DNA from: Candidatus Saccharimonadota bacterium
GTDB lineage: Bacteria > Patescibacteriota > Patescibacteriia > 2-12-FULL-60-25
DNA length: 32,000 bases
Direction: 5' to 3'
Assembly (NCBI GenBank): GCA_963718585.1
Contig: OY970357.1
Coordinates: 630,001-662,000 of the forward strand
Shown: positions 1 through 32,000 of the stretch, piece after piece
How the letters are laid out: each line of letters begins with the position of its first letter
Numbering within the stretch: the first letter of the stretch is position 1
Program-made: the position numbers and the translations under genes
Notes under the pieces: generated by a model
Seen by the model: only the letters and a program-made list of their open reading frames with translations
The model's database searches: none
Told to the model about the DNA's origin: nothing

Positions 1-498
1 ACCGAACGCCCGGTGCGCATCCAAGAGCCATGCTGTCGGCGACACGACCGCATGTGGAGTCCCCATGGAAACGGACCGCACCGCACTCCATGACGACCGC
101 CAGACGGTCCGAAGATCTCTGGAGCGACCGTCCCACAGAATGCGTCCGGACGGTTCGAAGATCTGAACATCGTGAAGCATGTGCACCCATCGGACCGAGG
201 AGGCGATCTGATGCGGCGTATGAAACCCGCATCCGGTGAGATTATGGGAGAGCAGGACGTCCGGCCGCCAATCGCGGATCTCACGGACGGTCTCGTTGCG
301 CGCGCCAAGATCACACATGTGGAACCAGAGGCGACGGAGCGCGCCCATCTGACCAAGACGCACAAATTGCGGTCCCGGCCCCCAGACGCGGATCTCGTGG
401 CCCCGGCTGCGGAGGAGATCCGCATACATCCCCGCGATCACGCCCGCACCGCCGCGCGATTCCGGCGGAAACGCATTGGTCAGGATGGCGATGCGCAT
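1..498 (-). CDS. Glycosyltransferase family 4 (GT-B fold). Only the N-terminal 166 codons are present; the 3' end runs off the window.
   Basis: The ORF track omits it because there is no stop codon inside the window. Manual translation of the minus strand from the ATG at 498..496 gives MRIAILTNAFPPESRGGAGVIAGMYADLLRSRGHEIRVWGPG..., a typical GT4 N-terminus, and the frame stays open to position 1. The start overlaps the stop of the upstream GT4 (480..482). Confidence 0.7.
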   Translation of the reverse strand, partial: MRIAILTNAFPPESRGGAGVIAGMYADLLRSRGHEIRVWGPGPQFVRLGQMGALRRLWFHMCDLGARNETVREIRDWRPDVLLSHNLTGCGFHTPHQIASSVRWVHMLHDVQIFEPSGRILWDGRSRDLRTVWRSSWSAVRSVSMGTPHAVVSPTAWLLDAHRAFG

Positions 499-1562
499 AG
501 CTTCTGATAGACGGCGACCAATCCATCGATGTGACGCGACCAGGTGAACCGTTCGAGGATGCGCGCCCGCGCCGCAACGCCAAAGGCATCGCGCATCTCC
601 GGATTTTCCAAAAGGAGACGCAGGTGCGCCGCCAACTCCGGAGCATGACCCGCCGGGGTCAAAAATCCCGTCTCTTTATCCGCGACCACGGTCCGAACAC
701 CCGGAAGATCCGAGGCAACGACCGGAACGCCGCACGCCTGCGCTTCGAGCGCGACAAGACCGAATGCCTCGGCACCGGACGTTGAAGGAAATGCCAAGAC
801 GTCGCCACGTCGATAGACGCCTGGCAGATCCGCCTCTGCGACGCGACCGAGGAACGTCGTCCGTTCCGCGATACCGAGTTCTCTCGCAAGCCGCTCAAAT
901 CCGGGACGAAGATCTCCATCCCCCGCCAGGATCAAATGCGTGTTACGGGGTAATTCCACGAACGCCCGAAGGAGCACGTCCACTCCCTTGAAGGCATGTG
1001 CCTGGTCCATCCCACCGACGAACACGACCGTCCGCTCGAGCTGCGGGTTTCGAACGTCACGCTGCGCAGGCTTGAACCGCTCTTCATCCACACCGAATGG
1101 AAGCTCGATGACACGATCCGCCCATGGGGCGAACGACGCGTGTTCGACATAGTCTTTGGATGACGCAAAGAGAGCATCCGCAGCATCAAGGGTGCGGCGT
1201 TGCAGGAACATCCGATGCAGATCAAAGACAAGACCTTTCAACCCGGTCGCCGTCGCATCCATATGCAAGGTGATAGCGAGCCGTTTGATCTCTCCTTCCC
1301 GTCGCATCTTCGCGACATCGCCCGCTGTGCCGTAAAACGGATAGTGGAGGTGGACGATGTCTGCATCGCGGACGCGATCCAACAGGCACTTTCGGTCGAG
1401 AGATGCCGCATTCCCAAATGACCATCTCACCGGGATATTCCCAGGAGAAACGAGCGCGGCATCAAGGCCACGCGCCCGAAGCCGTTCGACCTCGGTCGCG
1501 GCCACGCGTCCGATCCCGCCGATCTGCGGCGGCGCGACGCACGAGAGATGCACGACCTTCAT
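480..1562 (-). CDS. Glycosyltransferase family 4 (GT-B fold)
   Basis: 360 aa ORF. The N-terminus is MKVVHLSCVAPPQIGGIGRVA (Gly-rich GT4 start). The C-terminal half carries the GT1/GT4 motif ...FPSTSGAEAFGLVALEAQACGVPVVASDLPGVRTVV...GFL (EX7E-like). Confidence 0.85.
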   Translation of the reverse strand: MKVVHLSCVAPPQIGGIGRVAATEVERLRARGLDAALVSPGNIPVRWSFGNAASLDRKCLLDRVRDADIVHLHYPFYGTAGDVAKMRREGEIKRLAITLHMDATATGLKGLVFDLHRMFLQRRTLDAADALFASSKDYVEHASFAPWADRVIELPFGVDEERFKPAQRDVRNPQLERTVVFVGGMDQAHAFKGVDVLLRAFVELPRNTHLILAGDGDLRPGFERLARELGIAERTTFLGRVAEADLPGVYRRGDVLAFPSTSGAEAFGLVALEAQACGVPVVASDLPGVRTVVADKETGFLTPAGHAPELAAHLRLLLENPEMRDAFGVAARARILERFTWSRHIDGLVAVYQKLCASPS

Positions 1563-1566
1563 ACCA

Positions 1567-1908
1567 TCAGGAACGATCGCGCTCCGGAAGATCCTTCAAC
1601 GCATCCTTTCGTACGATGTCCGTCAACTTCCGCTCCAATCCATCGATCGCGACGAACGATTTGAATACCAAGAAGAAAAGCGCGATGACGGATGCGTACA
1701 GGATCAAGTCCGCACCGCGGCCGACGCCGAAGAGATTCGCGACCGTTGTCGTGGTCTGAGGCAGGAGTACGACGATCCCGGCGCCGATCCACAACGTACT
1801 CCACGCCAATGCTTCTTTGAGAGAGATGACACGCTGACGCATCCGCCGCCAGGTCGCGACAAGGACGAGGAGCAGGACGAGGAGCAGGACGATCTGAATG
1901 AGGGTCAT
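1567..1908 (-). CDS. Small polytopic membrane protein, DUF2304-like, the usual partner of a GT2
   Basis: I trimmed the 168 aa track ORF to Met56 (ATG at 1908..1906), 2 nt downstream of the GT2 stop at 1911..1913. The sequence MTLIQIVLLLVLLLVLVATWRRMRQRVISLKEALAWSTLWIGAGIVVLL... is hydrophobic with about 3-4 helices. Its position directly after a GT2 matches the DUF2304 arrangement as I recall it. Confidence 0.55.
   Translation of the reverse strand: MTLIQIVLLLVLLLVLVATWRRMRQRVISLKEALAWSTLWIGAGIVVLLPQTTTTVANLFGVGRGADLILYASVIALFFLVFKSFVAIDGLERKLTDIVRKDALKDLPERDRS
1863..1892. repeat. 12-nt tandem repeat (ggacgaggagca, about 2.5 copies) inside the DUF2304-like CDS
   Basis: Read directly: ggacgaggagca ggacgaggagca ggacga. 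On the minus strand it encodes IVLLLVLLLVLV in the first transmembrane helix. Confidence 0.8.
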
Positions 1909-1910
1909 AG

Positions 1911-2594
1911 TCAGTTTGAAAAGATACCGAGAAGGAGTTGCCATGCGATCTTCATCGCATCCGCAGACTTTTGTCCTTTCGCCAAAGATTCGGGCGTATA
2001 CCGGACGCGCGTCGGCACTTCCTGCCAACGATACCCGTTGCCGCGCGTGACGAAACGAAGGATCTCCGAGCAATGCGCCATACGATCCTGACGAAAATCG
2101 ATCCGTCGCGCCGCATCCGCCGTCATTGCGCGCAGACCGCTTTGCGGGTCCGTGACGCGACGCGGGATCCCCATGACGAACGCATTGAAGAGCTTTGCCG
2201 CCATCAACAATGCCCGTCGATCGACCGGCATCCCCTCGGGGTCGGTACCAAGGAATCGCGACCCAAGCACCACATCCGCTTCATGAGCCTGCAACGGAGC
2301 GATCAACAGCGGGATCGACGCCGGATCATGCTGGCCATCTGCATCGATGTGCACGATGACCTCCGCACCGCGACGCAGCGCCGCCTCGGTCCCGGTCCGC
2401 AGCGCCGCCCCCTGGCCGCGATTCAGAGCATGTTGCAAGACGATGGCACCGACCGCGCGCGCCTCGTCCGCCGTCGTATCCAAAGAGCCGTCGTCCACGA
2501 CGACGACCTCGTCAACATAGGGACGCACGGCTGCAATGGTCCCGGCGATGCGTCCAGCCTCGTGAAAGGCTGGGATGACGGCAATGGCCCGCAT
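1911..2594 (-). CDS. GT2 glycosyltransferase, Dpm1 / polyprenyl-phosphate sugar synthase-like
   Basis: 227 aa. Motifs: AVIPAFHEAGRI, VVVVDDGSLDTT (DxD region), HIDADGQHDP, VVLGSRF. This is the short soluble GT2 architecture. Confidence 0.85.
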   Translation of the reverse strand: MRAIAVIPAFHEAGRIAGTIAAVRPYVDEVVVVDDGSLDTTADEARAVGAIVLQHALNRGQGAALRTGTEAALRRGAEVIVHIDADGQHDPASIPLLIAPLQAHEADVVLGSRFLGTDPEGMPVDRRALLMAAKLFNAFVMGIPRRVTDPQSGLRAMTADAARRIDFRQDRMAHCSEILRFVTRGNGYRWQEVPTRVRYTPESLAKGQKSADAMKIAWQLLLGIFSN

Positions 2595-2661
2595 GTCCGA
2601 TACCTTACGGGAAAACCCAGTTTTTTTGTAGTCTTAAGTCCACCCCTTCCTCCCGCCTCCG

Positions 2662-2670
2662 TGCTACACT
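2662..2670 (+). promoter_or_regulatory. Candidate extended -10 element (TGcTACACT) for the cyclase gene
   Basis: TGcTACACT ends 9 nt before the ATG at 2680, and there is no Shine-Dalgarno sequence in between. This implies a leaderless or near-leaderless transcript. Confidence 0.3.
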
Positions 2671-2679
2671 ATCCGCCAT

Positions 2680-3294
2680 ATGCCTACCGGTCCCCTCTCC
2701 CGCCTGCCCGCCTGCTCGATCCTCGATACCTTCCTCATCGAACGGATCGAACACCCAGAGCGCGAAAAGACCATCGATGCGAAGATCCGGAAGCGCTTCG
2801 AGAAGAAGGTCGCGATCTTCGTCCTTGATATGTCCGGCTTCTCTCGACTTGTCCAACGCTACGGCATCATCCATTACCTCGCCATGATCCGCCGCATGCG
2901 CCGGGTCGTCGCGCCGGCGATCAAGCGGAACGGCGGGATGGTCATCAAGTTCGAAGCGGATAATTGTTTCGCCGTGTTCCCCAAACCGGACCTTGCGGTC
3001 GAGGCCGCATTGCAGATCAACCACGATCTGAGCGTCGCGAACGAGGTGACCCCGGATGAAAGCGACGTCTACGTCTGCATCGGGATCGGGTACGGCCCCA
3101 CCCTGCTCGCCTGCGATGACCTCTACGGCAACGAGATGAATCTCGCATCCAAGCTCGGCGAAGACACGGCGGAAAAGACCGAGATCCTCCTCACGGCCGC
3201 GGCAAAAGCCGGCTGTCGCAAAAAACGTACACTCTCGTCGTTCGACCTGACGATAAGCGGCGTGACACTCAAAGCTTTCAAAGTGCAATATTGA
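2680..3294 (+). CDS. Stand-alone class III nucleotidyl (adenylate/guanylate) cyclase homology domain protein
   Basis: 204 aa. Cyclase-homology motifs, in order: VAIFVLDMSGFSRL (metal Asp 1), GGMVIKFEADNCFAVF (Lys + metal Asp 2), VCIGIGYGPTLLACDDLYGNEMNLASKL (purine-specifying Asp and Asn, with Lys in place of the usual Arg), ISGVTLKAFKV. The antisense ORF 2605..3402 has no recognisable motifs. Confidence 0.7.
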   Translation: MPTGPLSRLPACSILDTFLIERIEHPEREKTIDAKIRKRFEKKVAIFVLDMSGFSRLVQRYGIIHYLAMIRRMRRVVAPAIKRNGGMVIKFEADNCFAVFPKPDLAVEAALQINHDLSVANEVTPDESDVYVCIGIGYGPTLLACDDLYGNEMNLASKLGEDTAEKTEILLTAAAKAGCRKKRTLSSFDLTISGVTLKAFKVQY

Positions 3295-3488
3295 CAGTCC
3301 GGACATTGTCCGGCTCAAATAGATCATCTCTGCCCTCGCGAGTCGCGACCCCATCACCTCGTCCGTTCTCGGGAAACGGTCGGGTGCGAGGGAGGGATCC
3401 ACGCAAGGCCCACGGAAGCCTGGTCACACCGACCGCATTCCCAGAGGAAAGGGTCGGTCGTCCCGTTTCTGACCCTGTCCTCGATCTT

Positions 3489-3520
3489 CCCCGCGGCCTC
3501 CGCGGGGATTTCTTTATCCT
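3489..3520 (+). terminator. Candidate intrinsic terminator: 8-bp GC stem followed by a T-rich tail
   Basis: ccccgcgg-cct-ccgcgggg (3489..3507) is a perfect 8-bp stem, followed by atttctttatcct. The T-rich tail is only on the plus strand, so it fits the end of the cyclase transcript. It overlaps the 3' end of the convergent UXS-like gene. Confidence 0.5.
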
Positions 3521-4530
3521 GCCTTGAACCCGAGCAGGCTCTTGTGCGCCATCGTATATTCGATCGAGCGCTTCAATCCTTCGTCCAATCGCACGAGCGG
3601 GAGCCATCCGAGCTTCTCCTCCGCCTTCCTGATGTTCGGCAGACCAAGCGGGGTCATGAAAAGCAACGGGTCTTCGAATGTGATACGTGATGTGGACCCT
3701 GTCATCTCGATGATGCGCTGAGCCACATCCACGATCGGAACATCGATATCACTCCCAAAATTGACCGGCCCCGGATCTTCGGTCGTGCCCATGAGCTTCA
3801 TCAACCCATCCACGACATCCGTGACATAGATGAGCGATGTCTTGAACGTCTCATCCCCATAGATCGCCAGTTCCTTGCCATCGAGTGCATTCGTGATGAA
3901 ATCCGGGATCATCTGTCCATCAAACAATGCCATCCGCGGGCCGTAGGTCCGGAAGATCCGAGCGATCCGCGCCTCGATGCCGTACACGTTGTGATAGGTC
4001 TCGAACATGGTCTCCGCATACCGCTTGCCTTCGTCATAGCATGCACGCGGGCTCAGCATGTCGACCGTCCCGTTATAATCCTCGACATACGGCTTGTTAT
4101 CCACCGTCCGCGGGCCGTACACGACCGACGCAGAGGCTTGAAGGACCTTCGAATGGTATTTCACCGCCAGATCGAGGGTATTCTTCACGGCCAAGGAATT
4201 CGCCAAGAGAGTCTGCGACCGATACTGCTCGAACTTCTTCGGACTTGTGGGGCATGCGAGATGATAGATCTCCTTGAGGCCTTCCACCGGAAGCTTGAAC
4301 CGCATCAACTCAGGGAACGACTCAGGGTCGAACGGAACGTTCATGTCATGACGGATGAACTCGAAGTTCGGATCCTTCAGCAAGTGGTCGATGTTCGACT
4401 CTTGCGACGTCACGAAGTTGTCCACACAGATCACGCGGGAATCTTTGAGGAGCTTTTCACACAAAAAGGACCCGATGAATCCGGCACCGCCGGTCACGAG
4501 GACGTTCTTTTTCTCATTCATGTCTGGCAT
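3514..4530 (-). CDS. Extended SDR, UDP-glucuronate decarboxylase (UXS)/ArnA-like NAD-dependent epimerase/dehydratase
   Basis: 338 aa. Motifs: NVLVTGGAGFIGSFLCEKL, VICVDNF, IYHLACPTSP, YDEGKRYAETM (YxxxK), RIFRTYGPRM. The expected STSEVYG motif reads SASVVYG. Confidence 0.85.
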   Translation of the reverse strand: MPDMNEKKNVLVTGGAGFIGSFLCEKLLKDSRVICVDNFVTSQESNIDHLLKDPNFEFIRHDMNVPFDPESFPELMRFKLPVEGLKEIYHLACPTSPKKFEQYRSQTLLANSLAVKNTLDLAVKYHSKVLQASASVVYGPRTVDNKPYVEDYNGTVDMLSPRACYDEGKRYAETMFETYHNVYGIEARIARIFRTYGPRMALFDGQMIPDFITNALDGKELAIYGDETFKTSLIYVTDVVDGLMKLMGTTEDPGPVNFGSDIDVPIVDVAQRIIEMTGSTSRITFEDPLLFMTPLGLPNIRKAEEKLGWLPLVRLDEGLKRSIEYTMAHKSLLGFKAG

Positions 4531-4576
4531 ACGAGGGAAAGGATGACGGGTTTGCGGATGAAAGCGACCTCCAACG

Positions 4577-5584
4577 TTAGAAGCTTATCAGACTTCGATG
4601 CGATCTGGCGAAATCGATCATTCGTTCAAGTCCTGTCTCCAAACGCACGAGCGGCAGCCATCCTAAGAGGTCGCGCGCTCTGGTGATGTCGGGCAAACCG
4701 GCTTCGATGTAGTGCGTGGACGGAGGCTCAAAGCGCACATGCGACGTAGAACCGGTCAACTCGAGGATCTTCTGTGCGGCCGTCACCAATCGGACGTCCT
4801 CATCCGATCCAAGGTTCACAAGCGTGATGTCGATCGGCGTGGACATGAGACGAACGAGACCGTCGACGATGTCCGACACGTAACAAAAAGACGTTCGTGA
4901 CTCTTCATCGCCTGAGATGGTGATGTCCTTGCCGTCAAGCGCGTTGAGGACCATATCCGGAACGAGATTCCCGTCGAAGATCTTCATGCGCGGGCCGTAG
5001 CTCCGGAAGATCCGTGCGATCTTCGTGTCGATCCGGTACACATCCGCATACGTTTGCATGATCGCCTCGGAAAATCGTTTTCCCTCGTCATAGGCGCCAC
5101 GCGACGTCAGGTGATCGATATGGCATTCATCCGTCTCCGCATACGAGCGCTTTTCCGGACGCCGCGGGCCATACAGGACGCTTGAAGAGGCATACAGCAT
5201 CTTCGCGTCGTATTTGACCGCGAGATCGAGGATGTTCTTGATACCGACCGAGTTCGTGAGGACGGTCGCGATCTTGAAGTCATCAAAATGGCGCTTGGAG
5301 ATCGGGCAGGCAAGGTGATAGATCTCCTGGACGCCTTGGAATCGGACCTTGAATCGCTCGAGTTCTGGCAGGGTATCCAGATCGAGCGGCTGGATGATGT
5401 CATGATTGATGAACTCGAAATTCGGATCCTGCAACAAGTGCTCGATGTTCGAGACGGAACTCGTGATGAAATTGTCCACGCAGATGACGTGCGCCTCTTT
5501 GATGAGCCGGTCGCACAGATGCGAACCGATGAAGCCCGCACCGCCGGTCACGAGGACGTTCTTTTTCTCGAATGTCTGTTCCAT
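4577..5584 (-). CDS. Extended SDR, UXS/ArnA-like; tandem paralog of 3514..4530
   Basis: I trimmed the track ORF 4577..5731 to Met50 (ATG at 5584), which gives MEQTFEKKNVLVTGGAGFIGSHLCDRL, co-linear with its paralog MPDMNEKKNVLVTGGAGFIGSFLCEKL. Other motifs: YDEGKRFSEAI, RIFRSYGPRM. The STSEVYG equivalent reads SSSVLYG. Confidence 0.85.
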   Translation of the reverse strand: MEQTFEKKNVLVTGGAGFIGSHLCDRLIKEAHVICVDNFITSSVSNIEHLLQDPNFEFINHDIIQPLDLDTLPELERFKVRFQGVQEIYHLACPISKRHFDDFKIATVLTNSVGIKNILDLAVKYDAKMLYASSSVLYGPRRPEKRSYAETDECHIDHLTSRGAYDEGKRFSEAIMQTYADVYRIDTKIARIFRSYGPRMKIFDGNLVPDMVLNALDGKDITISGDEESRTSFCYVSDIVDGLVRLMSTPIDITLVNLGSDEDVRLVTAAQKILELTGSTSHVRFEPPSTHYIEAGLPDITRARDLLGWLPLVRLETGLERMIDFARSHRSLISF

Positions 5585-5601
5585 GCGGAAGGAAGTATAC
5601 C

Positions 5602-6075
5602 TCATCCGCCCTCGGGCGGCGACAGGGTCCGACGACGAAAGAATCGAAATGGCTCCGGATGGAACGTGAAGAATCGATGGGCCGTGAAGGTGAACACAGC
5701 GACGATCAGCGTTACGCCGACGATCACCCAAAGATCGTACAGATGCAAGATCGCATGACCGACGTAGAACAGGCCATTATTGAGCCCGAGTGCCACCACG
5801 GCGACCACGACAAAGCGACCCATATTTCCGACTGTGCGACGACCGGCTCGGAACGTGAAATGGCGATTCAACTCATAATTCAACCACGTCACGAAAACCG
5901 TCACGATCCCGTAAATGACGGGACGTGGACCGTTCGGCCAGATCCATCGTGTCAAAAGCGCATACAGACCGATCGTCGTGCATAAGGCCGTCACGCCGAC
6001 GATCCCAAAACGGAACATCCGCCGGACCTCCGGATGATCCCATATGACCCGGACGGATCGTCCCTCACCCCTCAT
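5602..6075 (-). CDS. GtrA-family membrane protein (polyprenyl-phosphate-sugar translocation family)
   Basis: The sequence RRMFRFGIVGVTALCTTIGLYALL...NYELNRHFTF...FTFTAHRFFTF has four hydrophobic helices and the GtrA-like RFxxVG start. I chose the start at 6075 because it forms an ATGA overlap with the protease stop. Alternative starts are 6102, 6084 and 6018. Confidence 0.7.
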   Translation of the reverse strand: MRGEGRSVRVIWDHPEVRRMFRFGIVGVTALCTTIGLYALLTRWIWPNGPRPVIYGIVTVFVTWLNYELNRHFTFRAGRRTVGNMGRFVVVAVVALGLNNGLFYVGHAILHLYDLWVIVGVTLIVAVFTFTAHRFFTFHPEPFRFFRRRTLSPPEGG

Positions 6076-7949
6076 CTCGGCCATGTTTCGTAGTAGACCC
6101 ACCCCTGTCCGACCGACAGACCGGTCGGGATCTGCAGGAACCGATCGACCGTCATGTTCTCGGTCGCGACATGGAGACCGCTTGCATCACCCACGAAGAC
6201 GATGTTCGCCCCGTTCACGCCGAGATCATAGACCGATCCTCCCCCCTTCAACACGGCGCGGCGGGCGATCCGCCCATCCATGGTCGAGGTCGAGACCTGC
6301 GAAGATGCATAGATATGCCCACTTGGACCGAGGATCAACGCATCAACGGGACCGTCTTTAGAGAGCACGAGGAACGATGGGACCGGACGCGCGATCGAGA
6401 GCGGGAGGACGCCGCGCGCCAAAAGGTCTTGCAATGGTGTGAACGCCTCTGTCGAGCTTGTCGTGACGATCCACGCGCGTCGACCGTCTGCCTCGCCGAG
6501 AAAGAGATCATCTGCCCCGGTGCCAGTCAGGTCTTGCGCCGCAAGGTAGACCCCGCCATGGATGTCCGTCCCCGCCTCCCCGGCCGCGATCAAAAGGCCA
6601 TCAGGTCGATAGATCCGCCACGCGCCGCGCGGATCGCCGATCATCGATATGGCGATATCCGGCTCCGCCTGCCCCTGCCATCGGATGAATGACGCTCGGA
6701 CCCCGCGCAGATCCCCGGCGTTCGAGACCATGAATCGCGAGACCTCATCGCCGGCTTCATCGATCACGCGGACTTCCGGCGACAAACCGGGCGCGGCGGC
6801 AAAAAGATGCAACGGCCCCAGGGCCCGAGCCGCCGGGTCGTCCGCGATCGCGGCCGTAACGTCGATCTCCCCGCTTCCAAGCTTTTTGTCAAAGTTCGGA
6901 TCATGGATCTTAGAAGGATCCGCCGTCGCAATGATCCGCGCCGCGAGTTCTGAAGCGCTCCAGTCCGGGTGTTCGCTTTTAAGGAGGACCGCAAGCCCAC
7001 TCACGAGCGGTGCCGCGACCGAAGTTCCATCCAAATGGTCGAGATACCCTGCCGTGGGTGCGCCGTTCGGATCCGTGATCGGACGCGCGGCAAAGATCTC
7101 CTCCCCGGGCGCGCTCACGTCCACGCAGGAACCATAATTCGCATACCGCGCTTTCTTTCCATCCTGCGTCAACGCACTGACGGTCAATGACCCACGGCCG
7201 GCCGCGCCCTTGTCACACGCGGGGTACCCCGGAAGTCCGTCCAAATTTTCCCCGCGCGGATCAGTGTCGCTGTTTCCCGCGGCAGATACGACGAGGACGC
7301 CTTGTGCCGTCGCTTCTCTGATCGCCTGATCGAGATCCGCATTGAAGTCATATCCGACGAGACTTAGGTTGATGATGTCTGCGCCATGCGCGACCGCGTA
7401 TCGGATCGCTTCGATGATCACCGGATCACTCCCGTACCCATCCGGACCGAGCGCGACGAGCGGCATGATCCGCGCCTGCCACGCCACGCCGCTGATCCCG
7501 ATATTGTCATTCCCCGCCGCGGCGATGAGAGATGCGACCACGGTCCCATGGACCCAGGCTTCGGGGATCCCCTGCGATGAGGCGATCGGTCGGACGTCCG
7601 GCGTGTCCGTGATGAAATTCCATCCATGGATATCATCGACATATCCATCTTCGTCATCATCGATCTTGTTTCCCGGGGTCTCATCCGGGTTGGTCCAGAT
7701 CCGATCCTTGAGATCCGGATGCGTGATATCCACCCCGCTATCGATCACCGCGACGATCACGTCTCGCGAACCCGTCGCCGTGTTCCACCCCTCTCGTGCA
7801 CCAATGCTGTCGAGATACCACTGCCGCGGAAGAAAGGTGTCATTGGTCTGGACCGGGGCCGCAACGGCCGCAAAAGGCGCGAACGTCAAACAGACCGCAA
7901 AAATGGCGGTCCCCAGGCGCCCAAGCCGGGTGCGGGGGTTCTGTCGCAT
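6072..7949 (-). CDS. Secreted subtilisin-like serine protease (peptidase S8) with a C-terminal extension of about 280 aa
   Basis: 625 aa. Signal peptide: MRQNPRTRLGRLGTAIFAVCLTFAPFAAVAAP. Catalytic triad motifs: VAVIDSGVD (Asp), HGTVVASLIAAAGN (His), GTSVAAPLVSGLAVLL (Ser). There is a Ca-site-like DDDEDGYVDDIHGWNF. The C-terminal region contains an FG-GAP-like segment, DLTGTGADDLFLGEADG. Confidence 0.9.
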   Translation of the reverse strand: MRQNPRTRLGRLGTAIFAVCLTFAPFAAVAAPVQTNDTFLPRQWYLDSIGAREGWNTATGSRDVIVAVIDSGVDITHPDLKDRIWTNPDETPGNKIDDDEDGYVDDIHGWNFITDTPDVRPIASSQGIPEAWVHGTVVASLIAAAGNDNIGISGVAWQARIMPLVALGPDGYGSDPVIIEAIRYAVAHGADIINLSLVGYDFNADLDQAIREATAQGVLVVSAAGNSDTDPRGENLDGLPGYPACDKGAAGRGSLTVSALTQDGKKARYANYGSCVDVSAPGEEIFAARPITDPNGAPTAGYLDHLDGTSVAAPLVSGLAVLLKSEHPDWSASELAARIIATADPSKIHDPNFDKKLGSGEIDVTAAIADDPAARALGPLHLFAAAPGLSPEVRVIDEAGDEVSRFMVSNAGDLRGVRASFIRWQGQAEPDIAISMIGDPRGAWRIYRPDGLLIAAGEAGTDIHGGVYLAAQDLTGTGADDLFLGEADGRRAWIVTTSSTEAFTPLQDLLARGVLPLSIARPVPSFLVLSKDGPVDALILGPSGHIYASSQVSTSTMDGRIARRAVLKGGGSVYDLGVNGANIVFVGDASGLHVATENMTVDRFLQIPTGLSVGQGWVYYETWPR

Positions 7950-7955
7950 GACCAG

Positions 7956-7985
7956 ATTCTACTCCAGACGGGCAGAGTTGGCGAA
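7956..7985 (-). promoter_or_regulatory. Candidate promoter for the S8 protease operon (TTCGCC-18-TAGAAT)
   Basis: On the minus strand the sequence reads ttcgcc(18 nt)TAGAATctggtcATG. The -10 hexamer ends 6 nt before the start codon at 7949 and there is no SD. Confidence 0.35.
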
Positions 7986-8006
7986 ATCTCTCAAATCTGC
8001 CAATCT
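7978..8006 (+). promoter_or_regulatory. Candidate promoter for the phosphoglycosyltransferase gene (TTGGCG-17-TGcCAATCT)
   Basis: TTGGCG is at 7978..7983 and the extended -10-like TGcCAATCT is at 7998..8006. The ATG at 8018 lies 11 nt downstream. It interleaves with the divergent protease promoter. Confidence 0.3.
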
Positions 8007-8017
8007 AGTGGCAACAC

Positions 8018-9394
8018 ATGGGTCTTGGCATCGGTCTGAAGCGCATGCTCCTCCTGATCGGCGATTATGCCGTTTTTCAGGTCGCCCTGCTCCTGACGCT
8101 TCTTTTTAGATACGGAGGGGTCACCCATACTGATTGGACGGCGCACGCCATCCCCTTTTCCATTCTCGGTGTCTTGTGGATCGCGACCTACTACATCAAT
8201 GGCCTGTACGATCTTGAGTTGACCCGCGACAACCTCCGCCTGTTCCGGACCTTTCTTGAAAGCATGCTCATCAATTTGGGCATTGCATTCACGTTCTTCT
8301 ACCTCATCCCCATCTTCGGGATCGCACCGCGAACGAATCTCATCCTTTTCTTCGCCCTGACACTCTTCATCGGATACGCATGGCGACTGCTCTTCAATCA
8401 AACACTCGCACCGTCACTCTTCCAGCATCGGCTCCTCTTCATCGGTACGCCGGACGAGGCCGCGCGCTTGAACGACCTCCTCATGACGAGCGCACTCGGA
8501 TTCACCCTGGTCGCGGTCGTCGAGACCGCCCAAGGGACCCATTTCGATTCTGGATCCATCGCGTGGGTCGCGGACATCAACCGTTTGGCGGACCTGATCA
8601 CGGAAAAACATATTCAGGTCGTGGTGCTCGGACACCGTCCTGACGATGTTCCCGGACTTCGCGAGGCATTGTACCGAACCCTCTTCACACCGGTCGCACT
8701 CATGGACCGCGCGGCACTCGAAGAGACGGTGACCGGACGCGTTCCGCTCGAATATGTCTCACAGACCTGGTTCCTCGAGCATCTTCGCGAAGGGGAGAAA
8801 GCCTGGTATGAAAGTGTGAAACGCATCGCAGATGTCGCCCTCGCGATCCCATTCGGGGTCCTCACCGTCGGACTCTACCCGTTCATCACCGCTCTCATCA
8901 AACTGTCGTCCCCAGGTCCGGTCCTCTACTCGCAGATCCGCGTCGGAAAGCTCGGGAAGCCGTTCCGGATCTGGAAGTTCCGCACCATGCGGACGGACGC
9001 GGAAAAGAACGGCCCGCAGTTCACCGCGGACGCGAAGACCGACCCGCGCCTGTTCACCGCAGGACGGATCCTCCGCCAGCTCCGCATCGATGAACTCCCG
9101 CAGATCTGGAACGTGCTCCGCGGCGACCTTTCCCTGATCGGTCCCCGACCGGAGCGTCCGGAATTCGTTGAACAACTGACCGCGCAGATGCCGTTCTACA
9201 CGTTGCGGAATCTCACCCGCCCCGGCCTGACCGGTTGGGCGCAGACGCACTTCCTGATGCCCACGGCATCACTCGACGACAATCTGAAAAAACTCCAATA
9301 CGATCTCTTCTATATCAAACACCGGTCGATCCTCTTGGATCTCGCGATCCTCCTCAAGACGGTCGGGATCGTGTTGAGACGACAGGGAACATAA
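8018..9394 (+). CDS. Initiating polyprenyl-phosphate hexose-1-phosphate transferase (WbaP / exopolysaccharide sugar transferase family)
   Basis: 458 aa. There are N-terminal transmembrane helices and a central linker domain. The C-terminal bacterial sugar transferase motifs are SSPGPVLYSQIRVGKLGKPFRIWKFRTMRTDAE and DELPQIWNVLRGDLSLIGPRPERPEF. Confidence 0.9.
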   Translation: MGLGIGLKRMLLLIGDYAVFQVALLLTLLFRYGGVTHTDWTAHAIPFSILGVLWIATYYINGLYDLELTRDNLRLFRTFLESMLINLGIAFTFFYLIPIFGIAPRTNLILFFALTLFIGYAWRLLFNQTLAPSLFQHRLLFIGTPDEAARLNDLLMTSALGFTLVAVVETAQGTHFDSGSIAWVADINRLADLITEKHIQVVVLGHRPDDVPGLREALYRTLFTPVALMDRAALEETVTGRVPLEYVSQTWFLEHLREGEKAWYESVKRIADVALAIPFGVLTVGLYPFITALIKLSSPGPVLYSQIRVGKLGKPFRIWKFRTMRTDAEKNGPQFTADAKTDPRLFTAGRILRQLRIDELPQIWNVLRGDLSLIGPRPERPEFVEQLTAQMPFYTLRNLTRPGLTGWAQTHFLMPTASLDDNLKKLQYDLFYIKHRSILLDLAILLKTVGIVLRRQGT

Positions 9395-9420
9395 AAACGG
9401 GCCGAAGCCCGTTTTTTTTT
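9393..9420. terminator. Bidirectional intrinsic terminator between convergent genes
   Basis: The sequence aaaaa-cgggc-cgaa-gcccg-ttttttttt has a 5-bp GC stem that A/T pairs can extend. It is flanked by an A-run and a 9-T run, so it can terminate transcription on both strands. It starts at the stop of 8018..9394 and overlaps the stop of 9419..10333. Confidence 0.8.
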
Positions 9421-10333
9421 ACGCTGCAGGTTCAAGACCTTCGTCGCGAAGCAACGTCCGCAGCCCTTCCTCAAAGGGGATCTTGGGCTCCCAATCCAGC
9501 TTTTCTGTGGTCAGCGTGATGTCGGCGAGTGAATCCCGCGCTTCGCCGAACCGGGCCGGGATCTCCGCGGTCGGACCGCCGATGACCTTGGCGATGTGAT
9601 TGATGGTGTATCGCTTGCCGGCCCCGACGTTCAACACCTCGCCCTTCCCCACTTTTTCAGAATGCATGGCCGCCATGTTCGCGCGGACGACATCCGCGAC
9701 ATGCGTGAAATCGCGCGTCTGTTCACCGTCCCCCGCGATGGTCAGGGGCTCGCCCGCCTTTCGTTGTCGTTTGAAGATGGAGATGACCGTCACGTACGCG
9801 CCCTCATCCGCCATCCGCGGACCATACACATTGAAATAACGCAGGCTGACCGTCTCCAATCCATAGAACCGTGAGAATTCCTCACACAGCAGCTCCCCGA
9901 GGAATTTCTGCAGGGCGTACGGATTCAGCGGATGCGGACACATGTCCGGCCTCAACGGGAGCTCCGGCTGGGAACCGTATGCGCTGGAAGACGCGGAATA
10001 GACGACGCGTTTGACCTTGGCGTCGCGTGCCGCCACGAGGACGTTGAGCGTCCCCATACCATTCGCCTGCATGGTCCCGACCGGGTCCTCGATCGAGAGC
10101 GGGATCCGGGGCAACGCGCCGACATGGAACACGCCGTCGATGCCGTCGAAATGCGGACGGATCTGCTCGAGGTCGGTGAAATCCGCCAAGACGAATTCCG
10201 CATCCGGATGCACGCGCTCACGCTTGCCGGTCGAAAGATCGTCGAGGACGCGGACCTGATGGCCATCCGCGATCAATGCATCCGTGAGATTCGATCCGAT
10301 GAAACCGGCGCCGCCGGTGACGAGATATTTCAT
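9419..10333 (-). CDS. NAD-dependent nucleotide-sugar epimerase/dehydratase (GalE/WbpP-like extended SDR)
   Basis: 304 aa. Motifs: MKYLVTGGAGFIGSNLTDALI, VRVLDDLSTG, YSASSSAYG, YALQKFLGE (YxxxK), LRYFNVYGPR. Confidence 0.85.
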   Translation of the reverse strand: MKYLVTGGAGFIGSNLTDALIADGHQVRVLDDLSTGKRERVHPDAEFVLADFTDLEQIRPHFDGIDGVFHVGALPRIPLSIEDPVGTMQANGMGTLNVLVAARDAKVKRVVYSASSSAYGSQPELPLRPDMCPHPLNPYALQKFLGELLCEEFSRFYGLETVSLRYFNVYGPRMADEGAYVTVISIFKRQRKAGEPLTIAGDGEQTRDFTHVADVVRANMAAMHSEKVGKGEVLNVGAGKRYTINHIAKVIGGPTAEIPARFGEARDSLADITLTTEKLDWEPKIPFEEGLRTLLRDEGLEPAA

Positions 10334-10350
10334 AAGCAGACAATTAGCAT

Positions 10351-11186
10351 CTAGCTTCTAGATTCTTTTTTCGGGCTCCCCACTTCCCATTTGATGTCGA
10401 TCCCTTGGGAATCGACCAGATCGTTATTATAGGTTTCCGCAGCGGTCAGGACCGAGAGGTCCACACCGTTCGCTTTGGCGAGTTGGATGATGGAGCGCGT
10501 GTCCTTCGGAAGGCACTTCCCGCCATACCCGCGATATCCCTGGTAGAAGACCTCCAGATGCATGGGCCCGATCCATTGCTCCGCACCCGCGCATTCCTTC
10601 ACATGATCATAGTCCACGCCGAGCTTCTGGCAGAGGTCGTACATCTGATTCGCGTACGCGACCTTGAGCGCGTAGAACGCGTTGCCGAAATACTTCACGA
10701 GCTCCGCTTCTTTCGCGGGGATGATCTTTTCGAACGGCGCGCGGGGCAACAGCCCCATGACGAGCTCTGCATCACGACGACTTTGCGGGGTGTAACCGAC
10801 GATCTGCCTGATTCGGATGCTGCATGTCGTGGTCCACCGTGGATTCGGTCAGAAACTCCGGATTGAAAAGCAGACGGTGTTTTGGATACATCTCCTGGAA
10901 CCGATCCGTCGTGCCTGGCAGGATGGTGGATTTCAACACGACCCTCTTCCCCTCTCCCGGGATCGCATCCAACGCCGCGCGCAAAAACGAATCATCGAAT
11001 CCGCGTGCCATCGAGATAATACGGCGTAGGCACGGCCACGAAGATCACGTCGGCATCGCGGAGCACGGTGACGTCATCCAACCCTTTCGGCGGGTCGTAG
11101 AGTCCTGCCTCGATGTCCTGGGTCTTGAAGTACCGGTCGAGGGCTCCCCCGACCATCCCGGTCCCCATGATGGCGATGCGTGGCAT
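10351..11186 (-). pseudogene. UDP-glucose/GDP-mannose dehydrogenase-family gene interrupted by two frameshifts
   Basis: Three consecutive minus-strand ORFs lie in three different frames: 10992..11186, 10772..11011 and 10351..10758. Together they spell one co-linear dehydrogenase. The first gives MPRIAIMGTGMVGGAL...VFVAVPTP (Rossmann fold). The second gives ...VVLKSTILPGTT...FNPEFLTES. The third gives ...AELVKYFGNAF...GYGGKCLPKD (catalytic Cys). The breaks are near 11006..11012 and 10807..10813. Confidence 0.7.
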
Positions 11187-11193
11187 AGATGGT

Positions 11194-13095
11194 TCAAAAT
11201 CCAGGATGGATGGATTTTAACGTCCGGACCGCCTTCAAAAATCCTTCGCCGCCGAACTTATGTCCTTGCCAGATCTCAGGAAGGAACCAGACATCCGTCT
11301 TGACCAGAATGTCCAAGAGCTTCTTGAAATCCACACTCCCGTCGCCGATCTGCAGGCCCTCGCCGCCGAAGCCGGCTGCATCCGAGATATGAATGTACCG
11401 AGTAACGGGCAGGATGGTCTCCGCATATTCGATCAAGTCCTTCTTGTAATAATTGCAGAAGAGACCGGCGTGAGATGTATCAAAGACCACGCCATGCCCC
11501 GATCGACGTGAGAAGTCGACGATCTCCGAGCTGTCCATGAAGGACGCGTGCCACCACTGCCCGCCGAAATACCAGGGGCACGCCGGCATGTTCTCGACGA
11601 GAATCTCAAAACCCTCTCCATTCAGTTCCTTCAGGGACTTCAGCAATTGATCGTTGAGCCTGTCGATCTCCTTCAGCAGAGGCCGCTCCATATTCATCCC
11701 ACCCGGATGGACTACAAATTTGATGCGGTCGTTCCCGTTTTTGAATATATTCTTCAAATGCCGTCCATGTTCGAGCGTTTTGTTGAAGAATGCAACCGTA
11801 TAAGCGCGCTTGCGCTCATCAAGACTCGAGAGGTTGAGCAGGACGTCTCCGTCATATTCCGGCGCATGGATGACTAAATCCCGATCATAGCTCGCCGGAT
11901 TCACGACGTCATTGTTCACGTCACTATCACTCAAGTGGATCTCGACATACGGAGACTGACAGGCAAGCAATCCATCAATATCACACATCCGCGCGACGAC
12001 GCCCCAGTGGTGCTTGATGTCCGGAGTGGCCTCCAGGACGGCGTCCGCGGTCTGGATGTCGGATTCCAACAGATAATCATCCGTGTCTAAGTCGCGTGTG
12101 AGGAGTTTTTTTCCGATGAAGAGATCGATCTTGAGCGGACTTGTCCCCTTCCCCGGACTTTTGACACCGATGTCGTCCGGCGTTAAAACGTGTCCTTTCT
12201 TGAGCGGATGCGCTGCGACGAGCGATTTGGCCAGATTCTCCCGATTCAGGAACTCCCCGCGAGACGGGAAACGTGCCGTGTCGCCTAATGCCTGTTCCAC
12301 AATCCGCACATTCTTGACCATCCCTGCGAATTCATCCGGCGTCAGACTCGCCTTATGGTCGGGTCCGGGCATCTCCCTGTCGAACGTCAGATGTTTCTCG
12401 ATGACGCGCGCGCCGAGTGCAACGGCCGCAACTGCCACGCCGATACTCTGATCATGACCGGAAAACCCGACCGGACGCTGCGTCTTCTCCCGGAGCTTCT
12501 TCAAAAAATTCAGGTTCAGATCATAAAACGGTGCCGGATAAGTACTGTTGCAGTGAAGCATTACAAACGATGCGCCGAGACGTTCGAGTTCATCGACGAC
12601 CTGCCAGATCTCCGTAACGTACGACATACCGGTCGAAACGATCAGCGGCAGACCCGTCGCCGCGGCCGCGCGGATCAAAGGCAGATTACTCATGTCCGGA
12701 GAGCCGATCTTGAGCGCTGGGACGCCTAGCGACGTGATGAAACCGAGACTTTCGATATCCCACGGTGTACACATGAAATCAATCCCCTGCTCCGTTGCAT
12801 AACGCTGTAGCTCCCGCATATCATCATCGGATAACTCACACTTGATGATGTGATCCATCAGATACTGAAGCGCGTGCTCCTGCTGGTCTGGCCGTTCAAG
12901 AACCTTTTCCTGATAGAGATGTTTCAACGACCGCTTTTGGAACTTCGCGCAATCCGCGCCGACCCGGACGGCTTCGTCGATGAGGCGCTTGGCAAGCGAA
13001 ACGTCGCCCTGATGGTTCAGACCGATCTCTGCGATTATGTAGACGGGCTGACCATCTCCGATGATCCGATTCCCGATATGGACTTCCTGTTTCAT
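11194..13095 (-). CDS. Three-domain fusion: NeuB-type PEP-condensing sugar-acid synthase + SAF domain + xylose-isomerase-like TIM barrel (AP_endonuc_2-like)
   Basis: 633 aa. N-terminal NeuB signature: PVYIIAEIGLNHQGDVSLAKRLIDEAVRVGADCAKFQK...VGFSGHD. The middle SAF-like segment is LVAAHPLKKGHVLTPDDIGVKSPGKG. The C-terminal ~270 aa carry TIM-barrel isomerase/epimerase motifs: VIHAP, FVVHPGG, ILVENM, FDTSHA, IHISD, PEIW. Confidence 0.8.
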   Translation of the reverse strand: MKQEVHIGNRIIGDGQPVYIIAEIGLNHQGDVSLAKRLIDEAVRVGADCAKFQKRSLKHLYQEKVLERPDQQEHALQYLMDHIIKCELSDDDMRELQRYATEQGIDFMCTPWDIESLGFITSLGVPALKIGSPDMSNLPLIRAAAATGLPLIVSTGMSYVTEIWQVVDELERLGASFVMLHCNSTYPAPFYDLNLNFLKKLREKTQRPVGFSGHDQSIGVAVAAVALGARVIEKHLTFDREMPGPDHKASLTPDEFAGMVKNVRIVEQALGDTARFPSRGEFLNRENLAKSLVAAHPLKKGHVLTPDDIGVKSPGKGTSPLKIDLFIGKKLLTRDLDTDDYLLESDIQTADAVLEATPDIKHHWGVVARMCDIDGLLACQSPYVEIHLSDSDVNNDVVNPASYDRDLVIHAPEYDGDVLLNLSSLDERKRAYTVAFFNKTLEHGRHLKNIFKNGNDRIKFVVHPGGMNMERPLLKEIDRLNDQLLKSLKELNGEGFEILVENMPACPWYFGGQWWHASFMDSSEIVDFSRRSGHGVVFDTSHAGLFCNYYKKDLIEYAETILPVTRYIHISDAAGFGGEGLQIGDGSVDFKKLLDILVKTDVWFLPEIWQGHKFGGEGFLKAVRTLKSIHPGF

Positions 13096-13115
13096 GAAAA
13101 AGATGGATGGTTAGC

Positions 13116-13943
13116 TTACCACAAGATGTACCCGCCATCGACCGTCAGATCGACGCCGGTCACGTAGGATGATGCCTCGGAGGCGAGATAGATCAATGCG
13201 CCAAGAAGATCTTCGGGTGACGCCATTCGGCCCATCGGTGTCCGATTCGCATACCGCTCGACGAACGCAGGATCGCTCCCTCCGTGCTGGACCCCTCCGG
13301 GCGAGATCGTGTTGACGCGGATCCCGTACGCGCCCCACTGGACGGCGAGGTCACGCGTCAGACGCACGAGCGCCGCTTTGGACGCTCCATACGATGCGTC
13401 TTTGACGAACGGCGGCAACCCTCTCTCTTCCCGGAACGCATACAGATGGGGATCCGGCGACACATGCGCATAGATCGAGGCGATGTTAATGATGGAGCCG
13501 GGAAGCCCGTCGCGCAAAAGCCGGACGGCGAACGCCTTCATACAGACCACGGCCGATGTGAGGTTCGCTCGGAAGACATCATCCCAGACCTCCAGCGGAT
13601 ACTTCTCGAACGGTAGGCCACCCTGTTGTGTCGCGTTCGGCGACGAACGCCATCCCGCGGCGTTCACAAGGATCGTCGGCGACCCCCAGGCCGCATGGAC
13701 GGCATCGAACGCGGCCGCAACGGCCTGTTCATCCGTCAATTCCGCATGATGCACCATGATAGTCCCGTTCGCGACGCCGGTCTGGACCTCCGCGGGGATG
13801 TCCGTCGCCCGATCGAAGATGGCGACGCGCGCGCCCGCATCCGCAAGCGCAAGAGCGAACGATGTTCCCAATCGTCCAAGACCGCCGGTCAGGACGGCGA
13901 TGCACCCATCCAAACGGAACGATGGTGTAGGAGATGAAGTCAT
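13116..13943 (-). CDS. Classical short-chain dehydrogenase/reductase
   Basis: 275 aa. Motifs: AVLTGGLGRLGTSFALALA (TGxxxGxG), LVNAAG, SYGASKAAL (YxxxK), ISPGGV. Confidence 0.85.
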   Translation of the reverse strand: MTSSPTPSFRLDGCIAVLTGGLGRLGTSFALALADAGARVAIFDRATDIPAEVQTGVANGTIMVHHAELTDEQAVAAAFDAVHAAWGSPTILVNAAGWRSSPNATQQGGLPFEKYPLEVWDDVFRANLTSAVVCMKAFAVRLLRDGLPGSIINIASIYAHVSPDPHLYAFREERGLPPFVKDASYGASKAALVRLTRDLAVQWGAYGIRVNTISPGGVQHGGSDPAFVERYANRTPMGRMASPEDLLGALIYLASEASSYVTGVDLTVDGGYILW

Positions 13944-13946
13944 AGG

Positions 13947-15044
13947 TCAGGACGCGAGGAGATGAGGAACGATCACGTCAGCCTCTTCAAGGAGGCCTAC
14001 GAGCTTATCGAAATTTTCCGGCGTCATGAGCCGGTCGTTCCCGTTGTCATATGCCTCTGTACAGATGTACTGGATCTTTCGGAGCAACTCGTCGACCAGA
14101 AGCACGGGCATCGCGGCGCGTTCATCAGACGTCAACGGCTCAACTGATTCATACGCAGACAAGAAGATCCGGATCCCTTCCGGGAGGGTCTCTTCCCACG
14201 GCTGGCCCGACGCCACGACGAATTGACGCACGAATCGATGACACGCGTTCGCGACGTCGCGGGCACGTGCTCCCGGACGGATCGTGTCGAAATCCAGGAT
14301 CGCTCGTAGCGTATCTCCGTCAAAGATCGTGTTCAACGGGTGGAGATCACAGTGGATAGGCTGGAGCGGAAGGACCGGAGCGGGTTGGGACTCCGCACGA
14401 CGCATCGCCGCATCGATGCGGTCCCACGCGGACAAGAAGCGCTCGTCGATCTCCCAGCCGCCGGAGACGGCGCGTGCGTGGATGGAACCCAGCGTCGTGC
14501 GTTCCCACGGTGGCAGGATCCCGGATCCACTCGCCGGGACCGCGAACGCCGGCAGCTCCCGCATCGCCACATGCATCTTTGCGATGCCCTTCCCGACCTC
14601 CACGAGTTGTCGCAGGGTTCCGTGATAATGGTCCCCAGGGATGTAATCGAATGCCTCGAAGAGCGCAACGCCTTTGCCGACGACGGAACCGTCCACCGTC
14701 CGGACGACCTGCGGGACGGCAACGCCTGCGCGATGAAGCCGGGACAGGATGTCCGCAAGCTGTTCGACGCGCGCCGGATCGGAAATAAGGATATGCTTAC
14801 GGATGATCAAGACGACCTCTTCGCCTCCAACGACACCGCGGACGCGGAAGTTGTTGCTCATCCGCTCCCATTCCTCGACTTGTTCCACGGAATGGACCTC
14901 TGTGAATCCGTAGAGGTCGTGCGCCGTTCGCGAGATCATCAAAAAGGTATCCGGGGAGACCGGCTTCCATGTGACGGTGGAGACGCTGTGATTATTCGGC
15001 TGAAACAGGCGATCTGCGACCGAAGTCTCGGCATGGGCTGGCAT
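13947..15044 (-). CDS. APH/choline-kinase-fold phosphotransferase (small-molecule or sugar kinase)
   Basis: 365 aa. The Brenner/APH motif is PIHCDLHPLNTIFDGDTLRAILDFDTI (HxDxxxxN ... DFD). The start is 3 nt upstream-adjacent to the SDR, which suggests an operon. Confidence 0.7.
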   Translation of the reverse strand: MPAHAETSVADRLFQPNNHSVSTVTWKPVSPDTFLMISRTAHDLYGFTEVHSVEQVEEWERMSNNFRVRGVVGGEEVVLIIRKHILISDPARVEQLADILSRLHRAGVAVPQVVRTVDGSVVGKGVALFEAFDYIPGDHYHGTLRQLVEVGKGIAKMHVAMRELPAFAVPASGSGILPPWERTTLGSIHARAVSGGWEIDERFLSAWDRIDAAMRRAESQPAPVLPLQPIHCDLHPLNTIFDGDTLRAILDFDTIRPGARARDVANACHRFVRQFVVASGQPWEETLPEGIRIFLSAYESVEPLTSDERAAMPVLLVDELLRKIQYICTEAYDNGNDRLMTPENFDKLVGLLEEADVIVPHLLAS

Positions 15045-15050
15045 GTGGCG

Positions 15051-15079
15051 ACTCTACCAAAGATCGGCCCATATTTCAA
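15051..15079 (-). promoter_or_regulatory. Sigma70-type promoter TTGAAA-17-(TGg)TAGAGT for the kinase operon; the transcript is predicted to be leaderless
   Basis: The minus strand reads TTGAAAtatgggccgatctttggTAGAGTcgccacATG. It has a near-consensus -35, a 17-nt spacer and a TGn-extended -10. The -10 ends 6 nt before the start codon at 15044, and there is no SD. Confidence 0.5.
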
Positions 15080-15101
15080 CGGTTCGTGCTACCATGTCGG
15101 C

Positions 15102-15725
15102 ATGCCGCAAAAAGGCGCAACAAACCCAAGGATCACGACCATCCTGTTCGACTGGGCGGGGGTCTTTTGTTCGCCGGGCGAGCCCTTTTCCCATCCACGA
15201 ATGTTAAAAGAATTGGGTATGACCCCCGAAGAGATGGAACGGCGCGTCCACGGCCTCTATCGCAGATACTATCGCGGGACCGTGACCAGCTCGGCCTTCT
15301 GGCGCAGTGTGATCTCTACATTCGGTCTCAAGGGTTACACGATCAAAGAATTGAATGAGGCCTACCTTCGATCGTATCGCCTCTACCCGGGCGCGCTCGC
15401 CATCCCGTCGCGGCTCCGAACGCGCTACACCGTCGCACTCATCTCGAACTTGACCGATGAGATGATGCGCCACATCGTCCGGACGCACGATCTAAAAAGA
15501 CGATTCGATGCGCTCTTCTTCAGCAACCGGCTCGGCATGATGAAACCGGAACCGCAGATGTTCCGTCATGTCCTGCGCTCCCTCCATGCACGACCGGAAG
15601 AGACACTGTTCATCGACGATACGCGTTCCAATATCGCGGCCGCGAAAACACTGGGCATGCGCACGATCCATTGTCGTTCGGCCGCGCAGTTGAAGCGCGA
15701 CCTCGGACGCCACGGCCTGATCTAG
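15102..15725 (+). CDS. HAD-superfamily hydrolase (subfamily IA-like phosphatase)
   Basis: I trimmed the track ORF 14340..15725 to the ATG at 15102; the upstream part is antisense to the kinase. Motifs: ILFDWAGVF (motif I, with Ala at Asp+2), ALISN (motif II), KPEPQMF, LFIDD (motif IV). An extended -10-like TGcTACCAT sits at 15087..15095, 6 nt upstream. Confidence 0.8.
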   Translation: MPQKGATNPRITTILFDWAGVFCSPGEPFSHPRMLKELGMTPEEMERRVHGLYRRYYRGTVTSSAFWRSVISTFGLKGYTIKELNEAYLRSYRLYPGALAIPSRLRTRYTVALISNLTDEMMRHIVRTHDLKRRFDALFFSNRLGMMKPEPQMFRHVLRSLHARPEETLFIDDTRSNIAAAKTLGMRTIHCRSAAQLKRDLGRHGLI

Positions 15726-17026
15726 GGTCGAACGTACCGCGGAGCCACGACCGGCCCTTCGAGAAGCGACGAAAGATCTCCGGCGGCACGGGCCTTTGCC
15801 ATACGCTCGAAGATCGCATCATAGGTCTCCAAGACCGTCTCGATATCGTCCGCGGTGTGAGAAAAACTGACGAAGTGCTTCGTATTCGTCAGGATCCCGG
15901 CCTTGGCCGTCTCCTGCAGGAAATAGGTCTTCAGCTCAAGATCGTCCACGCCATGTTCGTCCTTGAACGAAAGGATCGGATGCGGTCCGGATCCCTGGAC
16001 GCGCAATGGAAGTCCGTGCGTCGCGACAAGCTCTCGCATGCCTTCAAGGAGCCGCGTTCCGAGCTTCCAGAGATGTCCCGGGACATCTTGCGCTTCCATC
16101 AGGTCCAAAACGGCGAGTGCGGCGGCGATACTCGGGAGATATCCCGCGTACGTGAAGGAGAAGAAGACCTCGTCCAAGGCCCGCATGATCTCCGCCTTGC
16201 CGGCGAGGACGGACAACGGCTCACCATTGCTGATGGCCTTCCCATAGCAGACGAGATCGGGTTGGACACCGAAATATTCGGCGGCGCCGCCTCGGGCAAA
16301 ACGGAATCCCGTGATGAGTTCGTCGAAGATCATGACCGCCCCGTGCTTTGTTGCCAAGTCCCGAACCCCTGGCAGGAATCCTTCTTCAGGGAAGACCGTG
16401 TCCATCGGCTCCATAATCACAGCCGCGATCTGTCCCGGATGCGCTTCGAAGACACGTTCGAGGGATGCGAGATCGTTGTAGGTGAAGTCATGGGTCAGGT
16501 CGATCACGGCCTGTGGAACACCTTTATTCCGCATGCGATTCGTCGCGATCGTCCAGTCCTGCCACCCGTGATATCCACACTTTGCGACGTGATCCCGTCC
16601 GGTGTATGCACGCGCGACGCGGATGGCCGCGGCGGTCACGTCCGATCCGTTCAGACCGAAGCGCACCATCTCCGCGAACGGGATCCCGTCGCGCAGACGT
16701 TCCGCGAGCTCGATCTCACGCGATCCGGGCAGACCGAAGATCGTCCCCTGCTCCCGCTGGGCACGGATGGCCGACTCGATCTCCGGGTACCGATGCCCGA
16801 GCGAGACAGCCCCCAGCGAACAGGTCATGTCCAGATAGGCGTTGCCGTCGACATCCCACACCTGCGCGCCTTCGCCTCGCGCGATCGCATATGGAGAGAT
16901 CCCGTGGACGAACTGGTCCGGTGCCTTGCTCAAGGTCTGCGCCCCGCGCGGGATCACATCCTTCGCACGGCGGAGCAGGTCTTCGGAACGCGACAATCCC
17001 CTTGACATAGACGGATACGATATCAC
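15722..17026 (-). CDS. Class III PLP aminotransferase, glutamate-1-semialdehyde aminomutase (HemL)-like
   Basis: 434 aa from a GTG start at 17026, which forms a GTGA overlap with the upstream stop. The alternative ATG at 17008 gives MSRGLSRSEDLLRRAKDVIPRG. Motifs: FGLNGSDVTAAAIRVARAYTGR, MIFDELITGFRFARGGAAEYFGVQPDLVCYGKAISNG (PLP Lys). Confidence 0.85.
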   Translation of the reverse strand: MISYPSMSRGLSRSEDLLRRAKDVIPRGAQTLSKAPDQFVHGISPYAIARGEGAQVWDVDGNAYLDMTCSLGAVSLGHRYPEIESAIRAQREQGTIFGLPGSREIELAERLRDGIPFAEMVRFGLNGSDVTAAAIRVARAYTGRDHVAKCGYHGWQDWTIATNRMRNKGVPQAVIDLTHDFTYNDLASLERVFEAHPGQIAAVIMEPMDTVFPEEGFLPGVRDLATKHGAVMIFDELITGFRFARGGAAEYFGVQPDLVCYGKAISNGEPLSVLAGKAEIMRALDEVFFSFTYAGYLPSIAAALAVLDLMEAQDVPGHLWKLGTRLLEGMRELVATHGLPLRVQGSGPHPILSFKDEHGVDDLELKTYFLQETAKAGILTNTKHFVSFSHTADDIETVLETYDAIFERMAKARAAGDLSSLLEGPVVAPRYVRP

Positions 17027-17865
17027 CTTGACCCAGGTTCGTCGCGATACTGCTCCTCCCCGACCGTTTTGAGCTGGCCTTTGGCATTCCGGTACCAGTT
17101 CACCCCCGCGTACGCGTGATTGATGGCCTGGATCTCTGGATGTTCGCCCAGCAGCCGTAGCACATCATCCATATCGAAATCTGGTTTGCCTTTGAATGCT
17201 CGGAGGACTGCCTTCAAAAATGCGGCATCTTCCGGATAATCGAGGGTCCAGCGCTGGGTCATGAACATGTTCCCACGCGGATTCTCAACGTTGCCGATGC
17301 GGAACCGGTCCGGCTGATCCCAGATGAACGGGAACGTATGCTCGCGCTCATACGGCTTTTTCGCCTCGTTCCATGCGATCTCCAAGACCGAAAACGAGCA
17401 TCCTTCCACATCCATCCCATCTGGGAAGGTCGGCGGATGATAGTTGCTGACATAATCGTACCGATCCGGATGATCAAACCAGAGGCCGATGACCGAATCG
17501 ATGAGCTTTGGATCCGCCAACGGACAGTCCGACGGGATCTTCACGATAAAATCCGCGCGGTACTGCTTCGCCGCCTGATAGTGACGGTCCAGCAAGTCCG
17601 TCTCACTCCCGCGAAAGACGTCGATCCCCCGCACTTTGCACAACTCGGCGATCCGATTATCTTGCGGCTGTTCCGTAGTGATCACCACAACCTGATCCAC
17701 GGTTTTCGCCCGTCGAATCCGGGAGACCTCGATCTCCAGGAGCGTCTTCCCATCAACCTCTTCCAGGACTTTTCCGGGGAGCCGCGTGCTGCCCATGCGA
17801 GCCTGGACTAAGACAATCACGAAGAATTTCTTATCGGATGACTTGAAAATCTCATGCTCGAGCAT
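17023..17865 (-). CDS. Cytidylyltransferase of the NeuA/KdsB/SpsF family (CTP_transf_3-like)
   Basis: 280 aa. Motifs: VLVQARMGSTRLPGKVL (the signature aRxgSxRlpgK), VDQVVVITT, KIPSDCPLADP. Confidence 0.8.
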   Translation of the reverse strand: MLEHEIFKSSDKKFFVIVLVQARMGSTRLPGKVLEEVDGKTLLEIEVSRIRRAKTVDQVVVITTEQPQDNRIAELCKVRGIDVFRGSETDLLDRHYQAAKQYRADFIVKIPSDCPLADPKLIDSVIGLWFDHPDRYDYVSNYHPPTFPDGMDVEGCSFSVLEIAWNEAKKPYEREHTFPFIWDQPDRFRIGNVENPRGNMFMTQRWTLDYPEDAAFLKAVLRAFKGKPDFDMDDVLRLLGEHPEIQAINHAYAGVNWYRNAKGQLKTVGEEQYRDEPGSR

Positions 17866-18727
17866 AGGCGATGATTGTGTCAGTCAGATTTAACGCAGAC
17901 AATCGATCCTGATATGCCTCCGCGAGAGATGGGGAATTCAGGAAGGACCACGTCACATGACCTCCGGGAAGGTTCTTCGCGAGCCAATAGAGATGATTCG
18001 AGACGGGATACCGCTGAACAGCTTCAACGACGACATCGGTAAAACCTCCCGCTCGTAAGAACGCTGCAAGGGATTCCCGCGTATGCAGGATCAAGTGCTG
18101 GCTCCAAAACGTGAACTCTTTAAAAGACTCATGGTCGAAAGCCGAAAGCAGGAGATCCCCCGCATGAGGAACTTCGACGATTAAGCACCCGCCAGGCACC
18201 ATCTTGGCGCGAATGGAATGAAGGACGGCGATCGGATCGAAAAGGTGTTCGAACACGTGGAACAGCGAAACCACATCGATATCAGACGGCGCATCACCGA
18301 TGTGCGCAAAAACGTCAAACCCCTCACGACACAAGGCATTCCGCACGTCATCCTGAAGTTCCGTCGCAAGAATTCTTTTTGCTACGTCCCGGAGAACGCA
18401 GAGCTGACCTCCATTTCCCGTACCGAAGTCAAGCCATGTCTTGTTCGCGATGAGAGGCCTCAACAAATCCGCTCGACGCTGAAAATCCTCAAAACCGTTC
18501 TGACGCGCTTCCGCGAGCGAAGTGGATGACCAATACGAGCATCCTTCCATTTTTTGATAGACCTCTTCCGTCGCATGATCCGAAGACTCCAAAAGGATCA
18601 CACCAGACTTCGAACACCGTAAGACGCCGATTTTGTCGGAATCCCGAACATGATCGGCTATCGCGACGAGCGAATCGGGACGAGAAATGCCGAGCGTGAC
18701 TAGGGTTTCGCGAAGAGAATCGCTCAT
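17852..18727 (-). CDS. Class I SAM-dependent methyltransferase
   Basis: 291 aa. Motif I: [12 protein letters not shown]. Also [15 protein letters not shown] and [12 protein letters not shown]. The start forms an ATGA overlap with the gmd stop. Confidence 0.75.
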
Positions 18728-19764
18728 GATGTGCTAGACTTCTTTCGCTCTTCGTTCATCATCAAACGGGCGAGCTCAGCGAATTTCGTCTTCGCCTTCC
18801 ACCCAAGGACGCGTTCCGCCTTCGACGCGTCACCGACCAACAGGTCCACTTCCGCGGGTCGGAAATAGTACGGGTCGATTCGCACGACGACCTTACTGGT
18901 CGCGCGATCGACCCCCTTCTCGTCGAGCCCTTCTCCCTGCCAATCCAGTTCGATACCGACATGACGGAACGCCGCTTCGACAAACTCCTTCACCGTATGC
19001 GTCTCGCCGGTGGCGATAACAAAATCATCAGGCTCCGGTTGCTGCAGCATAAGCCACATTGCTTCGACATATTCCTTGGAATAGCCCCAGTCGCGTTTGG
19101 CATACAAATTCCCGAGATAGAGACAATCCTGCTCTCCGGCGGCGATGCGTGCGACCGCCATAGTAATCTTTCGGCTCACGAAGTTCTCCCCGCGGCGCGG
19201 TGATTCGTGGTTGAAAAGGATACCCGAGCACGCGAACATTCCGTACGCCTCACGATAATGTCTGGTCAGCCAATGAGCATAGACTTTTGCAATACCGTAG
19301 GGACTGCGAGGATGCAAAAGCGTCTTCTCTGTTTGCGGAGACTCCGCGACCTTGCCAAACATTTCGCTGGTCGATGCCTGATAGAACTTGGTCATATCGG
19401 TCTTCCCGAGCATACGAACAGCTTCGAGCAATCTGAGTGCCCCAAGGGCATTCACATCGCTGGTATATTCCGGCGTATCAAAAGAAATGCGTACGTGACT
19501 CTGGGCGGCAAGGTTATAGATTTCATCCGGCTCGATCTTTCGAATGAGCTGTAATAGATTCGATGAATCCGTCAGATCACCATAATGCAAAAAGAAAGAC
19601 GCATCCTTCACATGCGGGTCCATGTATAGATGCTCAATATTCCCGATATTCATCACGCTCGAGCGTCGGATGAGCCCATGGACCTCGTACTCTTTGGAGA
19701 CGAGCAACTCCGCCAGATATGATCCGTCTTGTCCGTTTATGCCGGTAATGAGAGCTTTCTTCAT
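18724..19764 (-). CDS. gmd: GDP-mannose 4,6-dehydratase
   Basis: Motifs: [36 protein letters not shown]...[39 protein letters not shown] chose the ATG at 19764; the track ORF begins at a TTG at 19791, 9 codons upstream. Confidence 0.9.
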
Positions 19765-19846
19765 AGCATTTTTGTCAAGAGACCCTATCAAAAAACGGAC
19801 GATCAGGCAAGTGGCGAGGTATTAGAAAGATCATAGTGTCTTTGAC

Positions 19847-21346
19847 TCAACCAAGACCAGCCCGGCTTGCATTCTGAATACCCAATTCGCGCAAGATGGA
19901 GAGAAGCGTCCCCCAAGGACCGTTACGTTTCCATTGCCACTGGAATAGGATGGTCATGAAATAGACCACGACGATCAATCCGACTCTGAGGAGGTCCATC
20001 ACAGGCGTCTCCGTGGGGAAGAGCTGCCGAAGGATCAGGTCCACGCACAGCGTCACGCCGCCGGCCGCGAATAGCGCGGAGATCGCGGGATAGAACGCGT
20101 GCTTGTTGATCTGCAGGACTTTCCGGGCGCGCAGGACGACGTATCCGAGCAGGATGATCCAGGTGACCACGATCGCACCCGCAAGCCCGTTCAAACCGTA
20201 TCGCCAGAATCCCAGGACCATGAGTGGGACGGAAAATGCGGTCTGGATCATGTTGACCTTGAAGTTCAGATCCGGACGGCCGATCGCACCGAACACGGGC
20301 GCGACGGCGCGAACGAAGGCAAGGAAGAGGTTCCCGAAGGCGAAGATCTTGAGCGGGACCACGATCCCGAGCCACTTCGGTCCAAGGAGGAGCGTGACGA
20401 TCGCACCGCCCTCCAAAAGGACGAAGAGCGCTGCCGGCACGCTCGTGATCAGCAGCACGTCGATGCTTTTCACGAAACCGATACGGACTTTTTCCATCTG
20501 ATCCTGGACCTTCGCATAGGCGGGAAGGCCGATCTTACCGAGTAATGCCCCGATCGTCGCCGTCGCCGTCGAGGCGAGATCTTTCGATTTCGCGTAGATG
20601 CCGAGTTCAGCCGGCTGGAGCATGCGCCCGACGAATAGCTTATCGAATTGAGAGAGAGCGAAATCCAAAAGCTCCTGTCCGTACACCCATTTACTATAGC
20701 CGATCAGCTCCCGGAGGACGCCCAGCCGCACAGAGAACCGCGGGCGACTGGGATACAAAACGTAACTGATCGCCATACCCGCGATGTTCTGCACCACGTA
20801 GCCGACGAAGAGCGCCCATGCCGACCGGTCAACGAACACCGCGTATCCGATGGCGACTAAGGCATAGGCAGACTGCGCGACCATGTCGCGGATGAACACC
20901 TTGAAAAAATCGAGATCGCGAAAAAAATAGATCTGTCGGACATTTCCAAGCGCCGGGATCAAGATGAGCAGGCCGCTCAAGCGGACGAGAAGAACAAATG
21001 GACCTGTGATGTGGAAGAATCCGCTTATCGCGCCGCCGCCGATGAACAGGAGGATAGCGAGGAACGCTGCGCGGAGGACGTCGAACGTCCACGAGGGGTC
21101 AAGATACGTCTCGACGGATTCCTTCCGCTGGAGGAGCGCATCACCGAACGGGAAGGCGGTCAGCTGATTCGCGAGACCGATCAGGAGGACGACGATCGTG
21201 ATGACGCCATAATCAGACGGCAAAAGCAGCCGCGCCAATACGAAAAACGTGACGAGACTTACGGACTTTTGTCCGAAGACGCTCGCCAGGTACCAGGTCC
21301 CACTCCGAATGGACCGTCGGTAGACTCCTTTTTCGTCCGTAGGCAT
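19847..21346 (-). CDS. Wzx-type oligosaccharide flippase (MOP superfamily polysaccharide biosynthesis protein)
   Basis: 499 aa, about 12-14 hydrophobic helices throughout. The N-terminus, SGTWYLASVFGQKSVSLVTFFVLARLLLPSDYGV, is typical of Wzx/polysaccharide biosynthesis proteins. Confidence 0.75.
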   Translation of the reverse strand: MPTDEKGVYRRSIRSGTWYLASVFGQKSVSLVTFFVLARLLLPSDYGVITIVVLLIGLANQLTAFPFGDALLQRKESVETYLDPSWTFDVLRAAFLAILLFIGGGAISGFFHITGPFVLLVRLSGLLILIPALGNVRQIYFFRDLDFFKVFIRDMVAQSAYALVAIGYAVFVDRSAWALFVGYVVQNIAGMAISYVLYPSRPRFSVRLGVLRELIGYSKWVYGQELLDFALSQFDKLFVGRMLQPAELGIYAKSKDLASTATATIGALLGKIGLPAYAKVQDQMEKVRIGFVKSIDVLLITSVPAALFVLLEGGAIVTLLLGPKWLGIVVPLKIFAFGNLFLAFVRAVAPVFGAIGRPDLNFKVNMIQTAFSVPLMVLGFWRYGLNGLAGAIVVTWIILLGYVVLRARKVLQINKHAFYPAISALFAAGGVTLCVDLILRQLFPTETPVMDLLRVGLIVVVYFMTILFQWQWKRNGPWGTLLSILRELGIQNASRAGLG

Positions 21347-21404
21347 ACGTTTTGGGACTTGCTAAAACCAACGAAATTCTTTATCTTCCCTTCAACAAGT
21401 CGGC

Positions 21405-21410
21405 TATACT
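21405..21410 (+). promoter_or_regulatory. Candidate -10 hexamer (TATACT) 8 nt upstream of the ATG at 21419
   Basis: The sequence is ggcTATACTgtatcccaATG with no SD. The -35 is only weak (ttatct). Confidence 0.3.
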
Positions 21411-21418
21411 GTATCCCA

Positions 21419-22942
21419 ATGACTAAAAACATGGAACTTGGAAAAAAGGGATGTTTTATCCTTCAACGCCGCTTTGCATACATCGGACACGACATCGCGG
21501 TCCATCTCAAAGAACGGTATGGGCTCACGAATTTTTGTGGGTATGTCTTCACGCGCCCGAGCTACACGTTCCTCCGGTCCCAGAAGGATATCGTCTACAC
21601 GCATCTACTCCTCGATGAAGACATAGACGCATCGGAGCCAGTAGATCATGTATATCTCGTGTGGCTCGAAAAAGAGTATGGTCTCCCTTACCTCTGGCCG
21701 TACCTAGCTGTGGACCGCATCCTCATGTCCGGACAGCTACTCCGAGAATATCCTTATGACAAACCGACACAGACACATGAAGAGATGCTTCGTTTCCTCC
21801 AAGCACGTGCTAAGGCGATCATCGCTTTCCTAGATCGGGAGAAACCCGACTACCTCTTCTGTTCCGCGATCGGCGCCGTGGGAAGCTATCTCCTATACGC
21901 GATCGCGAAAAAGCGCGGGATCACGATCTGTGACGTCCTGCCGACCCTGATCCGCGACCGGTACATCGTGAGTGATAGTCCATTCACCTTCACGACAGTG
22001 GATGCCCGATACCAAGACCTCACGGAGGCGGACCTCCAAAGCCCGGCGGGCAAAGAGGCCGCAGAATTCCTCAAGACGTTCCGGGAACAGCCGAAGCCGT
22101 GGCTCGCGAAACTCGATCCCTCGATCCAGGCCGTCTCGCGCCGCAAGCAGTTCGCATTCCTCCGTCCATCCAAGGCGTACAAGTGGATCCGTACGTTCTC
22201 ACGCACCGTCCGGGCGTATTATACGAACGATGTCCGCTCCGATTATTCGACGATCAGTCCGTGGAACTATCTGAAAGACGTCCTTAAGCGACGACTCCGG
22301 AACATCATCGGCGTCGATGATCTCTATGACCCGTTCGATCCCAAGACGGATTTCGCCTTCTTTCCGCTTCATCTGGAACCGGAGATCGCGCTATTGCTCC
22401 AGGCACCATACCAGACGGACCAGGCGCACCTCATCCTGCAGATCGCCCGGTCACTCCCCGTGCAGTATACGCTGTACGTGAAGGACCACCCCCAGATGGT
22501 GGAGTTCCGCCCACGCGCCTTCTACGAGCGGATCAAGAAGATGCCGAATGTGAAGCTCATCGATCCGTCGATCAAGAGCTTCGACATCATCCCGCATGCC
22601 AAGCTCATCACGACGATCACCGGGACCGTCGGATGGGAAGCGACCCTGCTCAAAAGGCCGGTCATTTCATTCGGACACTGGTTCTACAACGCGCTCCCCA
22701 TGGTCAAACGGAACTCTGAGATGGAACGTCTGCCATCCCTCATACGTGAACAGCTGGATGCCTTTGCATATGATGAGGTCGCCTTGCATAAATATCTGAC
22801 GGCGCTCTTCCAGGATTCGGTTGTATCGAATCTTCACCAGCTTTGGGAGGACGAGACGGATCAGGAAAAGAAACAACGCGGCGTGAGGCGGATCGCAGAT
22901 GCGATCGCGCGGCACCTTGGAATCGGATCCGTACACACATAG
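21419..22942 (+). CDS. Capsule polysaccharide biosynthesis (KpsC/KpsS-type, Capsule_synth-like) protein; putative ulosonic-acid transferase
   Basis: I trimmed the track ORF 21011..22942 to the ATG at 21419; the upstream part is antisense to the flippase. The pattern FFPLHLEPEIALLL...DQAHLILQIARSLP...LYVKDHPQM...LITTITGTVGWEATLLKRPVISFG matches, from memory, the Capsule_synth layout (L-H/Q-x-x-D/E ... K-x-HP ... T-x-x-S/T-x-x-G-x-E-A). Confidence 0.45.
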   Translation: MTKNMELGKKGCFILQRRFAYIGHDIAVHLKERYGLTNFCGYVFTRPSYTFLRSQKDIVYTHLLLDEDIDASEPVDHVYLVWLEKEYGLPYLWPYLAVDRILMSGQLLREYPYDKPTQTHEEMLRFLQARAKAIIAFLDREKPDYLFCSAIGAVGSYLLYAIAKKRGITICDVLPTLIRDRYIVSDSPFTFTTVDARYQDLTEADLQSPAGKEAAEFLKTFREQPKPWLAKLDPSIQAVSRRKQFAFLRPSKAYKWIRTFSRTVRAYYTNDVRSDYSTISPWNYLKDVLKRRLRNIIGVDDLYDPFDPKTDFAFFPLHLEPEIALLLQAPYQTDQAHLILQIARSLPVQYTLYVKDHPQMVEFRPRAFYERIKKMPNVKLIDPSIKSFDIIPHAKLITTITGTVGWEATLLKRPVISFGHWFYNALPMVKRNSEMERLPSLIREQLDAFAYDEVALHKYLTALFQDSVVSNLHQLWEDETDQEKKQRGVRRIADAIARHLGIGSVHT

Positions 22943-22947
22943 ACCAT

Positions 22948-23823
22948 ATGGGCCAGACTACACGGACATCGCCGGTCATCGAACGGATCCGCCGAGCACT
23001 CGGATCACACCCGCGGATCGTCCTCGGGCTCAAACGACTCGTCGATCGGGGCGTGGATCTCGTCGCGCGGCTCCAGGGCTTCTCTTTTCCTCCGAAATAT
23101 ACGTGGGATTGGAAATGGGAGATGCTCCGCGGCAGGTACGAACCCGAAACGACGCAGTTCTTCCGTTCGATCATCACCCCGGGGATGACGATCCTCGATG
23201 TGGGCGCGCATATCGGATACTTCACGCGCCTCTTTTCGGCCTGCGCCGGACCAACGGGCCGCATCTATGCGATCGAAGCCGACCCAGGGATCCAGGCCCT
23301 GCTGAAACACAACATCCGCACCAACGCGAACGTCACCATCGTTCCGGTCGCCCTTTCCGACCGGACCGGTTCCATCGACTTCTATGAATCCCTGGATCAC
23401 ACCGGCTTTCACAGCCTGATCCCATCTCCCCAGCGCACGAACCGGATCACCGTCCAGACCACGACGCTCGACACCCTCGTCTCTGACCTTCATCTGAAAC
23501 GGATAGATCTCATCAAGATGGACATCGAAGGTGCGGAACCGCTGGCCCTGGAGGGCGCCGTACGACTCCTCCAGACGAACGCGCGCCTCAAGATAGTCCT
23601 CGAATTCTGTCCGGAACATCTTCACCTCTCACACGTGGATCCCGCCGCGTTCATTCAGGGACTCCAACGGAAAGGATTCACGATCTCTACGATCAGACCG
23701 CAGGGCCTCGAGCCGTTTCCGACGGATGACGAAGCCATTCGCACGTACGTGGACACGATCTCATCAGTGAACATCTTCGCCTCCCGTGAGGGTCACGGCG
23801 CGACGACGTCGCGGATGAGTTGA
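22948..23823 (+). CDS. FkbM-family SAM-dependent methyltransferase
   Basis: I trimmed to the ATG at 22948, 5 nt after the upstream stop. Motifs: ILDVGAHIGYFT, IYAIEADP, DLIKMDIEGAEPLAL. Confidence 0.8.
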   Translation: MGQTTRTSPVIERIRRALGSHPRIVLGLKRLVDRGVDLVARLQGFSFPPKYTWDWKWEMLRGRYEPETTQFFRSIITPGMTILDVGAHIGYFTRLFSACAGPTGRIYAIEADPGIQALLKHNIRTNANVTIVPVALSDRTGSIDFYESLDHTGFHSLIPSPQRTNRITVQTTTLDTLVSDLHLKRIDLIKMDIEGAEPLALEGAVRLLQTNARLKIVLEFCPEHLHLSHVDPAAFIQGLQRKGFTISTIRPQGLEPFPTDDEAIRTYVDTISSVNIFASREGHGATTSRMS

Positions 23824-24983
23824 AGATTCCGACGCACGAGATCCACGTCGCTGTAGTCGTGCATCTTTTCTCGCCCGCCGACGACGAGCCGTTCGCGGAG
23901 ACCGGGTTCCGCGAGACATAGGATGTTCTGCGCAAGACCCTCGGCATCGCCCTTCGGTGAGATGAGCCCCGTCTTTCCATCGATCAGCAGATCACGGTAC
24001 ACCGGAATGTCCGTTCCAAGGACCGGCGTGCCTGCAAGCCAGGATTCGACCACCGGGAGACCAAACCCTTCGTAGCGGCTCGGACACAGCGTCGCATCCG
24101 CATGCGCATACAGCCAAGCACGCTCTTCATTGGAGACATGACGCAGAAGGGTCAGCCGATCCGTGATCCCCGCCTCTGCAGCGCGCGCGCGGACGCGTCC
24201 GACCCCCTCATCCCCCGTACTCGTCACGAAGACGAGCGCATGGTCGTCACCCTGGCGTGCCGCAAGGGCCACGGCATCGATCGCCGTGTCCCAGCCTTTT
24301 CGCGCCTTCACCTGACCGATGAACAGCAGATATCGCGCCGGGAGCGAGCCCTCGGGACGCGTCTCGAGCGGCGGTCGGTCGACCGGGATCCCATTTGGGA
24401 TGACCGTCGCGCCGAGACCCGCAAGCGAACGAAGTTTTTCCTGCTCGAATGCGGAGATCGTGACCCGTGCGTCCGCGCGGAACAATGGAAGGTGATATGC
24501 GTAGTTCTCCCACGCCCGTCCGAACAAACGGGACGCGAAGAGATCACGAAGGAGTTCGACGAAGGAAGACGTCAACCGGATCTCCGGCCGGATGGTCTCG
24601 AGCGGATCGTCGCGGTCTGTGACCACATACGGATCATGCAGGAACCCGACCGCATGGAAGATCACCTTGGCACCGACCATGCGTGCCGCGGCATAGGCGG
24701 AGAGATTCAAGAGGCTCCGGATGTGGAACAGGATCACGACCTGCGGACGCCATCGCACGATGTCCCAAAAGAGCTTCGGCGAGATTCCGCGGCGCTGCGG
24801 GCATCTCCGCGTGACGATCTCCTTGTAGATCCCATCCCGACCGTATGCGGGATCGCCACGAAGACGGTAAGTATAATACCGGACATCGTCTCCATGCAGA
24901 TGCAGCCCCTGCGCGAGCACAAATTCTGCGAACTGATCAAGACGCTCCTCCGCTCCGTACGGAGTGATGATCGCGACGCGCAT
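23793..24983 (-). CDS. Glycosyltransferase family 4 (GT-B fold)
   Basis: I chose the start at 24983 (MRVAIITPYG) because GGAGGTGA lies 9 nt upstream. The C-terminal GT1/GT4 motif is CPSRYEGFGLPVVESWLAGTPVLGTDIPVYRDLL...GKTGLI. Confidence 0.85.
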   Translation of the reverse strand: MRVAIITPYGAEERLDQFAEFVLAQGLHLHGDDVRYYTYRLRGDPAYGRDGIYKEIVTRRCPQRRGISPKLFWDIVRWRPQVVILFHIRSLLNLSAYAAARMVGAKVIFHAVGFLHDPYVVTDRDDPLETIRPEIRLTSSFVELLRDLFASRLFGRAWENYAYHLPLFRADARVTISAFEQEKLRSLAGLGATVIPNGIPVDRPPLETRPEGSLPARYLLFIGQVKARKGWDTAIDAVALAARQGDDHALVFVTSTGDEGVGRVRARAAEAGITDRLTLLRHVSNEERAWLYAHADATLCPSRYEGFGLPVVESWLAGTPVLGTDIPVYRDLLIDGKTGLISPKGDAEGLAQNILCLAEPGLRERLVVGGREKMHDYSDVDLVRRNLQLIRDVVAP

Positions 24984-25002
24984 CGGCGCCTTCACCTCCG
25001 TA

Positions 25003-26772
25003 TCAGTAGGCATAGAGATACAGGCTCCCGATCTGTCCAAGATCACGCCGCACGCCCATCTGTTGCTGCAACTCGGATGAAAGCGGTGTCGGACTCATGA
25101 CGTAATCCGCCTGATAAGTGTGGATCTCTGATGCAAGATCACCGGCGTAGAAATCAGGATAGGCGGCGACGAGGCCGTCGATCTTTCCCTGAACCCATGC
25201 GTCATCCGATCTCGCGAACAGCGTCTCGAAACTCTCAAAGAAATATTCCCGCACCAGATCTTCGTGTGCATTCAGATACGCACGCACCGTATCCGGCGTC
25301 ACGCCATGGAATCGGAGCATCAATAAAAAGTTGTGCAGGACGCGGTCATCTGGAACCCCGAAATAGATATACGACGACAGATACACATCACAATGCGAGA
25401 ACGCGGGAACGAGACGCGTGATCCGCTCGCCCGGTTCGTCGACCAGAACGACGCATGACGGAGGTGCGTGCGCATCAAGCCATGCGAATGCGGGTGCATA
25501 GGTCTGAAGCATCCGAAAATCATCAAGCTTGGACCGGACGCCCGCCAGGATCCCCGCAGACTCCAGAACGATGAATGCGATCGCGGCGATACAGACCGCC
25601 TTCCAGATCCGCGGAAAGCGTTCACTGCACGCGTACCAGGCCGCGACGAACAACGTCAAGATCGCGAACGGAACCGTATATTGAACGAAATGATGCGGCC
25701 AGATGGTACGACCCGTGACGATCTGCTGACTCAACGACCAGATGCCGCCAAAAAGGAATGCGAGACAGAAGAGCCACCACGGACGGCGCATGATCTCCTT
25801 GAGTCCTTTGCGGCCGCGCGCCGCGATCCAGGTCAAGATGAAGAAGATCGCGATCGCGGCCAACAGCGTCTTGTTCAAAAGCGGCGCATGCGTGAACGAC
25901 ATGCCGTTCTTGACCGAAAGCGCCTGGCCGCCCGGCGCTCCGATGCGCTGGATCATCCCCCACCACAATGGGATCACACAGACCGCGCCGATGCCCAGCA
26001 TCAAGATCATGGAACGCATCTGCGCCTTCTGTTTGGTGATGAGCGCGAAGAGGAGGAAGAACGCCGACACCGAAAGCGCGAACGCCCAACTGAAGAAATA
26101 GGAGGCCATGAGTGCCCACAGCACTCCTGCGACCCATGCGTGACGACGCCGACGGCCGTTCCACAACTCCCACACGACCAAGAAATATGAAAAAAGGAGG
26201 ATCGCGCCGGTGACCGGATTCACAAGTCGCGTCCACAACGGAAGATTCTGCGCGATCGAACCGGTCCGGACCCAATGTGCGAGTTCCGAGAATGGGATCG
26301 TGCTATAGCCGATCACAATCATCACCGCCGCCGCACACGCGGTCAGCTTCCGGTTCTCCGGACGTCCCACGTCCATGAGTCGAAGAGCGAGGACGTATGC
26401 GAGCAGGAATAGGATCAAGGGAAGCAGAAATTTGCTGAAAACGACGATCTCGGTCAACGGGATCTGGAACAGCATGCTTGGGACCGCATAATAAGCTTCA
26501 CCCAGCGGAGGCAACATGGAGACTGAATCTTTATACTCGTGGAAATAGGGCGACCCAACCATCCAATGGCCATCAAGGATCTCATGCATACGCGCAAGAT
26601 AGATATCCTCATCGTCCAGATACATGAACGGGATGCCTTGATATGACGTGCCAAGCTGTACCCGCGCGAGGATGTGCGGCGCGACGGAGAGAAGACCGAC
26701 GAGGAGCGCAAAGAGGATCGCGAGCCACTGCGCGCGGGCGACCTGCATCACTCGATGGAACAGCTGTTTCAT
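25003..26772 (-). CDS. Large polytopic membrane protein, GT-C-like (putative polyprenyl-phosphate-sugar-dependent glycosyltransferase); paralog of 27648..29495
   Basis: I trimmed to the ATG at 26772, 2 nt after the upstream stop. It has at least 10 hydrophobic helices and a C-terminal soluble domain of about 180 aa. The acidic motif YLDDEDIYLARMHE sits directly after TM1, which is the expected position of the GT-C first-loop DxD. There is no recognisable cytoplasmic catalytic domain. Confidence 0.55.
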   Translation of the reverse strand: MKQLFHRVMQVARAQWLAILFALLVGLLSVAPHILARVQLGTSYQGIPFMYLDDEDIYLARMHEILDGHWMVGSPYFHEYKDSVSMLPPLGEAYYAVPSMLFQIPLTEIVVFSKFLLPLILFLLAYVLALRLMDVGRPENRKLTACAAAVMIVIGYSTIPFSELAHWVRTGSIAQNLPLWTRLVNPVTGAILLFSYFLVVWELWNGRRRRHAWVAGVLWALMASYFFSWAFALSVSAFFLLFALITKQKAQMRSMILMLGIGAVCVIPLWWGMIQRIGAPGGQALSVKNGMSFTHAPLLNKTLLAAIAIFFILTWIAARGRKGLKEIMRRPWWLFCLAFLFGGIWSLSQQIVTGRTIWPHHFVQYTVPFAILTLFVAAWYACSERFPRIWKAVCIAAIAFIVLESAGILAGVRSKLDDFRMLQTYAPAFAWLDAHAPPSCVVLVDEPGERITRLVPAFSHCDVYLSSYIYFGVPDDRVLHNFLLMLRFHGVTPDTVRAYLNAHEDLVREYFFESFETLFARSDDAWVQGKIDGLVAAYPDFYAGDLASEIHTYQADYVMSPTPLSSELQQQMGVRRDLGQIGSLYLYAY

Positions 26773-26774
26773 GA

Positions 26775-27659
26775 TCAGCGCTTCCGGACCACGATCGCGA
26801 CCGACGCCGCAGAGATGTCTGCGCCGGGAAGATGTGCCGCGATCAGATCCAGGAATTTGAAGGGAAAACACGCGAGCATCGCCACGTAGCTCAAGAGGAT
26901 ACGGAGGGGGCGGATGCCGAAAGAGAACATCGTCGCGAACCACGACGTAAAAGCGAGCAGGAGCGCGGATGTCGGACCCATCGCAATGCTCCGACGCGTC
27001 ACATCGTGCCCATCGAAAAGAGACGCGAGTCCTTCGAGCGTCCAGCGAGAATAGTCTTTCGGCGAGGGGTGATACGGGTAGAGGAACGGGACGCCGACGA
27101 AGATCTCACCTCCTGGCTTTGTCACCCGGATCAGTTCCCGGACCACCCCATACGGATCCGTCACATGTTCAAGGACCTGATCACAGCATACGACGTCAAA
27201 GGTCGCGTCCGCGAACGGAAGATGCGCCGCGTCTGCCAGGACGTCGACATTCCGGAAAGGAAAGACATCCACGTTCACGATCTCCGGCGCAAGTCGTGTC
27301 GGTCCAGATCCGACATTCAACAAAACCCTCCCCTTCCCCGCGGAACGGGCAATGAATTTCCGGTCCGTCATCCCCGTGATCAGGATCGGAGCGATGATCA
27401 GGGAGGCGAGTCGATAGGCTTTTGGCCAGCGTTTAAAGAGATCCTTCAACGCATTCTCTGGATCAGAACGCTGATGGGACAAAAGGGCCTCGCGCGTCGC
27501 GTCATCCAAAAAACAAGGGATCCCTGACACGTTCGGATACGGAGCTCCGCATTCCGTACAAGCAAGAGGTGGCTCAGAAATGCGACCGCTGCATCGGGGA
27601 CAACAAAGAGCGGCGGTCTGCCGCGGCGCATCGGAGGAAGTATTTGGTTGACGCATCAT
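26775..27659 (-). CDS. Class I SAM-dependent methyltransferase with an N-terminal zinc ribbon and a C-terminal membrane segment
   Basis: Start at the tandem Met codons at 27659/27656. Zinc ribbon: CCPRCSG...CTECGAPYPNVSGIPCFL. Methyltransferase core: VLLNVGSG, DVVCCDQVLEHVTDP, KPGGEIFV. Hydrophobic tail: LLLAFTSWFATMFSF...LACFPFKFLDLIAA. Confidence 0.7.
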   Translation of the reverse strand: MMRQPNTSSDAPRQTAALCCPRCSGRISEPPLACTECGAPYPNVSGIPCFLDDATREALLSHQRSDPENALKDLFKRWPKAYRLASLIIAPILITGMTDRKFIARSAGKGRVLLNVGSGPTRLAPEIVNVDVFPFRNVDVLADAAHLPFADATFDVVCCDQVLEHVTDPYGVVRELIRVTKPGGEIFVGVPFLYPYHPSPKDYSRWTLEGLASLFDGHDVTRRSIAMGPTSALLLAFTSWFATMFSFGIRPLRILLSYVAMLACFPFKFLDLIAAHLPGADISAASVAIVVRKR

Positions 27660-29495
27660 CCCAAGATCAATACGATGACTTCCACGAAGGTCCCTATGCC
27701 GAACCCTGACATCCGTGGTCGTTGGAAAACGTATCAACACCTCATCATTCTGGCAATCGCCGTGATCGCCCTCGCGGTCGTCCCGATGCTTCTCTTCGCA
27801 TCAGAGGTCGGGTCGGCATGGCAAGGCGTCCCCACGACGTCACAATACACGGATAGCGATCTCTACTACGCCCGGATGCGCGAATTCGCGCGCGGGAACG
27901 TCTTTTACGGCAACCCGTACTTCATTGAACACCAAAAGGACCTTGCTCCTTCTTTTTTTCTGGCTGATTGGATCGATGACGCCCCACACGCACTCGGTCT
28001 TTCGATGACCGCGACCATTGTTTGGAACTTCCTTTTTTGGTCGCTCGTGACGGCTTTCTTGATCTATGCGCTCCTCCGGACGTGCGGCGCCGGTCGATGG
28101 ACCGGTGTCATCGGCAGCGTCTTGGCATATGTGACGGTGTACCTCATGATCTTGCGACCCGTGTCCCTGCAGGTCGTCTTCCCGATCTTTCTCCTCTTCT
28201 GTCTGACCGCGATCCGGTGGCTCCTTACGCCTCGCGACCGAAAACGCCAGATCGCTTTCGTTCTGGGCATGACGTCCGCGATCTATATCTACACCTACCT
28301 CACGCAGATCGCCTTCGCCGCGACCATCCTTCTCTTTTTCTGGCTCCTCTGGCGAAAGCGATATTCGGATGCCAAAACCCTTGTCGGCGTCGGTCTCGCA
28401 TCGATCCTTCTCTCCGTCCCGTTTTTGATCTATACGAGCCGGCAACTTCAGGATCCGTTCTATTGGCAGACCATGGCGCGGATCGGATACGTCGCGACCC
28501 ACCTCCCGACCGCAGAAGCGGCGCGGCAGACCGCGGTCGTACTCGCGACCCTGATCGGTTGGCGTCTCATCAGAGGTCGCGCAACGACGGACGACAAGGC
28601 GGAGACAGCCTATCGGGTGATGATCCTCTTTGGCTGGGCCATGGTCATCGCCTGTGCGAGTAACATCCTGACGGGTAAATGGCTCGAGACCGCCGAACAC
28701 GTCGGCCGATTCGTCGCACTCTGGACCGCGATCGCCTTCATCCTCATGTCGCGTGACGCGGTACGCCGATGGAACGGAACAGCGATCCGGCGTCGGATCC
28801 TCTACAGCATTTGTCTCCTCATCCCAGCGATCTTCCTCATCTCATTTGCGCGCGTGATCGGCTTTCCGGTCATCATCACGACCTACGGGACGACGCAGAC
28901 GGCCGCCGTTCGTGAGCTTCAAACCGTCCGCGGCCCCATCGATTGGCTCCAGGCCAATGCCCCGACCCCATCGGTCATCTGGACGGATCCGGCGTCGCCT
29001 ATCCTTGATCAGATCACGATCCTGACCAGGCATTACGTCTTGTTTTCCAATCCAGGGATTCTCCATCTTCTTTCAGACGATGAAGTGCAGGAACGATACT
29101 TGATCTCGCAATATGGGACAAAAGTCACCACGTCAACGCTTCTGACGGATCATCACGTATACGCCGGCGCAGGTGCGATCCATCTCTTCAATACCCATAA
29201 TCGCGGTGTACGCCTTTGCCAGATCTTGCATGTAAACGTCCTTGGAACCAACTGTGGTCGGATCGAGACGGAGGCAGAGAGCGTCCCACCAAACTACTTC
29301 ACAGACCTTGAACATCACTATACGGACACCATCGTCCCGCAGATCCGAGAAGAACTGGCCAAATATCACGTGGCGTACTACATCGACGATACAACGGTCG
29401 GACGGCCCCTCCCTCCGGACGTCCTCGTGACCCCGCCGGTGTACGATGACGGACGCTATGCGATCTATGAGATCATGCCTCCTTCGTCGCAATGA
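27648..29495 (+). CDS. Large polytopic membrane protein, GT-C-like; paralog of 25003..26772
   Basis: 615 aa from a TTG start at 27648, preceded by GGAGGAAG 7 nt upstream. Alternative ATG starts are 27675 and 27696. After TM1 come YTDSDLYYARMREF and GNPYFIEHQKD, co-linear with YLDDEDIYLARMHE and GSPYFHEYKD in the paralog. It has many helices and a C-terminal soluble domain. Confidence 0.55.
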   Translation: MTHHPKINTMTSTKVPMPNPDIRGRWKTYQHLIILAIAVIALAVVPMLLFASEVGSAWQGVPTTSQYTDSDLYYARMREFARGNVFYGNPYFIEHQKDLAPSFFLADWIDDAPHALGLSMTATIVWNFLFWSLVTAFLIYALLRTCGAGRWTGVIGSVLAYVTVYLMILRPVSLQVVFPIFLLFCLTAIRWLLTPRDRKRQIAFVLGMTSAIYIYTYLTQIAFAATILLFFWLLWRKRYSDAKTLVGVGLASILLSVPFLIYTSRQLQDPFYWQTMARIGYVATHLPTAEAARQTAVVLATLIGWRLIRGRATTDDKAETAYRVMILFGWAMVIACASNILTGKWLETAEHVGRFVALWTAIAFILMSRDAVRRWNGTAIRRRILYSICLLIPAIFLISFARVIGFPVIITTYGTTQTAAVRELQTVRGPIDWLQANAPTPSVIWTDPASPILDQITILTRHYVLFSNPGILHLLSDDEVQERYLISQYGTKVTTSTLLTDHHVYAGAGAIHLFNTHNRGVRLCQILHVNVLGTNCGRIETEAESVPPNYFTDLEHHYTDTIVPQIREELAKYHVAYYIDDTTVGRPLPPDVLVTPPVYDDGRYAIYEIMPPSSQ

Positions 29496-30351
29496 CGAGG
29501 ACATTGTCACCCAACGGAAGAGGGATCGCCATCTTCCCCGCCCATGACTTTTCCATCCGACGCGCCGCATGCTCTGCCGCAGGCAGATGAACCCAACGGC
29601 CGAACGTGGAAAGGATGTATGGAAGGCTGAATGATTTGGATGGATGTCGCGTCGTCTTGACCACGAATCCGACGCGTTCCAATACGGACGAAAGGGTCTT
29701 CTCGGAAAAATACGAAAGATGTTCCGGCGGGACGATCGCATGCCACCTCGGTCCCATGAGGTGTGCAAATGCACTCCCGATATCCGGGACGTTCACCGCA
29801 ATGACGCCACCCGTCTTCAACAAGTGATGCGCAGATCGTAACGCACTGATCGGATCCGGCAGATGTTCTAGGACATCTAGAAAGGTCACTGCGTCAAAAA
29901 TCCCCTCCCCGTCCATATCAGCGATCGTACCGGTGCGGATCTCAAGGCCGTGTGCACGGCCCTGTGCTGCGGCATCTTCGGACACTTCCACGCCCCGCGC
30001 ATCCCAGCCGTCTTCGCGAGCCAATCGCACGAAAAATCCTGTTGCCGCCCCAACATCAAGCAAGGTCCCGCGACCGGGTCGCACGGAGGTCATGAGATCC
30101 AAATATCGGCGAAAGACCGGGATCATGGACGCTTTGTCCGCGTCATAATCTACGTACCCGAAACCTCCCTGTGCGCCATGAAAATAGTCCGCCGTATAAA
30201 TGGCAGAAAGATCAGACGGCGTCGGATGCACGAAGGTGAATGCGCAGGAATGACACCGGAAAAGCTGATAGCCATTCACCGTCGCCCACGCTCCGGTCTC
30301 TGCACCGCAGAGCGGACACCTCACGGTTTGCGCGTATGCCTGATCTTCCAT
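29473..30351 (-). CDS. Class I SAM-dependent methyltransferase with an N-terminal zinc ribbon
   Basis: 292 aa. Zinc ribbon: CPLCGA...FRCHSCAFTF. Methyltransferase core: LLDVGAATGFF, DAVTFLDVLEHLPDP, KTGGVIAVNVP. An alternative GTG start at 30324 would form a GTGA overlap with the upstream stop. Confidence 0.8.
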   Translation of the reverse strand: MEDQAYAQTVRCPLCGAETGAWATVNGYQLFRCHSCAFTFVHPTPSDLSAIYTADYFHGAQGGFGYVDYDADKASMIPVFRRYLDLMTSVRPGRGTLLDVGAATGFFVRLAREDGWDARGVEVSEDAAAQGRAHGLEIRTGTIADMDGEGIFDAVTFLDVLEHLPDPISALRSAHHLLKTGGVIAVNVPDIGSAFAHLMGPRWHAIVPPEHLSYFSEKTLSSVLERVGFVVKTTRHPSKSFSLPYILSTFGRWVHLPAAEHAARRMEKSWAGKMAIPLPLGDNVLVIATKEA

Positions 30352-31031
30352 GGCGTGATCAATGCCTCACGAATGATGTGATGCGTGAGCTTCGACTCTC
30401 CTTCTAACCGATTCCGAAAGACGATGGGCGTCTCCACGAATGTCGCTCCGCTCTCGACGAGCTTGTATTTTAGGACGAACTGAAAGGCATACCCGCGCGC
30501 TTCGTCCGGCGAAAGGAGGATCTTTCGGAGAGCCTCCGCGCGGATGCCGTTGAATCCACCGGTGATGTCCTTGATCCGGATGCCGCTGACGGCCCGGAGA
30601 TACTCGTTCCCTCCTCCGCTCAAGAACCGCCGCCACCATTCCCATCCGACGAGGCCGCCGCCGGCGATGTACCGTGATCCGATCACGAGATCCGCACGGC
30701 GCAAAAGGTCACGAAATGTGGGAAGGTACACCGGATCATGCGACAGGTCCGCATCCATCATGATGATGGAATCGATGTCTGATTCGCGTTCCAATAACAT
30801 CCGAAACGCATCGATATATGCGCGCGCAAAACCAGCCTTTTGATTATGCGCATACAATTCCAAACGCGGATGACTCTCCATGAGGCGTCGGACCTCATCC
30901 GCCGTTCCATCCGGGGAATCATCATCAACGACGACGACCGAAGCATCCGGAGCGATCGCAAAGACCTTCGGGATCAAGACGGCGATATTTCCGCGTTCGT
31001 TATAGGTCGGAATGACAATGAAATCTTTCAT
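30321..31031 (-). CDS. Polyprenol-phosphate mannose/hexose synthase (Dpm1-like GT2)
   Basis: 236 aa. Motifs: IVIPTYNERGNI, VVVVDDDSPDGT, IMMDADLSHDP, LVIGSRY. The start forms an ATGA overlap with the upstream methyltransferase. Confidence 0.85.
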   Translation of the reverse strand: MKDFIVIPTYNERGNIAVLIPKVFAIAPDASVVVVDDDSPDGTADEVRRLMESHPRLELYAHNQKAGFARAYIDAFRMLLERESDIDSIIMMDADLSHDPVYLPTFRDLLRRADLVIGSRYIAGGGLVGWEWWRRFLSGGGNEYLRAVSGIRIKDITGGFNGIRAEALRKILLSPDEARGYAFQFVLKYKLVESGATFVETPIVFRNRLEGESKLTHHIIREALITPWKIRHTRKP

Positions 31032-32000
31032 GTGGATGTCGCTGCCTTTATGCCAAAACCGCGCCAGCTATTCGCATAGCGAGGGGTCACGACCACGTCC
31101 CGCATATGGGCGGCGTCGAACCATTCACGAAAATCATCACCTCGGATATAGAAGGCGATCTCGGGCAAAAGATGATCAAAGACGATCGAGTAGTTCTCAC
31201 GAAACGAATAGCCGGAGATCGAACACAGGTAGGACGAATACGGCAGGATGTGCTGAAGCCACCCAAAATGAGGGCGCGTTGCAGGACGATACAAGCAGAT
31301 CAGCAGAGTCTGGAGCACGACCGAAAGGCAAAAGGCGATCGCCTTCGTGACGGGCAATGGGAGCTTTGAGGTCACACGGCGGATCGGATTGAGCACATGA
31401 ATGATCCATCCATTCCCCTCTCGTCCGTAGACCCATGCAGACACCGATCCGCCGGGGCGGACCTTCTCGACCATCTTCAAAAATGCGCGACGCGGATCCG
31501 GCGTATGATGCAACACACCGATCGAATACGCATAGTCAAAACGCGGCTTCAACGGGAGATGAAAGACATCCGCCTGGATGATGTGGACCCCCTCCATGCG
31601 TCCGACGTTCGCAAAGGCGACGTCCACGGCTTTGGAGAGATCAATCCCAACGACCTGTGCCGCGCCGAACTTCTTTGCCTGCAAAACATGACGTCCTTTG
31701 CCGCAGCCCACATCCAACACCGTTTTGCCGACAAAATGATCACGCGTGACAGGCTTGATCCAGCTGAGAAACTGCGCCTCGTACTCGGGCGTGATCATGT
31801 CGAATTGTTTCCACTCTTCGCCGAACCGTTCCGCGGTCGTCAGATTGGTCGTATCGACCGCGTCTGAGCGAAGACGCGGGACTCCACGCACGATCGGATG
31901 CGGACCGCATGCGCACGTCAGCGCTCCCTCCATGACCTCATTCCCCTCTCGCGCATCGACGCGGCAGGCGTAGGGCCCGCCACATGCGGGACACTGCAGG
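31028..32000 (-). CDS. Class I SAM-dependent methyltransferase with an N-terminal zinc ribbon and hydrophobic C-terminal segments; the 5' end lies beyond the window
   Basis: The track ORF starts at Met 31933, but the frame stays open upstream to position 32000 and reads LQCPACGGPYACRVDAREGNEV-MEGALTCACGPHPIVRGVPRL. This completes a four-Cys ribbon, so the true start is probably outside the window. Core motifs: VLDVGCGKGRH, YSIGVLHHTPDP, RPGGSVS. Confidence 0.75.
   Translation of the reverse strand, partial: LQCPACGGPYACRVDAREGNEVMEGALTCACGPHPIVRGVPRLRSDAVDTTNLTTAERFGEEWKQFDMITPEYEAQFLSWIKPVTRDHFVGKTVLDVGCGKGRHVLQAKKFGAAQVVGIDLSKAVDVAFANVGRMEGVHIIQADVFHLPLKPRFDYAYSIGVLHHTPDPRRAFLKMVEKVRPGGSVSAWVYGREGNGWIIHVLNPIRRVTSKLPLPVTKAIAFCLSVVLQTLLICLYRPATRPHFGWLQHILPYSSYLCSISGYSFRENYSIVFDHLLPEIAFYIRGDDFREWFDAAHMRDVVVTPRYANSWRGFGIKAATST

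What the first reader, a model, noticed from the sequence alone, without database searches (positions are those of the whole stretch)
11194..19791. Candidate non-canonical CMP-ulosonic-acid pathway built on kinase/phosphatase logic
Two tightly packed minus-strand gene strings contain the core parts of a nonulosonic/ulosonic acid pathway but lack the usual accessory enzymes.

String 1 is gmd, a methyltransferase, an SpsF/NeuA-type cytidylyltransferase and a HemL-like class III aminotransferase, joined by ATGA and GTGA overlaps. String 2 is an APH-fold kinase, a classical SDR and the NeuB-SAF-TIM fusion. A HAD hydrolase diverges from the kinase.

The characterised bacterial Neu5Ac, pseudaminic and legionaminic routes use PseB/LegB-type dehydratases, DegT-type aminotransferases, N-acetyltransferases and hydrolysing 2-epimerases. 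I could recognise none of these here.

A kinase and a HAD phosphatase next to a NeuB-type synthase is the logic of phosphorylated-substrate routes, such as animal Neu5Ac-9-P or the Bacteroides Kdn-9-P synthase/phosphatase. Adding Gmd, a class III aminotransferase and a methyltransferase suggests an aminated and/or methylated deoxy-ulosonic acid made by an undescribed route.

An alternative reading is that these are separate pathways: a GDP-6-deoxyhexose branch and a phospho-substituent branch of the LicA/LicC type.
Basis: partly seen in the sequence, partly recalled or inferred. Interest (0 to 1): 0.7.

Follow-up and report, generated by a model that had tools for sequence, protein, structure and literature searches.

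The report
Phospho-sugar route to a sialic-acid-like sugar
An uncultured ultra-small (CPR) bacterium carries a conserved gene cassette that most likely makes a CMP-activated, probably aminated or methylated sialic-acid-like surface sugar through phosphorylated sugar intermediates, as animals do, but using unrelated enzymes that nobody has tested.

Summary

The cassette is not a chance grouping. A Candidatus Uhrbacteria genome carries the same nine genes in nearly the same order (43-76% identity).

Gene fusions in relatives tie the parts together: cytidylyltransferase-NeuB-SAF(-TIM) and HAD-kinase.

The kinase family is small (26 homologues). In 9 of the 10 contexts I could read, a NeuB synthase lies nearby; in the tenth the contig ends at the neighbouring aminotransferase.

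The synthase domain is about 41% identical to human NANS, which uses sugar 6-phosphates, and about 30% identical to classical bacterial NeuB. Its closest unfused relatives have a KdsC-type phosphatase exactly where the TIM domain is fused here.

The "kinase/phosphatase logic" is therefore supported. Three qualifications apply:
- Gmd is not a constant member and probably serves a separate GDP-6-deoxyhexose branch.
- The LicA/LicC reading is rejected.
- The NeuB-TIM fusion, with a neighbouring cytidylyltransferase and aminotransferase, was noted in Leptospira in 2012, together with the same untested phosphorylated-route proposal.

The product and the order of steps remain unknown. I rate this a new variant of a known kind, of moderate interest.

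The parts
12046..13095 (-). NeuB + SAF domains (aa 1-350) of the 633-aa fusion: a NANS-like PEP-condensing ulosonic-acid synthase
   Evidence: Pfam NeuB 269 bits and SAF 39 bits. TIGR03569 scores 327 bits, below its cut-off of 399.65. PEP and metal residues are conserved. It is 41% identical to human NANS (sequence recalled from memory) and about 30% to NmNeuB. An NJ tree places it beside the NANS and HAD-C0-linked synthases.
11194..12033 (-). C-terminal xylose-isomerase-like TIM-barrel domain of the same protein. Proposed to be a metal-dependent phosphoesterase (ulosonate-9-P phosphatase); alternatively a sugar(-phosphate) epimerase.
   Evidence: AP_endonuc_2 72 bits. A profile search hits MJ1311/3wqo at 3e-14, then Endo IV at 0.018. 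The model has pLDDT 92. Foldseek returns MJ1311, UlaE and ketose 3-epimerases, with Endo IV at rank 30. The HPG, EN, DTSH and H..D motifs align with Endo IV H109, E145, D179/H182 and H216, while D229/H231 are absent. The domain occupies the position held by a C0 HAD gene in unfused relatives.
13116..13943 (-). Classical SDR oxidoreductase (KduD / gluconate-5-dehydrogenase-like). Proposed sugar or ulosonate alcohol oxidation that creates the carbonyl for transamination.
   Evidence: adh_short_C2 158 bits. The best NCBIfam neighbours are sugar-acid dehydrogenases, all below cut-off. It sits next to the kinase in the window, L002, L085 and the P0123 locus, and next to kinase-HAD in L084 and L088.
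13947..15044 (-). APH-fold small-molecule kinase. Proposed sugar kinase; regiospecificity unknown.
   Evidence: PF01636 76 bits. HxDxxxxN and DFD motifs are intact. Only 26 homologues reach E<=1e-10, and two of them are HAD-APH fusions. NeuB lies nearby in 9 of 10 contexts examined; in L089 the contig ends at the aminotransferase next to the kinase gene.
15102..15725 (+). HAD-IA hydrolase (YihX / epoxide-hydrolase-N-terminal-like, motif I FDWAGV without Asp+2). Proposed sugar-phosphate phosphatase.
   Evidence: Hydrolase and HAD_2 domains. TIGR01509 scores 60 bits, above its cut-off of 29.4. It is 62% identical to the L002 HAD and 39% identical to the HAD half of the HAD-APH fusion P0146.
15722..17026 (-). 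Class III (HemL-like) PLP aminotransferase. Proposed amination of a sugar aldehyde or ketone.
   Evidence: Aminotran_3 162 bits. NF004856 scores 374 bits, below its cut-off of 486. PDB neighbours after the GSA aminomutases are the aminopentol aminotransferase and the aminoglycoside C-6' aminotransferases. It is translationally coupled to the cytidylyltransferase here and in L085. It is 51% identical to the aminotransferase next to the HAD-APH fusion in L089.
17023..17865 (-). SpsF/KdsB-type cytidylyltransferase (CMP-ulosonate synthetase)
   Evidence: CTP_transf_3 84 bits. The best PDB hit is the uncharacterised 'cytidylyltransferase' 6oew at 5e-45, followed by KdsB structures. Relatives are fused to NeuB-SAF-TIM (P0075) and to NeuB-SAF (P0123 locus). 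A NeuA-type cytidylyltransferase lies in 44 of 70 fusion loci, typically directly adjacent to the fusion.
17852..18727 (-). SAM-dependent methyltransferase. Possible O- or N-methylation of the sugar; assignment uncertain.
   Evidence: Methyltransf_23 64 bits. A methyltransferase is present in the cassette in L002 and directly after the fusion in L085.
18724..19791 (-). GDP-mannose 4,6-dehydratase, probably a separate GDP-6-deoxyhexose branch of the same polysaccharide locus
   Evidence: TIGR01472 scores 563 bits, above its cut-off of 415. It is present in the window and L002 only among the kinase loci.
19847..21346 (-). Wzx/MOP flippase of the polysaccharide locus
   Evidence: Polysacc_synt_3 200 bits; NF007773 157 bits.
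21419..22942 (+). Capsule_synth (KpsS/KpsC-like) protein, the candidate transferase for the CMP-activated ulosonic acid
   Evidence: PF05159 31 bits, above its cut-off of 20. Weak hit to the BFO_1060 glycosyltransferase family, E 1e-4. Homologues flank the cassette in L002 (56% identical) and L085 (two copies), and follow the fusion in 9 other loci.

Best explanation
This is one biosynthetic module inside a Wzx-dependent polysaccharide locus of a CPR (Uhrbacteria-like) bacterium. It makes a CMP-activated nonulosonic (Kdn/neuraminic-type) acid through sugar-phosphate intermediates rather than the NDP-sugar intermediates of the Pse and Leg routes.

Proposed flow. Every step is inferred; none is shown.
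1. The APH-fold kinase phosphorylates a free hexose.
2. The NANS-like NeuB-SAF domain condenses a hexose 6-phosphate with PEP to give an ulosonate 9-phosphate.
3. The phosphate is removed by the fused Endo IV/MJ1311-like TIM domain. I put this role at about 50%. The HAD-IA hydrolase assists or replaces it.
4. The SDR oxidises one alcohol, and the class III aminotransferase converts the resulting carbonyl to an amine. This could happen on the hexose phosphate before condensation (kanosamine NtdC/NtdA/NtdB-like logic) or on the ulosonate afterwards (Kdo8N KdnB/KdnA-like logic).
5. A methyltransferase may methylate the sugar.
6. The SpsF-type cytidylyltransferase makes the CMP-sugar.
7. The divergent Capsule_synth-like protein transfers it, and Wzx exports the unit.

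Gmd is not part of this module. It supplies a GDP-6-deoxyhexose for the same polymer.
For: 1. Synteny. The same nine genes occur in a Cand. Uhrbacteria MAG at 43-76% identity (31% for the methyltransferase). CT-AT-APH-SDR-(cupin)-NeuB/SAF/TIM-MT ... Capsule_synth occurs in a Magasanikbacteria contig that has no gmd.

2. Fusions. CT-NeuB-SAF-TIM (P0075, 902 aa). CT-NeuB-SAF. HAD-APH twice, with two different HAD types (P0141 and P0146).

3. The kinase family has only 26 members at E<=1e-10. NeuB is nearby in 9 of the 10 contexts read. In the tenth (L089) the contig ends at the aminotransferase next to the kinase gene.

4. Two relatives carry the complete animal-like set. L088 has GFO-APH-HAD(C0)-SDR-NeuB-NeuC ... 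CT. The P0123 locus has HAD | cupin-APH-SDR-AT-[CT-NeuB-SAF]-NeuC.

5. The synthase domain is 41% identical to human NANS over its full length (the NANS sequence was recalled from memory) and about 30% to NmNeuB. In an NJ tree the TIM-fused synthases are sister to a clade holding NANS, the HAD-C0-adjacent synthases and the kinase-associated synthases, with canonical NeuB outside. Human NANS, B. thetaiotaomicron and P. parvum synthases use Man-6-P or ManNAc-6-P (PMC6200933, read).

6. TIM as phosphatase:
- In six of the closest unfused relatives a KdsC-like C0 HAD gene starts 0-70 nt after NeuB, exactly where the TIM domain is fused.
- A HAD is present in 6 of 6 kinase loci with a TIM-less NeuB but in only 2 of 3 with TIM.
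- The invariant HPG, EN, DTSH, H..D and E residues reproduce the Endo IV Zn1/Zn2 ligands.
- CT + fusion alone is the recurrent minimal pair: 44 of 70 loci and Ensifer canadensis pT173e. With Man-6-P as substrate that pair would be a complete pathway.

7. The aminotransferase's structural relatives include sugar C-6' aminotransferases. The aminotransferase and an aldehyde dehydrogenase alternate in otherwise similar cassettes, which suggests a shared carbonyl intermediate.

8. All catalytic motifs are intact.
Against: - No step has been shown biochemically, and the substrate, the product and the order of steps are unknown.
- The characterised sugar kinases of the APH fold that I recall (NahK, MtnK; from memory) phosphorylate the anomeric position, not O-6. 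The window's HAD is YihX-like; E. coli YihX is a glucose-1-phosphatase (NF006991 hit; enzyme function from memory). The kinase/HAD pair might therefore act on C-1.
- Foldseek ranks ketose 3-epimerases and UlaE above Endo IV for the TIM domain. Two of the nine Endo IV ligands (D229, H231) are missing.
- Both NeuC-containing kinase loci lack TIM, and only 1 of 70 TIM loci has a NeuC-like gene. That pattern fits equally well a TIM role in supplying the substrate.
- If TIM is the phosphatase, the HAD in the window is unexplained.
- The window shows no source of a free hexose for the kinase: there is no NeuC.
- The NANS comparison rests on a sequence recalled from memory, and the tree is an unbootstrapped NJ tree.
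- Gmd is translationally coupled to the methyltransferase at the head of the string, so excluding it is an inference from its absence elsewhere.
Confidence: 0.55

Rival explanations
1. The pathway is the same, but the TIM domain is not a phosphatase. It is a metal-dependent sugar(-phosphate) epimerase or isomerase that supplies the manno-configured aldose to the fused synthase. Examples would be GlcNAc-6-P to ManNAc-6-P, or epimerisation next to a carbonyl made by the SDR or GFO enzyme, as in YcjS/YcjR. In that role it functionally replaces NeuC. The HAD is then the only ulosonate-9-P phosphatase.
For: - Top Foldseek hits are the MJ1311 'tagatose 3-epimerase-like' protein, UlaE (a sugar-phosphate 3-epimerase), psicose and tagatose 3-epimerases, and YcjR.
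- The E-D-H-E metal ligands of that family are present.
- The two kinase loci with NeuC lack TIM, and only 1 of 70 TIM loci has a NeuC-like gene.
- GFO/IDH/MocA or SDR oxidoreductases accompany many fusion loci.
- The window keeps a HAD even though it has TIM.
Against: - The invariant His residues on beta2 and beta3 (HPG) match the Endo IV Zn1 ligands. As far as I recall, ketose 3-epimerases lack them.
- Most fusion loci would then have no phosphatase at all.
- L085 has TIM and the kinase but no HAD within 10 kb.
- TIM occupies the position of the C0 HAD gene of unfused relatives.
Confidence: 0.3
2. The locus holds separate pathways that merely share a polysaccharide locus. CT + NeuB-TIM make a plain CMP-Kdn-type sugar. 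Gmd makes a GDP-6-deoxyhexose. Kinase + SDR + AT + HAD make an unrelated free amino sugar or amino-alcohol substituent by a kanosamine-like sugar-phosphate route. That product never enters the synthase.
For: - CT + fusion occurs alone in most genomes.
- Dehydrogenase + aminotransferase + HAD is the logic of the kanosamine pathway (from memory).
- In L089 the aminotransferase, the HAD-APH fusion and GFO genes are seen with no NeuB in the 10 kb available.
Against: - The kinase family is tied to NANS-like synthases in 9 of 10 contexts, across very different gene orders.
- The L089 contig starts at the aminotransferase, so NeuB may lie just upstream.
- The aminotransferase is translationally coupled to the cytidylyltransferase. 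It neighbours the cytidylyltransferase in the Leptospira nonulosonic-acid cluster, where the NeuB-TIM gene follows it (PMC3438082), and in a Legionella O-antigen cluster that also holds a neuB (PMC3694923).
Confidence: 0.2
3. A GDP-sugar route analogous to legionaminic acid. Gmd makes GDP-4-keto-6-deoxymannose. The class III aminotransferase aminates C-4. The Endo IV-like TIM domain hydrolyses the nucleotide. NeuB then condenses the free 4-amino-4,6-dideoxyhexose with PEP to give a 7-amino-7,9-dideoxy ulosonic acid.
For: - Gmd heads the string and is conserved in the closest relative.
- Campylobacter makes legionaminic acid from GDP-linked precursors (from memory).
- Endo IV is a phosphodiesterase.
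- TIM and the hydrolysing epimerase NeuC tend to be mutually exclusive.
Against: - Gmd is absent from the seven other kinase loci. That includes L085, which has the CT, aminotransferase, kinase, SDR and NeuB-TIM.
- The route leaves the kinase and HAD without a role.
- Known GDP-4-keto-sugar aminotransferases are DegT-type, not class III.
- The synthase is NANS-like.
Confidence: 0.08
4. A LicA/LicC-type phospho-substituent branch. The kinase phosphorylates an amino alcohol, the cytidylyltransferase makes a CDP-alcohol, and the result is unrelated to the synthase.
For: - A kinase plus a cytidylyltransferase is the LicA/LicC logic.
- The cytidylyltransferase has a borderline NTP_transf_3 hit (29.8 bits against a cut-off of 27).
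Against: - The cytidylyltransferase is CTP_transf_3 (84 bits), and its nearest named structures are KdsB enzymes.
- Homologous cytidylyltransferase domains are fused to NeuB.
- The kinase matches APH and homoserine-kinase-II models, not choline kinase.
- The kinase travels with NeuB, SDR and HAD rather than with the cytidylyltransferase.
Confidence: 0.03

Closest known systems
Phosphorylated-substrate sialic acid/Kdn pathways: animal GNE-NANS-NANP-CMAS, and Bacteroides thetaiotaomicron BT1714 (Kdn-9-P synthase) with BT1713 (C0 HAD phosphatase); also Prymnesium parvum (PMC6200933)
   Same: - A NANS-like synthase (41% identical to human NANS, recalled sequence).
- A kinase before and a phosphatase after the condensation step, followed by a CMP synthetase.
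- The closest unfused relatives keep the synthase + C0 HAD gene pair.
   Different: - The kinase is APH-fold, not ROK/GNE-type.
- The window has no C0 HAD. Instead it has a fused Endo IV/MJ1311-like TIM domain and a YihX-like HAD-IA.
- It adds an SDR, a class III aminotransferase and a methyltransferase.
- The window has no UDP-GlcNAc 2-epimerase.
Leptospira interrogans nonulosonic-acid cluster, genes YP_002102 to YP_002104 (Ricaldi et al. 2012, PMC3438082)
   Same: - A NeuB fused to an 'endonuclease-like' C-terminal domain, next to an aminotransferase and a CMP-NulO synthetase.
- The authors proposed an animal-like phosphorylated route in which the fused domain acts as the phosphatase.
   Different: - The paper does not report the kinase, SDR or HAD as part of the Leptospira cluster.
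- I could not retrieve the Leptospira sequences to test orthology.
- The proposal remains untested.
Kanosamine pathway NtdC/NtdA/NtdB (Bacillus subtilis) and Kdo8N pathway KdnB/KdnA (Shewanella); both recalled from memory
   Same: Oxidise one sugar alcohol and then transaminate it. In the kanosamine pathway this happens on a sugar 6-phosphate, and a HAD phosphatase finishes the sequence.
   Different: - The enzymes are non-homologous here: a classical SDR instead of a GFO or iron-ADH enzyme, and a class III instead of a DegT-type aminotransferase.
- The product here is coupled to a PEP-condensing synthase.
MJ1311 (PDB 3wqo) and endonuclease IV
   Same: - The TIM domain's best sequence and structure match is MJ1311.
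- It shares the HPG, EN, DTxH, H..D and E metal-ligand motifs with Endo IV.
   Different: - It lacks the Endo IV D229/H231 (Zn3) ligands. As I recall, MJ1311 keeps all nine.
- It is fused to a sugar synthase.
- There is no evidence of DNA binding.
Canonical bacterial Neu5Ac, legionaminic and pseudaminic acid pathways
   Same: A NeuB-family synthase with a SAF domain, a CMP synthetase, and a polysaccharide-locus context.
   Different: - The window has no PseB/LegB dehydratase, DegT aminotransferase, N-acetyltransferase or hydrolysing 2-epimerase.
- The synthase scores below the NeuB and PseI equivalog cut-offs.
- NmNeuB Arg314, which contacts the acetamido group, is Ser here.

Membership tests
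NeuB/NANS alpha-carboxyketose (nonulosonic acid) synthase family | NeuB TIM-barrel domain plus C-terminal SAF (AFP-like) domain | tested here: met
   PF03102 scores 269 bits (cut-off 22.1) and PF08666 39 bits (cut-off 21). Foldseek top hits are NmNeuB, PseI and SpsE.
NeuB/NANS alpha-carboxyketose (nonulosonic acid) synthase family | PEP- and metal-binding residues (NmNeuB E25, K53, Q55, K129, S132, H215, H236, D247) | tested here: met
   E23, K51, Q53, K129, S132, H214, H235 and D246 are invariant across 14 family members and align with NmNeuB.
N-acetylneuraminate synthase sensu stricto (TIGR03569) / pseudaminic acid synthase (TIGR03586) | Score above the curated equivalog cut-off | tested here: not met
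   327 bits against a cut-off of 399.65, and 208 bits against 340.25. NmNeuB R314 is replaced by Ser.
Phosphorylated-substrate (animal/Bacteroides-type) sialic acid pathway | Synthase of the NANS / Kdn-9-P synthase lineage | tested here: inconclusive
   41% identity to human NANS against about 30% to NmNeuB, and NJ clustering with NANS and the HAD-C0-linked synthases. The NANS sequence was recalled from memory, the tree has no bootstrap, and BT1714 was not available.
Phosphorylated-substrate (animal/Bacteroides-type) sialic acid pathway | Synthase accepts hexose 6-phosphate and not the free hexose | not testable with these tools
   Requires an enzyme assay.
Phosphorylated-substrate (animal/Bacteroides-type) sialic acid pathway | Dedicated C0-type HAD (YrbI/KdsC-like) ulosonate-9-P phosphatase | tested here: not met
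   The window has no Hydrolase_3/C0 HAD. Its HAD is HAD-IA variant 3. C0 HADs are present in unfused relatives.
Phosphorylated-substrate (animal/Bacteroides-type) sialic acid pathway | Hexose 6-kinase upstream of the synthase | tested here: inconclusive
   An intact APH-fold kinase is present and genomically tied to NeuB. Its substrate and regiochemistry are unknown.
LicA/LicC phosphocholine activation pair | Choline-kinase-family kinase plus LicC-type (NTP_transferase) cytidylyltransferase, independent of any ulosonate synthase | tested here: not met
   The kinase matches APH and homoserine-kinase-II models. The cytidylyltransferase is CTP_transf_3/KdsB-like, and its relatives are fused to NeuB.
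Endonuclease IV | Nine conserved ligands of the trinuclear zinc centre | tested here: not met
   Equivalents of H109, E145, D179, H182 and H216 are aligned. An E261 equivalent (E607) is inferred from the PEIW motif but lies outside the aligned range. The H69 equivalent (H410) is ambiguous. D229/H231 fall in a deletion (the Endo IV sequence was recalled from memory).
Ketose 3-epimerase / UlaE branch of the xylose-isomerase-like TIM barrels | E-D-H-E single-metal site and epimerase fold | tested here: inconclusive
   The fold matches at TM 0.58-0.67 and E 1e-9 to 1e-8. E501, D539, H569 and E607 are present, but the extra invariant His residues point to a second metal.
GDP-mannose 4,6-dehydratase (Gmd) | TIGR01472 equivalog score above cut-off | tested here: met
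   563 bits against a cut-off of 415.
Glutamate-1-semialdehyde 2,1-aminomutase (HemL) | Score above the HemL equivalog cut-offs | tested here: not met
   TIGR00713 scores 259 bits against 527, and NF004856 scores 374 against 486. The context is a glycan locus, not haem synthesis.

The most novel reading that the evidence does not exclude
CPR bacteria, and through the NeuB-TIM core hundreds of other species, make nonulosonic acids by a route that runs entirely at the sugar-phosphate level. An APH-fold sugar kinase and an Endo IV-like TIM-barrel phosphatase fused to a NANS-like synthase replace the animal GNE kinase and NANP. In this locus an SDR/class III aminotransferase/methyltransferase add-on yields a structurally new amino- or methyl-nonulosonic acid.
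Probability: 0.4. Interest if true: 0.65.

Novelty: new variant of a known kind. Interest (0 to 1): 0.52.

Why it matters
Sialic-acid-like sugars shape how microbial surfaces are recognised. Their known bacterial routes all start from nucleotide sugars, apart from the Bacteroides Kdn pathway.

Here a NANS-like synthase fused to a TIM barrel is found in at least 595 species-level genomes. These span CPR, Chloroflexota, cyanobacteria, rhizobia, actinobacteria, Nitrosomonas and a haloarchaeon. No member has been characterised.

If the fused domain is a phosphatase, it would be a new enzyme solution for ulosonate-9-P hydrolysis. It would also mean that the 'animal-type' phosphorylated route is widespread in bacteria.

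The kinase-SDR-aminotransferase-HAD add-on could reveal a new amino-nonulosonic acid on the surface of CPR bacteria, whose envelope chemistry is almost unknown. Cultured carriers of the core pair make the idea directly testable: Ensifer canadensis T173, Bradyrhizobium, Rothia mucilaginosa and Nitrosomonas eutropha.

Tried and rejected
- Literature searches for the gene combination (GSA aminomutase + cytidylyltransferase + NeuB; CPR + nonulosonic acid; MJ1311) found no characterised locus. The large NulO-synthase phylogeny paper does not mention the fusion. The SugarBase preprint does not address it.
- The whole-protein fold search was dominated by the NeuB domain and said nothing about TIM, so I remodelled the TIM domain alone.
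- I first labelled 9419-10333 as Rmd-like. NCBIfam shows it is GalE/TviC-like and below every cut-off, so the fate of the Gmd product inside the window is unresolved.
- A plasmid search found only one full-length fusion (Ensifer canadensis), in an unannotated record.
- I considered a HemL-type aminomutase reaction on an amino sugar, a methionine-salvage-like reading (APH kinase + HAD + cupin + aminotransferase) and a kinase/phospho-lyase pair (hydroxylysine kinase/AGXT2L-like). The kinase hits the fused APH-aminotransferase model NF004800 only at E 6e-4. None has specific support, so I did not pursue them.
Orthology to those loci is therefore untested.

Full report
**1. What is in the sequence**

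| Coordinates | Strand | Product |
|---|---|---|
| 11194-13095 | - | 633-aa NeuB + SAF + AP_endonuc_2 (xylose-isomerase-like TIM) fusion |
| 13116-13943 | - | classical SDR |
| 13947-15044 | - | APH-fold kinase |
| 15102-15725 | + | HAD hydrolase, diverging from the kinase |
| 15722-17026 | - | HemL-like class III aminotransferase |
| 17023-17865 | - | CTP_transf_3 cytidylyltransferase |
| 17852-18727 | - | methyltransferase |
| 18724-19791 | - | bona fide Gmd (TIGR01472, 563 bits, cut-off 415) |

The ATGA and GTGA overlaps are real. The catalytic motifs of the synthase, kinase, SDR, aminotransferase and HAD are intact.

The rest of the window is a large Wzx-dependent polysaccharide locus. It holds a priming phosphotransferase, GT1, GT2 and GT4 enzymes, six methyltransferases, a Wzx flippase at 19847-21346, and a divergent Capsule_synth (KpsS/KpsC-like) protein at 21419-22942.

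I found no DegT aminotransferase, N-acetyltransferase or NeuC/LegG-type epimerase in the window.

The exact protein is on record on a 1.08-Mb NCBI/ENA contig. The nearest relative is a Candidatus Uhrbacteria MAG.

**2. Is it one unit?**

The Uhrbacteria relative carries Capsule_synth, gmd, CT, MT, AT, a divergent HAD, APH, SDR and NeuB-SAF-TIM. Identities are 43-76% (31% for the methyltransferase), and the order is almost the same.

Fusions in relatives link the parts:
- P0075 is CT-NeuB-SAF-TIM in one 902-aa protein.
- The P0123 locus has a CT-NeuB-SAF fusion.
- P0141 and P0146 are HAD-APH fusions built from two different HAD types.

The kinase family is small, with 26 proteins at E<=1e-10. 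I could read ten contexts, and nine have a NeuB nearby.

| Locus | Arrangement |
|---|---|
| window, L002 | full cassette |
| L085 (Magasanikbacteria) | CT-AT-APH-SDR-cupin-NeuB/SAF/TIM-MT ... Capsule_synth; no gmd, no HAD |
| L084 (Saccharibacteria) | NeuB-APH-HAD(C0)-SDR |
| L088 | GFO-APH-HAD(C0)-SDR-NeuB-NeuC ... CT, plus a second, NANS-like NeuB with its own CT |
| P0123 locus | HAD \| cupin-APH-SDR-AT-[CT-NeuB-SAF]-NeuC |
| L086, L087, L090 | SDR (L087 and L090 only), HAD, aldehyde dehydrogenase, transketolase/DXS-like, APH, with NeuB and a cupin |
| L089 | AT (51% identical to ours)-[HAD-APH]-EamA-GFO-GFO-MT; contig starts at the aminotransferase |

The constant set is kinase + HAD + a NANS-like NeuB (+ CT), with an SDR in most loci and GFO oxidoreductases in L088 and L089. 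The aminotransferase alternates with an aldehyde dehydrogenase plus a thiamine enzyme.

Gmd occurs only in the window and L002. I therefore treat it as a separate GDP-6-deoxyhexose branch of the same polymer.

**3. The synthase and its fused domain**

The NeuB-SAF-TIM architecture is widespread. At least 595 hits were found in a one-genome-per-species collection. They include CPR, Chloroflexota, cyanobacteria, Bradyrhizobium, Ensifer, Nitrosomonas eutropha, Rothia, Nocardioides, Rathayibacter and Natronococcus.

In 44 of 70 loci a NeuA-type cytidylyltransferase lies nearby, typically directly adjacent to the fusion. In Ensifer canadensis pT173e the two stand alone. The kinase, HAD and aminotransferase are not general partners.

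The synthase domain scores below the NeuB and PseI equivalog cut-offs. It is about 30% identical to NmNeuB.

In an unbootstrapped NJ tree the TIM-fused synthases are sister to a clade containing NANS, the kinase-associated synthases, and a set of unfused synthases. Six of those unfused synthases are followed within 0-70 nt by a KdsC-like C0 HAD gene. Synthase followed by a C0 HAD is the Bacteroides Kdn-9-P synthase/phosphatase arrangement. Human, Bacteroides and Prymnesium synthases use 6-phosphorylated sugars (PMC6200933).

**4. What does the TIM domain do?**

Sequence evidence. The best solved relative is MJ1311 (3wqo), at profile E 3e-14, followed by Thermotoga Endo IV at 0.018.

Structure evidence. 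A confident model (pLDDT 92) matches MJ1311, UlaE, ketose 3-epimerases, TTHB071 and YcjR. Endo IV comes at rank 30. All matches have modest TM scores of 0.58-0.67.

Active-site evidence. Family-invariant residues are H410, H463 (HPG), E501 (EN), D539/H542 (DTSH), H569/D572 and E607. A profile alignment to E. coli Endo IV (sequence recalled from memory) matches H109, E145, D179, H182 and H216. D229/H231 fall in a deletion. The E-D-H-E site of the epimerases is therefore present, plus the extra histidines of Endo IV's Zn1 site, but not Zn3.

Three context observations favour a phosphoesterase role:
- TIM sits where the C0 HAD gene sits in unfused relatives.
- A HAD is present in 6 of 6 kinase loci with a TIM-less NeuB but in only 2 of 3 with TIM.
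- CT + fusion would be a complete pathway if Man-6-P is the substrate.

This is what Ricaldi et al. (2012, PMC3438082) proposed for the Leptospira fusion. That fusion sits next to an aminotransferase and a CMP-NulO synthetase.

Three observations argue the other way:
- Epimerases rank higher in the fold search.
- Both NeuC-containing kinase loci lack TIM, and only 1 of 70 TIM loci has a NeuC-like gene.
- The window keeps a HAD as well as TIM.

I put phosphatase at about 50% and sugar(-phosphate) epimerase/isomerase at about 35-40%.

**5. The add-on module**

The aminotransferase's nearest structures, after the GSA aminomutases, are the aminopentol aminotransferase and the aminoglycoside C-6' aminotransferases. 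These enzymes aminate aldehydes or ketones.

The SDR resembles sugar-acid dehydrogenases such as KduD and gluconate 5-dehydrogenase.

Kinase, then dehydrogenase, then aminotransferase, then HAD is the logic of kanosamine synthesis on a sugar 6-phosphate. Oxidation followed by transamination of a finished ulosonate is the Kdo8N logic. Both comparisons are from memory.

The alternation between aminotransferase and aldehyde dehydrogenase suggests a shared carbonyl, possibly aldehyde, intermediate. The translational coupling of AT and CT here and in L085 suggests the amination is close to the activation step. So does their adjacency in the Leptospira cluster and in a Legionella serogroup 6/12 O-antigen cluster that also contains a neuB (PMC3438082; PMC3694923).

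I cannot order the steps or name the carbon that is aminated.

The window's HAD lacks Asp+2 (FDWAGV). It is YihX-like. The characterised APH-fold sugar kinases I recall are anomeric kinases. An O-1 rather than O-6 phosphate cycle therefore cannot be excluded.

**6. Verdict**

- The 'kinase/phosphatase logic' around a NeuB-type synthase is the best reading.
- The LicA/LicC alternative is rejected. The cytidylyltransferase is KdsB/SpsF-type and is fused to NeuB in relatives, and the kinase travels with NeuB.
- Gmd is probably not part of the module.
- The core idea was already published for Leptospira, untested.

What appears undescribed is threefold:
- the APH-kinase/SDR/HAD(/AT) module tied to NANS-like synthases;
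- the evidence that the TIM domain displaces a C0 HAD phosphatase;
- the breadth of the fusion family.

This is a new variant of a known kind (phosphorylated-substrate nonulosonic acid synthesis) and of moderate interest.

Noticed in passing
window 10390-11177 (-): A UDP-glucose/GDP-mannose dehydrogenase gene between the NeuB-TIM gene and the GalE/TviC-like epimerase is split over three reading frames and truncated. Only the central domain survives as an ORF (10351-10758). It is either a pseudogene or the result of indel errors in the assembly.
   Followed up: partly
window 25003-26943 (-) and 27648-29495 (+): Two large proteins (646 and 615 aa) have 8-9 predicted membrane spans and no Pfam hit. 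The first is distantly related (21% identity, E 1e-19) to a 598-aa protein that sits immediately upstream of the cytidylyltransferase in the Magasanikbacteria cassette (L085 5845-7641). They may be polymerases or transferases of this glycan.
   Followed up: partly
window 17852-18727, 22948-23823, 26775-27740, 29473-30351, 31028-31933; possibly also 2605-3402: The locus has an unusually high density of SAM methyltransferases: five confirmed, including an FkbM-type enzyme right after the Capsule_synth gene. This suggests a heavily methylated polysaccharide.
   Followed up: no
window 6072-7949 (-): A 625-aa subtilisin-family (S8) protease is embedded in the polysaccharide locus, between sugar-nucleotide SDR genes and the priming glycosylphosphotransferase.
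   Followed up: no
L086 1140-4778; L087 5092-11098; L090 3074-9101: A second cassette variant keeps the kinase, HAD, cupin and a TIM-less NeuB, with the SDR in L087 and L090. It replaces the aminotransferase with an aldehyde dehydrogenase plus a transketolase/DXS-like thiamine enzyme. That points to a different, possibly chain-extended or carboxylated, ulosonic acid.
   Followed up: partly
L085 11958-12371; also L086, L087, L090 and the P0123 locus: A small cupin (about 135-145 aa) accompanies the kinase/NeuB cassette in five relatives but is absent from the window. It has a weak match (E 0.002) to DUF386/YhcH, a family from the E. coli sialic acid (nan) operon.
   Followed up: partly
L002 13066-19431 and the P0123 locus (genes at 9472-12179): A radical SAM/SPASM protein, a short SDR and a DAO-family flavoprotein recur just downstream of the cassette in two relatives. 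L002 also has a fused E1 dehydrogenase/transketolase-like protein. None of these is in the window.
   Followed up: no
L013 4091-5269; L016 4191-5435: Chloroflexota fusion loci carry a second cytidylyltransferase fused to a C0 HAD-like domain. This resembles the architecture I recall for vertebrate CMP-sialic acid synthetase. The same loci also have sulfate adenylyltransferase/APS kinase and GFO oxidoreductase genes.
   Followed up: no
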